Positions 1 to 64,000 of a stretch of DNA of 64,000 nt are shown piece by piece (within the stretch, counting starts at the first letter, position 1; the number at the start of each line of letters is the position of its first letter). The notes under the pieces were generated by a model. That model worked only from the letters and a program-made list of their open reading frames with translations, had not been told where the DNA came from and ran no database searches. The DNA comes from an uncultured Candidatus Saccharibacteria bacterium (GTDB lineage Bacteria > Patescibacteriota > Minisyncoccia > UBA6257 > JACOXY01). The stretch lies in NCBI GenBank assembly GCA_964357615.1, contig CAYHMC010000007.1, positions 4,896-68,895 of the forward strand, read 5' to 3'. The position numbers and the translations under genes were made by a program.

Positions 1-1823
1 GTCATAGATATTCCAACAAATAATCCTGATGTTATTGCTCCAATAAGTAGTCCGCCTAATGCAAATTTTCCAAAAAACAAAGCGACAACCAAAACTACAA
101 CGATGGGCAATAGGGTTGGCACAATCATTTCCCGAAGAGCAGCCTTTGTTACTATATCAACTGCCTTTTTATAATCCGGTTTAGCAGTGCGATCCATTAT
201 TCCAGGAATTTCTCTAAATTGACGCCTTACTTCTTCTACTACTGCACCAGCTGCTCGCCCCACTGACTTCATGGCCATACCACCAAACAAATATGGAAGT
301 GCCGCTCCCAAAAACAAACCTACCAACACCATTGGATCTCCGAGGTTAAAGCTAATCAATCCTTCTCCAGATTCTTTTGACAAAACTTCAACATAATCAG
401 AGAAAAGTATGAGAGCAGCTAGACCAGCAGATGCAATTGCGTAACCCTTTGTAACTGCTTTTGTAGTATTTCCAACAGCATCAAGCGCATCAGTAATTTT
501 ACGAATCTCATCAGGCGAACCAGACATCTCTGCAATTCCACCAGCGTTGTCAGTAATTGGCCCGAAGGAATCTATGGCTAAAATTATTCCAGCAACAGAA
601 AGCATAGCAACTGCAGCCAACGCGACGCCAGGCAAAAGGGCAATTGAATAACTTCCTAAAATTGCTGCTGCGATGATAACGATAGGCAATGCCGTACCTT
701 CCATACCAACAGACAAACCAACAATTATATTTGTTCCGTGCCCAGATTTAGATGCCTCCGCGATTGATTGAACTGGGCGGTATTTTTTTGATGTATAGTA
801 ATCGGTGGTTAAAACCATTAATATTGTTACCCCGAGTCCAATCAAGGTTGAAATAAATGCATCTGAAGAACTTACACCAGCTGGCAAAAGCTCTTCGAAA
901 TATTTAGTTGCAAAATAAAATAATACAGCAGATATTCCGATAGTTACGCTTAGCCCACGATAAAGAGCTCCCATTATCGAACCTGATTTTGGCAATGATA
1001 CAAACATACTTCCCACAAGAGATGCTAATATTCCTAAACCTCCTAATATCAATGGCAACACTCCTGCCTCAAGACTAGTGCTTAAAATAATTATAATAAT
1101 CGCGGCGGCGAGCGTTACAGCATAAGTTTCAAAAAGATCAGCGGCCATTCCATTAACATCGCCAACATTATCACCAACATTGTCAGCTATAACTGCTGGA
1201 TTCCTAGGGTCGTCTTCTGGTATTCCGGCTTCAACTTTTCCAACTAAATCAGCTCCCACATCTGCAGCCTTAGTAAATATTCCACCTCCTAATCTAGCGA
1301 ATACAGAAATTAAACTCGCACCAAAACCCAAGCCAATTAATCCAGAACGAAGCATTTCTGGATTACCTATTTGTAATCCCCAATAATAAAAAGCTGATAC
1401 AACGAGTAACCCCAAGGCAACAACTAAAAATCCAGTAACGGCTCCCGCTTTAAATGCAAGAGAAAGCGCACTACCAAGTCCATCTTTGGCAGCCGCGGTA
1501 GTCTTAGAGTTAGACCTAACGGCTATCATCATTCCGATGCAACCAGATGCGGCTGAGGCTATGGCTCCAACAAGAAATCCAACAACAGTAACCATTCCGA
1601 GCGAACCCAAAAACAACCAAAGTAAAATCGCCAAAATAACGGCTATTATAGCAACGGTGCTATATTGTCGTTTCAAAAAAGCAGAGGCACCATCTTGAAT
1701 TGCTTTTGAAATTTCTATTTGTTCCTCATTTCCTGATGGCTTATTTTTTAACCAGTTAATAATATATAAACTATATCCAATTGCTAGGGCGATTGGTAAA
1801 AATATTAATAATTGTATTTGCAT
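1..1823 (-). CDS. hppA: Membrane-bound proton/sodium-translocating pyrophosphatase, partial (N-terminus at 1823, C-terminus beyond window start)
   Basis: Minus-strand frame is open from 1823 (ATG) to the window edge. My translation starts [17 protein letters not shown] and contains [11 protein letters not shown], the H+-PPase signature, plus many transmembrane helices. The ORF track lists only small plus-strand ORFs here, which I treat as spurious. Confidence 0.88.
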
Positions 1824-1884
1824 AAAATTTAATTATTGATTTATAATAAACAACTCAAAAAATCTTTATTGTTTCTAAATAATT

Positions 1885-3147
1885 TTATTTATCTTCTTTA
1901 ACTTCAGGTGTGTCTATTTTAACTTCTGGTGTATCAGTTTTTATAGCTTCATCTTCAGTGGAAGCTACAGCCACTCCTTCAGCTTGCACTTCTTCTGGTC
2001 GAGATTGCGACCTAACATCTATTTTCCATCCTGTAAGTTTGGCGGCGAGTCTTACATTTTGACCACCACGACCAATCGCGAGAGAAAGTTGGTCTTCTGG
2101 GACAAAAACTCTAATTTCTCTCCTTGGAGAAATTTCGGTATAAGTTACTTTTGCTGGTGATAAAGAATTTGCAACAAATTTTTCTGGTTCTTCTTGCCAT
2201 TCAATAATATCTATTTTTTCATTTCCAAGTTCATTATTCACTGCCATTACTCTTGTTCCTCTCTGACCCACACAAGAACCAACTGGGTCAATATTTTCTT
2301 CAGTTGAGCTAACCGCTATTTTTGTTCGGCTTCCTGGTTCACGAGCTATGGCTTTAATTTGCACAATTCCATCCGAAATTTCTGGAACTTCCATTTCAAA
2401 TAATTTTCCAACAAATTGAGGATGCGCTCTAGATAAAATTATTGATGGTAGACGAGGTTCATTTTGCACAGCAACAACATAAAAACGAAGTCTTTCTCCA
2501 GACTTATAATGTTCTCCTGGGATAGTTTCGTTACCAAACATAACTCCGATTGCTCTTCCTAAATCAATATAAACATTTCCGCGCTCAAATCTTTGTACAA
2601 CTCCCGATGCAATTTCACCTTCTTTGTTTTCAAATTCAGAAAGAATTGCGTTCTTTTCTGCCTCGCGCAATTGTTGCAAAATAACCTGCTTCGCTGTTTG
2701 AGCAGCAATACGACCAAAATCATCATGAACCTCCAAGTCAAAAGTAAGCTCATCTCCAAGCTTAATATCTTTACCCATAGTTTCCTTTGCTTCGTCCATC
2801 ATAATGTGACGATCTGGATTATATCTTGGGAGTAAATCTTCTTCTGAATCTTCTATGATTGCTCTCTTGCTTGGAGTAGACTCTCTAGATTTATCATCAA
2901 TATCCTCTGGTTCTTCTTCTACGATACGAACAGTGCTTAAATCTACAACGGTTTTTACCTGCCAAAACTTAAGCTCTCCAGTCTCTGTGTTGAATTTTGC
3001 TTTAATAATTTCTCCACGCTTTCGATATTCTTTCTTATATGCAGCCGCAAAAGACGCCTCAATTGCACTAAGGATTACATCTGGCTCAAGTCCCTTTTCC
3101 GAAGCAATTTGAGAAATTGCGCGCGAAATATCTTTTAAGTTAAACAT
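1885..3147 (-). CDS. nusA: Transcription termination/antitermination factor NusA
   Basis: 420 aa. N-terminal MFNLKDISRAISQIASEKGLEPDVILSAIEASFAAAYKK matches the NusA N-domain. S1-like and KH-like central regions are present (GRGGQNVRLAAKLTGWKIDV). Confidence 0.9.
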   Translation of the reverse strand: MFNLKDISRAISQIASEKGLEPDVILSAIEASFAAAYKKEYRKRGEIIKAKFNTETGELKFWQVKTVVDLSTVRIVEEEPEDIDDKSRESTPSKRAIIEDSEEDLLPRYNPDRHIMMDEAKETMGKDIKLGDELTFDLEVHDDFGRIAAQTAKQVILQQLREAEKNAILSEFENKEGEIASGVVQRFERGNVYIDLGRAIGVMFGNETIPGEHYKSGERLRFYVVAVQNEPRLPSIILSRAHPQFVGKLFEMEVPEISDGIVQIKAIAREPGSRTKIAVSSTEENIDPVGSCVGQRGTRVMAVNNELGNEKIDIIEWQEEPEKFVANSLSPAKVTYTEISPRREIRVFVPEDQLSLAIGRGGQNVRLAAKLTGWKIDVRSQSRPEEVQAEGVAVASTEDEAIKTDTPEVKIDTPEVKEDK

Positions 3148-3352
3148 TTTTTATTTTAATTAATATTATATAAAAGCCCGCGCATCGGCGGACTTTCAAT
3201 CATCTTGTTAGATTCCACAATTTTACTCGCAATACAAAGACATCTAACAAAGTCAATATATTAACAATAACATAAGCAAATCTTAAGTCAAATCAGTTCC
3301 CAAATAAGAAAATTTATATTGCTACTAAGTTCTCTTGTCTTTTTTATTTAAT

Positions 3353-5431
3353 TTAGTGCCCCTCAATAATTGTCCCCACTTGAACAGTAACTTGTTTGAT
3401 TCTAACTACATCAGTACCAGCTTGGCTATTTTTGCATGAAAGGGTATAGGTTGTTGAATCTTCTGGATAAACATCATAAGTACCAGTGCATGTTCCCGCG
3501 CAGGGAGCGTCCGTAGAAATACCATGATCAATTGTATAATAATTAGAATTATCACATCTCCAAGTTAATTGAGATATCTGTTCAGACTTAACAAGGCTTG
3601 GATTAGCTGAAAAAGAAGCTATTGGTATATTAATTACACGAACATATTCTGAATCTCCGATATTAGTAACACCATCAGGGGTACACTGGATTATATATCT
3701 TAATAACCTAGTTAGTGGGCCACCAGTTGCAATGGTTGGAGTATTGAAAGTACGACTTCCGCTTACATTACCTGGGACGGCATTGGTATTAAGAATTGAA
3801 AAATTATTCCCATCTGTATCGCTGTCCCACCAATTAGTTCTATCACTATCTTCTGGTGGTTCTGGCAATGCTCTTTGTGCCTGACAACTAATCAAAGCGC
3901 TACCAACCCAATCAATAGTAATTGGATCTCCTTCATCTTTAATTAGAGGGTTACCGACTGGATTATCAGCATTATCAATTTCTAAATCAATTAGAGGTGT
4001 TGGGGTTGGGACGATTGGGGTTGGAGTGGGGACTACTGGGGTTGGAGTTGGCGTGGAAGGTAGCGCACCGCCTGAAGTTGTAAAGTACAAATGGCTATTT
4101 GTTCTTGCATAACGTGGGCTTCCATCACCTTCGTCCGTCGTTGATTTTAAATGTAATTTCCATCTATATGTTCTGTTTGGCTCCAAGTAAATAGTTCGTT
4201 GACTTGCACCAGAAGGAATAGACCAATCATTTTGCTTATTGGGTATACTTTTCTCCGTAGTTGCTCCATGCTGAAAATCAACAACTAAATCTTCACAATC
4301 ATTGGCATAGGTGCTTCTATCACCACACCTAGTAGCACCATCCATTCTTTCTGTATCAATTAATTCGATTCTATAATTTTCTTGTGTGCCACCTCCATCA
4401 GTATCAGCAAATGACCATTTTATAGTAACCGGCATTAGACCACCCACAAGTGGATCTGTGAGATTCGCATTATTCAATGGTTGCTGTATGCTCAGGGTTG
4501 GCTGATCTAAAGTAGCCGGCGGTGGTGTACCATCCATCATTTCATACTGTACTTCATTCGACTTAACTCCATTTACAACAACATAAGCTTTATAAAAGCC
4601 ATTTAGCGTACCGGCAGGAAAACCACGGACATTGGCCATATCATCTATATCTGGAAATGGTCCAGTAGTATCATTGCCAGAACCATCAGTAAAATTGCCA
4701 TAAGATCCATGGTCAAAGTGATTTCCCGACGGTGTAAGTGTGTGAAAACTAATTTCTAAATTTGGGGGTGCGTTTATTGTTTTTACCCATAAAGTTTGCT
4801 GAACTCCAACTGTATACTTTAGTTGTCCACTCGGAGAACTTATATACGCACTGGCTGGCGGTGGCGTTCTATCGTTAGAAACTGCCATAGTAAGTGTTGC
4901 CCTCAATACAGTGTATTTTACATTATTAGATTGCTTTCCATCTATTACAACATAAGCAGTATAAACACCCGCTGGCCAATTTGCGTCAATGCCATTGGAT
5001 GATCCATTAATATTTGGAAATGGGCCAGTAACATCAGCGCCAGCACCATTAGTTGTTTGACCATATGTTCCATGATTAAAATGGGAACCTCCCGGTGTGA
5101 TTGTATGAAACTCAACGCCCTTATTTGCGGCTGCGCCTACTGTAGTTAGCCAAATTGTATTTAAGGCTCCGGCAGTGACTTTAACTTGACCACCGGGAGA
5201 GGATACATATGAACTGGCTGCTGGAGCGGTTGCGTTATTGGACCTTGCAATAGTAAGAACTGGATCACCGGGTGCAGCAGCCGTTTTATTTAATGGAAAA
5301 ATTACCAAAATTAATAATCCAAGTGCTGTAGTAGCAATAATAGGTAAAAACGAGAAGTGAATTTTATTTATAAAATTTTTTTTCATATCATTTCCAATAA
5401 ATAATTGTTTTGATTTCAGGGGTAAAATCAC
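3353..5431 (-). CDS. Large secreted repeat-containing surface protein, paralog A. Likely true start is the ATG at 5386 (MKKNFINK...); the track start is a GTG.
   Basis: N-terminal signal/TM segment, then two tandem ~110-aa repeats (APAASSYVSSPGGQ... and PPPASAYISSPSGQ...). An FN3-like region (RTYRWKLHLKS) follows, then a PTPTP linker and a ~230-aa C-terminal domain. That domain is nucleotide-identical to the C-terminus of the 5911..8127 protein. Confidence 0.6.
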   Translation of the reverse strand: MILPLKSKQLFIGNDMKKNFINKIHFSFLPIIATTALGLLILVIFPLNKTAAAPGDPVLTIARSNNATAPAASSYVSSPGGQVKVTAGALNTIWLTTVGAAANKGVEFHTITPGGSHFNHGTYGQTTNGAGADVTGPFPNINGSSNGIDANWPAGVYTAYVVIDGKQSNNVKYTVLRATLTMAVSNDRTPPPASAYISSPSGQLKYTVGVQQTLWVKTINAPPNLEISFHTLTPSGNHFDHGSYGNFTDGSGNDTTGPFPDIDDMANVRGFPAGTLNGFYKAYVVVNGVKSNEVQYEMMDGTPPPATLDQPTLSIQQPLNNANLTDPLVGGLMPVTIKWSFADTDGGGTQENYRIELIDTERMDGATRCGDRSTYANDCEDLVVDFQHGATTEKSIPNKQNDWSIPSGASQRTIYLEPNRTYRWKLHLKSTTDEGDGSPRYARTNSHLYFTTSGGALPSTPTPTPVVPTPTPIVPTPTPLIDLEIDNADNPVGNPLIKDEGDPITIDWVGSALISCQAQRALPEPPEDSDRTNWWDSDTDGNNFSILNTNAVPGNVSGSRTFNTPTIATGGPLTRLLRYIIQCTPDGVTNIGDSEYVRVINIPIASFSANPSLVKSEQISQLTWRCDNSNYYTIDHGISTDAPCAGTCTGTYDVYPEDSTTYTLSCKNSQAGTDVVRIKQVTVQVGTIIEGH
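3359..4048. repeat. Approx. 690 bp direct repeat, copy 1, identical to 5917-6590. Encodes the shared C-terminal domain of the two large surface proteins.
   Basis: Direct comparison of the two stretches. They are identical from ...cctcaataattgtccccacttgaacagtaacttg... through ...ggggttgggacgattggggttggagtgggga. The boundary is estimated by eye. Confidence 0.8.
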
Positions 5432-5855
5432 TTAAAGAGCTTTTCTGTGAATATAATTCCAAAACAACTCCTTCGCCAATTTCTGAAATATTCCCTATCT
5501 CTAATTTATTATAATTTGGAGATTGTTCCTGATCTTTTCCTATCAATCTATAAACTTTCAAATCATCTTTAGCTAGTATTTTAAAGTTATTGTAATATCC
5601 ATCACTATCTTCGATTGTCAGTTTTATCAATCCATCTTTAGATTCCCATGATTCCAACTGACCTCTTGTCAAAAAAAATCCAAATTCTTGAGGGGGTTTG
5701 CTTAGAACAACTCCATCATTAAAACCCATATTAATTCCCGGCACACCTTTTTTAACTGCAAATAAAACTAGAGTTCCAACAACAACAATTATAAAAAGAA
5801 TGATTAGCCAAAGGTAAAAGTGGCTCGGCTTAGTAGCTCCAGAATTATTATTCAT
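5388..5855 (-). CDS. Small N-terminally membrane-anchored protein, paralog A of the 8131..8583 protein
   Basis: 155 aa. N-terminal MNNNSGATKPSHFYLWLIILFIIVVVGTLVLFAV is a TM segment and the C-terminus ends TIIYWK. It sits immediately upstream of large surface-protein gene A, with stop and start 1 nt apart. It is about 40 percent identical to the 8131..8583 product. Confidence 0.5.
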   Translation of the reverse strand: MNNNSGATKPSHFYLWLIILFIIVVVGTLVLFAVKKGVPGINMGFNDGVVLSKPPQEFGFFLTRGQLESWESKDGLIKLTIEDSDGYYNNFKILAKDDLKVYRLIGKDQEQSPNYNKLEIGNISEIGEGVVLELYSQKSSLSDFTPEIKTIIYWK

Positions 5856-5910
5856 ATTTTTAAATTATACTATATAGATATATTATAAAGTAGCTAAACT
5901 ATAAGTCAAT

Positions 5911-8127
5911 TTATTGTCCCTCAATAATTGTCCCCACTTGAACAGTAACTTGTTTGATTCTAACTACATCAGTACCAGCTTGGCTATTTTTGCATGAAAG
6001 GGTATAGGTTGTTGAATCTTCTGGATAAACATCATAAGTACCAGTGCATGTTCCCGCGCAGGGAGCGTCCGTAGAAATACCATGATCAATTGTATAATAA
6101 TTAGAATTATCACATCTCCAAGTTAATTGAGATATCTGTTCAGACTTAACAAGGCTTGGATTAGCTGAAAAAGAAGCTATTGGTATATTAATTACACGAA
6201 CATATTCTGAATCTCCGATATTAGTAACACCATCAGGGGTACACTGGATTATATATCTTAATAACCTAGTTAGTGGGCCACCAGTTGCAATGGTTGGAGT
6301 ATTGAAAGTACGACTTCCGCTTACATTACCTGGGACGGCATTGGTATTAAGAATTGAAAAATTATTCCCATCTGTATCGCTGTCCCACCAATTAGTTCTA
6401 TCACTATCTTCTGGTGGTTCTGGCAATGCTCTTTGTGCCTGACAACTAATCAAAGCGCTACCAACCCAATCAATAGTAATTGGATCTCCTTCATCTTTAA
6501 TTAGAGGGTTACCGACTGGATTATCAGCATTATCAATTTCTAAATCAATTAGAGGTGTTGGGGTTGGGACGATTGGGGTTGGAGTGGGGATGAGAGGCGA
6601 ACTTCCTGTGCTGAAAATTGCGCTAGTAGACCACCTGGTTCTATTTCCATTCGACGACCTCGCTTGAACACGCCATCTATAATTTTTATTTCTTTCAAGT
6701 GAAACTGTGCGAGAAGTTACCCCGCTACTTACATTTTCATTATTATAATTATCTAAACCACTAGTAGCGGTTGCGGGAAACCCATTTGTTCTAAAATCTG
6801 ATACCTTTTCCATACAATCCACATCATAATTCGTAGCTGAATTATCGCGACATAAATCAGCGCTAGGCAAATTAGAATCTAACTGATCTTGGTCTTGAAT
6901 TTGAATGCGGTATCTATTTTGAGAACCAGACCCGCCGAATGCAAAATTTGGTGGGTCGCTAAAAGTCCAATCTAGAGTCACTCTCATCCGACCATAAGCA
7001 TCCAAAGGCCCAGAAACTGGATCCGGTGGACCAACTATATTTACAATTGGGGGAGGTGGAAGTGTTGGAAGTGGTGCGAAGGGTGACGGTGATGCGCCAG
7101 CGCCACTAAGTGAAAATCGCCATCTTATTGTAAGAGCTTGATTAGCAATAATAGGTAATGTTACTAAATTGCTACTAGTATACGGTCCCGCTGTACAAAC
7201 TGGACCAGAGATTGGTCCATAACAATATTTATAACCATCTAATGTGTGACTACTGGGTATAGCCGAACTCGGTATTGATACCGTTACATTGGTTCCGTTA
7301 GCAATTCCAGCTCTCTCGTAAAAATATCCATTTCCTGAATCTGTAGGATATGAAACTGGAGAACCAGCGCCAACTGCTATATTGACTGATGTTTCAACTC
7401 CATCAAAAGTAATTGCTTCCATTGTCCATCCTATTACCGAACCAGTTCCTGGAGCTATAGTTGGTGTTGGAGATATTGGAGTTGGAGTAGAAGCGGGAAG
7501 TGGCGCATCAACACAAACATGGGCAGCTCTTCTAATTTCCCCGGCTCCATCACCAGAAAAACCAACAGACGATAAAACTGCTCTTAGGGCAATGCATTCA
7601 ACATAAGTCTCTGCGTCTTCATCTGGATCGACACCGCAACTTCCGTTGCATGTCATATTATTAATACTCGTTGCACTATTTAAGGGATTGAAACATTTTG
7701 CTGTAGCGAGATTAACACCACTGCCATCTGTCTTGAATCCAATACCTTTTAGTAACCAACCTAAAGGACAAACTGCCCAGTCTTCCATGTTGTCTGGTGG
7801 AGTTGAGTCATTATAACTGATATTGCAATCTGTGAAACTAGAACCACCACAGAACTGAATGCTAGTCTGAGTGCTTGGCAATCTATAACAACTTGCTCCT
7901 ATTCTCGTTACGGTATTGCCATCACCGGCAATGCCAACAGCTCTTAAGTATTCTCCTGAGGCACAACTAACCCAGCGCTCTGAAACCGATGAACTCTCAA
8001 AACAATCATCTGATCTGGTGCCCCAACAATGCACAGCTCCAGAAGAAGTAAAACTAGCTAGCGCAACATTAAAAACTAATAATATTAAAATTGGGGAAAC
8101 TAAAAATAAATATTTTTTGTAATTCAT
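5911..8127 (-). CDS. Large secreted repeat-containing surface protein, paralog B
   Basis: 738 aa with a signal peptide. Three Cys-bounded repeats (C..GEYLRAVGIAGDGNTVTRIGASC, C.LGWLLKGIGFKTDGSGVNLATAKC, C.ALRAVLSSVGFSGDGAGEIRRAAHVC). An FN3-like region (NYRWRVQARSS) precedes a PTPTP linker and the C-terminal ~230 aa, which is identical to paralog A. Confidence 0.6.
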   Translation of the reverse strand: MNYKKYLFLVSPILILLVFNVALASFTSSGAVHCWGTRSDDCFESSSVSERWVSCASGEYLRAVGIAGDGNTVTRIGASCYRLPSTQTSIQFCGGSSFTDCNISYNDSTPPDNMEDWAVCPLGWLLKGIGFKTDGSGVNLATAKCFNPLNSATSINNMTCNGSCGVDPDEDAETYVECIALRAVLSSVGFSGDGAGEIRRAAHVCVDAPLPASTPTPISPTPTIAPGTGSVIGWTMEAITFDGVETSVNIAVGAGSPVSYPTDSGNGYFYERAGIANGTNVTVSIPSSAIPSSHTLDGYKYCYGPISGPVCTAGPYTSSNLVTLPIIANQALTIRWRFSLSGAGASPSPFAPLPTLPPPPIVNIVGPPDPVSGPLDAYGRMRVTLDWTFSDPPNFAFGGSGSQNRYRIQIQDQDQLDSNLPSADLCRDNSATNYDVDCMEKVSDFRTNGFPATATSGLDNYNNENVSSGVTSRTVSLERNKNYRWRVQARSSNGNRTRWSTSAIFSTGSSPLIPTPTPIVPTPTPLIDLEIDNADNPVGNPLIKDEGDPITIDWVGSALISCQAQRALPEPPEDSDRTNWWDSDTDGNNFSILNTNAVPGNVSGSRTFNTPTIATGGPLTRLLRYIIQCTPDGVTNIGDSEYVRVINIPIASFSANPSLVKSEQISQLTWRCDNSNYYTIDHGISTDAPCAGTCTGTYDVYPEDSTTYTLSCKNSQAGTDVVRIKQVTVQVGTIIEGQ
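5917..6590. repeat. Approx. 690 bp direct repeat, copy 2, identical to 3359-4048
   Basis: See copy 1. Confidence 0.8.
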
Positions 8128-8130
8128 AAT

Positions 8131-8583
8131 TTAATCCCAATAAATAATTGTTGTGACTCTCGCTTCTAAGTTTTCATATAAATTATCTAGGTACAATTCA
8201 ATATACATTGCCTTTTTAATTTCACTTATTGATCCTACTTCAAATTTTCGATTTCCATCTACTCGCTCTTCATCATTACTTATATCTTTAAAATATTTTG
8301 TCTCATCGGATATATTTACAAAATATTTTTTAACTTTATTTTCATCAGATTCATCTTGAATTCCAACTGCCACGCGACCATATTTAGATTCTAAGGAATC
8401 TATTTGTCCCTTATCAATTAAAATTCCATATACAGAATCTTTATTTTGATTTCCGTTATTAATGTTAGGAACACCTTTTAAAACTGCTAGATAAACCAAA
8501 GTTCCAATAAAGACAACCAAAGAAAGAACTAAAATCCAAAGGTGGAAGTGACTCGACTTACCTGCTCCAGAGTTATTGTGCAT
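8131..8583 (-). CDS. Small N-terminally membrane-anchored protein, paralog B
   Basis: 150 aa. MHNNSGAGKSSHFHLWILVLSLVVFIGTLVYLAV is a TM segment and the C-terminus ends TTIIYWD. The stop lies 3 nt from the start of the downstream large surface-protein gene B. Confidence 0.5.
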   Translation of the reverse strand: MHNNSGAGKSSHFHLWILVLSLVVFIGTLVYLAVLKGVPNINNGNQNKDSVYGILIDKGQIDSLESKYGRVAVGIQDESDENKVKKYFVNISDETKYFKDISNDEERVDGNRKFEVGSISEIKKAMYIELYLDNLYENLEARVTTIIYWD

Positions 8584-9373
8584 AATATTATATTTTATAA
8601 AATATTTAATTTATTTATAAAATACTTTGTTACTTAAAAGTATAACACATTGGGGAATTATTCTATACTTTTTATTGTGAATATCTTTGTTAGAAAAAAC
8701 ATTAAATGATTGGGGCTGGGAATTCTATGAATAAAATATTAAATATAAATATCGCGCTTATGGCATACAAAAAAACTAATGTGCCTGTGGATAACTTGTT
8801 GATTTTGTATTGTATATCGATAAACATTGGTTCTTTTACCCCATAATAAAAACCAAATAAGTATATAGTTTTGTCTCGGTTATGACTTTTTTAAGCAAAA
8901 CAATAGATAAGTGCTAAGCTAATGCGAGAACTAGAGAACAAGCTTAATGGGAATTAAATAGAACATTGAAATTAAAATAAATAAATTAAAATAAATATTT
9001 TTAGTTAGTATCATTTGAAGTATAAAAATTATAAAAAATAAAGCCAAGTAAATTGTTTAAATTAAAAAAGTGTATTCAAAGCACATTCTCGCTCTAAAAA
9101 GCAAAATTTTAACCGAGATGCCCAGATTAAATATCGCAATTAAATTAAAGCTTAACTATTGAATTAATACGCCCGACAAATGTCTTAAACAAATAATTAT
9201 CGGAACAAAATATATTCAAAAGTAATAAACAAGTTCTTAAGGATTTTGAATTTTACCAAAAAAATAAATTGGGAATTGGGACTTTGCCTACTAAATAAAT
9301 ATCTGACTCAATTAGCTATGCATAATAAAATTCAAAAAAAATATATAATTTTCAATTTTGAAAATTAACATTT

Positions 9374-10413
9374 TGTTTATCAATAAACAATTTAGAAAAA
9401 ATATTCTATATAAAAATCTCGTAAATCTCCATAAAGTGTTTACCGATAAACATTTCTTTTTAAAAAATACTTAACAACGAACAACAACGCCGAAGCGTAG
9501 GCGCAAAAAATTATTAAAAACATCTTAATATTTTTGTAGATCAAACTAATTTAATATCCTAAATTTTAATCGAAGAACATTTTATTCAACTTAATAAAAG
9601 GTTTAACGATAAACAAAAAAGATTGGGGAGTCGACTTTGCAATATAAAAATATTCATCAACAAATGTTTGGCGATAAACAATTTTAGAAATATGAACAAA
9701 TAACTTTTTTGTGATTGACTGCCAATAACAAATTATAAAAATAGAACTTAAAAAATCATTTAAGCGATTGTTTAGAGTGATTAAGAAATTTATTTTTAAT
9801 CATGCAAATCTTAAAATAATAACTGCAATATTTTTTAATGAATGTTTATCGATAAACAATCAATTCTATTTCGTAAAATGTTTACCGATAAACATTTTAT
9901 TTTATTTAGCAGAATGTTTAACGACAAACAATTTTATTTTTTGAGAAAAATGTTTATCGTTAAACAAAATATTGACTGTTAAATTGAGAGGTTTAAATTT
10001 TTATATAAATTGTTTACTAATAAATATTTTATATAAGTGGAAATTAAATATTGATTAAATGATTATTGTTCTATAAAAAATATTTTTAATTACTGCTCTC
10101 CAGTTATATTAAAATAATTAGGCAATTAAAATAATTAGGCAATCAGGCAATTGCCTAATTTTACTATCGGCAACTAGTAATTTGTCGAAAATGTTTAGCG
10201 ATAAACATTTTTAAAATTCTATATCTAATATTAATTTCCAAAAACTTAATAAAATGTTTATCGACAAACATTTTATTTTATTTAGCAGAATGTTTAACGA
10301 CAAACAAATATATATTTAATTGAAAATAAAAAAAATTAATGTGAATGTTTATCGGTAAACATTTTTAATAATTTTGAATGAATTATTTATTTACGAGTGT
10401 TTGACGATAAACA
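9374..10413. repeat. Array of about 13 copies of a 16-bp perfect or near-perfect palindrome, TGTTTAnCGAnAAACA, often extended to a 20-22 bp palindrome AAATGTTTA.CGA.AAACATTT. A further degenerate copy lies near 10764.
   Basis: Hand-located copies begin at roughly 9374, 9427, 9600, 9665, 9843 (perfect TGTTTATCGATAAACA), 9879, 9915, 9951, 10192, 10255, 10291, 10346 and 10398. Spacing is irregular (33-240 bp). All lie in a gene-free AT-rich region. Confidence 0.85.
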
Positions 10414-10927
10414 AATAGCTCAAAAAAACTAGTTCTATAAAACTAGTAAATATATCTCTCTGACTCAGCCACTCCTATTTTTTGATTTTGCATTAGTTTA
10501 TATTAGTAACTAATATCGCTGTCAAATAGCCACATAAATTAGAACACGAATTCCTAAAAGATTTTCAATCTTCATAACCCAAATAAAGCTTGATCGCTAA
10601 GCTAACTAAGTTACAGCAATGAACATATAGATGGGCATTGCTGTATAAACCAGCTGCACAAAATGGATTACGGAACCAATAAATCTTAAATTATGATTAG
10701 ATAAAAATATCACTATAAACTATCAATAATTGAGTATTGGATTCAATTTTATGCATAATAAAATGTAAACCGACAAACAAAATATTTTAAATAGCCCAGT
10801 TTTTACTTGCTGGTTCATCTGTTAAACATTTTATTTGTTTAACAAGACTTGCTTCTAGACTATAAAAAATAATTCCTCGATTATGGTGAGCAAACTCAAT
10901 AACAATAAAAATAGATCTATAGAATAG

Positions 10928-11009
10928 TGGGCAGGGAGGGATTTGAACCCTCAAGGATTTCTCCATACGGTCCTAAGCCGTACGCGTATGCCAATTCCGC
11001 CACCTGCCC
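10928..11009 (-). tRNA. tRNA-Leu, anticodon TAG, type II with long variable arm
   Basis: Reverse complement folds as a cloverleaf. Acceptor stem GGGCAGG/CCTGCCC, D-stem GCG/CGC, anticodon stem TACGG/CCGTA with loop CTTAGGA (anticodon UAG). The variable arm is ~13 nt (GGAG-AAAT-CTCC stem-loop) and the T-arm is GAGGG-TTCAAAT-CCCTC. Discriminator A; no encoded CCA. Confidence 0.8.
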
Positions 11010-11125
11010 AAACTCAAACAATATAACCTTTAGCCAGTAATCACCCCCAACTAACAGGCGCTAATTTACTAGTATTTAAGATAACAATAATCACTTTCAC
11101 TTGATTGTACTCTATTTATCTTACT

Positions 11126-11154
11126 TTGACAAATTGATGCTTTTATTGTACAAT
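11126..11154 (+). promoter_or_regulatory. Sigma70-like promoter: TTGACA, 17-nt spacer, TACAAT
   Basis: TTGACA at 11126-11131, a 17-nt spacer, and TACAAT at 11149-11154. This lies about 75 nt upstream of the GTG start at 11229, which has an AAGGAAA Shine-Dalgarno. Confidence 0.55.
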
Positions 11155-11228
11155 GTTTTCAGTTCGTAGACAAAGCTGGATAATGTGAATTACAACGCTA
11201 AGCACCAAAACTAAGAAAGGAAACGCGA

Positions 11229-12308
11229 GTGACTGACAGCAAAGCATCAAAAAAAACCAAGCAACCTTGGTACAATGAGATTGGGATAATGATAGGACTA
11301 ATTGTTTTCGTCCTTTCTAGCTATTATTTTGGCATTGGTCCGGTTCCTGCACTTCTTGCAGTAATCGCAGCCATTTTGCCATCAGCTGTAATTATTGTAC
11401 CGCCACTTCATTATGCAGTGCATGATATTTTGGGAAAAAGAGTTAAAAGGGTTACCTTCGAAGGCCCTAAGCTTGTTCTTCCTTTTATGGAAAGCATTAC
11501 TCTTATTGAGAGGGAACTTAAGCGAATACCCTTCATCGCAATCTTTACTAGCGAAGACGAGCAAGAAATTCAAATCAAGGGCGAGCTACAATATCGTGCC
11601 GACCCTGAAGTAACCAATCGCGAAGGTTATAATGTTCACGCTGAAATTTCAGACGAAATTTTATCGCACGGCATCAATGAAGCCATCGAATCGAAAGTAG
11701 GCGCACTTGGTGGCCTTAAAGAACTTCTGGAATTTATTAAAAATAGAAATGCGATAGAAGATTTCTTAAATTGCTCTTTTCGATTAAGTAAGCCACCACA
11801 CCTAAACCACGATAGCAATAACTGCGGAATTGCAGACTGCAAATTGCCGGTGTGTGTTGATGCCTGTGACATTCCTGATTATTACAACAAGCATCATCGT
11901 GAAGTTAAGGCGCTCTTAGACAACGATAGCAAAAATACTAAAGACAGATCCAACATCGAAACTCGTTACGGTATCGATGTCATAAGTCTTCCACTTGGCA
12001 CAATCAGTTTTTCGGAAAAAACAAAAGAATCGATGGAAAAAAAGAAACAAGTGGAATTGAGAAGAGATGCTTTTGAAAGCACAGTCGCGATGATTAAAAA
12101 AGTTAGAGAACTTGGAGAAGATGTAACTTTCCAAGAGGCAGCTAATGCGGCTCATTGCGCGCTAGAACCAGAAATTGCTAAGAGCAAAAGAATTGTTTCT
12201 GTGGAAGGAGGACTTGGGATGCTGGGTGCCCTACTCACGAACATGGTCGGCATTACCGGCGACGAAAATCAGAATAAAAAAACTCAGCAAAAAACGGGTT
12301 CTAAATAA
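11229..12308 (+). CDS. SPFH/Band-7 (stomatin/prohibitin-like) domain membrane protein
   Basis: 359 aa with a GTG start. An N-terminal TM region is followed by GKRVKRVTFEGPKLVLPFMESITLIERELKRIPF...IQIKGELQYRADPEV, which resembles the SPFH core. The C-terminal half is charged and coiled-coil-like. Confidence 0.55.
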   Translation: MTDSKASKKTKQPWYNEIGIMIGLIVFVLSSYYFGIGPVPALLAVIAAILPSAVIIVPPLHYAVHDILGKRVKRVTFEGPKLVLPFMESITLIERELKRIPFIAIFTSEDEQEIQIKGELQYRADPEVTNREGYNVHAEISDEILSHGINEAIESKVGALGGLKELLEFIKNRNAIEDFLNCSFRLSKPPHLNHDSNNCGIADCKLPVCVDACDIPDYYNKHHREVKALLDNDSKNTKDRSNIETRYGIDVISLPLGTISFSEKTKESMEKKKQVELRRDAFESTVAMIKKVRELGEDVTFQEAANAAHCALEPEIAKSKRIVSVEGGLGMLGALLTNMVGITGDENQNKKTQQKTGSK

Positions 12309-12799
12309 TGGCTCACCGAGTAAAAATTTCAAACGACTACACGTCAATTAGCGCTCTCATTAAGTTAATTATCTTTGTTTCGATTGTTGTATTCGCATCT
12401 CATTGTTTTTATAAATCATCTAACGATAGTGATACGACAAATAATCCGTCCTCAACCGTTAGTGGAAAATGTAGCGAGTTTAGGATTTGGTCATTGACCA
12501 ACAGACGACTACATAATCGTGCTTATATAAACGAATCAATCAATGGCTGCGTTGATATTGATTTGATGGGAGATTATCCATTTACTTTGGAATTTTATTC
12601 AGCTGGACCTGCAATTCACTTCGATTGCACACCTCTTCAAAATGGTGTGTCGGTCGTAGCTATTAAATGTCCAGGAATGCAAAAGCCAATAATCTTGGAC
12701 TCAAATACTAAAGATTATGTTTTAGGCGGCGAATCCTGTGGACAGAGTCCGCTTAAAATTTATGGAACAGGAAGTTGCACATTAAAACTCATAAAGTAA
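12308..12799 (+). CDS. Hypothetical Cys-rich membrane-anchored or secreted protein
   Basis: 163 aa. Its start overlaps the stop of the upstream gene (TAATGG). It has an N-terminal hydrophobic segment and 8 Cys. No family was recognised. Confidence 0.4.
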   Translation: MAHRVKISNDYTSISALIKLIIFVSIVVFASHCFYKSSNDSDTTNNPSSTVSGKCSEFRIWSLTNRRLHNRAYINESINGCVDIDLMGDYPFTLEFYSAGPAIHFDCTPLQNGVSVVAIKCPGMQKPIILDSNTKDYVLGGESCGQSPLKIYGTGSCTLKLIK

Positions 12800-12805
12800 A
12801 ATTAA

Positions 12806-12835
12806 ACCCTCACCAGAATTGGTGAGGGCTTATTT
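12806..12835 (+). terminator. Rho-independent terminator
   Basis: Hairpin CCCTCACC-agaa-TTGGTGAGGG followed by a T-run (cttatttatatt). Confidence 0.7.
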
Positions 12836-12886
12836 ATATTCTAAAACTATATTTAGTTAAAAAAATATTTCTCTTGCTCAGGCAAA

Positions 12887-13234
12887 TTAACCAGCGCTAA
12901 TACCAAGAAAATCACGGACCAAGAAAGTAACCGAGGCGGCAAGGAGAGCTACGCCGATTGCTACTGCTGCATAAATGACTGCATTTGTAGCTTCAGAAAC
13001 TTTGCTAGCATCTCCACCAGAGGTAAGATATTTAAATGCTGCAATAAGCAAAAAGATTACTGCAACAATAAGAAATATGCTGAATAACCAACTTACCACA
13101 TTTTGCAAAAGACCTAATACATATTCAATATTAAAACCAGGAATTGGAGCTGGGGCAACGAGAGCTGCTCCGGCTATCATTGGTAGCAACAAACTAGCTA
13201 CTGCGATTACTCCAGAAATTTTTTGTAATTTCAT
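12887..13234 (-). CDS. VirB2/TrbC-like T4SS pilin paralog 1
   Basis: 115 aa. Long signal peptide MKLQKISGVIAVASLLLPMIAGAA, then two hydrophobic helices separated by a short polar loop (FKYLTSGGDASKVSEA). The small C-terminal tail ends ...GISAG. It is about 90 percent identical to the 14140..14487 product. Confidence 0.55.
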   Translation of the reverse strand: MKLQKISGVIAVASLLLPMIAGAALVAPAPIPGFNIEYVLGLLQNVVSWLFSIFLIVAVIFLLIAAFKYLTSGGDASKVSEATNAVIYAAVAIGVALLAASVTFLVRDFLGISAG

Positions 13235-13483
13235 AAATTTATAATTATTAACAATAATAAAATTTACGACCTTTAATGAATAAATTATTTAAGCCAACTT
13301 AAAATATAGATAAGTTGCCATATAAGTATTATATACTATATTACCTAAGATTTAATTAATACTGTGGATAAAAATTAAATAGAATAATTTTACAAATAAA
13401 AAACGCCGACCAGAAAATCAGCGCTTTTTATTTGTAATAAGTATTTCTTAGTTACTAACTTACCTAGCAATGAGCAATATATT

Positions 13484-13831
13484 TTACCCTGCAGATATGC
13501 CCAAGAAACTCTCCACCAAACTACGAACGCCACTAGCAAGTAGCGCTACACCAATTGCTACAACCGCAAATATTACTGACCTATTTGCTTCGGAAACCCT
13601 AGAGGCATCTCCACCAGAGGTAAGATATTTAAATGCTGATAAAAGAAGCATTACCACAGCAAAAATCATAAAAATAGCAAAGAGCCAGTTAACTGCTGTA
13701 TCTAAAATGCCCAAAAAAGTTCCAACATTCAAAGTAACACTTGGTGGTGGTGGTAAAGGAGCAGCACTTGCAATCATCGGCAAAAGCATGCTTCCTAAGA
13801 AAAATATTTTTGAAATTTTATTTAACTTCAT
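13484..13831 (-). CDS. VirB2/TrbC-like T4SS pilin paralog 2
   Basis: 115 aa with the same architecture. MKLNKISKIFFLGSMLLPMIASAA signal peptide, AFKYLTSGGDASRVSEANRSVIFAVVAIGVALLA, ends GISAG. Confidence 0.55.
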   Translation of the reverse strand: MKLNKISKIFFLGSMLLPMIASAAPLPPPPSVTLNVGTFLGILDTAVNWLFAIFMIFAVVMLLLSAFKYLTSGGDASRVSEANRSVIFAVVAIGVALLASGVRSLVESFLGISAG

Positions 13832-14139
13832 AAAAAATTTATCAAAACTACGACCTTTTCATAATTATGTTTTAACGATGAAGACTAAGTACCCGATTAA
13901 ATAGTTTAACAAAAAAATATTTAATCGAAAATAATTAATCACATTGTCATATATTAATTCTAAACCCTCAATTCCTGAATTGCAAATAAGTCAATAATGA
14001 TCTTCTATTCATAATTATATTTTATATATTTAACAAAAAATATATTTCCCTAACTAGGAATTAAACACAAAAGCGCTCTGGAACTAAACCAAAGCGCTTT
14101 TTATTATATTACATGGCTAGCTATACAATGTAACTCTAA

Positions 14140-14487
14140 TTAACCAGCGCTAATACCAAGAAAATCACGAACCAAATATTGAACTGAAGCGGCAAGGAGA
14201 GCTACGCCAATTGCAACTGCTGCATATATAACAGATTTGCTTGCTTCTCCTACCTTTGCTGAATCTCCACCAGAGGTAAGATATTTAAATGCTGCAAGAA
14301 GCAAAAAGATTACTGCAACAATAAGAAATATGCTGAATAACCAGCTTACTACATTCTGCAAAAGACCTAATACATATTCAATATTAAAACCAGGAATTGG
14401 AGCTGGGGCAACAACTGCTGCTCCGGCTATCATTGGTAGCAACAAACTAGCTACTGCGACTACTCCAGAAATTTTTTGTAATTTCAT
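14140..14487 (-). CDS. VirB2/TrbC-like T4SS pilin paralog 3
   Basis: 115 aa, near-identical to paralog 1. Confidence 0.55.
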   Translation of the reverse strand: MKLQKISGVVAVASLLLPMIAGAAVVAPAPIPGFNIEYVLGLLQNVVSWLFSIFLIVAVIFLLLAAFKYLTSGGDSAKVGEASKSVIYAAVAIGVALLAASVQYLVRDFLGISAG

Positions 14488-14705
14488 AAATTATTTTAAT
14501 TATTTGCCGACCTTTTAAAGCCTACTCATTAATAGTAACTAAAAAACAGGCATTCGAGCAAATGTGGATAAGTCTTAGTAAGAACAGAGGGCGCTTAATC
14601 ATAAAAATAATATTTAAAAATATCTAAACAAATCCCAACAATAAGTTAAAAAAACAAACTGCTCCTTGCTATGTTTGTGGTGTGAGCTCTATCAAGATAA
14701 GTTTT

Positions 14706-15026
14706 TTAACCAGCAAACCCTCCACCCGTTATAAGCTCTATGATGAGAGTTGTTATGCCTTTTGATAAATATGCGGTTAGCACTGCTAAAACTGCATAGA
14801 CTAGGGCTCGATTGGCAGTTCTAACTTCTTCTGCATTAGCACCTGCGGTAGCATATTTGAATGCAGAGTAAATTACAGCAATTACAGAAAAAATAATTAG
14901 AGAAGTAAAAACGAAGGCAATGATTCTATCGAAAATTAATAAGACTCCCGCGGAATCAATGTTTGAAACTGATCCAGCTGGATCAACGCCACCGCCAACT
15001 GCTGATTGAGCTAAATATTTAAACAT
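14706..15026 (-). CDS. VirB2/TrbC-like pilin paralog 4 (divergent)
   Basis: 106 aa with two hydrophobic helices and the loop FKYATAGANAEEVRTAN. Gly-rich C-terminus ITGGGFAG. Confidence 0.5.
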   Translation of the reverse strand: MFKYLAQSAVGGGVDPAGSVSNIDSAGVLLIFDRIIAFVFTSLIIFSVIAVIYSAFKYATAGANAEEVRTANRALVYAVLAVLTAYLSKGITTLIIELITGGGFAG

Positions 15027-15035
15027 AATTATATT

Positions 15036-15425
15036 TTAACCAGCCGCAGCACCACCGCTAATTATTTCCCTTACCAAAGTTATTATTCCTTTAGAAACAA
15101 GCACTAATGCAAATCCAATAATTGCATACATTATTGATTTGCTTCCTCTCCTAAACTGCTCGGCATTGCCACCAGCTGTTAACATTTGAAAAGATCCGAT
15201 TAAAATCATAATAACGGCAATGGGGATAGATATGGTTACCAAAAAACCAATTGCAATATTAATAATATCAACCAAGTTTTTGTCGCCTACAGGATTGGGA
15301 ACAGGAATTACTCCACCAGGCACAATGTCGCCAGCCTGCGCGTATATAAAATTTATATTTATAAATCCAAAAAGCACAACGAAGCTAAGTATTTTTAAAC
15401 TATTCATTACTAATTTAGTATTCAT
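15036..15425 (-). CDS. VirB2/TrbC-like pilin paralog 5 (divergent)
   Basis: 129 aa. Signal/TM segment, then SFQMLTAGGNAEQFRRGSKSIMYAIIGFALVLV. C-terminus ISGGAAAG. Confidence 0.5.
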   Translation of the reverse strand: MNTKLVMNSLKILSFVVLFGFININFIYAQAGDIVPGGVIPVPNPVGDKNLVDIINIAIGFLVTISIPIAVIMILIGSFQMLTAGGNAEQFRRGSKSIMYAIIGFALVLVSKGIITLVREIISGGAAAG

Positions 15426-15465
15426 AAATAAAAGTGATTTAATATTATTCTTATATATTTTGATT

Positions 15466-15813
15466 CTAACTGCCAGTTATAAGTTCGCGAATAAGAGTAG
15501 TCGAACCTCTAGCAAGCAACACAAGAGCAAAACCAACTATCGAATAAATAACTGTTTTGGTGCCTTTCCTAAACTGCTCAGCATTACCACCGGATGTTAA
15601 CATTTGAAAAGCTCCAATTAAAACCATCAGCACTGTAATAGGAATGGATACGGTTACTAAAAAATCTATGACTCTATTAATTACATCACTTATGGTCCCA
15701 GAAAATGGGGAAGCGGTTATTATTGGCCCTTGTGCGCTTACTATACTTGCATCCAAAAAAACAATTACCACTAAATAATAAACCAGAAAAATCCCAAGCA
15801 TTTTTTTTAGCAT
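15466..15813 (-). CDS. VirB2/TrbC-like pilin paralog 6 (divergent)
   Basis: 115 aa. AFQMLTSGGNAEQFRKGTKTVIYSIVGFALVLLA. C-terminus ELITGS. Confidence 0.5.
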   Translation of the reverse strand: MLKKMLGIFLVYYLVVIVFLDASIVSAQGPIITASPFSGTISDVINRVIDFLVTVSIPITVLMVLIGAFQMLTSGGNAEQFRKGTKTVIYSIVGFALVLLARGSTTLIRELITGS

Positions 15814-15913
15814 ACGAATAAAAATATTAGATGGAAAAAATTAATCAATTAAAAACACTTATACAAATAAGCATATCAATAAAAATATCTAAATCAAAAT
15901 CTATATACTGATT

Positions 15914-16834
15914 CTAAAATCTTATATCCCAGTGATTCGTCTCTCTGGCGTAAATATGTCCGGTGTTAGTATCTCTATACAAGGTAGCACCATCACTTCT
16001 AATTCCAGTCCTAACAAATCCATTAGCACCATTCCCAGTATTTCCTGCAATAAAGTTATCCACACAACTTGATAGTCTAAAATCTAATTTATTTCCACTC
16101 TGATGAGAATTCGGTCCAGTCGCATGTCCACCAGAAACTTCCGTGCCTCCAGTTATAACAATAGGACATCCACTCCTACTCTGAAAACTAACTGCTCCAC
16201 TTTGCGCAGATGTCGACAAGCCATCCAAACAAGTTTGTGGGCAATCATTATTAACTGTAATTTTTCCTCCGCTTGCGCTTAGCAATTGGGCTCTTATTAA
16301 ATTGCTTGCAGCTACATCATTACCTGTTCTACTTGTTGGTTGGGGTGCCCTACTACTATTAGGCAAAACAACTCCACCAGGTCCATTTGATGCTGTTAAT
16401 GTTTCTTCGGGTGGACAATCAATTTGATTCCACGGCTTACCAGTTACATTGTTTACTACAAGTAAATAAAAAACTTGATTAATAATGAGCCAAGAAACGA
16501 GCATTAAAATAACTCCTACTATAGCCCCAGTAATGGCACTTCTGCCTTGTTGGATTTTAGAAGGCATAGCTCCACCCAGCATTATTTGTATAGCACCGTA
16601 AGTAATAACAAGAACTGCCAAGATGGCGCCCACCTCAATCATATAGTTTGTGACTGTTTTGATTGTGTTTAGTCCATCGCAGAGGGTGCAATACTTAGTT
16701 CCGGGAGGAAAACTCAATGTTCCATGACACTGGTCTGGATCTATAATAGAAAAAGCATTTGTTGTAAAAGGTAGGAAGATGAGAAAAAGAAGCGGGAGGA
16801 GGAGAATTTTATTTTTGAGAAATATATTTTGCAT
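15914..16834 (-). CDS. Fusion protein: pilin-like N-terminal module plus C-terminal putative peptidoglycan peptidase domain
   Basis: 306 aa. The N-terminal ~165 aa has a signal peptide and two hydrophobic helices with a GG-containing loop (IQIMLGGAMPSKIQQGRSA), as in the pilin paralogs. It is identical to the N-terminus of the 16930..17985 product. The C-terminal domain contains SHQSGNKLD, an HxxGxxxD spacing reminiscent of M15-type peptidases; this assignment is weak. Confidence 0.45.
   Translation of the reverse strand: MQNIFLKNKILLLPLLFLIFLPFTTNAFSIIDPDQCHGTLSFPPGTKYCTLCDGLNTIKTVTNYMIEVGAILAVLVITYGAIQIMLGGAMPSKIQQGRSAITGAIVGVILMLVSWLIINQVFYLLVVNNVTGKPWNQIDCPPEETLTASNGPGGVVLPNSSRAPQPTSRTGNDVAASNLIRAQLLSASGGKITVNNDCPQTCLDGLSTSAQSGAVSFQSRSGCPIVITGGTEVSGGHATGPNSHQSGNKLDFRLSSCVDNFIAGNTGNGANGFVRTGIRSDGATLYRDTNTGHIYARETNHWDIRF
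16345..16810. repeat. Approx. 470 bp direct repeat, copy 1, identical to about 17495-17960. Encodes the shared pilin-like N-terminal module.
   Basis: The sequences run identically through ...ttcttcgggtggacaatcaatttgattccacggcttaccagttacattgtttactacaag.... The encoded amino acids are identical from KILLLPLLFLIF to GGVVLP. Boundaries are estimated by eye. Confidence 0.75.
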
Positions 16835-16929
16835 GAATAATTCTCTTCAATTCTAACACAAAAGAGCTCGGAGAAATATCACGCGAAAATACTTATTAAA
16901 GAAAAATTCTAAATATATAAAATCAAAAC

Positions 16930-17985
16930 CTAAAAACATTTTCCAAAATTGCAGGCTTTGCCTTTTATAAAACAAGCATTATATCTTCCTTCTCCTGGCC
17001 TTATTGGACATCCCCATTTTGGAATTGCTGGCCATCCATCTGACACCTTACAATCAACGCTTGAGCCACTTTGTCTTATGCCAGCATTATAAATTGCGTA
17101 AGTTAATTCTTCGACAGTAGCGGCGTTTCCGTAGCGAGATTTTAGCGATTTTGCTGAGGAATATGCATCTGCCAAAACTTTGGTTCCTTGCTGAATATTT
17201 GTATCAGGATTTAATGAACAAGCACCGATTGGTTGCATTAAACCACAGCTTAATCCATCTACAGATCCAGCATTAGGATTACATCTAGACTCCATAGCAA
17301 TGATTGCCTTGATTAGAGATTCTGGAACATTGTATATGTCAGAATATTTAGCTATAGATGTTTGCCACGGTGAAGTATCGCATGTCGGACAAGACCCAAT
17401 ACCAGCGCATATTTGGCCACCACCAGAAAGCTGAGCTTTTGCAGCATTAACATCAGCACACGAATCTCCTCCGCCAGGAGGGGGACTACCGCCAGGCAAA
17501 ACAACTCCACCAGGTCCATTTGATGCTGTTAATGTTTCTTCGGGTGGACAATCAATTTGATTCCACGGCTTACCAGTTACATTGTTTACTACAAGTAAAT
17601 AAAAAACTTGATTAATAATGAGCCAAGAAACGAGCATTAAAATAACTCCTACTATAGCCCCAGTAATGGCACTTCTGCCTTGTTGGATTTTAGAAGGCAT
17701 AGCTCCACCCAGCATTATTTGTATAGCACCGTAAGTAATAACAAGAACTGCCAAGATGGCGCCCACCTCAATCATATAGTTTGTGACTGTTTTGATTGTG
17801 TTTAGTCCATCGCAGAGGGTGCAATACTTAGTTCCGGGAGGAAAACTCAATGTTCCATGACACTGGTCTGGATCTATAATAGAAAAAGCATTTGTTGTAA
17901 AAGGTAGGAAGATGAGAAAAAGAAGCGGGAGGAGGAGAATTTTATTTTTGCCTTTCATATATAAAATAAGTTTAACACAAAGCAA
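16930..17985 (-). CDS. Fusion protein: pilin-like N-terminal module plus C-terminal lytic transglycosylase (SLT, VirB1-like) domain
   Basis: 351 aa. The N-terminal module is identical to that of the 15914..16834 protein. The C-terminus contains AIIAMESRCNPNAGSVDGLSCGLMQP, the SLT-domain catalytic Glu-Ser and GLMQ motif. Confidence 0.6.
   Translation of the reverse strand: MLCVKLILYMKGKNKILLLPLLFLIFLPFTTNAFSIIDPDQCHGTLSFPPGTKYCTLCDGLNTIKTVTNYMIEVGAILAVLVITYGAIQIMLGGAMPSKIQQGRSAITGAIVGVILMLVSWLIINQVFYLLVVNNVTGKPWNQIDCPPEETLTASNGPGGVVLPGGSPPPGGGDSCADVNAAKAQLSGGGQICAGIGSCPTCDTSPWQTSIAKYSDIYNVPESLIKAIIAMESRCNPNAGSVDGLSCGLMQPIGACSLNPDTNIQQGTKVLADAYSSAKSLKSRYGNAATVEELTYAIYNAGIRQSGSSVDCKVSDGWPAIPKWGCPIRPGEGRYNACFIKGKACNFGKCF
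17495..17960. repeat. Approx. 470 bp direct repeat, copy 2, identical to 16345-16810
   Basis: See copy 1. Confidence 0.75.
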
Positions 17986-18056
17986 AAAAATATTTATGAG
18001 CTGAAAAAATAATTTATCTAAATAAAATAAATGAACTAAATAAAGGATGGGCTTAA

Positions 18057-19406
18057 CTATCTCATGAGCAATGAAACTGCGTCCTCAGCCCTATCAATAG
18101 CAACTTCAGCAGATAATTCGCCCCTTATAACGGCACCAATCATTTCAGAAATTATTCCCTCAATTGAACCTGTGTCTTTTTGCCACCACGATTTTGCTGT
18201 TTGTGATTGACGAACAAAAACTCCAAGCTCTGGGTCATTTTTCTTTCTATCAATTAATGTAAGCAATGCTGGTGGCTTTCCGGTTTCCACTGAATATGCG
18301 TCAGCACTAACTTCGTTGGCCGTAATAGCTGCAATAAAATCCCAAGCCCATTGAGGATTTTCGCTTTGTCTTGATACTGCTAGTCCCCAATAATTTGCAT
18401 AATTTGTTGGTTGCACTGCATCGGCTGGCTGTGGCACCGGCGCAACTCTAAATTTAAGAAAGGCATTCTTAGCTTTTACGATAGGAATTGCATGAGCATA
18501 ATTAAACATAATTGCAGTATTTCCAGACGCAAAACTATCTATTGAATAAGGAAAGCGCTCACTCCATGTATAAAATTGAGAATACGGATTTGCAAACTGT
18601 GTATAAAACTTAAGTCCTTCTAATCCTGGGTTTGTTTTTTCAGTAGACTGAGAAAAAATAGCACTTGTATTTTTACTATTCGTAAATTTTGCTCCTCTCT
18701 GCATCATTATTAAAGAAACTAAATCTGTGGCACGATTGACGCTAAGCGTAGTTCCACCAATCGCAGCAGCTGATAATTTTATATTATTTGTGCCAGTGTC
18801 AATTTCTCTAATTTGCGAAACAACACTTTCAAAATCAGACCAAGTAGTTGGTACAACCGCAATGCTCTTTCGCGCAAATATATCTAAGTTATAAAACATT
18901 GCCAAAGAATCGAGATATAGTGGAAATGCATAAATTGCCGAATCTCTTGTAAAATCGTTCATAACAACCTCTGGAAATAAATCTCTATACTTAACAAATG
19001 GAAATTCAGTAGCCGTTTGCAATCTTTGATCAAGGGGTAAAATCTTACTTTCGTGCTTTGGAAGCCAATTATTTTGAACCATGAAAATATCTGGCCCTCT
19101 TCCTTCCGCCAATGCATTCACAAGGTCATTTTCATAATTTTCAACCTCACTTCGTCCATTGTTTTTTTGGACATAAGGAACATAAGTTATAGTTACATTT
19201 TTATTAGCCTTGCTATATACATCCACGATAGAATCAAATGCTCTTTTGTCATCAATTACACCCCAAACAACTAATTTCATTGTTGGTACACGAACAATAA
19301 TTTTCAACCCTATGATAAATAGAAAATATAAAAACAAAAGCGATCCTACTATAGCTATAATTATTTTTAGCTTTTGAAATGTTAATCCAAAGGGTAAATT
19401 ATTCAT
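18057..19406 (-). CDS. Extracellular solute-binding protein, family 1 (sugar/maltodextrin-type ABC transporter SBP), N-terminally membrane-anchored
   Basis: 449 aa. The N-terminal TM segment (IIIAIVGSLLFLYFLFIIGL) is followed by LVVWGV...DIFMVQNNWLPKH and an overall SBP_bac_1-like pattern. No permease or ATPase genes are adjacent. Confidence 0.5.
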   Translation of the reverse strand: MNNLPFGLTFQKLKIIIAIVGSLLFLYFLFIIGLKIIVRVPTMKLVVWGVIDDKRAFDSIVDVYSKANKNVTITYVPYVQKNNGRSEVENYENDLVNALAEGRGPDIFMVQNNWLPKHESKILPLDQRLQTATEFPFVKYRDLFPEVVMNDFTRDSAIYAFPLYLDSLAMFYNLDIFARKSIAVVPTTWSDFESVVSQIREIDTGTNNIKLSAAAIGGTTLSVNRATDLVSLIMMQRGAKFTNSKNTSAIFSQSTEKTNPGLEGLKFYTQFANPYSQFYTWSERFPYSIDSFASGNTAIMFNYAHAIPIVKAKNAFLKFRVAPVPQPADAVQPTNYANYWGLAVSRQSENPQWAWDFIAAITANEVSADAYSVETGKPPALLTLIDRKKNDPELGVFVRQSQTAKSWWQKDTGSIEGIISEMIGAVIRGELSAEVAIDRAEDAVSLLMR

Positions 19407-19662
19407 CCCGTTAGAAATAAGACGCAGACGCCAAAAGCGCCGTACATACTATTATATTAAATTGATATTCTGAAATTTTGATATTAAACATAAATTTTTA
19501 CATGCGTCCGCGAATTCTAACGGGATTCATTATAAATTTAATCGTAATTTATTTTAAATTAAAAAACGATATCTTTCCAAAATTTTTCAGACAAGTAATA
19601 GAAGTGTGATTTTATATCATTACCTCTATATCATTTGTAATTGTAACAAACTTACTTCTTCC

Positions 19663-22131
19663 TTATAAGCATACAATACCAGCGATCTTATCTCCAGGCT
19701 TCAAGGACATTATACGAACTCCCTGAGTATCACGACCAGCTTCGCGAATATCTTTAATGCTGGTTTTAATTATTTGTCCTCTTGTAGATAAGGCTAAAAG
19801 TTCTTCTTCATTAGTAATGATTCTTGCCGCAATAACTTGTCCAGTTTTTTGATTTATTTTTGCAGTTTTAATTCCAGAGCCACCGCGATTTTGAATTTTA
19901 TATTCATTGATACTTGTTCTTTTCGCATAACCCATAGACATTACTACAAGCAAGTAAACATTCTTATCTTCGCTCGCTTCTTTGGTTATGACATCGAAAG
20001 AGCTTACTTTATCTCCTTTCTTTAATCGAATAGCATTTACTCCGCTTGCGGCTCTACCCAGCGGACGAATATCATCTTCTTTAAATCTAATAGCCTGACC
20101 GTTTCTTGTTGCAATAAGCACATCGCTACCTGAACCAGCCATACTTACCCAACGCAATAAATCTTCGTCTTTTAATTTAAGAGCAATTATTCCAGAGCGT
20201 CTGACATTTTCGAAATCTTTAAGAGGAGTTTTTTTGATTACTCCATTTTCTGTAACCATAACTAAATTTAGTTCTTCTTTTTCTTTTCCAGAATATGCAA
20301 TAACCGCGCTTACATTTTCAGTTGTTGGAATTTCTAAAAAGTTATGAATTGCTTTGCCTTTGGACGTACGGGAGCCAACTGGAATTTCATATGCTTTCGT
20401 TTGAAACACCTTACCTCCAGTTGTAAAGAAAAGCATGTTGTCATGGGTATTTACACTTACAAAATGGGTAACGAAATCTTCTTCGCCCATCTCTCCACCA
20501 ATGATTCCCTTACCACCTCTTCGCTGAACTTTAAATCCCTCTGGGTTTATTCTTTTAATATAACCTCCGGCAGAAATTGTAATAACAGCCTCTTCTTCGG
20601 GAACTAAATCTTCTTCTCGAAATTCTTTTAATCCACCGGCAACAACTTTAGTTCTTCTGGCATCTCCAAATTTTTCTTTAATTTCTTTTAGTTCATCCTT
20701 AACGACATCTTTGATTTTTTCTGGATTCTTAAGAAGAAGCTCTAATTCCTTTATGAGTTTATGTTTTTCTTTAAGTTCTTCTTCGAGTTTATATCGCTCA
20801 AGCGCAGCTAAAGCTTGCAATCTCATTTCTAATATCGCGGTTGCCTGCAAAATGCTTAACTTGAAATTTTTAATAAGATTTGCGTGGGCTTCCTCTTTGT
20901 TATTCGATTTCTTAATCGTTGCAATAATTTTATCTATAACTGAAAGCGCCTTAACAAGGCCTTCTAATATATGGGCTCTTTCTTTTGCTTTCTTTAAATC
21001 AAATTCGGCTCTTCTTTTTACAATTTCTCTGCGGTGATCTAGAAATTGCTCTAACATGTCTTTAACAGACATTAGAACTGGCTGAAGTCCGCCTTCAAGA
21101 GAAATCAAATTCAAATGGAAATCTTTTTGTAAATCAGTATGTTTATAAAGTTGATTTAGAATTTTTTGTGGAGGAACATCATTTTTTAATTCAATTACAA
21201 TTCTTATTCCATCTTTATCAGATTCATCGCGAATATCACGAATGCCTTCTAGTCTTTTCTCTTCAACTAACTCTGCCATCTTAATAATTAGCTCTGACTT
21301 GTTAACTTGATAAGGAATTTCGGTAATTATAATCGAATATTGATTATTTTTTTTCTCTATAACCTCAGCAAGTCCTCTAACGGTAATCGGACCACGACCA
21401 GATGCATAACACTCAACGATAGACTTTCTATCATATATAATGCCTCCGGTAGGAAAATCTGGTCCCTTAAGAATCTCCATAATGTCTTCAATATTAGATT
21501 TTGGTTTATGAAGAATGAGCGTAGCAGCATCAATCACCTCAACGATGTTGTGTGGTGGAATCATCGTAGTCATGCCAACTGCGATACCCATCGAACCATT
21601 TAAAAGAAGGTTTGGTATTTTTGCAGGAAGCACTTTTGGCTCTTCACGACTACTATCATAGTTTGGTTGCCAATTAACGGTTTCTTTTTCGATGTCGAGC
21701 AATAATTCCTCGGCAATTCTAGAAAGACGCGATTCAGTATAACGCATAGCAGCGGCGGAATCTCCGTCGATAGAACCGAAGTTGCCTTGTCCTTCTATTA
21801 ATGGATAGCGCATCGAAAACGGTTGCGCCAATCTTACTTGAGCATCATAAACAGATGTGTCGCCATGAGGGTGATAACGTCCCAACACTTCTCCGACTAC
21901 ATTTGCAGATTTTTTAAATTTTGCACTATGAGTCAAACCCATATCCCACATAGCCCAAAGAATTCTTCTATGAACTGGTTTTAGGCCGTCTCTAACATCG
22001 GGCAAAGCGCGAGTAACAATTACAGACATCGCATAATCAAGATAAGACTCTTGAAGCTCGTCAGTAATTTCACGCCTTTCAATTTCTGCTACAATTTTTG
22101 GAATTTTAATTTCTTTATCCTTACTTGCCAT
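19663..22131 (-). CDS. gyrA: DNA gyrase subunit A
   Basis: 822 aa. [60 protein letters not shown], and C-terminal beta-pinwheel repeats. Confidence 0.95.
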
Positions 22132-22143
22132 AAAATAGTTAAA

Positions 22144-22497
22144 TTAGTTGCCTATATTTTTTTCAATCATTATATCATTACTTTTATTTGTAACACCAAG
22201 AATCATGGCTTTGATTTTATTATAAATCGCTCCTGAGTTTCGTTTAAAATTTGAAATGAGTGGATTTTCTTTAGTCTCATTTGTTCGAGTAATAGAAATA
22301 GAATTTTGTTCAACTTGCGCAGTTGGTATTTTTTCAATTGTTGCATTTATATAAAGCACCCAAAAAACAAAAACAATAAAAATGGATATCCCGCTTAAAA
22401 CCATAACCCATATCTTCTTTGCTCTCTCGTCTAAATTTCTTAAATAATCAATTAAGTTATGAATTGATTTTTCTTTATAGTGATAGGAGGTGGGCAT
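22144..22497 (-). CDS. Hypothetical membrane protein
   Basis: 117 aa with one TM segment (IWVMVLSGISIFIVFVFWVLYI). No recognised family. Confidence 0.35.
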   Translation of the reverse strand: MPTSYHYKEKSIHNLIDYLRNLDERAKKIWVMVLSGISIFIVFVFWVLYINATIEKIPTAQVEQNSISITRTNETKENPLISNFKRNSGAIYNKIKAMILGVTNKSNDIMIEKNIGN

Positions 22498-22529
22498 TTT
22501 AAAAAATACAATTATACATTAATTAATAA

Positions 22530-23132
22530 CTATGCATCAATGCATACAAGTTTTGCTTTATCTCCCATCTCAATAATATCTTTCTTCTTTATAACTAGTT
22601 TATCTATTTTTTCACATTTCTTTCCTAATTCATCCACATAAGAAGCGAGTTGTTTTGCTGGATATACAACCGTAATGCTTGGGTCGAACTGTTTAATTAA
22701 CTTATCGGCACTTTTAGGATCTAAGTATGTTTTTCCAACTGGAATAAAAAGTATATCGATGTCGCTAATTTTTCCCATTATTTCAGAAGACGGTGGGGCT
22801 GATATATTTCCCATAAAAAGAATGGAGACATTTTCAATCGTTACAAGATACATTGTATCAGCAAGACCACTTTTTAAATCTAGATTTGTTTGAAAACCAT
22901 GCACCAAAACCTCTTGAATTTCATATTCACCACCACCAGAAATAACCATCTCCCCTTTACTAGAAACAGAAGAAGATAGAGCCGGCACATCACCCTTGCC
23001 AACATTAACTAACTTGTTTTGAGTTAAAAGTGTTATGTCTGACTTAAATTTTTCACTAGTAGGATCAATTAAAACATTAATTTTGCCACTTCCAATCCTA
23101 AAGCAAGTATCATTGTGATATGTAATTACCAT
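22530..23132 (-). CDS. Metallo-beta-lactamase-fold metal-dependent hydrolase (UPF0173-like)
   Basis: 200 aa. The N-terminus MVITYHNDTCFRIGSGKINVLIDP resembles the MKITYLGHSCF... start of small MBL-fold hydrolases. Confidence 0.45.
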   Translation of the reverse strand: MVITYHNDTCFRIGSGKINVLIDPTSEKFKSDITLLTQNKLVNVGKGDVPALSSSVSSKGEMVISGGGEYEIQEVLVHGFQTNLDLKSGLADTMYLVTIENVSILFMGNISAPPSSEIMGKISDIDILFIPVGKTYLDPKSADKLIKQFDPSITVVYPAKQLASYVDELGKKCEKIDKLVIKKKDIIEMGDKAKLVCIDA

Positions 23133-23475
23133 TTTTTTACAAACTGCTAACTTAAATTAAATAATAAATATTGAAGGAAATTATGCATAGCCTTTACGAT
23201 TTTATTATTTATCGTTACCAGTTATGAGTTATTCATTATACATTACCTTAATTAAACTTGCTTTTCAACTCAAAATGGCTTATAGTGACATTCAACTAGT
23301 TATTACTAGATTGTAAGTATATGGCTATATTTAGCTGAAAATCTAAATATCCATTTAATTTCCAAAGCGACTAGTATGATTAAATCGATTTAGATAAATT
23401 TAAATCGAACATTATTATTAATATTAATTTGGAATAAAAACGAAATTTAATTTATCGTTTTCTGTCTTTATAAAA

Positions 23476-24555
23476 ATGAAAACTTCATTCGCAGATTTTG
23501 TAAAAAATGACGCCACGGTGTTAAAGCTTCCTCGCGAAGGCGAAGTAGTAGATGGCATACTAATTGAAAAGAAACCACGCAGAGCTTATTTTAATTTAGG
23601 CACTCTTGGAACTGGAATAGTTTATGGTAGAGAATATTTAAATGCAAAAGAAATTATTAAGGGATTAGCTGTGGGAGATAAAATGAGCGCTAAAATATCT
23701 GCCGTTCAGAACGAAGATGGCTATGTAGAACTTTCACTTGGCGCAGCAAGCGAAGAAAAACAATGGGGTGGGGTTCAAGACCTTAAAGAATCTGGTGAAA
23801 TTATCACCCTAAAAATAACTGGGGCAAATAGCGGAGGTTTAATAGCTGATTTAAGCAACTTAAAAGCATTTTTACCTGTATCACAATTATCTAACGAACA
23901 TTATCCTAGAATTTCTGGTAGCGAGAATCAAAAAGAGGCCATATTAAAAGAGCTTAAGAAATTTACAGGACAGGAAATGCGAGTAAAAGTAATAGATGTA
24001 AATCCCAGAACTGAAAAACTTATTATTTCCGAGCGTGAAATTACAGATGAAAATGTCAAAGAATTACTTAAAAAATATACGGTAGGCGATATAGTCGATG
24101 GCATAGTATCGGGCGTTGCAGATTTTGGAGCCTTTGTTAAATTTGTTGACAATCCAGCAATTGAAGGACTTATTCACATCTCTGAACTTGATCATAAACT
24201 AATAGAAGGACCGAAAGATGTGGTTAAGGTTGACGACCCAGTAAGAGTAAAAATTATTGATATAAAAGATGGCAGGGTATTCTTGTCTCTCAAAGCCCTA
24301 AAAGCCGACCCATGGGCCACCATTGCAGAAAGATACAAAGAAGGAGCAGAAGTTTCTGGAAAAGTTAAAAAGTTTAACCCTTATGGTGCGTTTATAGACT
24401 TGGGCGACGGCGAAATTCAAGGCCTAATCCATGTTTCTGAATTTGGGGGAACAGAAGAAATGAAAAAAGTGTTAGAGCTTGGAAATACGTATAACTTCAC
24501 AATAACAACACTAAAACCAGAAGAGAAAAGATTGCTTCTTAAGATAAAAAAATAA
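23476..24555 (+). CDS. rpsA: 30S ribosomal protein S1 (short four-S1-domain form)
   Basis: 359 aa with four S1-like repeats. GEVVDGILIEK..., GEIITLKITGANSGGLIADL, VGDIVDGIVSGVADFGAFVKF...GLIHISEL, AEVSGKVKKFNPYGAFIDLGDGEIQGLIHVSEF. Confidence 0.8.
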   Translation: MKTSFADFVKNDATVLKLPREGEVVDGILIEKKPRRAYFNLGTLGTGIVYGREYLNAKEIIKGLAVGDKMSAKISAVQNEDGYVELSLGAASEEKQWGGVQDLKESGEIITLKITGANSGGLIADLSNLKAFLPVSQLSNEHYPRISGSENQKEAILKELKKFTGQEMRVKVIDVNPRTEKLIISEREITDENVKELLKKYTVGDIVDGIVSGVADFGAFVKFVDNPAIEGLIHISELDHKLIEGPKDVVKVDDPVRVKIIDIKDGRVFLSLKALKADPWATIAERYKEGAEVSGKVKKFNPYGAFIDLGDGEIQGLIHVSEFGGTEEMKKVLELGNTYNFTITTLKPEEKRLLLKIKK

Positions 24556-24584
24556 TTCACTTTGTATTATTGAATTAAAAAAAA

Positions 24585-24612
24585 TCACGACTACCATGTC
24601 GTGTTTTTTTAT
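24585..24612 (+). terminator. Rho-independent terminator for rpsA
   Basis: Hairpin CACGAC-taccat-GTCGTG followed by TTTTTTTATTT. Confidence 0.6.
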
Positions 24613-24623
24613 TTAAATAAAAA

Positions 24624-24660
24624 AGGGAGGGTCGCACAGCGTACTGCTGTGTGCCCTCCC
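24624..24660 (-). terminator. Rho-independent terminator, minus strand, for the GC-rich gene 24682..25095
   Basis: Imperfect GC-rich hairpin GGGAGGGTCGCACAGC...GCTGTGTGCCCTCCC, followed on the minus strand by a T-run (complement of the aaaaaa stretch at about 24610-24622). Confidence 0.5.
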
Positions 24661-24681
24661 TGTGAATCAGAAACCCACTGA

Positions 24682-25095
24682 CTAGGCGGAGAAGAGTGCT
24701 TCGACTTCGTTCGCCTCGGTCACGCGACCCTGCGACCCCACGGTCGAAGTCTCGAGATCGGCGATCGCAAGACGAAGTCGCGCAATCTCGACTTCGGTCT
24801 CACGCTTCTCCTCGGCGTTCTGGGCTTGGAGCGAATCCTCGTTGACTCGGAGCTTGGCTGCGTCGGAGGCCACGGTGTTCTCGAGTCCGAGGACACCAAC
24901 CACGACACCCATGACAGCGCCAACTTGCTCTGGAGTGCTCGCGAACTTGGAAGTCGCGATTGCCTTCGCCAGGTCGAACACCATCGGCTTGGGCAACTTG
25001 ATCGACTCCTTGCCGGTTTTGATGCCGACCGCGAAAGTAAGTAGCGTCATCCCGATGAAAATCACTGTCCCGATGAAAATCGTGGGCATATCCAT
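24682..25095 (-). CDS. GC-rich foreign-looking gene: small N-terminally membrane-anchored protein with C-terminal coiled coil. The track ORF extends to 25140; the likely start is the ATG at 25095, preceded by an AAGGAGAG Shine-Dalgarno.
   Basis: Product MDMPTIFIGTVIFIGMTLLTFAVGIK...EIARLRLAIADLETSTVGSQ. Codon third positions are overwhelmingly G/C. GC is far above the surrounding genome. Confidence 0.55.
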   Translation of the reverse strand: MDMPTIFIGTVIFIGMTLLTFAVGIKTGKESIKLPKPMVFDLAKAIATSKFASTPEQVGAVMGVVVGVLGLENTVASDAAKLRVNEDSLQAQNAEEKRETEVEIARLRLAIADLETSTVGSQGRVTEANEVEALFSA

Positions 25096-25422
25096 TTGGT
25101 TCTCTCCTTTTCTTTGAGGGCTTCTGTGCCCTGGTCGCACTTTGAGGCTTTTGGAGCCTCCTAATCTCTTGCTTTTTTAATTATAGCATTTTTTCATGAA
25201 TTTGTCAATATTGAGTAACATTATCTTTATATAAAGGCTTTTATACTTGCTCATTTCAACAAATTACATAGCTATACAATAGAAATAGCTTATATGTCTG
25301 TGGAAAAAGACTGAATTTCTCTTATCAAACGCGATTTTTATGCTTAAAATACTACTAATTTTATACTATGACCCCCTTTTTAGAAGTCGCTATGACGCGA
25401 AGAACCCCTGCTTCTATCGGGG

Positions 25423-25451
25423 TTGACAAAAAGCTATTTTTTTGCTATAAT
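25423..25451 (+). promoter_or_regulatory. Consensus sigma70 promoter: TTGACA, 17-nt spacer, TATAAT
   Basis: ggTTGACAaaaagctatttttttgcTATAATgg lies about 110 nt upstream of the ATG at 25561, which has an AAGGAGA Shine-Dalgarno. Confidence 0.65.
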
Positions 25452-25560
25452 GGCCCCAGAACATAACGATCCTAACGGCTAGCTCTTCTTCTAGAGTTGC
25501 ATTGGTTGCAGCTCGAGAGCCTTAGTCTTAAGGACAAAACAACAAGAGAAGGAGAATTTC

Positions 25561-26478
25561 ATGACTCGAAACACGCGCAGTAGTAAGAGTTCCCGCGAAC
25601 AGCACGTGGACGCGAACTTCGACGGCGACCACAAGAAGGCCGAAGCGACCGAGCGACACGAAAAGGAAGGCACCTTCACCGGTGTCCACATCCACTTCGG
25701 CGTCGGTGTCTACGAAGGCCATGCCGACGAGAACACCGAGGTCAAGGAAGCTTGGCGCTTGAAGAAGTACGGCTTCGCGACCGTTCGGGCTCTCGCCGTC
25801 AACTTCGGCAAGATGATCGACGCTGGCACGATGGCCGCCGGCAAGCCGTGTGGTCGGTGTGGCGACTACGTTCCGGGCGACATCAACTCGCTCGAGACGC
25901 TCGAGACGCTGGTCACGATGGCGGTCAACTACGCGCAGAATCGTCCGATCACCAAGGACGAGTGCAACGAAGTCCTCGCCGAAGTCCGGGTCACCCTCGG
26001 TAAGCAGGCCAAGATGAACTCCCGGCTGTCCTTCGACGATCTCGTCGAGCGCTTCACGGCGGTGGACAACGAGGTCTTCGCCGTCAGCCACTCCGCAGTG
26101 GCGAACACCATCGACTACCGCAAGTACGTCGAGACGGTGGAGGCGGTGGAAGAGGAGTGTCTCACGCGTGTTCGCGACAACCTCGTGAACGGAATTCGTG
26201 AGCTCGCCGACGACCTCGGTGGCGAGAAGAAAACCGTCGTTCTCACGGCGGTCGAGCGTATCTTGGCGGAGGAGAGCAATCTCCGTCGTCAGATCGGTGC
26301 GCTCATGGCCGAGCGTCTGCAGTGTCGCCAGGCCGGCGCGAAGTACGCATCGCAGCGTGCGGACGAGCGCGCGTCGGAAGGTCGGCGCGAGCAACGCTTC
26401 ACCCCCCGTCAGGGACGGGGTCGGGGTCGAGGAACCCACGGTGGCGGTCGCTACCAGGCGCGGAGCGCCCAGCAGTAA
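25561..26478 (+). CDS. GC-rich foreign-looking gene: hypothetical protein with C-terminal RG/RGG-rich tail
   Basis: 305 aa. Strong RBS and GC3-rich codons. The C-terminus RFTPRQGRGRGRGTHGGGRYQARSAQQ is a possible nucleic-acid-binding tail. The antisense 303-aa ORF (25528..26439) is the expected spurious open frame of high-GC DNA. Confidence 0.6.
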   Translation: MTRNTRSSKSSREQHVDANFDGDHKKAEATERHEKEGTFTGVHIHFGVGVYEGHADENTEVKEAWRLKKYGFATVRALAVNFGKMIDAGTMAAGKPCGRCGDYVPGDINSLETLETLVTMAVNYAQNRPITKDECNEVLAEVRVTLGKQAKMNSRLSFDDLVERFTAVDNEVFAVSHSAVANTIDYRKYVETVEAVEEECLTRVRDNLVNGIRELADDLGGEKKTVVLTAVERILAEESNLRRQIGALMAERLQCRQAGAKYASQRADERASEGRREQRFTPRQGRGRGRGTHGGGRYQARSAQQ

Positions 26479-26512
26479 ACTAGGTACCTCGCCTAGTAGC
26501 AGTTGATGCGAA

Positions 26513-26564
26513 GGGGAGGCAGTAAGTTTCTAGCGCAAGCTAGAGCCTGCCTCCCCCTTTTTTT
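26513..26564 (+). terminator. Rho-independent terminator
   Basis: GGGGAGGCAG ... CTGCCTCCCC stem followed by TTTTTTT. Confidence 0.65.
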
Positions 26565-26910
26565 AAGAATTTTTAATTTTTGAATTTTTAAAAAAGGGAG
26601 TTAAGTCTCACAAGCTTAAAGTAATTCTGGATTTAATAGACCCTTTGCGCAATTAATTTCGTAGCGAGAATTCTGGATTTTCTGCGAGGCGAAGTAAAAA
26701 TTTTGAAGGTGTATACAAAGTTATACTTCAAGAAATTTTTACAAAGCCGTAGCTAAAATATGGAATTCGTTGTAGAAAAGTAATTGTGCAAAAGGTCTAA
26801 TATATTAGTTTGCGCTTGTGAAACTTGACAATCCCCATTCATTTTACGAAGGGACACAAACGCAGAAAAACCAGAAACAAAACTCGTAGCAAAGAGAGGA
26901 GAGAGTTCTG

Positions 26911-28359
26911 ATGATTTACACTATGCTTGGAGAAGATACCAGAGCTCCTGGAGGACCAGGCGCAACTTGCCATCTTCTGGAGTTGGCTGGAAAGACACTG
27001 GTAATAGATTGCGGTCTTAGATTTGAAAAGACGAGAGATGAAGAGAAAGTTTCTCTCGGCCCAGATCTTTCTAAAATCAAGAATAAAAGGGTAGATGCTG
27101 CATTCATTACGCATCTTCACCTTGACCACATGGGATGCTTCCCTGTATTTACAAGAGAACATCCAGATACGCCAATCTTTGCATCATGGCCAACCGCCCA
27201 CGGACTTCACATTCCAATCGAAGACACACTGAAGATTGGCCGGAGAGCGGAGCGTTGCGCCAGATTTTCTGGCAAAGATTATACCCCTCCGTTATATACG
27301 GCGGGAGATGCACATCGCTTTATGAATATGATTAATCCAGTCGATTGTCCGACATGGATGAATTTTATGGATTGGCCAGGCTGGCAAGTTGGGTTCTATC
27401 CAGCCGGTCACACCATAGGCGCAATGAGCATTTATATTGACTCTCCGGAAGGGCATTTCGTTATTACTGGCGATTGTTCGGCTCATAGCCAACCAATCAC
27501 TAGTGGAGTCCTTATTCCTCCCGCTGGATTCTTGGGAGAATTCATAAGTGAGTCTGCAAAAAGCAAATCGGGTCTCACGATTATTACCGAGGCCACGAAT
27601 GGTGCACGCACGCTTCCCGATATGTTGGCGCAGGAATCCGCAATGATTGCGGCATGTTCCGCAGCCAAAAATCGTGGTGGAGTTGCGATGCTTCATTCTT
27701 TTGCAGAAGGGCGCTCTGCTAATAATGCCATGCGCCTTGCCCCACATTTTCCAGTTCATATTGACGGACTGGCACGAGATTGGTGGCGCTTCTATGAAAG
27801 CGAAGACAGTTGCTGGGATGCCGGCGACGAAGAGCGCGCATTGATGATGCGCAAACTTCGCGAAGAAGGTCGCATCATCTTAATAGAAGGCACGAGTCGC
27901 GAAGACACAGAAGAACATCGCTTAAATCTCGCACTTGGAATGGATAGGTGCGGTAAAGAGGAATTCTCGCCGATTATTACACCAGCGGCAACTCTAGAGT
28001 CTGGCACAGCAATTTTCTATGGCCAGCATATTCTACGCAATAGAGATAATGTAGTCATCTCAACCGGACATCGCTTTCCGGACACCCCAGGAGATGCAAT
28101 CTTTAATGTAGAGAAGGGGCTAACAGTGAAGCTGGGCGAAGAGCATGTACCAGTCTCCTGCGAAACAGCTCACTTCGACTTCTCTGCTCACGATGGCGGA
28201 GACATACTCGCAAAGCGATGTGAAATCCTCGGAGCGAATCGAGTAATCATGCATCATGGTGATGACCGAAATCTCAGAGGCCTAGAAAATCGCCTTCTCT
28301 CGCTTACAAATCCTCCCGAAATCGCTTGGGGAAGATATGGAATTGTTTTTGAATTTTGA
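26911..28359 (+). CDS. Beta-CASP family metallo-beta-lactamase-fold nuclease (RNase J/CPSF-like)
   Basis: 482 aa. LVIDCG, THLHLDHMG (the HxHxDH motif), AGHTIGA, ITGDCS, and a C-terminal VIMHHGD beta-CASP histidine motif. GC is intermediate (about 45-50 percent by eye), above the genome background. Confidence 0.7.
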   Translation: MIYTMLGEDTRAPGGPGATCHLLELAGKTLVIDCGLRFEKTRDEEKVSLGPDLSKIKNKRVDAAFITHLHLDHMGCFPVFTREHPDTPIFASWPTAHGLHIPIEDTLKIGRRAERCARFSGKDYTPPLYTAGDAHRFMNMINPVDCPTWMNFMDWPGWQVGFYPAGHTIGAMSIYIDSPEGHFVITGDCSAHSQPITSGVLIPPAGFLGEFISESAKSKSGLTIITEATNGARTLPDMLAQESAMIAACSAAKNRGGVAMLHSFAEGRSANNAMRLAPHFPVHIDGLARDWWRFYESEDSCWDAGDEERALMMRKLREEGRIILIEGTSREDTEEHRLNLALGMDRCGKEEFSPIITPAATLESGTAIFYGQHILRNRDNVVISTGHRFPDTPGDAIFNVEKGLTVKLGEEHVPVSCETAHFDFSAHDGGDILAKRCEILGANRVIMHHGDDRNLRGLENRLLSLTNPPEIAWGRYGIVFEF

Positions 28360-28378
28360 TTTTTAGAAAATTACACGA

Positions 28379-28432
28379 CCACCCGACATTATTAGCGTTA
28401 TGCTAAATCACTCGGGTGGATTTTTTATTTTT
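28379..28432 (+). terminator. Rho-independent terminator
   Basis: CCACCCGA ... TCGGGTGG stem with a long loop, followed by TTTTTTATTTTT. Confidence 0.5.
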
Positions 28433-28512
28433 ATATACACATATAATCAAATAATATCTATTTGACACATATTGTTTATTATGGTAGAAAAAGACCAGAA
28501 AGAGAGGTTCCA

Positions 28513-29400
28513 ATGGAACAGAAAGCATTGCTAGACCCAAACAGTCGAAGCACAAAAGCCAGAGACAGAACATCATCTGGCCTCGCTGCCGCCATCAAAA
28601 CGGTGCGAGAAGAAGATGCAACTTTTAGCAGTATCAGACCACTTATTGGACTAGAAAAACTGCATATTCTTGTGGTTAGTAATAACAATTACAAAGATCA
28701 GGGGCGAGAATCAAATTTCGGAACATCCGATTATGGGAAACCTGCGGGAGTTGGTTTTCCGACTGGCGGTAGCGAAGCTCAAGAAGCAACAGAGCACGCC
28801 GCCGAAAGAGAAACTGCTTTCGAAAGTGGATTTCCTGTAAACCATACCATTCGCTTTATGGAAGAATATACAAACCTAAAGCGAGACCGAAGAATTGGCA
28901 TGGAAAAATATCATCCTCATTTTCTATACCTAATCGATGTCGACTCCGATTATGTTGGTCCTATTAGAGAGAAAAAAGAAATTAAGTGGGCCAAGTGGAT
29001 TACTTTTTGCGAAATTGTTGAGCGTCTAAAGCTTGGACAGAAGGCGCTTAAACTTATGCAAGAAAATCGATCGAATAAGTATAATAATCCAGAAGCATTC
29101 TACTTTAGTCATGCTAATAATTTTCTAATTCCTTTTTTTCTAAGTGTCTATTATATGACCGAAGAAGAAATTGATGAGATTACGAATAATCGTTATAGGA
29201 ATTGGATTAAGCGCTTTCGTCCTTATATTGTTCAGGAGATTGACGACCATGCCGAAGAGTTAATTGACCTCAGGCTAATGGATTGTGTCACAAATTCCGA
29301 AGATAACGGAACCGAAGAAACGATGAGTGATACTGGTGAATCGCCCAGCGAAAACAATAATTTCCCGCTTGAAATGTTCTGTGACATGTTTAACGACTAA
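28513..29400 (+). CDS. NUDIX hydrolase domain protein. The track ORF begins at TTG 28462; the preferred start is ATG 28513 with an AGAGAGG Shine-Dalgarno.
   Basis: GFPTGGSEAQEATEHAAERETAFESGF matches the Nudix box GX5EX7REUXEEXGU at all spacing positions except one (F for the first E of EE). A C-terminal acidic extension follows. Confidence 0.65.
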   Translation: MEQKALLDPNSRSTKARDRTSSGLAAAIKTVREEDATFSSIRPLIGLEKLHILVVSNNNYKDQGRESNFGTSDYGKPAGVGFPTGGSEAQEATEHAAERETAFESGFPVNHTIRFMEEYTNLKRDRRIGMEKYHPHFLYLIDVDSDYVGPIREKKEIKWAKWITFCEIVERLKLGQKALKLMQENRSNKYNNPEAFYFSHANNFLIPFFLSVYYMTEEEIDEITNNRYRNWIKRFRPYIVQEIDDHAEELIDLRLMDCVTNSEDNGTEETMSDTGESPSENNNFPLEMFCDMFND

Positions 29401-29416
29401 CAACCACCATATACAT

Positions 29417-29445
29417 GCTCTGCACTTTGCAGAGCTCTTTTTATT
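29417..29445 (+). terminator. Rho-independent terminator
   Basis: GCTCTGCA-ctt-TGCAGAGC followed by TCTTTTTATTT. Confidence 0.7.
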
Positions 29446-29518
29446 TCTTATTTAAAAACTCTCGCCATAAAACACGATATAAATTTAAAAACTACTAATA
29501 AAAACCATTAAAAAAAAT

Positions 29519-29546
29519 TTTACATAATGTGTTATCGTGGTACAAT
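29519..29546 (+). promoter_or_regulatory. Sigma70-like promoter with extended -10: TTTACA, 16-nt spacer, TGgTACAAT
   Basis: Located 28 nt upstream of the ftsH ATG at 29574. Confidence 0.5.
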
Positions 29547-29573
29547 GTTTGTAATAACCTTAAAAATAAATCT

Positions 29574-31436
29574 ATGAAAACTCCACTTATTAAAAAGCCC
29601 TCTCTTTTAAAACAAGCTGGAATGGCTTTTGGTATTTTTATAATAACTTTATCAATATTTTCGATGATTATGGAACAAGGAAAAGTTCCAGAAAAAATAT
29701 CTCTTGGTGAGTTAGTGAAAAGAGTTGAACAAGGAAAAATAGTTAAAGTGGCAATTTTAGGAAATGAACTAAATGCATTTATTCCAGAAAACAAAAGCGA
29801 TATTCCAGATGCCACATCTAAAAAAGAGCCTGGGGTAAGCATTACGGAAGTTTTTCAAAATTATGGAGTTGATTTAAAAACAGCAAACATAGAATTAGTA
29901 GTTGAAGACGAATCTCAGCTTTCTTTTTGGATGGGAAACCTTGCGCTTACCATATTACCCTTCCTTCTTATAGCTGGATTTTTTTGGTGGATGACACGAC
30001 AAGCAAGAGGGGGAATTAACCAGGCTTTTACTTTTGGAAAATCCAGCGCAAAACTTTTTGCTTCATTTAAAGATAAAATTACTTTCAAAGATGTTGCTGG
30101 GTTAAAAGAAGCCAAACAAGAGCTTGAAGAAATAATAGATTTTCTTAAAAATCCGAAAAAGTTTTTAGACATTGGCGCAAAAATTCCACGAGGCGTTCTT
30201 CTTATGGGACCACCTGGAACTGGAAAAACTCTAGTAGCAAGGGCCGTTGCTGGCGAAGCTAATGTTCCTTTCTTTTATATGTCAGCTTCAGAGTTTGTAG
30301 AAATGTTTGTTGGAGTGGGCGCATCTCGCGTTAGAGACCTTTTTGATACTGCAAAAAAATCTTCGCCTTCAATTATATTTATAGATGAAATCGATGCCGT
30401 GGGACGAGAAAGAGGGGCGGGACTAGGAGGTGGACACGACGAAAGAGAGCAAACACTAAATCAAATACTCGTTGAAATGGATGGCTTTGAGAGAGATACT
30501 CGCGTAATAGTTATAGCGGCAACAAACAGGCCCGATGTGCTAGACTCTGCGCTTCTTAGACCAGGAAGATTCGACAGGCGAGTAGTATTAGACCTTCCTG
30601 ACATAAATGATAGAGAGGCAATTTTACACATTCATGCAAAAGGAAAAATTTTAGATCAAGATGTTGATTTGCGACGAGTGGCTGTGCGCACTCCTGGTTT
30701 TTCAGGTGCTGACCTTGCAAACCTAATGAATGAAGCGGCAATTTTTACAGCGCGTGAAAATAAAAAAACAATTGCACAAATATATATTTTAGATGCGATT
30801 GAAAAAGTTATTCTTGGACCAGAGAGGAAGGGACGAGCAATACTTCAAAAAGAAAAAGAGATTACTGCCTATCATGAAGCTGGGCATGCATTGGTTGCAG
30901 CCTCTCTAAAAGATGCTGACCCCGTACAAAAAGTTTCAATTATTAGTCGTGGACGAGCGGGTGGCTACACACTAAAACTTCCTCTTGAAGAAAGACGCCT
31001 AAAAACAAAAAATCAATTTATTGCAGATTTATCGGTGGCTCTTGGAGGTTATGTTTCCGAACAATCAACTTTCGGAGATATAACAACTGGTTCTTCAAGT
31101 GATTTGAAAGAGGCATCGGAACTCGCACGATTACTTGTTACTAGGTATGGCATGTCTAATCTTGGCCCGCTTACTTACGGCAAACACCATGAAACAATTT
31201 TTATTGGTCGTGAAATTAATGCAGAAAGAGATTTTTCTGAAAAAACAGCGCAAGATATTGATAGCGAGGTTTCTAACATAATGAAGTCAGCCTACGATTT
31301 AGCAAAAAAAGTAATTACAAAACACAAAACAGCGCTTAAGGCAATTGCGGACACTTTAATTGAACACGAAACTTTAGAGCATGAAGCTTTTTATGCGCTC
31401 CTCAAAAGATTCAACCTAAAACCAATGGCGGTATAA
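29574..31436 (+). CDS. ftsH: ATP-dependent zinc metalloprotease FtsH
   Basis: MKTPLIKK... start with two N-terminal TM segments. Walker [10 protein letters not shown], Walker [11 protein letters not shown], second region of homology, and the HEAGHALVA zinc motif. The track start at 29529 would add an implausible 15-aa extension overlapping the promoter. Confidence 0.95.
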
Positions 31437-31455
31437 TGCGCAAACTTTAGGATTT

Positions 31456-31491
31456 AAAAATCCACCAAATACCTTGGTGGATTTTTATTTT
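31456..31491 (+). terminator. Rho-independent terminator for ftsH
   Basis: AAAAATCCACCAA-atacc-TTGGTGGATTTTT followed by ATTTT. Confidence 0.7.
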
Positions 31492-31580
31492 AATATTTGA
31501 ATATAAAATAGTAGGAGCCTCAATCATTGTTTTGCCTTGGCATTGTTTTTTATTATTTTTTCGGTATAATTTTTGAAAAT

Positions 31581-31653
31581 GCGCCTGTAGCTTAGTGGCT
31601 AAAGCACCGAGCTTATACCTCGGGGATCGATGGTTCGAGTCCATCCAGGCGCA
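31581..31653 (+). tRNA. tRNA-Ile, anticodon TAT (UAU)
   Basis: 73-nt cloverleaf. Acceptor GCGCCTG/CAGGCGC, D-arm GCTT-AGTGGCTA-AAGC, anticodon stem CCGAG/CTCGG with loop CTTATAC, T-arm GATGG-TTCGAGT-CCATC. Discriminator A. A TATAAT box sits 10 nt upstream. Confidence 0.7.
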
Positions 31654-31686
31654 CACTTCGGCAAGCTTAGTGCGAGCCAAAGTTAT

Positions 31687-31762
31687 GCGCGCTTAACTCA
31701 GTGGCCAGAGTGCCTCCTTTACACGGAGGAAGCCGGGGGTTCAAATCCCTCAGCGCGCACCA
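31687..31762 (+). tRNA. tRNA-Val, anticodon TAC, with encoded CCA
   Basis: Acceptor GCGCGCT/AGCGCGC, D-arm ACTC-AGTGGCCA-GAGT, anticodon stem CCTCC/GGAGG with loop TTTACAC, T-arm GGGGG-TTCAAAT-CCCTC. Ends ACCA. Confidence 0.8.
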
Positions 31763-31832
31763 AATAAATCCAAATAAATAAAGATAATTTTTATTAAATT
31801 GACAGCGGGTAAATATATTATATACTAGCTTT

Positions 31833-32102
31833 ATGAACGAAAGTGAATTAAAAAGTGCTTTAACTAAACTTATTTCAGAGTCTTCATTATCTCCAGAGGA
31901 CAAAGATCTTTGGAATAAATCACTAGAAAACTCTCCTTTTGAGATAATGCTTGCTGTTCATTCATTTCTCATTGATTATGGTGGTAAATTACAAGAAGCA
32001 ACCAACTTTTTAAAACGAAAAATTTCTGCAATTAATAGCAAAGACTCATCGGCATGGAACGGCATTCTAAAAGATGAGGATTTATTCTTAAATCAAAATT
32101 AA
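31833..32102 (+). CDS. Hypothetical small protein
   Basis: 89 aa, hydrophilic, no recognised family. Confidence 0.3.
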   Translation: MNESELKSALTKLISESSLSPEDKDLWNKSLENSPFEIMLAVHSFLIDYGGKLQEATNFLKRKISAINSKDSSAWNGILKDEDLFLNQN

Positions 32103-32110
32103 TTTTAATT

Positions 32111-33091
32111 ATGGCAGAACCAAAATTTGAAGGATTAGAACCTGAAACAAACAACGAAGAAACTGTCGAAGGCACAGCTAGTTTAGCTAACCCAGAAAAA
32201 AAAGCTCAGCAATTCACTCTAGAGGGAACAGCTGAAATGAATGCTGACATAGCACCAGAAGCATTCCAAGATGCAGTTGCAGAGTCAGCAGAAATGCAAA
32301 CAGAAAGAGCTTCAAAAGAAGGTGGTAAAAGACGCGTTGGTAGAGTGGCAATGGCCGCGCTTTCACTAATGGCGTTAATGATGATTACGCCAATGGATGT
32401 AGACGCTGGGGGAGGCAAACACAATCGAGAAGGACAACGAACTGAAAATATTAATACTAATAACTACAACTACAAATCTACTACCAGAGTAGAATATGGC
32501 CAGAGAGATTCATGGAAACGAGTGGGAATGGATGCAGCTAGAATGGGCATTGCAAGAGTTATGGGTGGCGGAGGACCAGTAGTATACGGTGGTGGCGGAG
32601 GGGGAAGAATGCTTGCGGGTGGTGTGTGGGTAGACGGACCAACAACTATTTATGAATCGAATATGGAACGCGCAAGAACTGACGCCATGAGAATAGGAGC
32701 TGAAGTTGAAAAAGCTAGAATTGAAGCGCAGGCTGCTATTGAGATAGAAAAAATTCGCGCTGGCAAAGGTTCTCCCCAAGGCGTTGAATTTGTTGAACGC
32801 GGAAATGCCGATGCTCCCAATCAAGATAATAACGCACACGAAGCAGCGCCAGAAAGACAGTCCGACGACGAAAGAGCAGTAGACATGGAACGCACTTATG
32901 ACGCAGGCGTTAAAGATGGTCTACAAGAAATTGCAATGGCGAAAAACTATGGCGGCGAACATCCAGTTATGACAAAAGGAAGATGGGAGCAAATTTTATC
33001 AGCGAATCAAAATAATAGAGATGCTGATAGTTACTATAAGGGATTTTTATATTCTTGGTCTACAGCTGGAGGAATTATTGATATAAAATAA
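32111..33091 (+). CDS. Hypothetical Gly-rich protein
   Basis: 326 aa. An acidic N-terminus is followed by a hydrophobic segment (VAMAALSLMALMMITP), poly-Gly stretches (MGGGGPVVYGGGGGGRMLAGG) and charged repeats. GC is noticeably higher than neighbouring genes. Confidence 0.4.
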   Translation: MAEPKFEGLEPETNNEETVEGTASLANPEKKAQQFTLEGTAEMNADIAPEAFQDAVAESAEMQTERASKEGGKRRVGRVAMAALSLMALMMITPMDVDAGGGKHNREGQRTENINTNNYNYKSTTRVEYGQRDSWKRVGMDAARMGIARVMGGGGPVVYGGGGGGRMLAGGVWVDGPTTIYESNMERARTDAMRIGAEVEKARIEAQAAIEIEKIRAGKGSPQGVEFVERGNADAPNQDNNAHEAAPERQSDDERAVDMERTYDAGVKDGLQEIAMAKNYGGEHPVMTKGRWEQILSANQNNRDADSYYKGFLYSWSTAGGIIDIK

Positions 33092-33130
33092 TATGTAGTA
33101 TGTACCAGATTTGAACCCAGTATATTAAAA

Positions 33131-33439
33131 ATGTCTAAAACACTTTATAAGCTTCTATCAGTATTATCGATCATTCCATTAGTTGGGACATTTCTATACT
33201 GGCAATCACTCGACGGATGGTCTGGATTGGGTGGATTTTTTTTATTTGGGTTTGTAGCACTTTTTTCTGCAATATTATCGGGGGTAATTGGGTTTTTAGG
33301 ATTGCAATTAATAATTAGAACAAAAAAACGCAACGAAAATATTGGTTCGCTATTATTTTATACAGTAATTGCATTTACTCCAGCTATACTAACAATTGTT
33401 TTATCAATCCATACATACTTAGGTAGTATTTTGTATTGA
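33131..33439 (+). CDS. Hypothetical small polytopic membrane protein
   Basis: 102 aa with three predicted TM helices. Confidence 0.4.
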   Translation: MSKTLYKLLSVLSIIPLVGTFLYWQSLDGWSGLGGFFLFGFVALFSAILSGVIGFLGLQLIIRTKKRNENIGSLLFYTVIAFTPAILTIVLSIHTYLGSILY

Positions 33440-33446
33440 TAACACA

Positions 33447-34349
33447 TTACGACCTTCTTCTGCCATGAAAAGTTTTATGAATCTCTTTTAGTTCTTTATT
33501 TGTAACATGAGTATATATTTGCGTTGTAGAAATATTTGCATGACCAAGTAGCGCCTGCACGGAACGAAGGTCGGCCCCATTCATTAATAAATCAGTGGCA
33601 AATGCATGTCGCATCATGTGTGGTGTTACATGGTCTTGTATTCCAGCTTTCCTCGCATAATGGTCTATCATTCTCTGAACAGACCTTGAGGATACCCTGC
33701 CAGTAGAAACTTCCTTCTTTTTTAGCGGATTGCCAGATGCAAAACTAACAAATAGTGCTTCCTCGGCATCAACTCGCTTAGCTAAATAATTTTTTACAGC
33801 AGTCACTGCTCGTGGAGAAAAAAAGACAACACGAATTTTTTCTCCCTTACCCCTGACGCTAATTTCGCCTCTTTCTAAATTTAGATATCTGTTTAGTGCA
33901 CACAATTCAGAAATACGAAGTCCGGTTGAAAAAAAAGTTTCGAGTATTGCTCTATCCCGTAATCCTCGCAATGTTTTGGTGTCAGGCGCATTCATTAATC
34001 TCTCTATATCACTACTTTCTGGAATTTCTATCTGACGCGAAGGAGTTCTGGGAAGCTCTATTTTATCTGGCGATAAAACTTCGAGATCTCTTTTTATTAA
34101 AAACTTCAAATAATTTCTGATTGATATAATATAATAGCTTTGCGTATTTTTCTTAATATTCCTGCGAGCTAAATTTAAACGAAATTCTCGCACAACACTT
34201 TCAGTAATATCACCCACATTTTTAATTTTTTGAACATCAAAAAAAACTTTTAAGTAACGCTCATAATTTTCGCGAGTTTTTATAGAGCGATTTTTTTCTA
34301 TTTCTAAATAATTTAAATACTCAATTAAATATTTTTGTACTTCGGTCAT
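33447..34349 (-). CDS. Site-specific tyrosine recombinase, XerC/XerD/integrase family
   Basis: 300 aa. An N-terminal SAM-like core-binding domain (YLNYLEIEKNRSIKTRENYERYLKVFF) precedes a C-terminal catalytic region: RGKGEKIRVV, HMMRHAFATDLLMNGADLRSVQALLGHANISTTQIYTHV. These supply the R, H-x-x-R and Y residues. Confidence 0.85.
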   Translation of the reverse strand: MTEVQKYLIEYLNYLEIEKNRSIKTRENYERYLKVFFDVQKIKNVGDITESVVREFRLNLARRNIKKNTQSYYIISIRNYLKFLIKRDLEVLSPDKIELPRTPSRQIEIPESSDIERLMNAPDTKTLRGLRDRAILETFFSTGLRISELCALNRYLNLERGEISVRGKGEKIRVVFFSPRAVTAVKNYLAKRVDAEEALFVSFASGNPLKKKEVSTGRVSSRSVQRMIDHYARKAGIQDHVTPHMMRHAFATDLLMNGADLRSVQALLGHANISTTQIYTHVTNKELKEIHKTFHGRRRS

Positions 34350-34359
34350 GCTCTAATGG

Positions 34360-34520
34360 TAACTCAAAAAGCCGTTTTGCGACAATTGAAATTTGTTGTA
34401 AAACGGCTTGAAATTTTGCGACAGTTAAGTAATGTAACTGTTGCAAAATATTTTGACATTTTGCGTCAAGTTTTGTTTTTAGAATTCGATGCAATAATGT
34501 TTGTTTTGCGACAATTGATA
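34360..34520. repeat. Cluster of four direct repeats TTTTGCG(A/T)CA(A/G)(T/G)T. Two are exact 15-mers, TTTTGCGACAATTGA, at about 34376 and 34505. Interleaved GTTG(T/C)AAAA motifs occur in the xer and rpsO divergent intergenic region.
   Basis: Read directly: ttttgcgacaattgaaat, ttttgcgacagttaagt, ttttgcgtcaagttttg, ttttgcgacaattgatat. Confidence 0.6.
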
Positions 34521-34591
34521 TTACAAACATTACAATTGGTTAAAATTGAAACTATTGCAAAAACCAAAATTATGTGCTAATATTCCAACTA

Positions 34592-34858
34592 ATGTTAACC
34601 ACTCGAAAAAAGCTCAATATCATAAAGGAAATTCAAGTTCATGAAACTGACACTGGTTCTGCTCCAGTACAAATTGGCATTTTGTCTCGCCAAATTGACG
34701 AACTTGCTGGGCATCTCAAGAAGCACCCAAAAGATAACCACTCTCGTCGTGGCCTTTTAAAAATGGTTAATAAAAGAAGGAAGCTTTTGTTATATCTTTC
34801 AAAAAACGATGAAAAGTCATACTCTCAAACAATTAAAAAACTTGGGCTAAAGAAATAA
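34592..34858 (+). CDS. rpsO: 30S ribosomal protein S15. An alternative GTG start lies at 34574.
   Basis: ETDTGSAPVQIGILSRQIDELAGHLKKHPKDNHSRRGLLKMVNKRRKLLLYL aligns with the S15 core, ...DTGS.EVQVA.LT.RI..L..H...HKKDHHSRRGLL.MV..RR.LL.YL. Confidence 0.85.
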   Translation: MLTTRKKLNIIKEIQVHETDTGSAPVQIGILSRQIDELAGHLKKHPKDNHSRRGLLKMVNKRRKLLLYLSKNDEKSYSQTIKKLGLKK

Positions 34859-34953
34859 AAACGACACCAATCTACTAATACATACTAATGATACTGACTT
34901 GTTTTTGGTTTCATTAGCATGCGTTTGTACATTGTTTATCGTTTTACAGATTA

Positions 34954-35517
34954 ATGTCAGCATCTCAATACAAAGACCAGCGAGTAGGCATCTTCATAGA
35001 TATTCAAAACCTCTATCACTCTGCGAAGCATCTCTATGGAGGTAGAGTAAATTACAAAGAGCTTATTAAGAATCTTGTTTTTGGAAGACGCCTAATTAGG
35101 TCTATTGCTTATGTAATTAAAAGCGAAGGCATAGAAAATACATCAGCGCCGAACTATGCACCACACGAAGAAGCTGGGGTAATTTCGGGACGCGAAGCAA
35201 CTTTCTTTGAAGCCCTTGAAAATGCTGGGATAGATTTAAGAATCAAAGACATTCAAATATTTCCTGGTGGAACAAAAAAGGCAGACTGGGATGTTGGCAT
35301 GGCAGTGGATGCAATTCGTATAGCGCCAATGCTAGATGTAATAATTTTAGTTACAGGTGACGGTGATTTTGTTCCTCTTGTTGAGTATTTAAAATGGGGA
35401 ATGGGTAAGCAAGTTGAGGTTGCGGCTTTTGGCAAAAGCTCATCGGCAAAATTAAAAGAAGTTGCAGACCAATTTATAACAATAGAAAAAATACCAAAAA
35501 GTATAATTAAAAAATAG
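34954..35517 (+). CDS. NYN/LabA-like (DUF88) PIN-fold domain protein
   Basis: 187 aa. VGIFIDIQNLYHS... and DVIILVTGDGDFVPLVEYLK are characteristic of the NYN domain. Confidence 0.65.
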   Translation: MSASQYKDQRVGIFIDIQNLYHSAKHLYGGRVNYKELIKNLVFGRRLIRSIAYVIKSEGIENTSAPNYAPHEEAGVISGREATFFEALENAGIDLRIKDIQIFPGGTKKADWDVGMAVDAIRIAPMLDVIILVTGDGDFVPLVEYLKWGMGKQVEVAAFGKSSSAKLKEVADQFITIEKIPKSIIKK

Positions 35518-35560
35518 CTGAAAAATATAATTTCATACGAAAATACGAAATAAAAAAATA

Positions 35561-35630
35561 GAAGTTTTGATTTGGAAGTCCAATGGCCGAGTATATACAA
35601 ATTACTTTACTATCGGACTTCCAAAACTTC
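35561..35630 (+). promoter_or_regulatory. Long imperfect stem-loop in the pnp 5' leader (candidate RNase III-type autoregulatory hairpin)
   Basis: GAAGTTTTGATTTGGAAGTCC ... GGACTTCCAAAACTTC inverted repeat, 40 nt upstream of the pnp start. No T-run follows, so it is not an intrinsic terminator. Confidence 0.45.
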
Positions 35631-35672
35631 CCTTCGTAAATCCGCGCGAATAATTACTTTTCAGCAAATAAA

Positions 35673-37787
35673 ATGTCACACAAAAAATACTCGATTGAGG
35701 TGGGTGGTCGTGAGTTAATATTAGATTTTCCAGGGTTTGCAGAGCAAGCAAATGGTTCCGTAATTGGAACATATGGAGAAACTGTTGTTCATGCCGCGGT
35801 TGTTATGTCCAAGCACGACAGAGAAGGTCTTGATTATTTTCCACTTACAATTGATTACGAAGAAAAATTCTACGCTGCTGGAAAAATACTAGGCAGTCGA
35901 TTTGTGCGTCGCGAAGGAAGGCCATCTGATGAAGCTATTCTATCCGCTCGTTTAATTGATCGCTCATTACGCCCATTATTTAATGGAAAAACACGAAGAG
36001 ACATTCAAATTACATTAACCGTTTTAGCATTTGATGAAGAAAACGATCCAGACGCAATCGGACTTATTGTTGCGTCAGCAGCGCTACACGCATCAGATAT
36101 TCCCTTTGCTGGCCCAGCCGCAGGTCTTCGTATTGCTAAAGTAGGAGATGAAATCATTATTAACCCCAAGATGTCTTTGTTAAAGAGTGGCACTCACCCA
36201 ATCGAAGTTTTTGCAGCTGGCACGAATGAACATATAAATATGATTGAAATGGAGGGATTAGATGCCAATGAAGAAGAGCTATTAAATATATTTGAGCTTG
36301 CTCAAAAAGAAATTACTAAAATTACAGAATTTCAGGAAAAAATTCGTACTGAAATTGGAGAAGAAAAAACTAAAGTATTTCTAGCGGAAACAGATGCCAA
36401 ACTTCATGAAGAAGTAAAAAACTTTATCAAAGATAAACTCGAAGGTGCTGTTTATGCAACAGAAAAAATAGAAAGACAAAGCAAAATGAATGTTCTAAAG
36501 CAAGAAATGCGTGAACATCTTAGAAGTAAAGAGTATAACGAAATTGCCGTAGATGCCTCTGAAGAATTATTTGAAGATGAGATTAATGATTTAATGCATG
36601 ACAAAGTATTAAATGAAGGAAAAAGACCAGACGGAAGAAAGCTAGACGAAGTTCGCACACTTTCTTCTGAGGTCGGGCTTTTTGCTCGCACTCATGGTTC
36701 TGCAGTTTTCACACGAGGAAATACTCGCTCGCTTGCAGTTGTAACCCTTGGTCCTCCTGGAGCCTACAAGATTATAGAAACCATGGAATCAACCGAAAAA
36801 AAGCGCTTTATGCTACATTATAATTTTCCTAAATATTCTACAGGAGAAACCGGTATGTCTCGCGGTCCAGGACGAAGAGAAATCGGTCATGGAGCACTAG
36901 CCGAAAAAGCAATTCGAAGACTTCTCCCAAAAGCAGAAAACTTTCCTTATACTATTCGCGTAGTTTCGGAAATTATGTCTTCAAATGGTTCATCTTCTAT
37001 GGCATCAGCTTGTGGAGCAAGCTTAGCTCTTATGGATGCCGGAGTGCCGATTCTAAAACCTGTTGCTGGTATTGCAATGGGACTTATAGTTGACCAAAAC
37101 GGAACAGATGATTGGTCAAAGAGAAAATTCAAAGTTTTAACCGATATACAGGGCCCAGAAGATCATCATGGGGATATGGACTTCAAGGTTGCCGGCACTA
37201 AAGATGGAGTAAATGCAGTTCAGCTGGATGTAAAAATCAAAGGACTTACTATAGAAATGATTGGAGCAACATTAGCTGATGCGAAAAAAGCACGATTACA
37301 TATTTTAGAATCAATGAATCAAACTCTAAGCGCTCCTCGCGCAACCCTTTCTAAATATGCACCGCTTATATTTACGCTTAAAATTAAACCAGAACAAATT
37401 GGCTCTATCATTGGTGCGGGAGGAAAAGTAATAAACAAACTTATAGAAGAAACTGGTGTTATTTCTATTGATATAGAAGAAGATGGGTCAGTGTTCGTAA
37501 CTGCTCCGAACCAAGAAACTGGAGAAAAAGCTCGCAAAGCCATTGAATCAATTCTTCGAGAATTCTTGCCGGGTGACATAGTTGAAGGACCAATCATAAA
37601 AGTGTTAGATTTTGGCGCCATTGTAGATTTGGGCGGCGGCAAAGATGGAATGATACATGTCTCCGAATTGAAAGAAGGTTTTGTTAAAAAAGTAACTGAT
37701 GTAGTGAAATTAGGTGATGTAGTTAAGGCAAAAGTGGTACATGTCGAAAATGGCAAAATAGGCCTTTCGATAAAACAATTAAAATAA
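35673..37787 (+). CDS. pnp: Polyribonucleotide nucleotidyltransferase (PNPase)
   Basis: 704 aa. Two RNase PH-like domains (RPLFNG..., FMLHYNFP...GE, SNGSSSMASACGASLALMDAG), a KH domain (IGSIIGAGGKVINKLIEETG) and an S1 domain (GDIVEGPIIKVLDFGAIVDL). Confidence 0.95.
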   Translation: MSHKKYSIEVGGRELILDFPGFAEQANGSVIGTYGETVVHAAVVMSKHDREGLDYFPLTIDYEEKFYAAGKILGSRFVRREGRPSDEAILSARLIDRSLRPLFNGKTRRDIQITLTVLAFDEENDPDAIGLIVASAALHASDIPFAGPAAGLRIAKVGDEIIINPKMSLLKSGTHPIEVFAAGTNEHINMIEMEGLDANEEELLNIFELAQKEITKITEFQEKIRTEIGEEKTKVFLAETDAKLHEEVKNFIKDKLEGAVYATEKIERQSKMNVLKQEMREHLRSKEYNEIAVDASEELFEDEINDLMHDKVLNEGKRPDGRKLDEVRTLSSEVGLFARTHGSAVFTRGNTRSLAVVTLGPPGAYKIIETMESTEKKRFMLHYNFPKYSTGETGMSRGPGRREIGHGALAEKAIRRLLPKAENFPYTIRVVSEIMSSNGSSSMASACGASLALMDAGVPILKPVAGIAMGLIVDQNGTDDWSKRKFKVLTDIQGPEDHHGDMDFKVAGTKDGVNAVQLDVKIKGLTIEMIGATLADAKKARLHILESMNQTLSAPRATLSKYAPLIFTLKIKPEQIGSIIGAGGKVINKLIEETGVISIDIEEDGSVFVTAPNQETGEKARKAIESILREFLPGDIVEGPIIKVLDFGAIVDLGGGKDGMIHVSELKEGFVKKVTDVVKLGDVVKAKVVHVENGKIGLSIKQLK

Positions 37788-37985
37788 TTTTTGTTTTAAT
37801 ATAAATAAAAAAGCATAGTTACACAACTATTGCTTTTTTATTTATATTTTAATTTTGCACATGTTAAATTATATATATGTTATACTAATATGGTCGTAAT
37901 ATATAATAAAATTACATAAAATAAATCTCTTGAAGATATACTTTGATTTTAATCAAAGTAATCAAAAGATGAGGCTATACAAACA

Positions 37986-39026
37986 ATGATTGTGTATCCC
38001 GATCCAAACGCTTCAAATAAAAGTGGGGGAGTGGGTCCGCCACCACAACCACCGATTACAGTTCGCACCATGGAATCAGACATAAAATCTATGCAGGAAA
38101 GTGGCGGTGGTGCTCCGCAAGAAGAATTATTAAATGCTCCTCGTGCTCCAATTAGACCAGAAACCCAAAACCCTATGGACGATGATATGAAAATTAAAAT
38201 TCCAGGATACGGAGGCCCAGAGAAGGGAGTTTTTTCTTCGGTATCTTTGCCGACCTCTGAAAGAGGAGTTAATTTGCCCAACCCTTCAGCTCCCAACAAT
38301 GCGCCACCGAAAGGTAGTTCGCTTGGGAAAATTATTGCCTTACTTGTAACAATTATCGTTGCCGCACTAATTGGAGTAGGTCTCTATTTTTATGTTTACC
38401 CACTACTTTTAAATCCAACCCCTTCACCAAGCCCAGTAGTCGAGGTATCGCCATCTCCAGAACAAACTGCCTCGTCTCCAACGCCATCAGCATCAACTCA
38501 TACAAGTTTTATAAAAGCTTCTAAAACAGAAGATGCTTCTTCAATTTCTGAAGCAAAAGCAGAAGTGGTCGGAGCCAGCTCAACTTTAATAAAAGAAATA
38601 GTCATAAAAAAAGATGGTAATAATGCTACTCTTTCTAGCTATCTTCCATCAATATTTCCAGAACTATCCGCAGAAGATGTTTCATTAATTTTTAATAACG
38701 ATTTCACAGCCTTTATATATTATGATGAAAATGGGGCTTGGCCAGGATATGTATTTAAGCGCAATAAAGAAATCACTCCATTTGTAGCGCAAAATACTTT
38801 TAGAAAAATTGAAATTTCAAAATCTTTTAGTAATTTATATTTATTTAATGTTGGAGAAAAAAAAGGAGAATTTAAAAGCGGTAACTATAACGGAATCGAC
38901 ACTCATTATCTAGTCTTTGAAACTAAGGGCGCGTCACTTAACTACGCATGGAAAGACGATTTACTAATTCTTACAACCACCTTCCCAGCCCTTAAAGCGC
39001 TAATTGACGGTGGACTTGCGCTTTAA
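37986..39026 (+). CDS. Hypothetical single-pass membrane protein with Pro/Ser-rich linker
   Basis: 346 aa with a TM segment near residues 120-140 (IIALLVTIIVAALIGVGLYFYV). No recognised family. Confidence 0.4.
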   Translation: MIVYPDPNASNKSGGVGPPPQPPITVRTMESDIKSMQESGGGAPQEELLNAPRAPIRPETQNPMDDDMKIKIPGYGGPEKGVFSSVSLPTSERGVNLPNPSAPNNAPPKGSSLGKIIALLVTIIVAALIGVGLYFYVYPLLLNPTPSPSPVVEVSPSPEQTASSPTPSASTHTSFIKASKTEDASSISEAKAEVVGASSTLIKEIVIKKDGNNATLSSYLPSIFPELSAEDVSLIFNNDFTAFIYYDENGAWPGYVFKRNKEITPFVAQNTFRKIEISKSFSNLYLFNVGEKKGEFKSGNYNGIDTHYLVFETKGASLNYAWKDDLLILTTTFPALKALIDGGLAL

Positions 39027-39049
39027 TTTAATAATTTTTTAATTTAATA

Positions 39050-41185
39050 ATGGCAAATCAACAGCTTCTTGATTACATTCGTGAGCAAACTAACGCTGGC
39101 ACAGCACCTGAAGAAATTAAAAATGCGCTTGCCAAAACTGGTTGGCCAAGTAAATACATAGATGAGGGATTTTCTGAATTAGGTCACGCGCCAGTCACTT
39201 CGCCCTTACAAATCAATCCCCAAACAATAGGACAGCCAATCATACAAGAAACCGAACCTTTACGAAACTCGCAATCATATACTCCCTTATCTACTAATGA
39301 CCAGACTTCGGAAAACTCAACTTACGCAGAACCAAACCACAAAAACAGGAGCGGATTAGGACTGGCTCTTTTTGTCTTTGGCTTAATTATTATATTGGGT
39401 AGCGCAGTTGCATATGGATACATAATGAAAATTGGACCATTTGCTAGCGTTGTGCCATACACTGAAGATAATTTATTTTCAGGTTTGCTCACCTCATCAA
39501 ATTTAATAAATAGCGCAACTTATGAATTTAAAAGCGCCTTAACCATTAATCCAAGGGATGCGAATGCTATGTCTTGGAAGGGGACAGACAAACCAAACCC
39601 CGACTTAGATGCTAAATATAAAAGAGATTACAAAAGATCTGAAGCAATTGCTGATATTCTTGGCGAATTAACGGGGAAAAAAATTCCATATCCAGCAACC
39701 ATACAAGAAGCGATTAGCTATAGTTCTTCTTCGTACTACCGCATCGAAATAAATGATCCAACCACAAATAAACCATTTGAATACAAAGCAACAGAGAATG
39801 GAAATAATTTTTCCATAACAGTTACCTTTGAAACAGATAATGCAATTTCGGCAATAAAAAAAGCATATAAATATTCTTCAACCTCAACGCCTATTTCTAA
39901 CAAGCAAGTTACTTTCACTAAAAATAGTGCAAATTATTTTTATCTTCCAAGTACTTTGCCAAAACCACTGATACTTCAATTAGAAGAATCTTTTAACTAT
40001 TTACCACCGGGCACTTCTGGAGATTTCTCAATTAGCGCCACAGCCGACCGCAATGAACAAAATACCGACTGGAAGTTTAATGTTACTGCAAATGGTGACT
40101 TTGGAGACTTAACTTATAAAGTAAATCTTGATACTCTTAGAAAAAATAAGAATTATTATTTCAAAATTAACAATTTTCCCGATATTTTCCTTGCCTTTAT
40201 ACCCTCAATTGCAGCACTAAAAGGTTCATGGATTAAAATTGCCGGAAATTCAACTTCAACCGCACCTCTTTCACTAGATCCACTATCGATGCTTGCGAAA
40301 GAAATTCCAGAAGCAGAAGAATCGTACAAAAAGAATAAACAAGAATTTGTAGATGCGCTTAAAAAAACAGCGGAAATTGCCGACAGCGAAAATTTAATAA
40401 GCTTTAAAAACTCGCCAAAAAGCGAGCAAGTCGATAGGCGTAATTTATATCGATACGACTTAAAAATAAACAAGGAGGCTATTTTACCATTTTATAAAAA
40501 AATTCTTAGTGAAAATAAAAAAATAAATGATAGCTGGCCAATTCTAGATGATGGTTATGTTGCATATTTAGAAAGTTCAGAATTTAGTGAAATTTTTGAT
40601 TTTTATGACAAAAATACTTCTCTAACTCTTTGGGTAGACCAAAATGGATTTCCTGCGATATTAAGTTACGATATACGCGTTACACCACCAGATTCTGCAA
40701 TTCAGCTAAAAGAGAAACAAATAAATATTGTTCTAAAACTTACATTAACTGATATTAACGAATCAATAGACATTGAGGAACCTAAAGATGCAAAATCACT
40801 AGAAGACTTAGCATCCTTAAATAATACTACTTCGACAAGTATCAAAAACAACAACAATTCCATAATTATGTGCAATGATGAAGTATGCTTTAATCCAGAA
40901 TTTAAGAAGTGTGCAACTGGGTCAAGCTTTACCAAAAAAATAAATACAGATGGAGTGAGCTTGCTCACTATTATTGGTGCCGAATCAGGGAAATGCAATA
41001 TTGAAACTAAAATTATAAAAAGCCCTCTTAAAAACTTTGAAAATAAAACGATGGTTTGCTTATTAAATAATTCTAAAAACTTTACCGATGCAGCAATTGA
41101 ACTTGACTCTCAATTGAATAGCAATCTTGGGCAGTCGCCTTGCAAAGGAGAATTATTTGAAATAATGAAAGCTCTAAAAAATTAG
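39050..41185 (+). CDS. Hypothetical large membrane-anchored extracytoplasmic protein
   Basis: 711 aa. A soluble N-terminal ~100 aa precedes a TM segment (GLGLALFVFGLIIILGSAVAYGYI) and a large extracytoplasmic region. No recognised family. Confidence 0.4.
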   Translation: MANQQLLDYIREQTNAGTAPEEIKNALAKTGWPSKYIDEGFSELGHAPVTSPLQINPQTIGQPIIQETEPLRNSQSYTPLSTNDQTSENSTYAEPNHKNRSGLGLALFVFGLIIILGSAVAYGYIMKIGPFASVVPYTEDNLFSGLLTSSNLINSATYEFKSALTINPRDANAMSWKGTDKPNPDLDAKYKRDYKRSEAIADILGELTGKKIPYPATIQEAISYSSSSYYRIEINDPTTNKPFEYKATENGNNFSITVTFETDNAISAIKKAYKYSSTSTPISNKQVTFTKNSANYFYLPSTLPKPLILQLEESFNYLPPGTSGDFSISATADRNEQNTDWKFNVTANGDFGDLTYKVNLDTLRKNKNYYFKINNFPDIFLAFIPSIAALKGSWIKIAGNSTSTAPLSLDPLSMLAKEIPEAEESYKKNKQEFVDALKKTAEIADSENLISFKNSPKSEQVDRRNLYRYDLKINKEAILPFYKKILSENKKINDSWPILDDGYVAYLESSEFSEIFDFYDKNTSLTLWVDQNGFPAILSYDIRVTPPDSAIQLKEKQINIVLKLTLTDINESIDIEEPKDAKSLEDLASLNNTTSTSIKNNNNSIIMCNDEVCFNPEFKKCATGSSFTKKINTDGVSLLTIIGAESGKCNIETKIIKSPLKNFENKTMVCLLNNSKNFTDAAIELDSQLNSNLGQSPCKGELFEIMKALKN

Positions 41186-41266
41186 AAAATAAATCTATTG
41201 CAAAAAAACTATTAAATGCTATTTTTAGTAGTGTTACTACTAAAAATCATAAAATTATTTAAAAAT

Positions 41267-41821
41267 ATGAAAAAAATTATTATTGGCTTAGCTGTAATTG
41301 CAGTTTTGTTTCTAGGATACGGACTATCAATTTACAATAGTTTAATTAGCTCGAATGAATCTATAAATAACGGGTGGGCTCAAGTAGAAACTCAATATCA
41401 ACGAAGATTCGATTTAATTCCAAACCTAGTTGAATCAGTTAAGGGAATAATGAAGCAAGAGCAAGCTATTTTTCTAGCAATCGCTGATGCGCGCACTCGT
41501 TACTCTGGAGCAAAAAGCGTGGATGAAAAAGCAGTGGCAGCAACAAAACTGGAAAGTGAGTTTAGTAGATTACTTCTTATAATGGAAAATTACCCAACGC
41601 TTAAATCTTCAGAAAGCGTAACCACTTTAATGACACAATTAGAGGGAACAGAAAACAGAATCAGCGTAGAAAGAAAACGATTTAACGACACAATAAAAGA
41701 ATTTAATCTAACTATAAAAAGATTTCCGAGTAGCATTGTAGCTAGTATGTTTGGTTTTTCAGAACGACAATATTTTGAATCAGTAGTTGGATCCGAAAAT
41801 GCACCAAAAGTTCAAATCTAG
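41267..41821 (+). CDS. lemA: LemA family protein. The track ORF starts at 41216; the preferred start is ATG 41267.
   Basis: MKKIIIGLAVIAVLFLGYGLSIYNSLISSNESINNGWAQVETQYQRRFDLIPNLVESVKG...LIMENYPTLKSSE...KRFNDTIKEFNLTIKRFPSSIVASMFGF is the classic LemA pattern. Confidence 0.8.
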   Translation: MKKIIIGLAVIAVLFLGYGLSIYNSLISSNESINNGWAQVETQYQRRFDLIPNLVESVKGIMKQEQAIFLAIADARTRYSGAKSVDEKAVAATKLESEFSRLLLIMENYPTLKSSESVTTLMTQLEGTENRISVERKRFNDTIKEFNLTIKRFPSSIVASMFGFSERQYFESVVGSENAPKVQI

Positions 41822-42707
41822 TTTTATTCTAAACTTTAAATACTTCATTTTTATTGGGACATTTTTTTTGTTGCCCATTCCAATTTTTGCCTACATAAAT
41901 CCCGGAGCTCCATCGGGCTTTGTAAATGACTTCGCCAAGATTTTAAACACCGAAAACGAATCCCTGCTTGAAGAAAAAATTGCTTCTTTTGAAAAAGCGA
42001 CAAGAAATGAAATTGCCATAGCGATAATACAAAACTTGAGTGGCGATACAATTGAAAATTATGCTGAAAAACTTTTTAGCGACTGGGGTATCGGTAAGAA
42101 AAATTCTGACAACGGCGTATTAATTCTTATTGCAATTGAAGATCGCCAAATGCGAATCGAGGTTGGGTATGGCCTTGAAGGCTCATTAACAGACGCTCAG
42201 AGCATTTGGATAATTAACAACTCAATGAAGCCAGCTTTTCAGAAAAATGATTTTTACATTGGGATAAACGATGCGATTGATAAAATTATTTCCGCAACAA
42301 AGGGAGAAATTATACCAAGCGAATCAGCAGATAATCCCCTAAGTATCGGAAATGGTTTTGATTTTTTTGAAGGAATTGTAGCTTTTATTTTTGTAGGGTT
42401 TTCTTTTTTAGGAAGTATTTTAAGTCGCTCAAAATCTTGGTGGGCTGGTGGTATTGTGGGTGCAATTATTGGCATCATAACAGGATTTTATGTTGGCTTT
42501 ATTCCTTTTGGAATTTTATTAACTATTACACTTACGCTTTTGGGTTTAGCTTTTGATCACTTAGTCTCTGGCAACTACGCTCGAATGAGGGCCCTGGGCA
42601 AAAACCCGTCATGGTGGGCTGGCGGTAGGGGGTTTGGCGGATCTAGTGGTTCCGGTGGATTTGGAGGTGGTCGTTCTGGTGGCGGTGGCGCAAGTGGTCG
42701 ATGGTAG
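41787..42707 (+). CDS. TPM-domain (YgcG/TLP18.3-like) membrane protein with Gly-rich C-terminus
   Basis: VNDFAKILNTENESLLEEKIASFEKATRNEIAIAIIQNL...NGVLILIAIEDRQMRIEVGYGLEG..TD matches the TPM phosphatase fold. TM segments and a GGGRSGGGGASGRW tail follow. This is the usual LemA-TPM gene pair. Confidence 0.7.
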   Translation: MDPKMHQKFKSSFILNFKYFIFIGTFFLLPIPIFAYINPGAPSGFVNDFAKILNTENESLLEEKIASFEKATRNEIAIAIIQNLSGDTIENYAEKLFSDWGIGKKNSDNGVLILIAIEDRQMRIEVGYGLEGSLTDAQSIWIINNSMKPAFQKNDFYIGINDAIDKIISATKGEIIPSESADNPLSIGNGFDFFEGIVAFIFVGFSFLGSILSRSKSWWAGGIVGAIIGIITGFYVGFIPFGILLTITLTLLGLAFDHLVSGNYARMRALGKNPSWWAGGRGFGGSSGSGGFGGGRSGGGGASGRW

Positions 42708-42764
42708 AAAGAATATTTTTATATTCTATTTGACAACAGTTGATATCTAAGTTATTTTATTCAC

Positions 42765-43103
42765 ATGATTTCAAAAGACTCGCTAACAAACTATAAAATA
42801 AAGCTGGAAGATGAGAAGGCAATTTTAGAGCAGGAAATAAAAGACTTGGAACAGAAGCCAGATTTTGGAGGAGATTCAGTTGATATTGAAACAGAAGAAT
42901 CTGACGAATCGGAAGTTATATCAACAAATCTTGCATTGGCACAACCACTAAAAGAGCGACTGAGTGAAGTTAATGACGCACTTTCTAAAATTGTAAATGG
43001 TGGCTTCGGGGTTTGTGAAAAATGCAAAAATGAAATTGACGAAGAGTTACTTTCTATAAATCCAGAATCTAGACTTTGTAGAAAGTGCAAACTAGAGCTT
43101 TAA
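42765..43103 (+). CDS. DksA/TraR-family C4-type zinc-finger protein
   Basis: 112 aa. Coiled-coil N-terminus, then CEKCKNEI...RLCRKCK with four Cys arranged as in DksA/TraR. Confidence 0.6.
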   Translation: MISKDSLTNYKIKLEDEKAILEQEIKDLEQKPDFGGDSVDIETEESDESEVISTNLALAQPLKERLSEVNDALSKIVNGGFGVCEKCKNEIDEELLSINPESRLCRKCKLEL

Positions 43104-43158
43104 ATTTATAAATCTTGTTATTAAACTGCTCTAAATAAAAATTGGGGCTGAATTTTTT

Positions 43159-44712
43159 ATGTCTTCTTTTTCTAAAGTATTTTCAGCTGAACTTGAGGGA
43201 ATTAATGCCAGATTAATTGATGTGGAGGTGGACACTTTAGTCGGCCTACATTCTTTTAATATTGTAGGCCTTGCCGACAAAGCTCTCTCCGAAGCAAAAG
43301 AGAGAGTTAACTCAGCTTTAAAAAACTCTGACATTAAACCACCCAACAAAGAGAATAGGAAAATAACAGTAAATCTTGCTCCAGCGGACATAAAGAAAGC
43401 TGGATCGCAATACGATCTTGCTATTGCGATTGGTTACGCGCTTACCACAGAACAAATAAGACCATTTGATACAAAAGATAAAGTTTTTGTTGGGGAACTT
43501 GCGCTAAACGGAGAACTTCGCCCAATAAGTGGAGCACTAAGCATAGCTGAAATGGCAGAAGGACTTGGATATAAATATTTATTTCTTCCAAAAACCAACG
43601 CTGAAGAAGCGAATATAATAAAAAGAATAAATGTTATTGGGGTAGAGACACTAAAAGAACTGATAAGTTTTCTTGAAAATCCAGAGAAACTACACATTTC
43701 ACCAAAAGAAAACACGAAAACAAAAAATGAAAGTAATGAATTCAAAATCACGCTAGACGATATTCGTGGCCAAGAAAATGCAAAACGGGCGCTAATCATC
43801 TCGGCTTCTGGTGGTCATAATCTGCTAATGACAGGCACTCCTGGCGCCGGCAAAAGCATTATAGCCGAGAGTATAATATCTATTTTACCAGAAACAACAC
43901 CAGAAGAATCAATTGAGATAACAAAAGTTTGGAGTGCCGCAGGCCTTAATAAAGGAGGGTTAATAAGTGTTCGTCCTTTCCGATCACCACACCATAGCGC
44001 TTCAATTATCTCTGTGGTTGGAGGAGGCTCAAACCCAAAACCAGGAGAAATAAGCTTAGCGCATCGTGGTGTTTTATTCTTAGATGAAATGCCAGAATTT
44101 CCGCGAAGCATCCTTGAGTCTCTTCGTCAGCCACTAGAAAATGGCGAAGTTCGTGTCGCAAGAGCAAAAGCCACGCTAACATTTCCCGCACGCTTTATAC
44201 TTGTTGCCGCCATGAATCCATGCCCTTGTGGTTACTTTGGAGACAAAGAACATGAATGTCGCTGTAGCGCCAACGAAGTTTTTAAATATGAAAAAAGAAT
44301 TTCTGGACCATTACTTGATAGAATCGATTTACAAATATTAGTGCCAAGAGTAAGTGTTGGTGAATTAATGGAAAAAAGACCTAAAAACAACGGCTCGGAA
44401 ACTAAAAAATCTAGGGAACAAATCCAAAGAGCCAGAGATATTCAAACAAAAAGATTTTCTGGACTTAAGGGTCAAAGGAAAATTTTCACTAATGCTGAAA
44501 TGTCATCAAAGGAATGCGAGGAACTAATTCAACTTTCGTCTGACTCTGAAATATTTCTAAAAAAGATTTTAGAAGACAATCTTGTTTCTGCTCGCGGGTA
44601 TTATCGAATTTTAAAAACGGCAAGGACAATTGCAGACCTTGAGGCTTCGTTAGAAGTAAAAAAAGAGCATCTCGCAGAGGCATTTTCATACAGAATAAGA
44701 AACAGAGAATAG
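43159..44712 (+). CDS. comM: YifB/ComM family Mg-chelatase-like AAA+ ATPase
   Basis: 517 aa. An N-terminal Lon-protease-like domain (SAELEGINARLIDVEVD) is followed by Walker A MTGTPGAGKS, Walker B VLFLDEMPEF, and the C-terminal ChlI-like region. Confidence 0.85.
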   Translation: MSSFSKVFSAELEGINARLIDVEVDTLVGLHSFNIVGLADKALSEAKERVNSALKNSDIKPPNKENRKITVNLAPADIKKAGSQYDLAIAIGYALTTEQIRPFDTKDKVFVGELALNGELRPISGALSIAEMAEGLGYKYLFLPKTNAEEANIIKRINVIGVETLKELISFLENPEKLHISPKENTKTKNESNEFKITLDDIRGQENAKRALIISASGGHNLLMTGTPGAGKSIIAESIISILPETTPEESIEITKVWSAAGLNKGGLISVRPFRSPHHSASIISVVGGGSNPKPGEISLAHRGVLFLDEMPEFPRSILESLRQPLENGEVRVARAKATLTFPARFILVAAMNPCPCGYFGDKEHECRCSANEVFKYEKRISGPLLDRIDLQILVPRVSVGELMEKRPKNNGSETKKSREQIQRARDIQTKRFSGLKGQRKIFTNAEMSSKECEELIQLSSDSEIFLKKILEDNLVSARGYYRILKTARTIADLEASLEVKKEHLAEAFSYRIRNRE

Positions 44713-45000
44713 AGGCGCGAAAGTAAAAATGCTATAATTTAAATATGGATAATAATGATAAGGTACCTCAATTTGCTAAAGAAATTTTTCTTGCTTTTTC
44801 AGTTTTTGCAATTTGCAATCTTACCACTCAAGTAGTATTAGGAACTTTTTTTGATAATAGTTTAATATATTCCGTTCCCATAGCATCGTTTCTAATTATC
44901 TTTTATAAAAAAGGCGCGGAGTGGTAATAAAAAATATAATAATGACGATAATTAATGTTAATTATTTACGCTCATCTTCGATGAGATATCTCTAAGTGGA

Positions 45001-45573
45001 ATGAATAAAAATCGAACCATTACACCTAATGCCATTTTGATGGTCATCATAGTAGTTTTAGGAATTATAATTTTTGTAATTGCTAAAAACTACAAAGAAA
45101 GCACACTAAATAATATTGGTCCAAATTGCGAACTCGGAAAATGCTCGGAAGTAAATACCAAAACAAAAGATTGGCAAACCTACGACAACAAGGAATATGG
45201 ATTTGCGGTCAAATTTCCATCTGAATTAAAAAGCCAAGAAAAAACAGAAGGAAGTGGCATTAATTTTTTGGGTGAACTAAATGGTAAAAACTTTTTTCTA
45301 AATTTTGAATACATTTCGCAAAATACGCTCAATTTAATGGGAATAACGGCCTGTGAAGCACATCCAGAAAGCCCCGCTTGCGAGCATTTTTCTTATAATG
45401 GTTTAAATTTCATAATTAGTTGGAATACAGAAAATGAAGGAATGTACTCGGGGTCTAGAGCCGAAATTTTAAAACCTGATGGTGGTAAAATTGTTATCAG
45501 CACTCTTTATTCGCCAAGCCAAGAAATCAAAACGCTTTTTAGATTAATGCTTTCCACATTTAAATTTTTATAA
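45001..45573 (+). CDS. Hypothetical membrane-anchored or secreted protein
   Basis: 190 aa with an N-terminal TM segment (AILMVIIVVLGIIIFVIA). No recognised family. Confidence 0.35.
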   Translation: MNKNRTITPNAILMVIIVVLGIIIFVIAKNYKESTLNNIGPNCELGKCSEVNTKTKDWQTYDNKEYGFAVKFPSELKSQEKTEGSGINFLGELNGKNFFLNFEYISQNTLNLMGITACEAHPESPACEHFSYNGLNFIISWNTENEGMYSGSRAEILKPDGGKIVISTLYSPSQEIKTLFRLMLSTFKFL

Positions 45574-45646
45574 AAATCAGCAATTGCTATAACCCTACAT
45601 ACATGCTAAAAAAATAATAGCTCTGTTGCTTAGCTGGTGGTAATAA

Positions 45647-46216
45647 ATGGAAGTGGTGAATCGAAGATCTTTGCTTATAGCAATGTTTTTAGGAGTTTTT
45701 TATGGATGTGTAAATGCTATGAAAGCAATTCGTAGCACAATAAAACTAGGTATTAAACTATATGATAAGGGTGATATGCTTTTTGAAACTCAATACTGGT
45801 ATGCATCATTAAAAAATGATCAAACATACCTAGGAAGTGCATTTCTTAGACTTAGGAGAGTAGAAAGTAATTTTGGAAACTTAACAAACGAAGAAATGCT
45901 TGAGCTACTAAAGATAATCGATATGATAGAGCGAACAACTAAAAAAATCTTTGGCTCTTCTCATGCCAATTGGTTTTGTTTAATGAATCATGCATATCGC
46001 ATTCATCCACCAATTCCATTAGTGCATATTCATCTTCATCCAAGATATATGCAACAGAAAATTATTTTTGCGGGATATGAATTTACAGATAACGCTCCTG
46101 CGGAGCTTTTTGAATCAAAAGATGTGATTGTACCAGATAGCGTGCGCAAAGAAATTATTCGCGCATACCAAGAAGAATTTAGAAATTACGAACTACTGCC
46201 GACTAATTTTAACTAG
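45647..46216 (+). CDS. HIT (histidine triad)-like domain protein
   Basis: The C-terminal region contains LVHIHLHPRY, matching the HxHxHxx histidine-triad motif. The ~100-aa N-terminal portion is unassigned. Confidence 0.45.
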   Translation: MEVVNRRSLLIAMFLGVFYGCVNAMKAIRSTIKLGIKLYDKGDMLFETQYWYASLKNDQTYLGSAFLRLRRVESNFGNLTNEEMLELLKIIDMIERTTKKIFGSSHANWFCLMNHAYRIHPPIPLVHIHLHPRYMQQKIIFAGYEFTDNAPAELFESKDVIVPDSVRKEIIRAYQEEFRNYELLPTNFN

Positions 46217-46631
46217 TCGGTTTTTTATATGTTAAACATCTGTTGTTTAACATATAATCTGTTTGTTGATAAACAAATTCTAATCTGTATTTATAAAATT
46301 AAGTGGACTCGCCTCAATCAAACACGATAACCTTATTATCAAATAATTCAGATTTTGATTATTTTAAAAACGGATTCGGAGAATCACTTTGCTAAATACT
46401 TGAGAGTGAGTTGCGAGATTAAATTAAAAAATTCTAGGCTTGTCGACACTGCTGTATCCACTGCGATACAGCAGTGAGGCATAATGAAGAAATTTTTAAT
46501 TTTAACCGCAACCCAAGGGGACATACTAATTTTTGGTAATCGCTACGTTGCTCCTCGTCGTCGTATAGCTATGGATACGCCTTCTTCGTCGCGCCTTGCA
46601 CTTACAAAAAATTAGCTATGTCGCGCTTCAA

Positions 46632-47714
46632 TTATTTAGTAAAGGGATTCCTAGCTCCGTGAACTTCAAAGTGAACATGACACCCTGTGGCTTTGCCTGT
46701 TTTACCAATTTTAGCAATAGTATCGCCTTTTTCTACATAACCACCAATTTCTACTAGATTCTCAAGTGTATGAGCATATAGAGTTTCAGTTCCGTTTTGA
46801 TGTTCTAAAACAACATATCCTCCGTATCCACCATTCCATAGACTTGGATTGCCTACTTTGGTTACCATGCCCGAAGCAGATGCCGTTATTTTAGTCCCGC
46901 AAACATTGGCGAAATCAACTGCATTACTACTATGAAGAACGCCCCAATTTAAACTATTAGATGGTACTGGATAAGCAAAAAAACCCGCTAAACTTGGGAG
47001 ATTATTTTGGCTTTCTTTTGCTATAGCAGACAATGACCTAAGTGGCTTACCGTTAGGAATGATTAACTTAGCTCCAGGCATTATTTCATTTGGATTTTCT
47101 ATATCGTTGGTCTTTATAATAGTTGACTCAGAAATACCAAACGATGCAGATATAGATTCAATAGTATCTCCTGGCTTTGCCTCATAAATAACACCAGAAA
47201 CTGGAAGGATTATAAGTTCACTACCTTCTTTTAATGAGCTATTTTTACTCAATCCATTTGCCCAGATAATTGTATTCAATGATATTCCAAACTGAGAAGC
47301 TATTTTTGAAAGATTATCGCCATCTTGCACCGCATAAGTTAAAACATCACCATCATGATTTGCAGTTGACTCTCCAGAAACTGCTACGCTATTTAAAAGA
47401 ATTGCATTTTTAACGATATAAAGCTCTGGGATATCATCCTCAATAAAAATAGTACTATATTCTTCGCTGAAAACATCTCCAGACGGCGATACTGCTTTAA
47501 GAATTGTGCCATTATTTGAAATATCGCCAGATTCAAGTAAAAGGTCTTCTGGCCCACCCATCGCAAAGCTATTTCTAACGCCCACTAAAAGCTCAGAGGA
47601 CAAAAACCCGCTTACAATAAGCCCGGAAAGCAAAACCAGACCTAAATAGAAATGAATTTTCTTAAAACGCAACTTCAACCTGCTAAAAACCATACTTAAA
47701 CTAGGCTCGGTCAT
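46632..47714 (-). CDS. Peptidase M23 (LytM-type) murein endopeptidase with two LysM domains
   Basis: 360 aa. N-terminal TM segment. LysM repeats YAVQDGDNLSKIASQFGISLNTIIWANGL and YEAKPGDTIESISASFGISESTIIKTNDI. C-terminal M23 core HTLENLVEIGGYVEKGDTIAKIGKTGKATGCHVHFEV. Confidence 0.85.
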   Translation of the reverse strand: MTEPSLSMVFSRLKLRFKKIHFYLGLVLLSGLIVSGFLSSELLVGVRNSFAMGGPEDLLLESGDISNNGTILKAVSPSGDVFSEEYSTIFIEDDIPELYIVKNAILLNSVAVSGESTANHDGDVLTYAVQDGDNLSKIASQFGISLNTIIWANGLSKNSSLKEGSELIILPVSGVIYEAKPGDTIESISASFGISESTIIKTNDIENPNEIMPGAKLIIPNGKPLRSLSAIAKESQNNLPSLAGFFAYPVPSNSLNWGVLHSSNAVDFANVCGTKITASASGMVTKVGNPSLWNGGYGGYVVLEHQNGTETLYAHTLENLVEIGGYVEKGDTIAKIGKTGKATGCHVHFEVHGARNPFTK

Positions 47715-47955
47715 AATTAAAATCTTTTTAATTTTATAGGAGATTTTAATAGATAAAATCTATTAAATTACTTTTTAATACTATCTAAATTACTCTTTTG
47801 ATTGTATTATCGAGAAAAAAGCTTATTTAGTGTATAATTGATTGGAATTACAATCGAATAACACCTTTTTATTATTTGTTACTTGTTTAACAATAAGTAA
47901 CTGTGTTTATAACTAAGAAGTCTAACAAAAAAGTCGCTTATGCGACCCTAAGATT

Positions 47956-49791
47956 ATGATAGCACACAACCTAAACTCAAAGCAACTTGAAGCTGTAGAA
48001 AGCTCAAGCGGGCCACTACTTATAATAGCGGGCGCTGGCTCTGGAAAAACAAAAACTCTAACAAATAGACTCCGTTTTTTAATTCAAAGTGGAATAGCAC
48101 CAGAGTCAATTATTGCCATAACCTTTACAAACAAAGCTGCAAATGAAATGGTTGAGAGAATTTATTCGTCAGATGCCTCAAATTTAAATATGGGAGGCAC
48201 TATCGCAAGAACCAAAATGCCGTATGTAGGAACTTTTCATTCTTTTGGAGCCAGAATTTTAAGAACCGAAGCTCACAACTTAAACCGCAACACAAACTAT
48301 ACAATATATGACGGGGATGACTCTCTAGCAGCCCTAAAAAGAACAATTAAAAGTTTAGGGTTGGCCAAAAAAGAAGCTATGGGACCATCTCTTCTGCGTT
48401 ACTATATTTCAAAAATTAAAAGCGAACTTTTAACGCCAATCGATGTCATCGATGACGATAAACTACCCATGCTAAAAGCGGTTTTTGAAGAATATGAGAA
48501 AGAACTAGAACGCAATAATGCCTTTGATTTTGACGACCTTATTCAAAAACCAGTTATGCTTTGGAGGGGAAGTATTGAGCTTTTGCAAAAATACCAAAAT
48601 AAATATCAATATATTTTGGTAGATGAATTTCAAGATGTGAATACTGCTCAATATGAGTTCGTTAGGCTTCTTGCAAAAGTTCACCAGAACATAAATGTAG
48701 TTGGTGACGACGCGCAAGCAATTTACGGCTTTAGGTATGCTAACTATAAACATTTCCTTAATTTTGAAAATGATTGGCCTAACACAAAAATCATTCTTCT
48801 CGAAGAGAATTACAGATCAACCGGAAACATATTAGAAGCAGCTAATGCCATAATAGCGAACAATAAAACTCAAAAACCAAAGAAGCTGTGGACTCAAAAT
48901 AAAAAAGGTACTCTTTTAAAAGTTAAGGAACATAACGACGGAGTTTCTGAAGCAGAATGGATTGCAGAAATCATTAAGTCAGGCGGAACAGATATAGAAT
49001 CCACTGCCATTATTTATAGAACCAATGCTCAATCTAGAGCTATAGAACAAGCTTTAATTGAACAAGATATTCAATATAAAATTTTCGGCAGTATTAGGTT
49101 TTATGATCGTAAAGAAATTAAAGACATCGTTGCCTGTCTTAGGTATGCAACAAACCCAAGAGACGCGGTAAGCGCCGATCGCATACAAAAAAGTTTTTAT
49201 GCAAAACCATTTCGCGAGTTAATTATGAACCTTCCATCTAAAGCAAAAGAATTATCTCCGTTTGAACTTATAATTTATTGCATTAAAACAACAGACTACT
49301 TTGAATACTTAAAGAAAAATTATCCCAACGCAGAAGAAAGGATAGGGAACTTAGAAGAACTTATGGGATTCGCAGAAAAATACACCGAACTCTTTGAGTT
49401 CCTAGAAAAAATTTCTCTATTACAATCAACTGATAACGAAAATGCTAAAGACAATAAATATCAAAGCAAGCTGGGTAGCAATCGCACAATTTCGCTTATG
49501 ACTATTCACATAGCTAAGGGTCTTGAGTTTGACAGAGTAATAGTTTCTGGAGTAAATGAAGGAATCCTGCCACACCAAATGTCTTATGGAACATCAGAAG
49601 AAATTGAGGAGGAGCGCCGATTAATGTATGTAGCAATGACGCGGGCAAAAAAAGAATTGTCTCTAAGTTTTTATGATTTGGGATCGCGCTTTTTATATGA
49701 AATACCACCAGAACTTATCAATTTTGAATCTTCGCTTGGTAATACAGCTGACTTCGTAGACGACGAAGAACGATATATATCCTTTGATTAA
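47956..49791 (+). CDS. UvrD/PcrA/Rep-family ATP-dependent DNA helicase
   Basis: 611 aa. LNSKQLEAVESSSGPLLIIAGAGSGKTKTLTNR (Walker A), ITFTNKAANEM, VDEFQDVN and further helicase motifs. Confidence 0.85.
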   Translation: MIAHNLNSKQLEAVESSSGPLLIIAGAGSGKTKTLTNRLRFLIQSGIAPESIIAITFTNKAANEMVERIYSSDASNLNMGGTIARTKMPYVGTFHSFGARILRTEAHNLNRNTNYTIYDGDDSLAALKRTIKSLGLAKKEAMGPSLLRYYISKIKSELLTPIDVIDDDKLPMLKAVFEEYEKELERNNAFDFDDLIQKPVMLWRGSIELLQKYQNKYQYILVDEFQDVNTAQYEFVRLLAKVHQNINVVGDDAQAIYGFRYANYKHFLNFENDWPNTKIILLEENYRSTGNILEAANAIIANNKTQKPKKLWTQNKKGTLLKVKEHNDGVSEAEWIAEIIKSGGTDIESTAIIYRTNAQSRAIEQALIEQDIQYKIFGSIRFYDRKEIKDIVACLRYATNPRDAVSADRIQKSFYAKPFRELIMNLPSKAKELSPFELIIYCIKTTDYFEYLKKNYPNAEERIGNLEELMGFAEKYTELFEFLEKISLLQSTDNENAKDNKYQSKLGSNRTISLMTIHIAKGLEFDRVIVSGVNEGILPHQMSYGTSEEIEEERRLMYVAMTRAKKELSLSFYDLGSRFLYEIPPELINFESSLGNTADFVDDEERYISFD

Positions 49792-49820
49792 ATAATGTTT
49801 GAATTTAAACCCAAAACATA

Positions 49821-51356
49821 ATGATAAATTTAATTGTAAAAAATAAATTTGCGTTTATATCTTTTGTTAGTGGATTTACATTGATGGCTGTTGAAATAAT
49901 TGCATCTAGAATAATTGCTCCGATTGTTGGGTCATCACTATATACTTGGACAGCCATTATTGGCATTGTACTTTTGGGAATTTCGCTAGGCAACTACTTT
50001 GGTGGAAAAACTATTGATAAAAATCCAACGCAAAAAGTTATATCTTACTCACTTATATCATCAGCAATTTCAATTTCTTTAATTCCGCTTTTAGCAATTA
50101 TTGTTGAACCTATAGTTTTTTGGAATATTAGTCTTTTGCTAAAAGTTTCTCTCATTGCTATATTTCTTTTCTTTCTCCCTTCCTTTTTTCTAGGCACTAT
50201 TTTCCCATCTATTATAAGACTAAACCTAAACATTCTTTCGAGTGCCGGTCAGAATGCAGGGATAATTTCTGGACTTGGAGCGCTTGGAAGTATATTCGGA
50301 ACTTTTTTTACAGGATTTTTTCTTATTGGTTTTATTGGAAGCTCTATTTCGCTATATATTTTAGCTACAATTCTAGTGTTAACTTCTTTTATTTTTAACC
50401 AAAATATCAAAAATACTTCCTTAGCATTCTTACTAATTCTAACAGTTTGGATTATATACTCATACCAAACAAACAAAAAAGAAAATCTTATATTTGAATC
50501 CGAAAGTAATTACTACAATATCAAAGTCGCAAAGACCACATACAATAACACTGATACAAAAGTTTTGTTTTTAGATCTCGACAGTCACTCGCTAGAGGGG
50601 ATGGATGACAAAAAAATTGGTATTTATCAAGAAATTTCTCCAATTTTAAATGCGTTTACCAAAGATATAAAAAATGCGCTTGTAATCGGCGGTGGCTCCT
50701 ATCAAATACCAAAAGACTTAGTTAGATTGTTTGGAGCGAATGTAACTGTTATTGAAATCGACCCAGAAGTTACAAGAACTGCGGACAATTTTTTTGATGC
50801 AAAAAAATATAATATGCAAACTCATAATCTAGATGGACGCTTATTCTTAAAAACAAATGGAAAAAAATATGATGTTATTTTTGCAGATGCATTTAATTCA
50901 TTTATATCAATGCCTTGGTATATGGCCACAGAAGAAAATTTTGAATTATCGAGAAAGTCTTTGAGTAAAAATGGAATTTATGCGCTAAGCTTAATTTCAA
51001 GCATCGACGAAAAATATAATAGGCTATATCAAAGCTTATTAAAAACCTTCGCTGAAGTTTTTGATAACTATACTGTTCTAGCTTTAGGAAAAGAAAACAA
51101 CGACATTCAAAATATTATTATAATTGGAAAAAATTCAGATGAAAAAATAGACGAAGAAAAACTTAATTTTTTTATTTCTGAGTTTGCCAAAGAAGAAAAG
51201 GGCGGTATGCGAGTTAAAGCTTTTTTACATCCAAATCCAAACGCAGATGCTATTGTCCTTAGAGACGATTTTGCGCCAGTTGAAAGATTGACTTCAAAAC
51301 TAGTGGATGGTTATATAAATCAATATACTCGTTGGGCCTATTCAATAATTAAATAA
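49821..51356 (+). CDS. Membrane-anchored spermidine-synthase-like (class I SAM methyltransferase-fold, PF01564-like) protein, paralog 1
   Basis: 511 aa with about 8 N-terminal TM helices. The C-terminal domain has ALVIGGGSYQIPKDLVRLFGANVTVIEIDPEVTRTA...DGRLFL...KYDVIFADAFNS, the spermidine-synthase Rossmann pattern. Confidence 0.6.
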   Translation: MINLIVKNKFAFISFVSGFTLMAVEIIASRIIAPIVGSSLYTWTAIIGIVLLGISLGNYFGGKTIDKNPTQKVISYSLISSAISISLIPLLAIIVEPIVFWNISLLLKVSLIAIFLFFLPSFFLGTIFPSIIRLNLNILSSAGQNAGIISGLGALGSIFGTFFTGFFLIGFIGSSISLYILATILVLTSFIFNQNIKNTSLAFLLILTVWIIYSYQTNKKENLIFESESNYYNIKVAKTTYNNTDTKVLFLDLDSHSLEGMDDKKIGIYQEISPILNAFTKDIKNALVIGGGSYQIPKDLVRLFGANVTVIEIDPEVTRTADNFFDAKKYNMQTHNLDGRLFLKTNGKKYDVIFADAFNSFISMPWYMATEENFELSRKSLSKNGIYALSLISSIDEKYNRLYQSLLKTFAEVFDNYTVLALGKENNDIQNIIIIGKNSDEKIDEEKLNFFISEFAKEEKGGMRVKAFLHPNPNADAIVLRDDFAPVERLTSKLVDGYINQYTRWAYSIIK

Positions 51357-51361
51357 AATAA

Positions 51362-53476
51362 ATGGAAAATAAAGTAGATTCACATAAGAATTTAACTCTG
51401 TATTTCGCAGTTTTTGTTTCTAGCACTGCTATTATGGCGCTAGAAATTTTAGGCTTTAGTATAATTTCGCCACACTTTGGAAATGGATTAGCTGTTACTT
51501 CGAATCTTATTGCGTTGGTACTATTGGGGTTAGCGTTAGGTTATTATCACGGCGGAAATATTGCTAATCAAAAATCAAACACAAAAACTCTATCGGATAT
51601 ATTTTTTTTAGTAGCAATTTATGTTGGTATAGTTTTTTCGCTTAGAGACCACATTAGCTCGTTTATAAGAGTGGCCATTCCAAGCATTCCAATTGGATCA
51701 TTGGTCACAATAACCATTCTTTTTGTTCCAATAAGTTTTTTCTTTGGAATTGTTTTACCATACTCAATTAAATTAGTGGTTAAAAATATTAAAAATTCCG
51801 GCAAATCATCTGGGGTAATTTATGCCCTTTCTTCTTTTGGTAGTATAACCGGCACATTAGTAGCTGGTTTCGTACTCATTCCATATTTCAGCTTAACCAA
51901 CTCTTTAACATTAATTATCGCTTTAATTTTACTTACTGGAATTTTTCTTCAGCCCAAAAAAGCTTATTTTCTTTTGTTTATTCCTGTTATTTATGGATCC
52001 TTGGAATTTACAAAAAACTATAATTTTGAAAAAGTTTTGTATGGCGGAAATTCAACCGCGTTTGAGGGCGCGATTAAACTCAATAGAGAAAAAATGGTTA
52101 AAATAGATGATATTTTTAGTCAGTATAATAGAATTCGTATTTACGAAGGAGTCGACGAAACAACCAACAGAAAACTCAGGTTGCTTAGGGTTAACAAAGA
52201 AATCCATTCTGGAACATTCTTAGACAGCAATGAATTAATTTTCAAATATGCGAAATTTAATAAATTAGCTGGACATTTTAATTCCAAAGCAAAAAAAGCA
52301 CTATTAATCGGTGGTGGTGGATATTCTTATGCTAAATTTTTTCTTGGCGACACTCCGCTTCATGACACGCTTAAAGAGTGGTCGTTAAATGGAAAAATTT
52401 ACTCAAATGACAACAAAGTAACCGTGCCGATACTTATATCATCGAATGCGGACTTGGTTTCCAAAAAAAGAATTTTGATTGGCGAATCGCTACTTAAACC
52501 ACTTGGTTCGGAGCTAGAAGGGACTAAAAATTTTCTTGAAGCCGAAAATCAATTTCTACAATCAGTAAACAAAACTTCGAGCTCTACTGTCATTGCAAAA
52601 AAAGCAGAAATATATGACACGGGACTACCCTGTAATGATGGTTATGTTCATGTTCACGAAATAAGCAAAAATGGAATGCCAGAGGATGGCAAAATTATCA
52701 GCCCAAACATACCAATTAACGCCGAGGTAAACAAACAGGGCCTTGTAATTGGCCACAGCAAACTATTTACTGGAGCAACGACATCTATATCAATTACTCT
52801 TGATAGAAAAATTAAAGATAACGAAGTTCTAAATGTGATGTTGCACCGAGATAATTGCAATGGGAGATTTGACCCAATATTAGTCGATGGCTACGAAAAA
52901 ATAGAATCTCTGGATGTTGTAGAAATTGATCCCAAGATGCGAGAGGTGGCAGTAAAATATTTCGGCTTAATCGAAAACGACCCAAGGCTAAAAATATTCG
53001 AAGAGGATGGCAGAACTTATATAAATAACACAAAAGAAAAATATGACAATATTTATATAGATGCGATGTTGAGTTTTTATAGTATGCCATATCAATTAAC
53101 TACAACAGAAGCAATAAGTCGCCTGTACAATATCTTAAACGATAACGGCTTGGTAATTGTAAACATTCCAGGAGCACTAACTGGTGAATATAGTAAATTT
53201 TTTCAAGCTGAATATTTAACTTATAAAAAAATCTTTCCTGTTGTGCAAGCATATGCAGTCTCTTCATTAGAAAAAGAAACTACTATTCAAAACATAGTGT
53301 TAATTGCATTTAAAGCGGATAAAATAAGAGAAACTTTAAATGACGAACAAGAGATTAGTGCCATGCTAGATAATGCCTGGAGGGGAAGCGTAGAGAAAGA
53401 AACTCCGATATTAACAGACGACTATGCTCCAGTAGATTATTTTAATAATGCCCTTGTAAATATACCGACATTATAA
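51362..53476 (+). CDS. Membrane-anchored spermidine-synthase-like protein, paralog 2, with a large insertion
   Basis: 704 aa. The N-terminal TM domain is homologous to paralog 1. The C-terminal region has ALLIGGGGYSYAKFFLGD ... VEIDPKMREVAVKYFGL ... EDGRTYI ... YDNIYIDAM. Confidence 0.55.
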   Translation: MENKVDSHKNLTLYFAVFVSSTAIMALEILGFSIISPHFGNGLAVTSNLIALVLLGLALGYYHGGNIANQKSNTKTLSDIFFLVAIYVGIVFSLRDHISSFIRVAIPSIPIGSLVTITILFVPISFFFGIVLPYSIKLVVKNIKNSGKSSGVIYALSSFGSITGTLVAGFVLIPYFSLTNSLTLIIALILLTGIFLQPKKAYFLLFIPVIYGSLEFTKNYNFEKVLYGGNSTAFEGAIKLNREKMVKIDDIFSQYNRIRIYEGVDETTNRKLRLLRVNKEIHSGTFLDSNELIFKYAKFNKLAGHFNSKAKKALLIGGGGYSYAKFFLGDTPLHDTLKEWSLNGKIYSNDNKVTVPILISSNADLVSKKRILIGESLLKPLGSELEGTKNFLEAENQFLQSVNKTSSSTVIAKKAEIYDTGLPCNDGYVHVHEISKNGMPEDGKIISPNIPINAEVNKQGLVIGHSKLFTGATTSISITLDRKIKDNEVLNVMLHRDNCNGRFDPILVDGYEKIESLDVVEIDPKMREVAVKYFGLIENDPRLKIFEEDGRTYINNTKEKYDNIYIDAMLSFYSMPYQLTTTEAISRLYNILNDNGLVIVNIPGALTGEYSKFFQAEYLTYKKIFPVVQAYAVSSLEKETTIQNIVLIAFKADKIRETLNDEQEISAMLDNAWRGSVEKETPILTDDYAPVDYFNNALVNIPTL

Positions 53477-53479
53477 AAG

Positions 53480-54070
53480 CTATGCGGATCTAAGCGAAAT
53501 AACTGAATTAACTAACGACGCCAGTGAAAGAATAATGACTATTGTTGTATTGCCATAATTAGGAATAAGAAAAAAACTAACTAAGATAATTCCTAAAATA
53601 CTCCCAATTGTTCCAATTCCATACAAAAGTCCGCTAACTGAAGCAACGGAGTCTATATTTTTTGTTGCTAACCGAATAGCATATGTTGTTGTCATGCTTA
53701 AAAAAAATGTGGGCAATGCAAGTAAATAAATCGCAGCAATGAGCCCGCTAAGTCCATAGTTAGAAGAATTAACTAAAACATGAACTGAATCTTTAAGTGG
53801 CAAAATAAGAAGAATAAAAAAACCAGCCTCGAAAGATATTGTTGCTAAGATTTTTCTGCTAATTTTTTTATCGGCAATATAACCGCCGATGTAATAGCCG
53901 AACGAGGATGCAAATAAAATAACCCCAATCACTGCAGACCAAACCGTAATTGTTGTTCCAACAAATGGAGCAAGAATTCGCACCCCCAAAATTTCAAGAG
54001 CCAAAATAACTGCTCCATTTATAAACAGTATATAATGAATACTATACTTTTTTGATATAAATTTGCTCAT
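53480..54070 (-). CDS. Polytopic membrane protein homologous to the N-terminal membrane domain of the two upstream spermidine-synthase-like proteins
   Basis: 196 aa. ILALEILGVRILAPFVGTTITVWSAVIGVILFASSFGYYIGGYIADKK parallels MAVEIIASRIIAPIVGSSLYTWTAIIGIVLLGISLGNYFGGKTIDKN of the 49821 product. Confidence 0.5.
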   Translation of the reverse strand: MSKFISKKYSIHYILFINGAVILALEILGVRILAPFVGTTITVWSAVIGVILFASSFGYYIGGYIADKKISRKILATISFEAGFFILLILPLKDSVHVLVNSSNYGLSGLIAAIYLLALPTFFLSMTTTYAIRLATKNIDSVASVSGLLYGIGTIGSILGIILVSFFLIPNYGNTTIVIILSLASLVNSVISLRSA

Positions 54071-54140
54071 AATTTTTTGACTAACTTATGAAGTTTATCT
54101 TTTGTATTTTGCTTAAGTCAAATAATATTGTATAAACCTA

Positions 54141-54971
54141 TTGAATCATAAATTCAAAAAAATACAACCACAAATGCAAAAACTAGGCCAACATTTTTTA
54201 AAAGATAAATCTGTTTTAGAAAAAATAATTACAGCAATTGATTTTGGAATCAACGAAAATATAATTGAGGTTGGCCCAGGTCATGGAGAACTCACAAATC
54301 TTATTGTAAGGGAGTTAAAAAAAAATAATGGGAAATTGGTAATGATTGAGAAAGATAGCAAGCTATTTTTAGAACTGCAGGAAAATTTCAATAATTCTAA
54401 TCACATTATCTTAGAAGGCGATGCTTTAAAGATTGTACCAAAGCTAGTAGACAGCAAAGAATTTAAAAATAAAAAATACAAAATAGTAGGCAATATTCCA
54501 TACTATATAACTGGATACCTCCTTAGGGTAATTGGCGAATCTAAGTCAAAACCTCAAATATGCGTGTTCACAATTCAAAATGAAGTAGCAGATCGAATAA
54601 ATGCTAAACCACCACATATGAATTTGCTTGCGGCCTCGGTTCAAATATGGGCTGATACAAAAATTATTTCTAGAGTTCCACGCGGAGCATTTAGCCCACC
54701 GCCAAAAGTACAAAGTGCTGTTATAAAACTCACAACTAAAACAATGGGGATTCCAAAAAGTGATTTACTTAATTACTATAAATTTTTACACACAATATTT
54801 AAACAGCCGAGAAAAACCATATTAAACAATTTGGTGTCTGGTTTAAATAAAAATAGAGAAGAATTAGTTTCTGGCCTTATTCAGCTTAATTTAGACCCTA
54901 TTATTAGACCGCAAAACTTAAAAATTGAAGAAATAATCAAACTTTTTGAATTATTTTACAAAAATGATTAG
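54141..54971 (+). CDS. rsmA: 16S rRNA (adenine1518-N6/adenine1519-N6)-dimethyltransferase
   Basis: LGQHFLKD, VGPGHGELT and GNIPYYITG are KsgA/RsmA signature motifs. Confidence 0.85.
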   Translation: MNHKFKKIQPQMQKLGQHFLKDKSVLEKIITAIDFGINENIIEVGPGHGELTNLIVRELKKNNGKLVMIEKDSKLFLELQENFNNSNHIILEGDALKIVPKLVDSKEFKNKKYKIVGNIPYYITGYLLRVIGESKSKPQICVFTIQNEVADRINAKPPHMNLLAASVQIWADTKIISRVPRGAFSPPPKVQSAVIKLTTKTMGIPKSDLLNYYKFLHTIFKQPRKTILNNLVSGLNKNREELVSGLIQLNLDPIIRPQNLKIEEIIKLFELFYKND

Positions 54972-55057
54972 GGTCAGCGGACACAATTAACCTTATTTAG
55001 TTAAATTGGCATAGTTATCCCCATGTGGCTATATATTAGAATGCTATAATATAGGGG

Positions 55058-55933
55058 ATGTTAATCTATGTGAAAAAGTTCACCGTTTTCGCACTTATTT
55101 CAGTGGGTGCGAGCTTTGTACTCTTCTTATTTTTTGGTAATGCTAACCCAACAATCAACTCATTTGATGTTTTGGGGAACAAAAATATCTCGCTATCCGG
55201 ACAATCTCAGCCAACTGGCATATTCAATAGATTTATTGATGGTGCATCAATGGTGCTTGGCATCAGTAGCTCAAACACAACGGCTAATAATAGCATCGAC
55301 CAAATAAACAATGTATCAAACCTAACCGAAATCTTTGCGAAGCTTATTGCCGGTAAAATGATCGAGGGTAATCCTAATGGATCGCAACAAATCGGTGGGC
55401 AAGAATCATTTATTTTACCAGGCAACTTAAATTTGGCAGACCCAGGACTTCAACAAAAAATGATTGCGTATAAAAATGAAGCATTATCTCCCTTCGTTGA
55501 CATAAAAAAATTTAATACAACAGAAACAACAAAGAAAGAAGATCTTACTAAATACATCCTACTTATTCATAGCAGCTACAGAGAAATTGTTGATATGGCT
55601 GAACACAATTTTAATGCTGATTCTTTCGGCGATGTTATAAAAAATTATTTAGTCCTTGGTCAAATTTCTGAAAAATATTTAAGCGCGCTCTACAGCATTC
55701 AAGTACCCACAGTTTTAATTGATTTTCATAAAAAAATAACAATGGCTAGTGAAGCTCAAAAAAATATTGCTTTTGCATTACTTGACCATAAAAATGATCC
55801 GCTTAAGGCAAGTATGGTTGGTGAACTTCAAGAAGAATTAAATGCGCTATATATTAAACTTGCAAAAGAAGAAATAGGGCTTGTAGCAAAATTAGAAATA
55901 CCAGTCAATCTAAAACTTTTAATTTCGGAATAA
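55058..55933 (+). CDS. Hypothetical secreted protein
   Basis: 291 aa with a signal peptide/TM segment (FTVFALISVGASFVLFLFF). No recognised family. Confidence 0.4.
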   Translation: MLIYVKKFTVFALISVGASFVLFLFFGNANPTINSFDVLGNKNISLSGQSQPTGIFNRFIDGASMVLGISSSNTTANNSIDQINNVSNLTEIFAKLIAGKMIEGNPNGSQQIGGQESFILPGNLNLADPGLQQKMIAYKNEALSPFVDIKKFNTTETTKKEDLTKYILLIHSSYREIVDMAEHNFNADSFGDVIKNYLVLGQISEKYLSALYSIQVPTVLIDFHKKITMASEAQKNIAFALLDHKNDPLKASMVGELQEELNALYIKLAKEEIGLVAKLEIPVNLKLLISE

Positions 55934-55941
55934 AAATAGCT

Positions 55942-57363
55942 ATGCTTAAGAATACAATTATAATTTTATTACTGTTTTCAATTAGTATCGCCTCCGTTGT
56001 GCCACGCACAGCACATGCCATTCCAGTGCTTGATTTACCAGATATAGCAGCAAATGTAGGCAAATGGATTCTCGGACAAATTGAAGCTCAATATAAAAGA
56101 GCTTTGGATAAATGGTTTCAATATGTTTGGAAAGTACTTTTGGAAGAATTTAAGCTTAAAGTTTTAGATATTTTAAATGAGCAAATAGTGAGTTGGATTA
56201 CCGAGGGTGAAAATGAAGTAGCTAAATTTATTGGAAATTGGGAAACATATCTAGGCGGAGCTTATAAATATGGCTACAATAGCGTCGGCGGTGAACTTAG
56301 ACTGTCTACTATGTGTGGTCAATTTAAAGACGCTATCGTAAATACAAATTGGGAATTTTCAGACCAACCAGCAACCTTAAATTCATTGTTTGTAGATAAA
56401 GTAAATTGCTCACTAGACCCACTTTTAGCAAACTTAGGCACCACAATACAAGATTATCAAAAAGATTTTAGAAATGGTGGTTGGATTGCATACCGAGAGC
56501 AAAAAATGAAACTTCAAAATACTTATTTGGGTTCTTATTTTCTTGCATCAGACGAAGCTATTAGTCGTGGTCGCACAAAAGAAAACGCAGCCCTACAACA
56601 AGGTGTGGCGAGTAAAGGTTTTATTCCGGTAAAACGCTGTATCGAGGATTTAGCGCCTGGTGCTGCTGGACCACCAAATCCAAACGCTTGCGCAGAATTT
56701 CAAATTACTTCTCCAGCTTCAGTTTTTGAAAGTGCATTGGATGCTGCCACACAAGGAAGATTTAGTTATGTTATAAATGCAGATCAAATGGTTCAGATGG
56801 TACTCGTTGTTGCTGAATCATTTGCAAATAAATTAATTAAGTCCGGCGTGGATGGGTTATTTAATTATGGGGGAGGAAACACTCCGTCTAGCGGATATGT
56901 AGATAACACTTCAGCAAACGATTGCTTAGCACTCGACCCAACAGGAGAACTCTGCAGACATCAAGCGGGGTCCGGACCAACCGCTTCTGGTGTTCCCCAA
57001 GATGCGAAACAAGATGGCGGAACATGTACAGCGAATACTGATTGCTTTTCTACAATCTGTGGAGCTGGAGGAGTATGTATTTCTCCGGTTTCAAACGGTT
57101 CTGGTTGTAATGAAAATCGCGAATGTAAGTCAAGTTTATGCGGTCCAACAAACACTTGCATTGATACCTTGGCAAATGGCGCTGGCTGTAATCAAGATTA
57201 CCAGTGCCGAACAGGTTACTGCTCTCCATCAACTAATAAATGTGCCGATGTGCCACCCGCAAATGAAGGCTTATTAGGAGGTCCCTGCAAACAACCAGGG
57301 TCCACCTGCAATTCTGGCGCAAGATGTAATTTCTCGACATTCATTTGTGTTCCAGTAATATAA
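55942..57363 (+). CDS. Secreted protein with four C-terminal Cys-rich modules, adjacent to the T4SS-like genes (candidate surface or pilus-associated adhesin)
   Basis: 473 aa with a signal peptide. Repeats GGTCTANTDCFSTICGAGGVC, GSGCNENRECKSSLCGPTNTC, GAGCNQDYQCRTGYCSPSTNKC, GGPCKQPGSTCNSGARCNFSTFIC. Confidence 0.45.
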   Translation: MLKNTIIILLLFSISIASVVPRTAHAIPVLDLPDIAANVGKWILGQIEAQYKRALDKWFQYVWKVLLEEFKLKVLDILNEQIVSWITEGENEVAKFIGNWETYLGGAYKYGYNSVGGELRLSTMCGQFKDAIVNTNWEFSDQPATLNSLFVDKVNCSLDPLLANLGTTIQDYQKDFRNGGWIAYREQKMKLQNTYLGSYFLASDEAISRGRTKENAALQQGVASKGFIPVKRCIEDLAPGAAGPPNPNACAEFQITSPASVFESALDAATQGRFSYVINADQMVQMVLVVAESFANKLIKSGVDGLFNYGGGNTPSSGYVDNTSANDCLALDPTGELCRHQAGSGPTASGVPQDAKQDGGTCTANTDCFSTICGAGGVCISPVSNGSGCNENRECKSSLCGPTNTCIDTLANGAGCNQDYQCRTGYCSPSTNKCADVPPANEGLLGGPCKQPGSTCNSGARCNFSTFICVPVI

Positions 57364-57436
57364 ATTATTTTCTAAGCTAGGTTACCCTACCAACCGCAAA
57401 AAAATAATCGCTAATAAAATTTCTAAAATTCAAATA

Positions 57437-59626
57437 ATGTTTTACTCTTTAAAAAAATACTTAAATAAATACAGAAATTCTCTAATTTTTTTGGTTTTTT
57501 TGTTTTTGGTTGTGGGGACTGTTTTTGTTTCTTATCCAAATGATGTTTTGGCTGCAGTTAGTATTGACGGCGCTGGAAATGACGGCAAAACTCTTCCGCC
57601 CTCAGATACTGCTGGTTGTGGCGAAGGAATTACAAGCTTTTTAGAAATTGGATGTTTAATTGCAAGAATTAATGGGTGGATTGGATGGGCTGCTGGATGG
57701 ATGATTATGCTTGTTATGTCGATACTAGAAATTGCCCTTGAAATCAATGGTAAGGTTTTACAACTACCCGCAGTACAATTAGGATGGAGTTTTACTCGTG
57801 ATGTAGCAAACATGGGTTTTGTTCTTGGAATGATTGTTATTGCTTTTGCCACTATACTTCGAAGCCAATCTTATGGAGTTAAACAACTAATAGTTAGATT
57901 AATTGTTGCCGCTGTTGCCGTAAACTTGAGCCTTAGCGTGGCGGGCGTTTTTATGGATGTGGCGGCAATTCCTACTCAGTTTTTTATGGACAAAATAACA
58001 GGGCCACTAGATAGTGGTCCAGGTGGCTTTTCTAAAACACTAAGCGCAGCTTTTAACATTCAAAACATAGAAACTATTAATGTAACTTCCCAAACCACAC
58101 TTAGTGGAACCGCAAAGGCAACCGGCATTGTTGCGAGTGTCTTTTTCTCGTTAATTTTTTCATTTGTAATCTTGATAACTCTAATGACTCTGACTTATAT
58201 GTTTCTTCATAGATTCATTGCTTTAGCCATTTTAATGATCTTAATGCCACTTGCAATACTTTCCTGGGTTTTTCCTGGGTTGCGTGGAAGATGGAGTACA
58301 TGGCTCGGAAAATTTATGCAGTGGACTTTTTTTGCACCAATTTCTATGTTCTTTCTGCACTTGGCAGTCTACACCGTGAAAGCCCAAGGTGGTTATATTA
58401 CTAGCGCCGCAAACACATTAAAAACAGCGGCACTTGGTTCTGGAACAGCTTTTGAACAATCAATTTTAATTGGAACAAATGACCCAGTATTGCTTGTGAC
58501 AAATATGGTTTTAATGGTTCTACTAACATTGGGTGGATTGTTTGCCGCTCAATCAATGAGCATACAGGGAGCTTCGTACGGAATGAAATTAGCAACATCT
58601 GGATCGCAAAGAATCTTAAGGGGTGGAACAACTGTACCAGCAGCAGCAGTTGGTCGTTGGGCTGGAAATCGCGCTATGACATATGGATCTACGGTTGGTG
58701 AAGATGGGAAATCTACCACAAATTCGTACGCACAAAGTATGGCAACTAGACTAGCCTCAGTAAAAGTTGCGGGCATGAACGTGGGACGCTTCTTTAGTGG
58801 CGCCTCTGAAAAAATTAATAAAAAAGTTACTGAGGTGCAGAAGGGCGCCGAGGAACAGCGCACGCGTTTTGACACTCAAACAAAAAGCTATAGAGCTGCG
58901 ACTCTTGATCGCCTAACCACCGTGGCAAACCCAGAAATGGCTTCTGGATTACTACTCGCCATGGCAAAGAAAGGTGAGCTTCGCGACGCCGACCCAGAAA
59001 AACAAAAGGCAATAGACGAGAAAATTACAGAGCTTTTGGGCAAGCTTATTGAGACGAATAGCGGAAAAGAATTCGCTAGCTATTTGCCAGAATACGCAAG
59101 TGTGCTTGGTCAAGAAATTAGTAAAATTATGCCGAAAACAAACACTGAAACTTATGCCGAGATGAAAGCCAGCACATTTAAGTCAGATAGTGGTGATTCA
59201 GGCAGGGATAAAGCCGCGACTGACGCAGTTCTTTATGCTTCATCTTCGGGGCTTAAAACAATTGCTGACCGCAACCCTGAAGCTGTTGGTGAAATAATGA
59301 AAACATTTGAAAAAATTAGATTAAGTTTTGAGGGATTTGATGAAGCAAAAACGCGCAAAGACATAGCCGACAATGCTAACTCGACGGACGAAAAAGTAAA
59401 AGAGCAGGTCAAAGCGGATAACAAAAAACTACTGGAATACTCTCGCTACAGAACTCAAAAAGAAATACTTTATACTGACCCTGGTTTTTCTGGTGCTGCG
59501 GTTAATCAAAAAACGGTAGAATCCTTCCGTGATGAAAGATTTGCGAGAATGAATGGTGGCGGTGGCAACCAAAAGAGAACAGAAAAACCCGAAAATCTTG
59601 ACGAGCGTGGCCGAAGAATGAATTAA
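57437..59626 (+). CDS. VirB6/TrbL-like polytopic inner-membrane protein of a type IV secretion/conjugation system, with hydrophilic C-terminal extension
   Basis: 729 aa. Signal/TM segment, then at least seven further hydrophobic helices (GWIGWAAGWMIMLVMSILEIAL, MGFVLGMIVIAFATIL, LIVAAVAVNLSLSVAGVFMDV, VFFSLIFSFVILITLMTLTYMFL, IALAILMILMPLAILSWVF, WTFFAPISMFFLHLAVYTV, LLVTNMVLMVLLTLGGLFAAQ). A ~340-aa charged tail follows, as in TrbL. Confidence 0.55.
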   Translation: MFYSLKKYLNKYRNSLIFLVFLFLVVGTVFVSYPNDVLAAVSIDGAGNDGKTLPPSDTAGCGEGITSFLEIGCLIARINGWIGWAAGWMIMLVMSILEIALEINGKVLQLPAVQLGWSFTRDVANMGFVLGMIVIAFATILRSQSYGVKQLIVRLIVAAVAVNLSLSVAGVFMDVAAIPTQFFMDKITGPLDSGPGGFSKTLSAAFNIQNIETINVTSQTTLSGTAKATGIVASVFFSLIFSFVILITLMTLTYMFLHRFIALAILMILMPLAILSWVFPGLRGRWSTWLGKFMQWTFFAPISMFFLHLAVYTVKAQGGYITSAANTLKTAALGSGTAFEQSILIGTNDPVLLVTNMVLMVLLTLGGLFAAQSMSIQGASYGMKLATSGSQRILRGGTTVPAAAVGRWAGNRAMTYGSTVGEDGKSTTNSYAQSMATRLASVKVAGMNVGRFFSGASEKINKKVTEVQKGAEEQRTRFDTQTKSYRAATLDRLTTVANPEMASGLLLAMAKKGELRDADPEKQKAIDEKITELLGKLIETNSGKEFASYLPEYASVLGQEISKIMPKTNTETYAEMKASTFKSDSGDSGRDKAATDAVLYASSSGLKTIADRNPEAVGEIMKTFEKIRLSFEGFDEAKTRKDIADNANSTDEKVKEQVKADNKKLLEYSRYRTQKEILYTDPGFSGAAVNQKTVESFRDERFARMNGGGGNQKRTEKPENLDERGRRMN

Positions 59627-59662
59627 GTTATGTAAAAAGTGTAAAGTAATTTTATTAAAAGT

Positions 59663-60853
59663 ATGAATAATTCAATAACCCTTAAAAATATTCCACCAGA
59701 AATTCGTTCTTGGCTTGCATCGGCCGCAACAGCGGACGAAATAAGACGAATAAATGTTGAACTTAACTTACAGGAAAACGACATAGTGTTTATTCCTTTT
59801 CTTATTTTTAAACTAGCCTCAAAGGATATTGAGCCAGCGAACTTTGCTCAAGAATTAAGCGATTGGATTAGTATACCCATTGGATCAGCGCGCACGATTG
59901 CTGCGGAAATTAAGGAAAAAATTCTTACACCTATTGCTTCGCCTCTTAAAGAGTTTGGGGTTGACATAAGTCTTATAAGCCAAGTAGAAGATTCAATTAA
60001 ACACCCTGTTATTGCTCCAATACCACCTCCGCCACCAATAAAAATATCCTACCAACCACCACCACCTCCGGCTATGGGTGGATCAATTAATACAAACTTG
60101 GGTGGTGGAGCAGTTGTTGAAATTCAAAAAACTAAAGGAAAAATTCACATTATTGGTGATGCTCACGAACATAGCGCCAATGAAAAAATTGCAGTCGATG
60201 ATGGTGTTATTGCTCCTTTAATTAATCAAAAAAATATTGCTCAAAATTTACCGGTATCTCCCGCGCTAAAAGAAGAAAAACACTCAGCGTGGCCACCCGC
60301 ACCACAACCAACCAACCAAACAAAGCCAGAAATTAAAAAAACGGCCGCTGAAACCAATACAGAAGGGGAGGCTGTTCCATTTATCCTACACAAAGAAACT
60401 CCATTTACTCCAGTTTTAAAGGAACATGAGTGGAAACCGCCCGCCATGAATAAGCCACTAACTAGCACTCCACCTTTTAAACCAAGCGCAAATGCTAGCT
60501 TCACTGCAATCAAACCTCCACCACAAGGACCTGTTGTGCCCGTAATTCCAGGAACAAACTTTAACCCACAACAAAAAATTACTCCACCTGCACCACCAAA
60601 CAACTTATCCTCGGGACTACCAAAAAAAATCGTGGAGTTACCTAGGATTGTAAATTTTGATGCCGACAGTAATTTGCCAAATGCGCCTATAAGCAAAAAT
60701 CCAATTGTAAATCTTAAAGCCGAACCTCAAAAAACTGATATGAAAACACCTCACAATCTAAACCAAGAACTTGTAAAACCAAGTGTGGCTCCAGTTAAGC
60801 CACAACTCGAGCCAACACCAAGCACAAAAAACAATACAGTAGACTTAAGGTAA
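59663..60853 (+). CDS. Proline-rich hypothetical protein within the T4SS-like locus
   Basis: 396 aa. APIPPPPPIKISYQPPPPPAM and many PP/PxP stretches. No recognisable catalytic domain. Confidence 0.4.
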   Translation: MNNSITLKNIPPEIRSWLASAATADEIRRINVELNLQENDIVFIPFLIFKLASKDIEPANFAQELSDWISIPIGSARTIAAEIKEKILTPIASPLKEFGVDISLISQVEDSIKHPVIAPIPPPPPIKISYQPPPPPAMGGSINTNLGGGAVVEIQKTKGKIHIIGDAHEHSANEKIAVDDGVIAPLINQKNIAQNLPVSPALKEEKHSAWPPAPQPTNQTKPEIKKTAAETNTEGEAVPFILHKETPFTPVLKEHEWKPPAMNKPLTSTPPFKPSANASFTAIKPPPQGPVVPVIPGTNFNPQQKITPPAPPNNLSSGLPKKIVELPRIVNFDADSNLPNAPISKNPIVNLKAEPQKTDMKTPHNLNQELVKPSVAPVKPQLEPTPSTKNNTVDLR

Positions 60854-60888
60854 ATAGTTTTCTTAAATTTTATCGGTTAGATTAAACT

Positions 60889-61572
60889 ATGGCACAGTTT
60901 CAAGTTCCACAATTTATTGAGATTGAACAAAAAATTATTGGCGGAGCATTTACTATGCGCCAATTCTTAATAATGGCCTTGGGTGCAGGTTTGGTTTTTT
61001 TACTTTTTTTGGTATTAAACTTTATTGTTTGGGTGTTTTTTGCAGTTATTATTGGAGTTGGAATTTTTGCCGTGGCCTTTTTGAAAGTAAGTGGTAGATC
61101 ATTTGGCCTTTTGCTTAAAGCTGCTTTTTTTTACTATTGGAATCCATCTTTTTATCTCTGGAAATCAGAAGATGAATACGGGGTTAAAATACCAGAAACC
61201 AAACAAATCAAAACTACCAACCCCGAATCCACAGAAGAAAATAGCTCTCAAACAGTAACCACAAGAAGATTTGGTGTTTTTTCAAAACCAGAAAATAGAC
61301 TACAAATCAACGACAAAACAAAAGAATCGCCGAAAAATTCTAAACCAAGCTATGATTCAAAGTCTCTTAATCACAAAGAAACAAGAGAAAAACTAAAAAT
61401 TGGAGATCAAATTCAAAGCTTGTGGGAAAAAATCTCCACAACAAAAGACTTAATTCCAAAGCGAGAAAATAGAATGAATCCATTTCAAAAAGAAAGAGCA
61501 GAGGCGGGTTACGAAGCTATGAGACGATCAACCGGAGAAGTTGAAATGGCAAAACGGGTTGATTTTACGTAG
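60889..61572 (+). CDS. PrgI/VirB3-like small membrane protein of a T4SS
   Basis: 227 aa. MAQFQVPQFIEIEQKIIGGAFTMRQFLIMALGAGLVFLLF... resembles the PrgI-family N-terminus (M..V..DI...KI.GLT.RQ). There are two TM helices. It sits immediately upstream of VirB4, the canonical VirB3-VirB4 order. Confidence 0.55.
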   Translation: MAQFQVPQFIEIEQKIIGGAFTMRQFLIMALGAGLVFLLFLVLNFIVWVFFAVIIGVGIFAVAFLKVSGRSFGLLLKAAFFYYWNPSFYLWKSEDEYGVKIPETKQIKTTNPESTEENSSQTVTTRRFGVFSKPENRLQINDKTKESPKNSKPSYDSKSLNHKETREKLKIGDQIQSLWEKISTTKDLIPKRENRMNPFQKERAEAGYEAMRRSTGEVEMAKRVDFT

Positions 61573-61646
61573 TCGCTAATCATTAAAACATTTTATTAGG
61601 GGAGGGTATTTAATCGAAAAAACCATTTATCTGGTATACTACTACT

Positions 61647-62282
61647 ATGGCAACAGAAGAATCTCTACCATCACAAGATTTTATCGCAATCAGTGAAATT
61701 AAAAACGATGTAATATATTTAAAAAACGGAGGAATTCGAAAAGTACTTCTTGTCTCTGGAATTAATACAGAACTAAAATCTGAAGACGAACAAAATACAG
61801 TCTACTTTCTATTTCAAAATTTTTTAAATAGCGTAGACTTTCCGCTTCAGTTTGCAGTTCATTCGCGCAAATTAAATGTAAATGGATATCTTGCGTATCT
61901 AGAAACTCGTCGAGTCGCAGAAACAAACGAACTACTAAAAAGTGGCATAGAGGAATACATTGAGTTCGTTAAGTCATTCGTTCAAGAAAATGCAATTATG
62001 ACAAAAAATTTTTTTGTAGTTGTTTCTTATAATCCACTTATAGCTTCCTCAAAAACAAGCTTGGCAAGCTCAATACCGATTATTGGTAAAAAAATGGGTG
62101 GGGATGACAAACAAAAAAATGAGACTGAAATGATTGAACAACTCACACAAAGGACAGAACAAGTTACTTCGGGACTGCATGGAATTGGACTTCGAGCTAT
62201 AGCTTTAAATAGTAGCGAACTAACTGAATTATTTTTTAATCTCTACAATCCAGAAACCATCGAGAAAAAACTTTCTCAATAA
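61647..62282 (+). CDS. VirB4/TrbE/CagE family N-terminal domain, encoded as a separate ORF
   Basis: 211 aa. DFIAISEIKNDVIYLKNGGIRKVLLVSGINTELKSEDEQNTVYFLFQNFLNSVDFPLQFAVHS matches the CagE/TrbE/VirB N-domain pattern (report, then LNSLDFPIQI). It terminates at a TAA, 39 nt before the ATPase ORF. Confidence 0.6.
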   Translation: MATEESLPSQDFIAISEIKNDVIYLKNGGIRKVLLVSGINTELKSEDEQNTVYFLFQNFLNSVDFPLQFAVHSRKLNVNGYLAYLETRRVAETNELLKSGIEEYIEFVKSFVQENAIMTKNFFVVVSYNPLIASSKTSLASSIPIIGKKMGGDDKQKNETEMIEQLTQRTEQVTSGLHGIGLRAIALNSSELTELFFNLYNPETIEKKLSQ

Positions 62283-62321
62283 TTTTAAAAATTGGTTATT
62301 TAAATATTTAACAAAAACGAT

Positions 62322-64000
62322 ATGGAAAAAGATGCTAAAAACTTAATCGCTCCGGCCGCCGTAAAAGTTAATCCCAATAATATGAAAATTGGGGACAAGT
62401 ACATTAAAACCCTTTTTGTGTTTGCATATCCGCGCACCCTAGTTTCGGGTTGGTTAAACCCAATAATTAATGTTCCTGAACTTTTGGATATTTCAATTTT
62501 TATGCACCCAGTCGATACTTCAGTAGCCTTAAAAAATCTAATGAAAAAGGCGGCCAGGTTAGAGGCGGAATTAATTGAACATCAAGAAAAGGGGCTAGTT
62601 CGAGACCCACAACTTGAAACCGCATATAAAGATGTTGATATGTTACGAGATGCGCTTCAACAAGCAAGAGAAAAACTTTTCAATGTTGGGCTGTATGTAA
62701 CAATTTACGCTGACTCTGTTGAGGCTTTAAATAAATTAGAGGCAAAAATTACTGCAATGTTCGAGAATCAACTTGTGTATGTTAAAAATGCTATTTTTCA
62801 AGAAAACGAGGGATTTACTGCCACATTGCCATTGGGCAACGACGAACTTTACATTAATAAACCTATGAACTCTGGGCCACTTTCGAGTTTTTTCCCTTTT
62901 ATTTCAACCGATCTTACTAGCGACAAAGGAATAATGTACGGCTTAAACCGACACAATAGCACCTTAGTTATATTTGATAGATTTTCTTTAGAAAACGCCA
63001 ACACCGCAATCTTTGCAAAATCAGGAGCGGGCAAATCTTATGCAGCTAAATTAGAAATACTTAGAATGCTAATGACGGGTACGGATGTTTTAGTTATAGA
63101 CCCAGAAAATGAATATGAAATGTTAGCAAATGCAGTAGGTGGAACAATTTTTAAAATCGGGCTCCACTCAAAAGACCACATTAATCCACTAGATATTCCA
63201 CCAATACCAGAAGACGAAGTTCCTGGCGAGGTTTTAAAGTCACATATATTAAATTTAACTGGCCTTCTTAAGTTAATGTTAGGCAAAATCACCTCAGAAG
63301 AAGACGCTATTTTAGACCAGGCTCTTACCGAAGTTTACGCGGCTCGTGGAATTACTGCCGACCGTGACTTTAGAAATCTAGAACCACCTAGGCTTCAAGA
63401 TTTTCGAGTTGTTCTTGAAAACATGTCTGGTGGACGCGACCTAGCCCAAAGATTATATAAATTCACGGATGGTAGTTTTGCTGGTTTTGTAAATCAACCA
63501 ACCAGCGTTGATGTTAAAAACCGCTTTATTGTTTTTTCAATCAGAGACCTCGAAGAAGAGCTGAGACCGGTTGCTATGTATATAATTCTAAACTTTGTGT
63601 GGAACCTTGTTAGGTCCGAACTAAAAAAGAGAGTTATTGTTTTGGATGAGGCGTGGTGGATGATGCAACACGAAGAAGGAGCTAGATTTTTATTCGGCTT
63701 AGTTAAGCGTGCGCGTAAATATTATCTAGGCGTGACAACAATAACTCAGGATGTTGAGGATTTTATTAGCTCGCCTTACGGCAGACCCGTAATAACAAAT
63801 TCGTCGTTACAATTATTATTACAACAGGCACCAGCCGCAATTGACGCCGTTGCAAAAACTTTTTCACTTACTACCATTGAAAAAAATCTTTTAGTTGAGG
63901 CGGAACCAGGGCATGGAATATTTTTTGCAGGACTTCGCCATGTTGCTATTCAGATTATTCCCTCTTATTTTGAAAATAAAATTATAACTACAAATCCAGA
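62322..64000 (+). CDS. VirB4-like T4SS ATPase domain, partial (continues beyond window end)
   Basis: My translation from ATG 62322. Walker A FAKSGAGKSY, Walker B VIVLDEAWWMM, GVTTITQDVEDF and NSSLQLLLQQ, the VirB4 sensor and C-motifs. The frame is open to position 64000. It is not in the ORF track, presumably because no stop is reached. Confidence 0.75.
   Translation, partial: MEKDAKNLIAPAAVKVNPNNMKIGDKYIKTLFVFAYPRTLVSGWLNPIINVPELLDISIFMHPVDTSVALKNLMKKAARLEAELIEHQEKGLVRDPQLETAYKDVDMLRDALQQAREKLFNVGLYVTIYADSVEALNKLEAKITAMFENQLVYVKNAIFQENEGFTATLPLGNDELYINKPMNSGPLSSFFPFISTDLTSDKGIMYGLNRHNSTLVIFDRFSLENANTAIFAKSGAGKSYAAKLEILRMLMTGTDVLVIDPENEYEMLANAVGGTIFKIGLHSKDHINPLDIPPIPEDEVPGEVLKSHILNLTGLLKLMLGKITSEEDAILDQALTEVYAARGITADRDFRNLEPPRLQDFRVVLENMSGGRDLAQRLYKFTDGSFAGFVNQPTSVDVKNRFIVFSIRDLEEELRPVAMYIILNFVWNLVRSELKKRVIVLDEAWWMMQHEEGARFLFGLVKRARKYYLGVTTITQDVEDFISSPYGRPVITNSSLQLLLQQAPAAIDAVAKTFSLTTIEKNLLVEAEPGHGIFFAGLRHVAIQIIPSYFENKIITTNP

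Follow-up and report, generated by a model that had tools for sequence, protein, structure and literature searches.

How two neighboring genes can encode proteins that begin in unrelated sequences and end in the same stretch of DNA is the question raised by a locus of an uncultivated member of the Patescibacteria (CPR) from Hainich groundwater, known from a single metagenome-assembled contig. The stretch analyzed here, 64 kb in length, is referred to below as the window. Our reading, which we hold to be probable, is that the locus consists of two tandem paralogous gene pairs derived from an old duplication and encoding putative surface proteins, and that the DNA for the C-terminal tails has recently been gene-converted.

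Genomic setting of the locus

The neighborhood is that of a CPR chromosome, with nusA, an SPFH-domain gene, gyrA, and many T4SS_pilin-like genes in the window. In a scan of a genome collection, the closest relatives of the NusA protein (62–66% identity) belonged to Paceibacterota/Saccharibacteria MAGs. A survey of nusA neighborhoods across 185,579 species genomes revealed no related locus, the nearest relatives showing neither synteny nor any of the four proteins encoded by the two gene pairs. Two scans of JGI metagenomes, one with a profile of the small proteins and one with the 677-aa protein, likewise returned zero relatives, and the locus was recovered elsewhere only in the same population (Hainich H41).

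Several other identities were considered for the region and rejected. A genomic island at the tRNA-Leu gene finds no counterpart in the DNA, as the tRNA 3′ end is not repeated in positions 1–10890 and no integrase gene lies beside the tRNA. The AT-rich palindrome region was discarded as a replication origin because GC skew does not turn at 9–10 kb and no dnaA or parB was found among the scanned ORFs. PHROG and PADLOC gave no support for a prophage or defense-system origin. A diversity-generating retroelement was also set aside, since the two tail copies differ at 2/683 positions and no reverse transcriptase domain occurs among 34 scanned ORFs of the window.

Organization of the two gene pairs

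As originally predicted, the locus contains two-gene modules in tandem, both on the minus strand (Table 1).

Table 1. Features of the two-module locus, in window coordinates.
Feature	Position	Strand	Description
Small gene, module 2	8131..8583	-	ORF; 150 aa (P0003); one predicted transmembrane helix
Large gene, module 2	5911..8127	-	ORF; 738 aa (P0001)
First PT linker of large gene 2	7457-7500	-	Further, more diverged copy of repeat family D2
Fn3-like domain, large protein 2	6589-7068	-	Homologous to 4031..4456, strongly diverged
PT-linker repeat, large gene 2	6554..6597	-	Repeat family D2; contains tract border 6590/6591
Repeat copy B	5908..6590	-	Ig-like domain 1 (6184-6558), Ig-like domain 2 (5914-6183), stop codon
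Promoter-like site	5882..5909	-	TTGACT-16-TATAAT, 11/12 matches; in the 55-bp spacer that separates large gene 2 from small gene 1
Small gene, module 1	5388..5855	-	ORF; 155 aa (P0002); paralogue of 8131-8583
Large gene, module 1	3353..5386	-	ORF; 677 aa from ATG (P0004)
Fn3-like domain, large protein 1	4031..4456	-	Residues ~311-452; BLASTP homology to large protein 2
PT-linker repeat, large gene 1	3996..4060	-	Low-complexity, 21-nt period; repeat family D2
Repeat copy A	3350..4032	-	PT-linker end, Ig-like domain 1 (3626-4000), Ig-like domain 2 (3356-3625), stop codon

The small protein of module 2 is composed of a short N-terminal region, the transmembrane helix, and an extracytoplasmic part of ~110 aa. 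It shares 37% identity with its counterpart in module 1 over the full length (BLASTP, E 9e-33), or 39% in a global alignment. An identical module 1 protein is encoded on three contigs assembled independently from Hainich well H41. Neither small protein has a convincing match in Pfam, NCBIfam, PHROG, or PADLOC, and a profile of both recovered those two alone, with no homologues found outside this genome.

The large proteins had been described as giant; at 677 and 738 aa they are not. The module 2 protein comprises a signal peptide, three Cys-rich repeats, a Pro/Thr (PT) linker, a beta-rich domain, an Fn3-like domain, a second PT linker, and an Ig-Ig tail, and the module 1 protein a signal peptide, two beta-rich repeats of ~125 aa, an Fn3-like domain, a PT linker, and the Ig-Ig tail. 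The head repeats of the latter were identified by eye, and self-BLAST listed zero repeat pairs. Sequences read directly show N-termini with the ordinary look of signal peptides and no lipobox. The heads, formed by the first 300–345 aa of the large proteins, are unrelated in sequence. The proposal that the N-terminal parts diverge over 450–500 aa thus applies to this region but not beyond it, where the Fn3-like domains are homologous (~36%).

Searches with the large proteins were largely silent. NCBIfam, PHROGs, and PADLOC yielded no meaningful matches, and sequence searches against the PDB returned noise. The 738-aa protein, used as a whole-length query, matched only itself, and no homologue of its Cys-rich head was detectable. 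A possible likeness of the motif in this head to VMO-I-type beta-prism lectins is not claimed here. For the full-length 738-aa protein, single-sequence AlphaFold modeling was uninformative (pLDDT 35.7).

For the large gene of module 1, the most likely start codon is the ATG at 5386, which gives 677 aa, and not the GTG at 5431 first proposed, as protein libraries hold the 677-aa form and not the 692-aa form. With this start the small and large genes of module 1 do not overlap. The large gene begins 1 nt after the stop codon of the small gene in module 1 and 3 nt after it in module 2, a spacing from which the two genes of each pair are probably co-translated; judged by this arrangement, the small and large proteins may be partners that work together. 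The promoter-like site between the modules is the top-ranking one within positions 3100–9100, as a consensus match only, in a region whose total of such sites does not exceed that of shuffled controls.

In a global alignment the Fn3-like domains are 36% identical in amino acids and 48% in nucleotides, and the same codon is used at 47% of conserved residues. In the module 2 protein, Pfam matches remain below threshold (Ig_Rha78A_N, 25.4 bits against a cut-off of 27.4; fn3, 15.4 bits against a cut-off of 25, residues 449–508), and the corresponding domain of the module 1 protein has zero Pfam matches. The linker of large gene 1 was delimited by Tandem Repeats Finder at 3999–4048 (period 21, 2.4 copies), and the copies of repeat family D2 in large gene 2 are 77% and 64% identical to the reference copy.

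Extent and borders of the identical tract

The longest exact run shared by the two large genes is 673 bp (3360–4032 = 5918–6590, offset 2558). The base-for-base identity of the 3′ segment asserted in the original prediction is thus real, but its length of ~690 bp was an overestimate; the range assigned to the first copy, 3359–4048, is 16 nt too long and disagrees with the 674-nt partner range given alongside it. Extending the comparison over 683 bp (3350–4032), through the stop codon, adds two base differences, so the difference is not confined to the final codon as had been thought. The substitution at 3356 alters the final codon (His CAC versus Gln CAA), and that at 3359 is synonymous, with GGG or GGA as the Gly codon just before it. 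A chance origin of the tract is excluded.

Both borders are abrupt. The upstream border, 4032/4033, falls inside the linker-coding repeat, and the downstream border is the stop codon, from which exact identity stops at most 10 nt away in both copies. The tail shared by the two large proteins is 224 aa long.

In a repeat survey of the 64 kb, the sole other near-identical pair of comparable length was 16361–16817 / 17494–17950 (457 bp). This second pair of adjacent genes, at 15.9–18 kb, is pilin-like, and its 457 bp of exact identity end in a Pro/Gly/Ser-rich linker; the two products have one N-terminal part in common and two unrelated C-terminal domains. Such a mosaic suggests that segmental homogenization between neighboring envelope genes recurs in this genome.

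Predicted fold and relatives of the tail

The AlphaFold model of the tail (215 aa; pLDDT 82.4, pTM 0.73) has 13 strands arranged in two beta-sandwich domains. Its closest structural counterparts are tandem Ig domains, namely those of ICAM-1/-5, the MG domains of alpha-2-macroglobulin, and phage Ig-like virion proteins (BFVD). In the Foldseek search against the PDB, ICAM-1 was matched with an E-value of 4e-7 and ICAM-5 with a query-normalized TM-score of 0.54. Judged by this model, the tail is predicted to consist of two generic Ig-like beta-sandwich domains.

At the sequence level, the tail of neither large protein has a Pfam match even at E ≤ 1, and the I-set gathering threshold is reached only by multi-repeat relatives, via their summed score. 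When 1.84 billion cluster representatives were searched exhaustively, only two proteins proved to carry the tail, the next best matches having 32–42% identity over one domain only. The second Ig domain belongs to a widespread ~80-aa repeat of large secreted proteins, with 853 representative matches and up to 42 copies per protein, and in the family alignment the positions occupied by P, G, L, W, V, P, T, and Y are nearly invariant. A C-terminus similar to "...VQVG-T/R-I/V...E" occurs in a few relatives (P0025, P0063, and, loosely, P0069). The enlarged Ig-like domain of the tail is rarer and was found elsewhere in P0063 only. The large proteins terminate in ...VTVQVGTIIEGH/Q; the tail contains no sortase motif, no C-terminal hydrophobic or transmembrane segment, and no recognized secretion signal. 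It had been suggested to be a shared anchoring or secretion domain; a role as a stalk or in attachment is plausible.

Codon use and the case for gene conversion

At degenerate sites encoding an identical amino acid, the two tails use the same codon in 219 of 220 cases. Elsewhere such agreement is far lower: 33/54 for the small genes (61%), 22/47 for the Fn3-like domains (47%), and 24/69 for the heads (35%). Nucleotide identity follows the same pattern, with 100% over the 673 bp of the tract versus 43–56% in the remaining aligned parts. These figures bear out the idea that recent conversion or recombination homogenized the C-terminal part while the N-terminal parts differ.

From this evidence we infer the following sequence of events. 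Duplication of the pair is old, with small genes and Fn3-like domains that are only 36–39% identical, and the flanks of the tract, homologous but old, show that the architecture common to both large genes predates homogenization. Non-reciprocal homologous recombination between the copies would recently have overwritten the DNA of the Ig-Ig tail, along a conversion tract that would start in the repetitive linker-coding DNA and end at the stop codon, where homology stops. The substitutions that remain in the final two codons, at the tract edge, are probably remnants of older divergence. The resulting large proteins would present two different binding heads on the same Ig-like piece, a stalk or attachment element, with adhesion as a plausible function, one to be expected from the episymbiotic lifestyle of CPR.

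The closest competing explanation holds that the tail was acquired as a segmental copy from the neighboring gene, through recombination within the PT-linker repeat, either illegitimate or microhomology-mediated, and that it replaced an unrelated C-terminus. A recent segmental replacement of the tail would leave the same sequence behind as gene conversion. The upstream border falls exactly within low-complexity linker DNA, which is present at three domain borders, and the mosaic pair at 15.9–18 kb indicates that domain-level swapping occurs in this genome. However, the modules are collinear and homologous on either side of the heads, in the small gene and in the Fn3-like domain directly before the linker, so an ancestral common tail is the simpler assumption. 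Furthermore, the end of identity at most 10 nt from the stop codon would be a coincidence under a segmental copy, while it is expected if prior homology limits a conversion tract. We therefore regard a segmental copy as unlikely.

An assembly artefact is less likely still. Path merging could have erased differences between the copies, or two strain variants could have been chained into a false tandem; the source is a metagenome-assembled contig, and the per-sample assemblies have 2–4x coverage and are broken in or near the repeat. An assembler can merge near-identical copies, and the exactness comes from one metagenome assembly, so "exact" identity may overstate the similarity. Indeed, one per-sample contig with ~2x coverage, L002, shows three differences from the window within its portion of copy B and none outside. 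Two of the three are non-synonymous, one of them changing Cys to Phe, and they lie near the end of a low-coverage contig; they look more like read error, and another contig, L004, shows similar clusters of differences in unique sequence. Three contigs from separate assemblies of the same groundwater samples (L001–L003) run from within copy B across its end and the 55-bp spacer into small gene 1 and head 1. The end of a tail copy is thus placed directly before the spacer and module 1, which would be impossible for a single locus followed by nusA. Two further per-sample contigs cross from the upstream region through small gene 2 into head 2. The joins from head 2 to the repeat, from head 1 to the repeat, and from the repeat to the nusA side are found in the window contig alone. 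With two entries and two exits, the sole alternative to the tandem path would be a module 2 pair on its own plus a free circle in which the spacer and module 1 are joined to a single copy of the repeat. Were a few differences hidden, similarity in the tract would still be far above that of the flanks.

The locus had also been suggested to be a phase- or antigenic-variation cassette, in which the tail would serve as a recombination handle for switching heads or for turning modules on and off. The arrangement of variable and probably surface-exposed heads on a constant part does resemble variable adhesins, and the direct repeats could by inference delete or duplicate module 1. Against this, the tail occurs in only two copies, both in the window and among the cluster representatives, which leaves no reservoir of silent donors. 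Each copy belongs to a full-length gene with its own signal peptide, module 1 also possesses a promoter-like site of its own, and promoterless partial cassettes were absent from the called genes and the 64-kb window. The promoters and 5′ coding regions contain no simple-sequence tracts, the only intragenic tandem repeat being the linker-coding 21-mer. No inverted repeats surround either promoter, the only inverted repeat present being a 74% AT-rich pair with arms 5.8 kb apart. No recombinase gene is adjacent, the only tyrosine recombinase gene in the window lying 25 kb away (33447–34349). With two complete genes and neither silent cassettes, repeat tracts, nor invertible elements, programmed variation is very improbable. 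Finally, strong purifying selection on an essential domain, which would keep the tails identical without recombination and is favored by nothing beyond the identity itself, is refuted by the comparison of codons, because synonymous positions are homogenized too, which protein-level selection cannot explain, and identity drops from 100% to background within a few bases.

Comparison with known systems

Gene conversion between paralogous surface-protein genes is a well-known, textbook process. In Helicobacter pylori, the adhesin paralogs babA/babB, homA/homB, and sabA/sabB diverge in their 5′ and middle parts and have near-identical 3′ segments within a strain, maintained by RecA-dependent intragenomic gene conversion that gives rise to chimeric genes (PMC3960876). 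Concerted evolution of the babA/babB 3′ ends is the closest parallel to the locus described here, as both involve paralogous surface-protein genes of one genome with a homogenized 3′ segment. The H. pylori genes, however, occupy distant loci, encode beta-barrel outer-membrane proteins of a diderm, and also undergo phase variation through repeat tracts, whereas the present copies are in tandem in a CPR bacterium, encode an Ig-like tail, are each paired with a gene for a small membrane protein, and come from one population.

Other likenesses are more partial. The second Ig domain places the large proteins beside the large secreted tandem-Ig-repeat proteins of many phyla, which belong to the same repeat family, although those relatives mostly carry many repeats together with catalytic or binding domains and the present proteins have one such domain and orphan heads. 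Silent-cassette systems, such as Neisseria pilE/pilS, Borrelia vlsE, and Treponema tprK, rely on one expression site and many promoterless partial donors, with conversion of the variable part. They have in common with this locus gene conversion acting on genes for exposed proteins with constant and variable parts, but here both genes are complete and of the expressed type, and it is the constant part that is converted. Polymorphic toxin/immunity modules carry a variable toxin domain at the C-terminus and a small immunity gene downstream. They also place a large secreted protein with constant and swappable parts beside a small cognate gene, whereas in this locus it is the N-terminal part that varies, and the small gene, whose two versions are homologous, lies upstream. 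Searches with Pfam, NCBIfam, PHROG, and PADLOC assigned none of the module proteins to a toxin or immunity family.

Implications

By itself the locus opens no new question. As the 673-bp direct repeats are 2.6 kb apart, RecA-type deletion or amplification of module 1 should be possible, and its copy number may vary in the population. A broader and doubtful proposal is that repetitive linker-coding DNA (Pro/Thr or Pro/Gly/Ser) at domain borders and identical constant domains act together as recombination handles through which neighboring envelope genes exchange, lose, and gain whole domains or modules of head plus partner. If this were true, module copy number would vary within the population, and the adhesin-like modules and the pilin-like pair at 15.9–18 kb would be two cases of one route by which the host-attachment surface is diversified.

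The prevailing view is that CPR/Patescibacteria live attached to host cells, by means of proteins that are, to our knowledge, almost unknown. A secreted pair with different heads, a homogenized Ig-like tail, and small membrane partners is a reasonable candidate for attachment machinery. If gene conversion is the correct reading, homologous recombination would be actively shaping surface genes in the reduced genomes of CPR.

Architecture of the two modules

The predicted tandem two-gene modules with an identical 3′ segment are borne out by four minus-strand ORFs lying head to tail (see table), a small and a large gene in each module. The shared segment, here called the tail, encodes the C-terminal part of both large proteins (copy A in large gene 1, copy B in large gene 2). 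Compared base by base at an offset of 2558, the copies share a longest unbroken identical run of 673 bp. The likeness continues past the stop codon to 3350 (copy A) and 5908 (copy B), giving 683 bp with 2 substitutions. These values replace the predicted size of approximately 690 bp, and the identical segment itself stands, with the range of 3359-4048 first assigned to it being 16 nt too long. Nor is the difference confined to the final codon: the substitution at 3356 alters the last codon (His versus Gln), and that at 3359 is synonymous in the penultimate Gly codon.

Large gene 1 most likely starts at the ATG at 5386 rather than at the GTG of the 5431 ORF, because its 677-aa product (P0004) is present in public protein sets and the 692-aa GTG form is absent from them. 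Given this start, the small-gene stop and the large-gene ATG are 1 nt apart in module 1 and 3 nt apart in module 2, a tight layout common to both modules.

Features of the modules and their surroundings (window positions)
Feature	Position	Strand	Remark
Putative membrane pyrophosphatase gene	1-1830	minus	read by eye in an ORF-free stretch
nusA	1885-3147		
GC-rich imperfect hairpin, then T-run	~3172-3196	minus	read by eye
Large gene 1 (ORF)	3353-5431	minus	module 1
Small gene 1	5388-5855	minus	module 1
Large gene 2	5911-8127	minus	module 2; 738 aa (P0001)
Small gene 2	8131-8583	minus	module 2
Unbroken identical run	3360-4032, 5918-6590		tail copies A, B
C-terminal end motif	3356-3385, 5914-5943		P0004, P0001
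Pro/Thr-linker-coding repeat	3996-4060, 6554-6597, 7457-7500		related copies
ORF-free AT-rich stretch	8584-10926		21-27% GC
Palindrome array	8811-10413		14 copies
115-codon ORFs	12887-13234, 13484-13831, 14140-14487, 15466-15813, 29495-29842, 35253-35600	minus	six
Mosaic gene pair	15914-16834, 16930-17985	minus	adjacent
Exact 457-bp repeat	16361-16817, 17494-17950		within mosaic pair
tRNA-Ile gene	31581-31654		anticodon TAT (UAU)
Isolated palindrome copy	46260		

Probable homogenization of the tail

Outside the tail, the small proteins of the two modules share 37% identity over their full length by BLASTP (39% by global alignment), a divergence that tracks the Fn3-like domain of the large proteins and not the tail. 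The large proteins are alignable from this Fn3-like domain onwards. The expected N-terminal divergence over 450-500 aa holds for the first 300-345 residues, which are unrelated to each other, and does not extend to the Fn3-like domain after them, which is approximately 36% identical.

Same-codon use was counted in protein-guided codon alignments, at identical residues having more than one codon. The same codon occurs at 33/54 such positions in the small genes (61%), 22/47 in the Fn3-like domains (47%) and 24/69 in the heads, or N-terminal parts, of the large genes (35%), versus 219/220 (about 100%) in the tail. This pattern shows that the tail DNA of both copies arose very recently from a common source, and that the duplication forming the modules is old. 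Recent gene conversion or recombination homogenizing a C-terminal domain, as originally proposed, is the best explanation. Non-reciprocal homologous recombination between the tandem paralogues would have homogenized the tail; the upstream tract border falls inside repetitive DNA of 21-nt period that encodes a Pro/Thr linker, the downstream border coincides with the end of coding homology, and the substitutions in the final two codons are compatible with a frayed end of the conversion tract.

A segmental copy that recently replaced an unrelated C-terminus would leave the same sequence outcome. This alternative is less economical than gene conversion, since collinear homology between the large genes extends all the way to the linker. 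Protein-level selection as the cause of the tail identity is ruled out by the same codon counts. Through the direct repeats, homologous recombination could also delete or amplify module 1.

Support for the tandem arrangement

The window derives from a single metagenome-assembled contig of 70.7 kb, and it was compared with short contigs assembled separately for individual samples of Hainich well H41 (0.1-µm fraction), which also encode the small proteins of both modules. When aligned to the window, three of these contigs (L001, L002 and L003) begin within tail copy B and reach the head of large gene 1 by way of the 55-bp spacer and small gene 1, while two others (L004 and L005) span the upstream region, small gene 2 and the head of large gene 2. 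There is thus a genuine tail copy ahead of module 1. The three joins from head 1 to the repeat, from head 2 to the repeat and from the repeat to the nusA side are present in the window contig alone. The repeat has two entries and two exits, which leaves one option besides the tandem path: a lone module-2 gene pair together with a free circle carrying the spacer, module 1 and one copy of the repeat. A chaining together of two strain alleles of one locus is excluded, since L001-L003 cross from the tail through the spacer into module 1.

Contig L002, with a coverage of about 2x, departs from the window at its positions 55, 97 and 137 (window 6089, 6047 and 6007), all in tail copy B, and is without differences in its 761 bp of unique sequence. 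The changes are Ile to Asn, Cys to Phe and one synonymous. They could stem from read errors close to the end of the contig, or be genuine differences that the main assembly conceals; errors or population variants are probable, because two of the three are non-synonymous, a cysteine is lost, and a similar cluster of differences lies in unique sequence of L004.

Comparison with known variation systems

The suggestion of a phase- or antigenic-variation cassette is not sustained. Only two tail copies were found in the window and by exhaustive protein search, both in complete genes, and neither source yielded silent cassettes. The module promoters and 5′ coding regions contain no simple-sequence tracts, and no inverted repeats flanking promoters or adjacent recombinase gene were found. 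The spacer provides module 1 with a strong, consensus-matching promoter-like site of its own (TTGACT-16-TATAAT), which argues for two independently expressed units. A DGR is excluded: the copies differ at 2/683 positions, and the scanned ORFs include no reverse transcriptase.

Domains of the large and small proteins

The tail of the large proteins has no Pfam match. In an exhaustive HMMER search, the 225-aa tail matched both proteins of the window and, beyond them, 851 other representatives, the best of which are 32-42% identical. By local domain parsing, almost all of the best 150 matches listed cover just the last 80-90 residues. Among these matches that stretch recurs as a repeat, with as many as 42 copies per protein, in large secreted proteins from many phyla, and only one of the 150, P0063, matches the first 120 residues of the tail. 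In relatives with many copies, the summed scores reach the Pfam I-set threshold. A confident AlphaFold model built from an alignment of the tail with 55 relative segments (mean pLDDT 82.4, pTM 0.73) contains two all-beta domains, residues 1-125 and 126-215, the first with a disordered insertion. Foldseek matched the model to generic tandem Ig-type structures, ICAM-1/-5 and alpha-2-macroglobulin MG domains in the PDB, and to Ig-like virion decoration proteins among viral models. From the model and these matches, the tail is read as a predicted pair of Ig-like domains to which no specific function can be assigned.

A similar short end motif closes P0001, P0004 and a few otherwise unrelated secreted proteins ending in the same Ig-like domain type (P0025, P0063 and P0069). 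Examples are ...VQVGTIIEGH/Q, ...VQVGTIREY and ...VQVGRVCEG..., and loosely ...YKIIEGQPQ. It could be the last strand of the Ig-like domain or a conserved C-terminal signal.

As read from sequence, both large proteins begin with a signal-peptide-like segment, and neither has a C-terminal hydrophobic anchor, sortase motif or lipobox. By eye, the head of the 738-aa protein comprises three Cys-rich repeats of ~50-70 aa, a Pro/Thr linker and another beta-rich domain, and that of the 677-aa protein two copies of a ~125-aa repeat; self-BLAST listed no repeat pairs. In the 738-aa protein, the middle domain has sub-threshold Pfam matches to Ig_Rha78A_N (25.4 bits, cut-off 27.4) and fn3 (E 0.023). Searches of NCBIfam, PHROGs and PADLOC gave no meaningful match for the module proteins, and a PDB sequence search gave none. 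A search with the head of the 738-aa protein had no match, and both heads are orphans. Each small protein has a single transmembrane helix at its N-terminal end and an ectodomain of ~110 aa; no relatives beyond this genome turned up in a profile search of proteins or a JGI metagenome scan.

The export signal, differing heads, Fn3-like spacer, flexible Pro/Thr linker and Ig-Ig tail together suggest that the large proteins are envelope or surface proteins that carry two different binding heads on the same kind of stalk or attachment piece. For the large protein, a possible partner or anchor is the tightly coupled small membrane protein.

Genomic setting

Upstream of the modules lie, in order, a 2.3-kb ORF-free AT-rich stretch, a tRNA-Leu gene, an SPFH-domain gene, a run of T4SS_pilin-like genes and gyrA. 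The closest NusA proteins (62-66% identity) are from Paceibacterota- or Saccharibacteria-labelled MAGs. With its housekeeping flanks and these NusA relatives, the locus is chromosomal and belongs to a CPR bacterium. Sample names indicate the Hainich Critical Zone Exploratory, CPR genomes of which have reportedly been described in a published study (PMC8672522). The four module proteins are all absent from the nusA neighbourhoods retrieved from other genomes. Nothing around the modules indicates a mobile element: the tRNA has no att-like repeat, no integrase is nearby, and phage and defence families are missing.

The hairpin lies in the 205-bp gap (3147-3352) between the large gene 1 stop and nusA. 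The terminator scan did not call it; it may end the module transcript before nusA.

Within the AT-rich stretch directly upstream of module 2, the 16-bp palindrome TGTTTAYCGRTAAACA occurs 14 times (at most 2 mismatches) against 0.11 expected by chance, partly at regular 36-bp spacing (9843, 9879, 9915 and 9951; also 10255 and 10291). Its outer arms, TGTT...AACA, resemble the chromosomal parS consensus, TGTTNCACGTGAAACA, and on this resemblance the array could be centromere-like or regulator-binding. There is no GC-skew turn at the array, and neither parB nor dnaA is among the scanned ORFs. Elsewhere in the window, the tRNA-Ile anticodon reads AUA directly; most bacteria use a modified CAU anticodon instead.

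The first 115-codon ORF matches Pfam T4SS_pilin (PF18895), and three of the six are 62-88% identical in DNA (repeat family D1). Not all six need be real genes, because several overlap longer opposite-strand ORFs.

In the mosaic gene pair, the 457-bp repeat encodes an identical N-terminal part of ~150 aa, consisting of a signal peptide and a T4SS_pilin-like membrane part. Identity stops in a Pro/Gly/Ser-rich linker, beyond which the C-terminal domains are unrelated (an SLT lytic transglycosylase in one gene, no known family in the other). The pair mirrors the tail modules with the constant part N-terminal. Segmental homogenization, or the swapping of domains, has thus affected neighbouring envelope genes more than once in this genome.

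Relation to known systems

In mechanism, the nearest known parallel is that of babA/babB and homA/homB in Helicobacter pylori, in which the 5′ and middle parts diverge and the 3′ segments are under concerted evolution (PMC3960876), their 3′ ends being homogenized by RecA-dependent intragenomic conversion (PMC3960876). In contrast to those genes, the present ones are tandem, belong to a CPR host and have a small membrane-protein partner, and the large proteins are secreted and Ig-tailed rather than outer-membrane beta-barrels. The module locus adds a new case to a known class of process, which here acts on otherwise uncharacterized genes. It is probably a real and clean example, from one metagenomic population and with no relatives found. 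The module proteins are reasonable candidates for CPR surface or attachment proteins.

Follow-up and report, generated by a model that had tools for sequence, protein, structure and literature searches.

What occupies a long stretch of DNA without genes, in a genome that otherwise leaves little space between them? We addressed this question for the island at 8584-11228 of the window, the 64 kb stretch of DNA analysed here, in which the coding share is about 87%. The initial annotation had guessed that the island was an origin or a centromere. It had also reported about 2.6 kb without an open reading frame of 60 aa or more, and we found none in this interval. The longest frames are one of 59 aa that overlaps the tRNA (10787-10966) and one of 58 aa that crosses the palindromes (9768-9944), and reading TGA or TAG as sense gave no credible frame across the island. 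The remaining gaps are much smaller, as had been noted, with the next largest in the window at 432 bp and a median of 61 bp. To the left the island is flanked by a minus-strand gene for a 150 aa membrane protein and to the right by a plus-strand SPFH/Band-7 gene. The strand divergence described around the island held in part. Every gene called in 1-8583 lies on the minus strand and the next two (11229-12799) are on the plus strand, but the genes from 12887 to 23132 are on the minus strand again. The tRNA-Leu placed within the island was recovered (Table 1).

A palindrome array within the island

The palindrome array reported in the island resolved into 14 copies, with three weaker ones, of the 16 bp palindrome TGTTTAnCGATAAACA. 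Using TGTTTATCGATAAACA with up to three mismatches we observed 17 matches in the window where 0.74 were expected, and none of 100 shuffles reached 17. Fourteen of these, each with two mismatches or fewer, fall within 1.6 kb (8811-10413), and the same sites are present in independent assemblies of the same population (L001 and L002). Positions G2, T3, T5, C8 and A12-A16 are invariant over the 14 sites, with any base occurring at position 7. The spacing of the sites is irregular in the window, ranging from 36 to 563 bp, and within the block of four evenly spaced sites TRF reported a period of 36 with 3.5 copies. The 68 nt segment towards the right of the array is, judged by its identity to the earlier sites, an internal segmental duplication. 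The array probably grew by local duplication, which would account for both the 36 bp block and the duplicated segment.

With the sites masked, the only repeated motif remaining in the island was AATTAGGCAAT, in three copies, and the repetition of TTGGGGAnTnGACTTTGC was without significance. The palindrome with a triplication that had been seen at about 10118-10165 corresponds to AGGCAATTGCCT at 10145-10156, with TTAGGCAAT at 10118, at 10135 and inverted at 10150, these being the sole three copies of TTAGGCAAT in the window. The resulting hairpin (10133-10160) is terminator-like on the minus strand and is not conserved in the other loci. Outside the palindromes the island showed no conservation in the other fetched loci, nor did it resemble any other part of the window. 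A metagenome scan with the SPFH protein for close relatives returned the same strain only, and the contigs of relatives with 90% and 83% identical NusA stop short of the array.

Table 1. Features of the island and of the related genes in the window
Feature	Position	Strand	Remarks
nusA	1885..3147	-	Array neighbour in other CPR; here a 5.4 kb duplicated surface-protein cassette intervenes
Gene-free AT-rich island	8584..11228	.	2,645 bp, 25.2% GC
Exact DnaA-box 9-mer TTATCCACA	8786..8794	-	17 bp left of outermost parS-like site
parS-like site TGTATATCGATAAACA	8811..8826	.	1 mismatch to window consensus; outlier, 563 bp left of main array
parS-like site TGTTTATCAATAAACA	9374..9389	.	
parS-like site TGTTTACCGATAAACA	9437..9452	.	
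Weak decayed site TTTTAATCGAAGAACA	9564..9579	.	4 mismatches
parS-like site GGTTTAACGATAAACA	9600..9615	.	
parS-like site TGTTTGGCGATAAACA	9665..9680	.	
Four parS-like sites	9843..9966	.	Exact 36 bp spacing; 9843 perfect TGTTTATCGATAAACA, then 9879, 9915, 9951
Weak site TGTTTACTAATAAATA	10011..10026	.	4 mismatches
AATTAGGCAAT, two direct and one inverted copy	10108..10160	.	12 bp stem hairpin around AGGCAATTGCCT
parS-like site TGTTTAGCGATAAACA	10192..10207	.	
68 nt segment	10250..10317	.	Contains sites 10255 and 10291; 93% identical to 9874-9941
parS-like site TGTTTATCGGTAAACA	10346..10361	.	
parS-like site TGTTTGACGATAAACA	10398..10413	.	Right array end
Segment of about 500 bp, somewhat GC-richer	10430..10926	.	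One decayed site (10764); no Rfam match, no homolog found
tRNA-Leu (anticodon UAG)	10927..11009	-	3' end faces island
Sigma-70-like promoter, best match	11126..11154	+	TTGACA-17-TACAAT, 11/12, consensus match only; upstream of SPFH gene
dksA-like zinc-finger gene and comM/yifB	42765..44712	+	About 32 kb from array, ancestral orientation

Resemblance of the palindrome to parS

Each of the 14 sites has the format of a parS site, a 16 bp inverted repeat with TGTTT and AAACA arms and a central CG. The parS consensus is TGTTTCAC-GTGAAACA (PMC7383237), and the window site agrees with it at 12 of 16 positions, differing at positions 6, 7, 10 and 11. No window site lies within two mismatches of canonical parS, TGTTTCACGTGAAACA, nor did we find the consensus TGTTNCACGTGAAACA in the window within the 1-2 mismatches of published parS surveys. 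The differences can be set against what is known of ParB contacts. Residue R173 of ParB hydrogen-bonds the G of the TGTTT arm (PMC7383237), and that G is retained in the window site. The position that is degenerate in the window site is one that G201 "cannot contact specifically" (PMC7383237); the C-to-A change neighbours this position, and the TTT core, also among the bases read by ParB, is kept. With arms and central CG preserved, the window palindrome is, as far as its bases tell, a diverged parS.

Arrays at the same locus in other Patescibacteria

A genome-wide scan revealed TGTTTnnCGnnAAACA arrays at 37 other Patescibacteria (CPR) loci, from Paceibacterota, Saccharibacteria, Liptonbacteria, Harrisonbacteria and others, in a sample biased towards the window-type variant because the scan pattern demanded an A at half-site position 6; the wider half-site form is TGTTTNNCGNNAAACA pairs. 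These arrays and that of the window comprise 5 to 17 sites over 0.3-1.9 kb; TGTTTAGC is the commonest CPR half-site, and long ORF-free islands recur around the arrays, as in L040 (3.25 kb). Long CPR assemblies with an array include OZ246418.1 (near 290.5 kb of 808 kb), JAHFLL010000001.1 (near 9.8 kb of 841 kb) and CAVOJZ010000002.1 (near 489.8 kb of 914 kb), and in JACPTS010000001.1 the yraN locus is near 322 kb of 608 kb. The genes around them share a common synteny, comM <- dksA-like <- [array] -> yraN -> nusA, with tblastn identifying YraN at 28 array loci, NusA at 21, and ComM and a DksA-like protein at 17 each. In the window nusA, dksA and comM keep the relative order and orientation seen at the other CPR loci, and YraN left no tblastn trace even at E = 50. 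This arrangement is probably ancestral to Patescibacteria; in this genome insertions would then have split the locus and yraN would have been lost, with the array retained.

The homologous arrays also contain parS in its known form. Seven exact canonical parS 16-mers lie inside CPR arrays (L050, L055, L094 and L120), together with many hybrid sites such as TGTTTAGCGTGAAACA and TGTTTCACGCTAAACA, and canonical and/or hybrid half-sites occur beside yraN/nusA/comM in these four loci and in L088, L045, L063, L012 and L128. The last of these, whose NusA (71% identity) is the nearest recovered on a long contig, carries TGTTTCACGATAAACA, one half of which is canonical and the other half of the window type. 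The variant arrays are continuous with bona fide parS at the orthologous locus.

We also observed the variant next to partition genes. In three Clostridia-labelled gut MAGs (L118, L098 and L023), 5-7 TGTTTA(t/a)CGTTAAACA sites lie directly upstream of parB-parA, and these loci contain no consensus TGTTTCAC half-site. The parB of this group encodes the Pfam domains ParB_N, HTH_ParB and ParB_C, and the ParB beside the variant array retains both R173 and G201. Linkage of this kind was found in these three loci and not in the CPR loci, where no array adjoins parAB; five further non-CPR loci have pairs of hybrid parS no more than 4 kb from parAB. The cognate ParB of this genome was not seen, because the 64 kb window holds neither parB nor parA, and a search for CPR ParB sequences returned Clostridia-type proteins only. 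The cultivated saccharibacterium Southlakia encodes both parA and parB, which Tn-seq scored as essential at P1 and P2 and as growth-defect at P0 (PMC10633639 supplement).

A putative centromere

Given the kinship to parS, the conserved syntenic arrays and the linkage to parB-parA, the island is therefore best read as a putative ParB-binding centromere array and not as an ncRNA or pseudogene. We consider it likely that the island is the centromere-like region of the chromosome, in which 14 to 17 diverged parS sites lie densely together as putative targets for ParB. What the data show is the array, its resemblance to the parS family, its conserved gene order and the presence of canonical parS in homologous arrays; binding by ParB and a function in partition are inferred. 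The centromere half of the initial guess is well supported by the parS family, the conserved synteny and the parB-parA linkage, and the origin half is not established for the window. By analogy with ParABS, the chromosomal ParB, a CTPase, would nucleate as a dimer on each palindrome, then clamp and slide onto the neighbouring gene-free DNA to form one large partition complex, which ParA would segregate and which would load SMC.

Does the island also serve as an origin?

The origin reading is compatible with the parS reading and does not exclude it. It holds that the island is, or contains, the chromosomal origin: boxes next to the array would be bound by DnaA, which would open the AT-rich DNA, and oriC and centromere would share a site unlinked to dnaA. 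We regard this as possible but doubtful. Much of what speaks for it comes from the other genomes. Of the coding bases at the 37 CPR loci, 76% are in genes oriented away from the array, and long ORF-free islands recur around the arrays. With gene strand controlled, the third-codon GC skew of these loci changes sign at the arrays in the direction expected of an origin (r = 0.08-0.09, bootstrap CI excluding 0); the effect remains among genes at distances above 3 kb, and Paceibacteria-type loci show it more strongly. The arrays of these other CPR may well lie near the replication origin. However, three further loci (L128-L130, 10 kb flanks) gave an r of roughly 0 and a weak switch, and a locus of 8 kb resolves a skew switch to a few kb at best. 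In the window itself the best fit places no skew switch anywhere, the top-strand GC3 skew being about -0.075 on both sides of the array, and plain GC skew tracks gene strand with a local minimum near 23 kb.

Allowing one mismatch, 26 DnaA-box 9-mers lie within 500 bp of the arrays, against 9.0 +/- 4.7 for 150 permuted 9-mers, and in regions far from the arrays the count was 41 against 38.9 for the permuted 9-mers. Small clusters of boxes occur in L014, L016, L063, L077 and L128, but in about half of the 37 loci the surroundings of the array lack a DnaA-like box. All four exact boxes of the window lie in 8786-16064, where 0.62 would be expected, and one of them is 17 bp from the outermost site. 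This is the single exact box that the initial annotation had placed at 8792-8800; it is real and the sole exact one in the region, although its position is 8786-8794 on the minus strand, 6 nt further left. The window shows no cluster of boxes, with one exact (8786) and one near-match (8577) for 2.6 kb, and no discrete AT-rich unwinding element can be distinguished because the whole island is 75% AT. The location of dnaA and dnaN had been suggested as a check, and tblastn with E. coli DnaA and DnaN found neither gene in the 64 kb window. The same proteins gave no match in the CPR loci, apart from L063, where a marginal match to the DnaA N-terminus lies at a distance of 5.7 kb from the array.

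The palindromes were also considered as overlapping DnaA boxes, and this was rejected: the conserved bases are the TGTTT/AAACA arms and not TTATCC, and the inner bases of most CPR variants match the DnaA box at 5 of 9 positions.

A wider form of the proposal, which we offer tentatively, is that the patescibacterial origin is untied to dnaA and lies at the conserved comM/dksA and yraN/nusA locus, marked by a parS array of relaxed specificity (TGTTT-nn-CG-nn-AAACA), so that the island in the window would be a combined oriC and centromere. If this is correct, parS arrays could serve to find origins and could help in building vectors able to replicate and partition in a largely uncultured radiation.

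Decayed DNA, ncRNA and operators

It is improbable, in our view, that the DNA between the sites is explained as decayed sequence, left by yraN or by an element that had integrated at tRNA-Leu, or as a small or novel ncRNA in 8840-9370 or 10430-10926. The loss of yraN, a neighbour of the array at 28 related loci, would fit with decay, as would the three decayed sites and the 3' end of the tRNA facing the island, but there is no YraN trace at E = 50, and the DNA outside the palindromes resembles neither the rest of the window nor the fetched loci. An ncRNA would be consistent with the terminator-like hairpin at 10133-10160 and with single-sequence fold z-scores of -1.7 and -1.9 for the two strands of 10430-10926, values that are not compelling. 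Structured ncRNAs and degraded pseudogenes had both been named as what might account for the space. Rfam returned only the tRNA, both at gathering thresholds and at E up to 5, with the best others at E of at least 0.6 and belonging to animal miRNA models, and no pseudogene was found, whether as a YraN remnant or as a frame under alternative stop codons. Either explanation would in any case account for the filler and not for the array. An integrated element at tRNA-Leu was rejected, as the tRNA end has no att-like repeat elsewhere in the window and no adjacent integrase.

We think it very unlikely that the palindromes serve not as a centromere but as operators at which an ordinary transcription factor, either LacI-like or specific to the CPR, controls the diverging yraN-nusA and dksA-comM operons: the ancestral position of the array is a divergent promoter region, and in Psychromonas (L114) three to four copies of TGTTTATCGTTAAACA at 34-36 bp spacing separate a LacI gene from a sugar ABC operon, an example of how this class of 16-mer can act as a LacI-family operator, but neither the window nor the CPR loci have a LacI-type or other candidate regulator near the array, the number and span of sites far exceed the needs of an operator, the array here was kept and expanded after being split from both operons, and the homologous arrays include exact canonical parS sites.

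Implications for CPR genomes

Origins and centromeres in the CPR are essentially uncharted. In published complete CPR genomes origins were placed by skew only and were not evident from gene content (PMC4736985), and our literature searches, using the motifs and parS in CPR or Saccharibacteria, returned nothing relevant and no description of such an array. A conserved syntenic signature that tends to match a skew switch offers a handle for rotating or checking CPR assemblies, helps in interpreting coverage-based growth estimates and, with transformation now possible in the first CPR members, could be of use in designing stable genetic tools. The natural series of canonical, hybrid and fully diverged parS, degenerate where G201 of ParB does not read the DNA, also provides a test of how ParB specificity drifts, and may help to show what leads some lineages to crowd about 15 sites into a 1.6 kb stretch free of genes.

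Comparison with known systems

The island shares with bacterial oriC regions its AT-rich, gene-free DNA, its diverging genes and one exact DnaA box, and related loci add DnaA-like boxes and an association with skew switches; in contrast to oriC, the window lacks a box cluster, linkage to dnaA or dnaN, and a skew switch. The closer comparison is with the chromosomal parS sites of ParABS, reportedly described by Lin and Grossman in 1998 and by Livny et al. in 2007. Like these, the window sites are clustered copies of a 16 bp perfect palindrome with the same arms and a central CG (PMC7383237, PMC7333895), and published counts run from 1 to 20-23 parS per genome. However, positions 6-7 of the window half-site read A-n instead of C-A, giving four mismatches where one or two are usually allowed. 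Whereas parS sites are scattered within genes over tens of kb, those of the window all fall within 1.6 kb that contains no gene, and the CPR array sits at the comM/yraN/nusA locus and not by parAB or dnaA.

Dense arrangements of this kind are known from plasmids. In the sopC centromere of F, a 43 bp repeat that includes an inverted repeat bound by SopB occurs 12 times in tandem. The operator O_B of KorB from IncP is the 13 bp TTTAGCSGCTAAA, with KorB also repressing at dispersed sites. Both are dense non-coding arrays of short palindromes, bound there by a ParB-family protein, and the CPR half-site TGTTTAGC resembles the KorB half-site TTTAGC. Unlike the plasmid arrays, those of the CPR are chromosomal and irregularly spaced, with an even 8+8 symmetry that differs from the 13 bp O_B. 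A precedent for the divergence itself is found in Noc, a ParB paralogue that binds the NBS sites TATTTCCC-GGGAAATA (PMC7383237), where a ParB-family HTH has moved to a related 16 bp palindrome through changes within the same frame. In NBS, G1 has become A and A6 has become C, and the sites are dispersed round the chromosome, whereas the window sites keep G1, change the neighbouring base and the uncontacted position, and are gathered in one cluster.

A gene-free island carrying parS-like palindromes

The AT-rich island is 2,645 bp long and separates the minus-strand gene for a 150 aa membrane protein, which ends at 8583, from the plus-strand SPFH/Band-7 gene starting at 11229; it is six times the size of the next largest gap in the window (432 bp; median gap 61 bp). 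Its GC content is 25%, against 31-52% elsewhere in the window, and it lacks any ORF of at least 60 aa, also with TGA or TAG taken as sense. This bears out the initial annotation, which had described a long stretch free of such ORFs that holds a tRNA-Leu and a palindrome array; the exact DnaA box it reported is also present, 6 nt further left than described.

Allowing up to three mismatches, we found 17 matches to the 16 bp palindrome TGTTTATCGATAAACA in the window where 0.74 were expected (0 of 100 shuffles). In the array, 14 sites with at most two mismatches (8811-10413) are supplemented by three decayed copies at 9564, 10011 and 10764. The sites have the consensus (AA)TGTTTAnCGATAAACA(TT), in which G2, T3, T5, C8 and A12-A16 are constant and position 7 can be any of the four bases. 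Four sites are spaced exactly 36 bp apart (TRF period 36). A 68 nt piece containing two sites is present twice at 93% identity, and the array has therefore expanded through local duplication. The same sites are present in independent assemblies of the same population. The window is part of a Patescibacteria chromosome from groundwater at Hainich (well H41), and ENA and Logan contigs of this site contain exact copies of two of its proteins.

About 1.3 kb of the island (8830-9370 and 10430-10926) consists of neither sites nor tRNA, and none of the fetched loci conserves it. Two TTGGGrA-T-G-GACTTTGC-like copies (9268-9290 and 9620-9641) are non-significant by shuffling and absent from other loci. 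ORF-free islands of 1.6-3.25 kb also surround the arrays of L040, L043, L029, L055 and L045, mostly low-GC genomes of the candidate phyla radiation (CPR, Patescibacteria), and because of this recurrence the gene-free state may itself matter. Such DNA could, for example, provide a zone for ParB loading and sliding, or an unwinding region.

Features of the window and of compared loci
Feature	Position	Strand	Remark
Cassette large secreted protein	3353-5431; 5911-8127	minus	two copies
Cassette small membrane protein	5388-5855; 8131-8583	minus	two copies
Exact DnaA-box 9-mer	8786-8794		in island
Array of 16 bp palindrome	8811-10413		14 sites with ≤2 mismatches
Small AATTAGGCAAT / AGGCAATTGCCT hairpin	10108-10160
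tRNA-Leu(UAG)	10927-11009	minus
Exact DnaA 9-mers in window	8786; 13363; 14563; 16056
Variant sites beside parB-parA, L118	2701-3820
Variant sites beside parB-parA, L098	209-762
Variant sites beside parB-parA, L023	2429-2764
ORF-free island, L040	3475-6716		3.25 kb
ORF-free islands around arrays, L043 and L029			~2 kb each

Relationship to parS

The island is probably a ParB-binding centromere array; we infer that ParB binds it and that this genome has a parB. The window site matches the consensus parS, TGTTTCAC-GTGAAACA (PMC7383237), at 12 of 16 positions, comprising both arms and the central CG. When one genome per species was scanned for pairs of GTTTAnCGnnAAAC, 37 of the 119 matches were Patescibacteria loci, each array having 2-8 such sites. 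These loci are labelled Paceibacterota, Saccharibacteria, Liptonbacteria, Parcubacteria, Harrisonbacteria or Minisyncoccia, or belong to MAGs without a name. Seven exact canonical parS 16-mers (TGTTTCACGTGAAACA) lie inside syntenic CPR arrays (L050, L055, L094, L120), and hybrid sites with one canonical and one variant half are numerous in CPR arrays, for example TGTTTAGCGTGAAACA, TGTTTCACGCTAAACA and TGTTTCACGTTAAACA. Among the relatives found on long contigs, L128 is the closest by NusA (71% identity); it carries TGTTTCACGATAAACA beside yraN, half canonical and half window-type. Across the 37 loci half-site positions 6-7 follow the order AG > AA > CA (canonical) > GT > AC > AT, and all else is fixed. 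In L128 (133-1363) yraN has an asymmetric site, TGTAAAACGTGAAACA, on both flanks, in six copies overall.

Three gut MAGs labelled Clostridia or Prevotella (L118, L098, L023) have 5-7 TGTTTA(t/a)CGTTAAACA sites directly upstream of parB-parA, in the gene order recF, cvpA, array, parB, parA, dnaX, and none of these three loci has a site with a consensus TGTTTCAC half. Their ParB is of the standard chromosomal type (ParB_N, HTH_ParB, ParB_C), with solved ParB and Noc structures as best matches and with residues R173, S179, S184 and G201. Absolute conservation among ParB orthologues is reported for two of these, R173 and G201 (PMC7383237), and R173 hydrogen-bonds the G of the parS arm in the structural literature (PMC7383237). 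This arm G is invariant in the window sites. The pattern of variation agrees with the structural literature, in which G201 makes no specific contact with the position that is degenerate here, so that the true departure is the C-to-A change at the adjacent base. We tie the variant to parS because canonical and hybrid sites occupy syntenic CPR arrays and because a variant array adjoins parB-parA in the gut MAGs.

A conserved locus in Patescibacteria

Pfam and tblastn searches revealed a shared order, comM(yifB) <- dksA-like zinc finger <- [array] -> yraN(UPF0102) -> nusA -> H+-PPase; YraN was found in 28 loci, NusA in 21, and ComM and the DksA-like protein in 17 each. The window has the same order and orientation, spread out, running from nusA (1885-3147, minus) through the array to dksA-like and comM (42765-44712, plus). 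On the nusA side a tandem-duplicated surface-protein cassette (3353-8583, minus) is inserted, its two large proteins being 100% identical over the C-terminal ~220 aa. It occupies the nusA-array interval, the place of yraN in other CPR genomes, and no trace of a yraN remnant was found in the window. On the dksA/comM side ~32 kb is inserted. The gene content (nusA, gyrA, ftsH, pnp, many T4SS-type pilins, comM) is consistent with Patescibacteria, and the closest NusA homologues bear labels such as Liptonbacteria and Patescibacteria.

We also observed several other features. A row of seven or more paralogous T4SS-pilin (PF18895) genes occupies 12887-17985, all on the minus strand and interrupting the plus-strand run right of the array; two are fused to larger domains, one of these to an SLT transglycosylase. 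A tRNA-Ile with anticodon UAU (31581-31654) is followed by tRNA-Val(UAC). Bacteria seldom have an isoleucine tRNA with this anticodon; in most of them AUA is read by a CAU tRNA that carries lysidine. A GC-rich patch at 24000-28500 (45-52% against ~36%) contains a 305 aa ORF (25561-26478) with no Pfam match and a nearly equally long antisense ORF (25528-26439); it could be of foreign origin or represent an unusual gene. In two CPR genomes a LAGLIDADG homing-endonuclease ORF adjoins yraN at the array locus (L129 8050-8502, L130 5077-5535), with repeats there down to GTGAAACA half-sites (L130 4875-5092).

In Southlakia epibionticum ML1, ~1.9 kb without an annotated gene lies beside comM/yifB (133,060-134,986); elsewhere in this genome are dnaA (position 1), parAB (180 kb) and nusA (487 kb) (PMC10633639 supplement table). 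This gap is a candidate location of a similar array in a CPR bacterium that can be cultivated and transformed. ParA and ParB thus occur in the radiation, and in Southlakia both are called essential in later Tn-seq passages (P1, P2) and growth-defect at P0 (PMC10633639 supplement).

Is the array also an origin?

The initial annotation had proposed an origin or centromere. The centromere half is supported by the parS frame, the syntenic canonical and hybrid sites and the variant upstream of parB-parA; the origin half found no support within the window. The location of dnaA and dnaN relative to the locus had been proposed as a check, and neither gene is present in the 64 kb window or in the CPR loci, apart from a marginal DnaA N-terminus 5.7 kb from the array in L063. 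DnaA boxes in the island amount to a single exact copy and a single near match, and no further repeated motif is left after masking the sites. The expected skew switch at the island is absent: plain GC skew follows gene strand, with a minimum near 23 kb where gene orientation flips, and in strand-controlled third-codon skew the whole top strand is C-rich by ~0.075, neither 10 kb nor 23 kb marking a switch.

Comparison across the CPR loci is suggestive of an origin at the array. In the 37 loci 76% of coding bases are directed away from it. Regressing per-gene skew on side and strand gave a side effect of 0.04-0.05 at all positions and 0.08-0.09 at third positions, with bootstrap intervals that exclude zero. 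The effect holds when only genes over 3 kb away from the array are counted (nusA, yraN, comM and dksA left out), is larger in the Paceibacteria-type subset, and has the sign expected for an origin rather than a terminus. DnaA-box 9-mers (≤1 mismatch) number 26 within 500 bp of arrays, against 9.0 +/- 4.7 for 150 composition-matched permuted 9-mers, with no excess in far regions. The window's four exact TTATCCACA 9-mers all lie in one 7.3 kb stretch, 8786-16064 (0.62 expected; 0 of 100 shuffles reach four). However, about half of the 37 loci lack a DnaA box near the array, three loci with 10 kb flanks show almost no side effect, and the precise switch position is beyond the resolution of an 8 kb locus. 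We consider a combined oriC and centromere in the island less likely than not; that arrays are origin-proximal across the radiation as a whole is the likelier proposition. Three of the exact 9-mers lie 75-200 bp upstream of co-oriented minus-strand genes (two for pilins and the one for the 150 aa protein), and in L128 a 20 nt repeat with a DnaA box occurs on both sides of yraN (237-256 exact, 1497-1516 one mismatch).

Palindromes of this class can also be transcription-factor operators. In Psychromonas isolates, 3-4 TGTTTATCGTTAAACA copies at 34-36 bp spacing (L007 112-197, L114 4303-4457) separate the gene of a LacI-family regulator from an operon for a sugar ABC transporter; they form a look-alike operator that has nothing to do with partition. 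In contrast, no LacI-like regulator lies near any CPR array, site numbers are much too high, and the window array persists though detached from both ancestral operons. The ncRNA search of 8584-11228 proposed in the initial annotation matched no known Rfam family except the tRNA, single-sequence folding was unremarkable, and we found neither a trace of a pseudogene nor an att-like repeat of an element integrated at the tRNA.

Comparison with known centromeres

We favour the centromere array. The literature searched contained nothing on these motifs, nor on parS or ParB in CPR or Saccharibacteria; what is new is a probable centromere of the parS family whose inner bases have drifted and whose locus, unlinked to parAB or dnaA, is conserved throughout the radiation. 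It would carry wider weight if whole-genome skew or coverage shows that the arrays mark CPR origins. Genomes have from 1 to 20-23 parS sites, and reviews ask why sites cluster (PMC7333895). As in plasmid centromeres, the sites of the window array are packed plasmid-style, into a gene-free island.

Follow-up and report, generated by a model that had tools for sequence, protein, structure and literature searches.

A gene-free region in a 64-kb stretch of DNA (the window, meaning the whole stretch that we analysed) carries 13 copies of a parS-like 16-bp palindrome within about 1 kb, and we consider it probable that these copies form a ParB loading and centromere array of diverged parS sites on the chromosome. 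Since similar arrays are widespread in CPR bacteria (Patescibacteria), an undescribed, plasmid-like form of chromosomal centromere is the most likely identity of the element.

The host is an ultra-small groundwater bacterium of the CPR/Patescibacteria. Using a threshold of at most 1 mismatch, we found 13 copies of TGTTTAnCGAnAAACA between positions 9374 and 10413, starting at 9374, 9437, 9600, 9665, 9843, 9879, 9915, 9951, 10192, 10255, 10291, 10346 and 10398, with start-to-start distances of 63, 163, 65, 178, 36, 36, 36, 241, 63, 36, 55 and 52 bp. Searching the 64-kb window with TGTTTANCGANAAACA at up to 2 mismatches yielded 33 strand-matches against 1.16 expected and a shuffle maximum of 5, and the first-pass annotation's count of about 13 copies in roughly 1 kb was thus confirmed. 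As 13 of the 18 motif sites are packed into 1.6% of the window, the motif amounts to one locus in 64 kb. The array and its outlying copies are laid out as follows:

9374..10413, no strand: core array of 13 copies of TGTTTAnCGAnAAACA, mostly extended to aaaaTGTTTA.CGA.AAACAtttt according to per-position base counts
9843..9966, no strand: four-copy sub-block with an exact 36-bp period (starts 9843, 9879, 9915, 9951)
9874..9941, plus strand: two-copy unit of 68 nt, with a second copy at 10250-10317 (93% identity)
10192..10413, no strand: distal sub-block of five copies (starts 10192, 10255, 10291, 10346, 10398)
8811..8826, no strand: outlying copy TGTATATCGATAAACA, 1 mismatch, 228 bp upstream of a 150-aa gene
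10011..10026, no strand: decayed copy TGTTTACTAATAAATA, 3 mismatches, from the internal-repeat families
10764..10779, no strand: degenerate copy TGTAAACCGACAAACA, 2 mismatches

The degenerate copy near 10764 had already been noticed, while those at 8811 (1 mismatch) and around 10011 (3 mismatches) are additions. The description of the copies as perfect palindromes holds for a single one, at 9843 (TGTTTATCGATAAACA); the rest are asymmetric at inner positions 6/11 or 7/10, and base counts showed positions 7 and 10 to be complementary in just 6 of 16 copies. Conservation is at the level of sequence, not of base pairing. Among the related copies placed at 46238-46290, the one at 46260-46275 is genuine, with 1-2 mismatches, but 46228-46255 is a different inverted repeat with "everted" half-sites. 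The duplication of the 68-nt unit at 93% identity indicates that the array grew by segmental duplication.

A transcribed array acting as RNA, whether TIGR-like, CRISPR-like or made of hairpins, is scarcely credible to us. Some copies do follow a 36-bp period, each array unit could form a predicted A/U hairpin of -5 to -8 kcal/mol, and TIGR-Tas systems occur in CPR bacteria (PMC12045711); against this, the array has one 16-bp repeat type at an irregular spacing of 36-241 bp, Tas and Cas genes were absent among the window genes scanned, the inner positions do not covary, and Rfam families remained unmatched. In TIGR arrays two repeats of 8-12 nt alternate, the spacers measure 9 nt and a Tas gene with a Nop domain lies adjacent; these arrays function as RNA, and they resemble our array in their presence in CPR bacteria, a 36-nt unit and the possibility of palindromic elements (PMC12045711). 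The window array differs from them in having neither dual repeats, nor 9-nt spacers, nor a Tas gene, and on this anatomy (repeat type, spacing, Tas gene) a TIGR array was ruled out.

The array lies in a region whose GC content is 0.245-0.248, compared with about 0.36, and whose gene-free character, proposed earlier, was borne out by the lack of any ORF longer than 58 aa in 8584-10926. The relevant features of the region and of the wider window are:

8584..10926, no strand: gene-free AT-rich intergenic region with the array, about 2.3 kb, longest ORF at most 58 aa
8131..8583, minus strand: gene of an orphan 150-aa protein, the left boundary, filling the slot held by yraN (UPF0102) in most related loci
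10927..11009, minus strand: tRNA-Leu (anticodon TAG), the right boundary
1885..3147, minus strand: nusA, a conserved left-hand neighbour of such arrays
19663..24555, no strand: divergent junction of gyrA (minus), a 117-aa gene (minus) and a Lactamase_B_3 gene (minus), then a gene for an S1 protein (plus)
42765..44712, plus strand: DksA/TraR-type zinc-finger gene and comM, the usual right-hand neighbours elsewhere

Searching Rfam over the intergenic region returned only the tRNA-Leu, with chance microRNA matches alone added by a permissive search, and promoter-like sites were not enriched there over shuffled sequence. A hydrophobic N-terminal stretch in the 150-aa protein suggests membrane anchoring; a search of 5.8 billion proteins returned only the protein itself, and comparison with UPF0102 found no similarity. 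Four genes without an informative database match separate nusA from the array in the window. One of these four, encoding a 738-aa protein, is an exception in having a sub-threshold Pfam match to an Ig-like domain. The zinc-finger-comM pair lies 32 kb from the array, and the palindrome was not found there.

Metagenome contigs were then searched with the pattern TGTTT-NN-CG-NN-AAACA, so that the resulting sample is ascertained by the motif itself, yielding 120 loci, of which 5 with an adjacent parB were put aside as parAB or high-GC loci, outside the 114 discussed here. In this way we recovered at least 114 comparable CPR-like arrays, with inner bases that differ by lineage and 2 to 13 copies per array; their arms and central CG are invariant, these being the positions fixed by the search pattern, and their spacers are unrelated. 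A looser scan of a genome collection for two occurrences of TGTTTNNCGNNAAACA gave mostly canonical parS pairs, which served as the control set, and two CPR loci of the same architecture, one from Saccharibacteria and one from Paceibacterota. This recurrence in at least 114 CPR-like loci and two CPR genomes supports the ParB-centromere reading. Spacings in these arrays range broadly over 33-52 bp with modes at 35-37, 41-43, 48-49 and 52 bp, and helical phasing is therefore not clear. Contig ends often fall at arrays.

About 80% of the arrays immediately precede yraN (UPF0102), in many cases facing comM, and lie next to nusA or gyrA, and this conserved tie to yraN, comM and nusA is their strongest contextual feature. 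Between the last palindrome and the yraN ORF the median distance is 26 bp, placement at the yraN promoter was found in 40 of the 53 loci with both flanks readable, the gene order nusA<-yraN<-array recurs in 37 loci, and flanking genes point away from the array in most. Far-side neighbours are varied (an NTP transferase, a Lactamase_B_3 protein, RuvA, RNHCP), and across the 120 loci no conserved regulator gene was found beside the arrays. The array is kept, and is at its largest, without adjacent yraN or comM in the window and in L225, L215 and L227. Five further CPR contigs were examined around ComM homologues, and comM often did not adjoin the array; L253, a locus with yraN and comM, lacks an array altogether.

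Were the array a neutral or selfish tandem repeat of REP or MITE type, or an artefact of assembly, this would account for the internal segmental duplication and for contigs that often end at arrays. We regard such an origin as very improbable: independent assemblies agree, the motif occupies one locus in 64 kb, and across CPR arrays the arms and CG stay constant (positions fixed by the search) and the genomic position is conserved while the spacers are unrelated. The assemblies in question, L001 (matching window 7566-12588 at 99.9%) and L002 (7583-9919 at 100%), dispose of the collapsed-repeat artefact raised in the first-pass annotation, and a non-random array seen again in independent assemblies favours the ParB-centromere reading. 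A dispersed REP/MITE repeat was rejected on the grouping of 13 of the 18 window sites in one array, the motif being essentially confined to the array in related loci as well.

The palindrome is identical to the parS consensus TGTTTCACGTGAAACA at 12 of 16 positions, as the earlier annotation had stated, sharing the TGTTT/AAACA arms and the central CG and differing at the inner 4. Two related loci (L157 and L187) carry 7 perfect TGTTTCACGTGAAACA sites plus variants immediately upstream of yraN, and many arrays mix canonical and variant half-sites, some at the same genomic position including perfect parS; this continuum with canonical parS at the orthologous position argues for the ParB-centromere reading. 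The window copy at 10255 (TGTTTATCGACAAACA) reads TGTTTGTCGATAAACA on the opposite strand, and TGTTTGTCGATAAACA occurs paired at the parA-parB promoter of another bacterial lineage (L198, L235, L243), and at a parA promoter also in L126. ParB of L198, L235 and L243 has GLDR..GHAL at the DNA-contact residues, whose roles have been described (PMC7383237), versus xKSR..G..R in about 60 ParB proteins encoded beside canonical parS; a 10255-type site at a parAB promoter whose ParB has altered contact residues is a further point for ParB. So is the inclusion, among the array's variable positions, of the half-site position where ParB and Noc are known to have come to differ in specificity (PMC7383237).

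ParAB is encoded by CPR relatives, which again favours ParB. A CPR relative with shared zf-comM-ksgA-T4SS synteny (L251) has ParA and a full-length ParB with a GKSR helix-turn-helix, and in the cultivated Southlakia epibionticum parA and parB were growth-defect or essential genes by Tn-seq (PMC10633639 supplement). In its strain ML1 a gap of 2.8 kb with few genes (133061-135913) precedes comM. A search for CPR ParB seeded with the ParB fragment of L196 returned only 4 fragments. Several observations count against ParB. As already noted in the first-pass annotation, parA, parB and dnaA are absent from the 64-kb window, leaving the cognate protein unseen, and adjacent parAB was found for 0 of 114 CPR-like arrays as against 63 of 118 canonical parS pairs in other phyla. 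L251 carries parAB beside comM, yet no palindrome was found within 21 kb, and L253 has yraN-comM without an array. The tight and nearly universal placement at the yraN promoter looks cis-regulatory, the variation of inner half-site bases within one array would require a ParB of relaxed specificity, and the metagenome sample is ascertained by motif.

The main rival, raised as a titration array in the first-pass annotation, is that the sites serve as operators or titrate a transcription factor other than ParB which controls yraN and comM, the window array then being an orphaned, expanded remnant; the factor could be a dimer of CRP/FNR type (5-N6-5 architecture) or the small zinc-finger protein whose gene often lies alongside. 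CRP-family sites share the TGTTT-N6-AAACA geometry, which we counted in its favour, together with the position of the sites in the divergent yraN/zf-comM promoter region (median 26 bp from the yraN ORF), the lack of parAB next to any CPR-like array, and the finding that YraN and ComM function as a nuclease/helicase pair (bioRxiv 10.1101/2024.02.06.579203). We nonetheless judge this rival unlikely, as up to 12-16 sites far exceed normal local operators, no consistent regulator neighbour exists and far-side genes are diverse, the array persists without yraN/comM in the window, L225, L215 and L227 while the zf-comM pair of the window is siteless, and the 12/16 identity to parS and the perfect parS sites of orthologous arrays would have to be coincidence. 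The absence of a conserved regulator neighbour, the confinement of the motif to the array and its retention where yraN and comM are not adjacent are all points for the ParB-centromere reading. A LacI-family or other local operator was set aside given 13 or more sites and no LacI/HTH regulator among the flanking or other window genes scanned, so that nothing spoke for the LacI-family operator suggested earlier. A LexA/SOS box, suggested by the recombination-gene neighbours, was likewise rejected, with no lexA gene present and diverse far-side neighbours.

Hints of origin proximity also speak for a ParB centromere. In 3 of 114 loci (L143, L228, L128) the distance between the array and dnaA or dnaN is 6-11 kb, where chance would give about 0.6 loci from 572 kb if genomes are about 1 Mb, and gyrA is near the array in 5 loci. 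The gyrA/S1 divergent junction, which 8 other loci have at 0-8 kb from their arrays, is both the gene-strand switch and the cumulative GC-skew minimum of the window (about 23.2 kb); the skew check proposed earlier gave a minimum inside the window, and this switch, about 13 kb from the array, is a further hint of origin proximity. That the array itself is the origin of chromosome replication, or else the iteron-type origin of a replicon that has integrated, is highly unlikely in our view. It would fit the AT-rich gene-free region, the divergence of genes from arrays in most loci, dnaA within 6 kb in two loci (L143 and L228) and a single perfect DnaA box at 8786, a 9-mer (8786-8794) beside the 8811 copy. 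On the other side, the repeats are palindromic and neither direct iterons nor asymmetric DnaA boxes, spacers of other arrays are GC-rich (as in L227), lineages differ in copy number (2 to 13), and the strand and skew switch at about 23 kb is away from the array. DnaA boxes are unclustered at the array, at the 23-kb strand switch and beside dnaA in L143, and no rep gene was found among the window genes scanned, which leaves the previously suggested iteron origin with nothing in its support.

F-plasmid sopC, the type-Ia centromere bound by SopB, is built of 12 tandem units of 43 bp, every one of which contains a 16-bp inverted repeat. The window array likewise has a dozen 16-bp palindromes at 36-52-bp intervals in non-coding DNA and would load a ParB-family protein repeatedly; it differs in its chromosomal location among housekeeping genes, irregular spacing, unrelated site and lack of an adjacent partition operon. 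A sopC-like plasmid centromere as such was rejected: the architecture is there, but the context is chromosomal (nusA, gyrA, tRNA) and partition genes are absent within 64 kb. BLAST of the window's array against 72,556 plasmids returned no match, and viral contigs gave 0 matches to the motif pattern; these results, and the conservation of sequence rather than pairing, are consistent with a chromosomal ParB centromere. From the earlier interpretation, the parS link and the plasmid-centromere-like array stand, supported by perfect parS in orthologous arrays, the parAB-promoter site and CPR ParAB, whereas the plasmid setting and adjacency to parAB do not: housekeeping genes surround the locus and the plasmid search was empty.

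Compared with chromosomal ParB(Spo0J)-parS, the array shares the 16-bp even palindrome with identical arms and central CG, but positions 6-7 and 10-11 are degenerate even inside one array, 13-16 copies lie in 1 kb where parS occurs as singles or pairs scattered over tens of kb, and the array is not beside parAB and is tied in relatives to yraN/comM promoters. The RK2/IncP operator OB (TTTAGCSGCTAAA), a 13-bp odd palindrome with 12 sites dispersed on the plasmid, is bound by KorB, a clamp of the ParB family that also represses transcription. OB and the commonest CPR variant, TGTTTAGCGCTAAACA, have the half-site TTTAGC in common, and the dual role of KorB is the one we propose for arrays over yraN/comM promoters; unlike the arrayed 16-bp sites, OB is odd, 13 bp long and dispersed. 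From the Noc site NBS, TATTTCCCGGGAAATA, it is evident that evolution alters the specificity of the ParB family at the outer G and the inner half-site position and keeps the TTT..CG..AAA core (PMC7383237). The outer G changed in NBS is kept in the window array, NBS is scattered over the chromosome with the terminus excluded, and Noc is restricted to Bacillota.

The array, the family it belongs to, its conserved context, its continuity with canonical parS and the ParAB genes of CPR relatives are direct observations; we infer ParB as the binder, and with it the following course of events. Each palindrome would have kept the parS arms and central CG while two inner positions per half-site drifted, and dimers of the host ParB, a Spo0J-type CTP-dependent clamp presumably encoded outside the window, would nucleate at every copy, the 13-16 sites in about 1 kb serving as a high-capacity loading zone of sopC-like build. 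The partition complex would then support ParA-driven segregation and probably SMC loading, with the array placed origin-proximally on a chromosome assumed to measure about 1 Mb, as is typical of CPR bacteria. The array would, in most CPR relatives, overlap the divergent yraN/comM promoters, so ParB occupancy may damp these transformation-recombination genes; in this genome a rearrangement would have broken that link. A bolder proposal, to which we give a slim chance, is a Patescibacteria-wide organiser in which the arrays physically couple the segregation machinery to the transformation-recombination module, the binder being a relaxed-specificity ParB or another palindrome-recognising protein, and the arrays on yraN/comM promoters combining the role of centromere with that of a cell-cycle-linked switch or a YraN-ComM D-loop loading platform. 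If true, parS-derived elements would gain a new functional class, rather than one more parS cluster.

A large part of bacterial diversity belongs to the CPR/Patescibacteria, whose cells are ultra-small and whose genomes measure roughly 1 Mb. To our knowledge their chromosome segregation is essentially unstudied, and full-text literature searches returned no paper linking parS or ParB sites to these bacteria. If the arrays are the CPR centromere, they would provide a specific locus for experiments in Saccharibacteria, which can now be manipulated genetically, a natural experiment in which ParB specificity has relaxed or drifted at defined positions of the half-site, a landmark for origin-proximal regions and contig breaks in metagenome-assembled CPR genomes, and a candidate stabilising element for CPR vectors. 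For Streptococcus pneumoniae there are reports of some connection between ParB-parS and competence; in CPR bacteria, the near-universal tie to yraN/comM would join chromosome segregation to natural transformation.

Motif counting over the whole window yielded 13 copies of TGTTTAnCGAnAAACA with at most 1 mismatch, all between 9374 and 10413. At up to 2 mismatches on both strands, the 64-kb window held 33 matches against 1.16 expected, with all shuffles far below. This recovered the dense array described in the first-pass annotation, including its degenerate copy at 10764, while the description of the copies as perfect palindromes held for the copy at 9843 only. Most copies share the extended form aaaaTGTTTA.CGA.AAACAtttt. 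Position 7 is unconstrained, while 13 of 16 copies carry A at position 10; complementarity of the inner bases is thus not maintained. A 68-nt unit of two copies is found at 9874-9941 and again at 10250-10317 (93% identity), and its duplication gave rise to part of the array. RNA-based readings (TIGR, CRISPR-like, hairpins) were rejected on the wrong anatomy, the lack of Tas/Cas genes and the lack of covariation. The 226-bp gap separating the two halves of the array is occupied by a second, unrelated repeat at 10108-10160 (TTAGGCAAT, three times), which includes a 12-bp perfect palindrome, AGGCAATTGCCT.

Features listed in the window
8811, about 10011 and 10764: further decayed copies of the palindrome (motif and repeat search)
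12887-17985: run of at least 5 T4SS_pilin (PF18895) paralogues, between the array and gyrA
25528-26478: two ORFs overlapping on opposite strands, inside a block of 47-50% GC
26911-28359: metallo-beta-lactamase / beta-CASP protein, inside the same block
31581-34349: tRNA-Ile(TAT), tRNA-Val, two genes of unknown function and an XerC/D-type integrase

The array region is gene-free, as first annotated: across 8584-10926 no ORF exceeds 58 aa, and GC content is 24.5% versus about 36% elsewhere. For this interval, an Rfam search returned no family apart from the flanking tRNA-Leu, and promoter-like sites were not in excess. The region is 99.9-100% identical in two independent assemblies from the same Hainich groundwater community, and a collapsed-repeat artefact, which the first-pass annotation had raised against its own reading, is therefore excluded within the available data. 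A REP-like dispersed repeat is likewise excluded within these data, the motif being essentially confined to one locus in the 64-kb window.

The window encodes many T4SS-pilin paralogues (one in the 12887-17985 run being fused to an SLT transglycosylase domain), PrgI and TraC-like T4SS genes, together with nusA, gyrA, ftsH, pnp, comM and tRNA-Ile(TAT). This gene content points to a CPR (Patescibacteria) chromosome; the nearest named relatives of its ComM are from Liptonbacteria, Wolfebacteria and Paceibacterota. Perfect DnaA-box 9-mers (TTATCCACA) occur at 8786, 13363, 14563 and 16056 and nowhere else in the window, all within 8.7-16.1 kb; two of the four precede paralogous T4SS-pilin genes by about 75-130 bp. 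The block of 47-50% GC at about 24000-28400, in a genome of about 36%, may have been acquired horizontally. The XerC/D-type integrase is probably no prophage integrase but a conserved xer-type gene, since the same gene lies directly upstream of zf-comM (comM preceded by a small zinc-finger gene of DksA/TraR type) in the contigs L252 and L254.

We scanned a genome collection for two neighbouring TGTTTNNCGNNAAACA sites. Canonical parS pairs of many phyla made up most matches, and only two loci were non-canonical, both from CPR genomes (L092, Saccharibacteria; L107, Paceibacterota). A metagenome scan leaving out the canonical C at position 6 yielded at least 120 loci, from which 6 parAB or high-GC loci were set aside, resulting in at least 114 CPR-like loci. 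Among the 114 listed, loci had 2-12 copies (median 5; at least 7 copies in 32), mostly spaced by 33-52 bp, which places the window's 13 copies at the upper end of the range. The search pattern itself prescribed both arms (TGTTT/AAACA) and the central CG; in the loci listed, inner positions differ between lineages and often inside a single array, TGTTTAGCGCTAAACA being the most frequent variant. Scanning 2.9 million viral contigs for the pattern gave no match, nor did a BLAST search of 72,556 plasmids with the window's array.

To map the neighbourhood, 298 flanking ORFs were clustered and representatives confirmed with Pfam. In 80 of the 120 loci listed, and in 40 of the 53 with both flanks readable, the array is adjoined by a UPF0102 gene, yraN, that points away from it; the median distance between the final palindrome and this ORF is 26 bp. 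Downstream of yraN, the loci listed have nusA (37 loci) or a Lactamase_B_3 gene then gyrA; the opposite flank is most often zf then comM (about 30 loci), and in other loci ruvA, an NTP transferase or others. Of the 118 canonical parS pairs in other phyla, by contrast, 63 have parB within 8 kb, 66 have parA and 1 has yraN. YraN and ComM are reported to form a nuclease/helicase pair resolving the natural-transformation D-loop (bioRxiv 10.1101/2024.02.06.579203). The 11-mer TATTTTGCGAC / GTCGCAAAATA flanks palindrome arrays in roughly 25 metagenome loci (including L157, L227, L215, L164, L191 and L199). Often two inverted copies of it bracket an everted AAACA..TGTTT element close to where yraN begins, and it may serve as a promoter element in CPR bacteria or as a second operator. 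The window's own array lacks it; 4-5 copies, as TTTTGCGACA(A/G)TT, lie at 34365-34520 between the integrase gene and rpsO.

With no UPF0102 gene in the 64-kb window and zf-comM 32 kb away, the window's array lacks both usual promoter partners, and is nonetheless the largest among the loci listed. Four genes without informative database match separate it from nusA, 6 kb to the left: three have no Pfam match, and a 738-aa protein matches the Ig-like domain Ig_Rha78A_N at E = 1.8e-05, below the curated cut-off. The gene closest to the array is an orphan. On the right, the junction of gyrA-lactB3 with S1 follows at a distance of 9-13 kb. The distant zf-comM-...-M23-uvrD-ksgA block is collinear with L250, a locus of intact order (nusA<-x<-yraN<-(3-copy array)->zf->comM), and a sister species with 83% identical ComM shows the window's derived arrangement at comM. 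Arrays also occur without yraN in L225 (nusA<-array), L215 and L227, and L253 has yraN next to zf-comM and no array. At 46228-46275, 1.5 kb downstream of comM and directly past a terminator-like hairpin, everted half-sites (ATATGTTAAACA-tctg-TTGTTTAACATAT) are followed by a degenerate palindrome, TGTTTGTTGATAAACA, which may be a remnant site.

Some distances hint at a place near the origin. In L143, L228 and L128, dnaA or dnaN is 6-11 kb away from the array, against about 0.6 cases expected from 572 kb of flanks assuming genomes of about 1 Mb; gyrA is near the array in five loci. The window has a single GC-skew switch, which coincides with its gene-strand switch and is about 13 kb from the array. 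Readings of the array itself as a replication origin, among them the iteron-bearing origin offered in the first-pass annotation, were rejected, given the palindromic symmetry of the repeats, the unclustered DnaA boxes, the absence of a rep gene and this skew switch elsewhere.

In other lineages, some arrays at the equivalent position consist largely of perfect canonical parS, and many intermix canonical and variant half-sites, the half-site type following the YraN tree. In L157 and L187, an 850-bp stretch immediately upstream of yraN (confirmed with Pfam) contains 12 copies, of which 7 are perfect TGTTTCACGTGAAACA. TGTTTGTCGATAAACA, the window's 10255 copy on the other strand, occurs as a pair at the start of a parA-parB operon confirmed with Pfam; this operon belongs to an unrelated lineage of high GC content and is 4 kb away from dnaA. 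The adjacent ParB reads GLDR...GHAL, versus xKSR...G..R in about 60 ParBs beside canonical parS, at residues that contact DNA in the Caulobacter ParB-parS structure (PMC7383237). Specificity of ParB and Noc is split at the outer G and the inner half-site position (PMC7383237); CPR sites retain the outer G and vary at inner positions.

ParAB is present in CPR bacteria. Tn-seq in the cultivated Southlakia epibionticum scores parA and parB as growth-defect/essential (PMC10633639 supplement). L251, which shares the zf-comM-ksgA-T4SS synteny (ComM identity 62%), has genes for ParA and for a ParB of 376 aa. This ParB carries the domains ParB_N, HTH_ParB and ParB_C and a GKSR helix; the residue corresponding to Caulobacter G201 is Ser, and its N-terminal part contains a long insert of low complexity. 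On this 284-kb CPR contig the parB-parA operon (6011-7936) is 2 kb upstream of zf-comM, roughly the place of yraN and the array in other lineages. An operator array for another regulator of transformation-recombination genes remains a serious rival to a centromere, because the arrays sit promoter-tight at yraN, parAB adjoins none of the CPR-like arrays listed, and no parS-like palindrome lies within 21 kb of the L251 parAB. Several observations point instead to a trans-acting binder that is conserved, such as ParB: the arrays share no conserved regulator gene as a neighbour, the motif is restricted to one locus, the parS arms (positions fixed by the pattern) are invariant in the arrays recovered from two named CPR phyla and the CPR-like contigs, and the array outlasts loss of the flanking yraN and comM.

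The array is most economically read as a diverged cluster of multiple parS copies, a candidate chromosomal centromere. It would be a putative loading zone for ParB, organised like the F-plasmid centromere sopC although on a chromosome, and would descend from a CPR ancestor that had it placed between yraN and comM. That ParB might in addition repress transcription locally, as KorB of plasmid RK2 does, is plausible by analogy but speculative. In S. epibionticum ML1, comM (SEML1_0138, 131540-133060; PMC10633639, supplement file 1) is followed by about 2.8 kb (133061-135913) with a single 150-bp ORF, 8 kb from gyrBA, and yraN is fused to rnhB (PMC10633639 supplement); this interval is a candidate site for an array of the same kind in a cultivable, transformable CPR bacterium.

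The feature is real and striking. It is best filed as a putative parS-derived, centromere-like array widespread in CPR bacteria, where such arrays have apparently been undescribed so far, and its unexplained but strong tie to the yraN-comM module could mean a role beyond that of a centromere.
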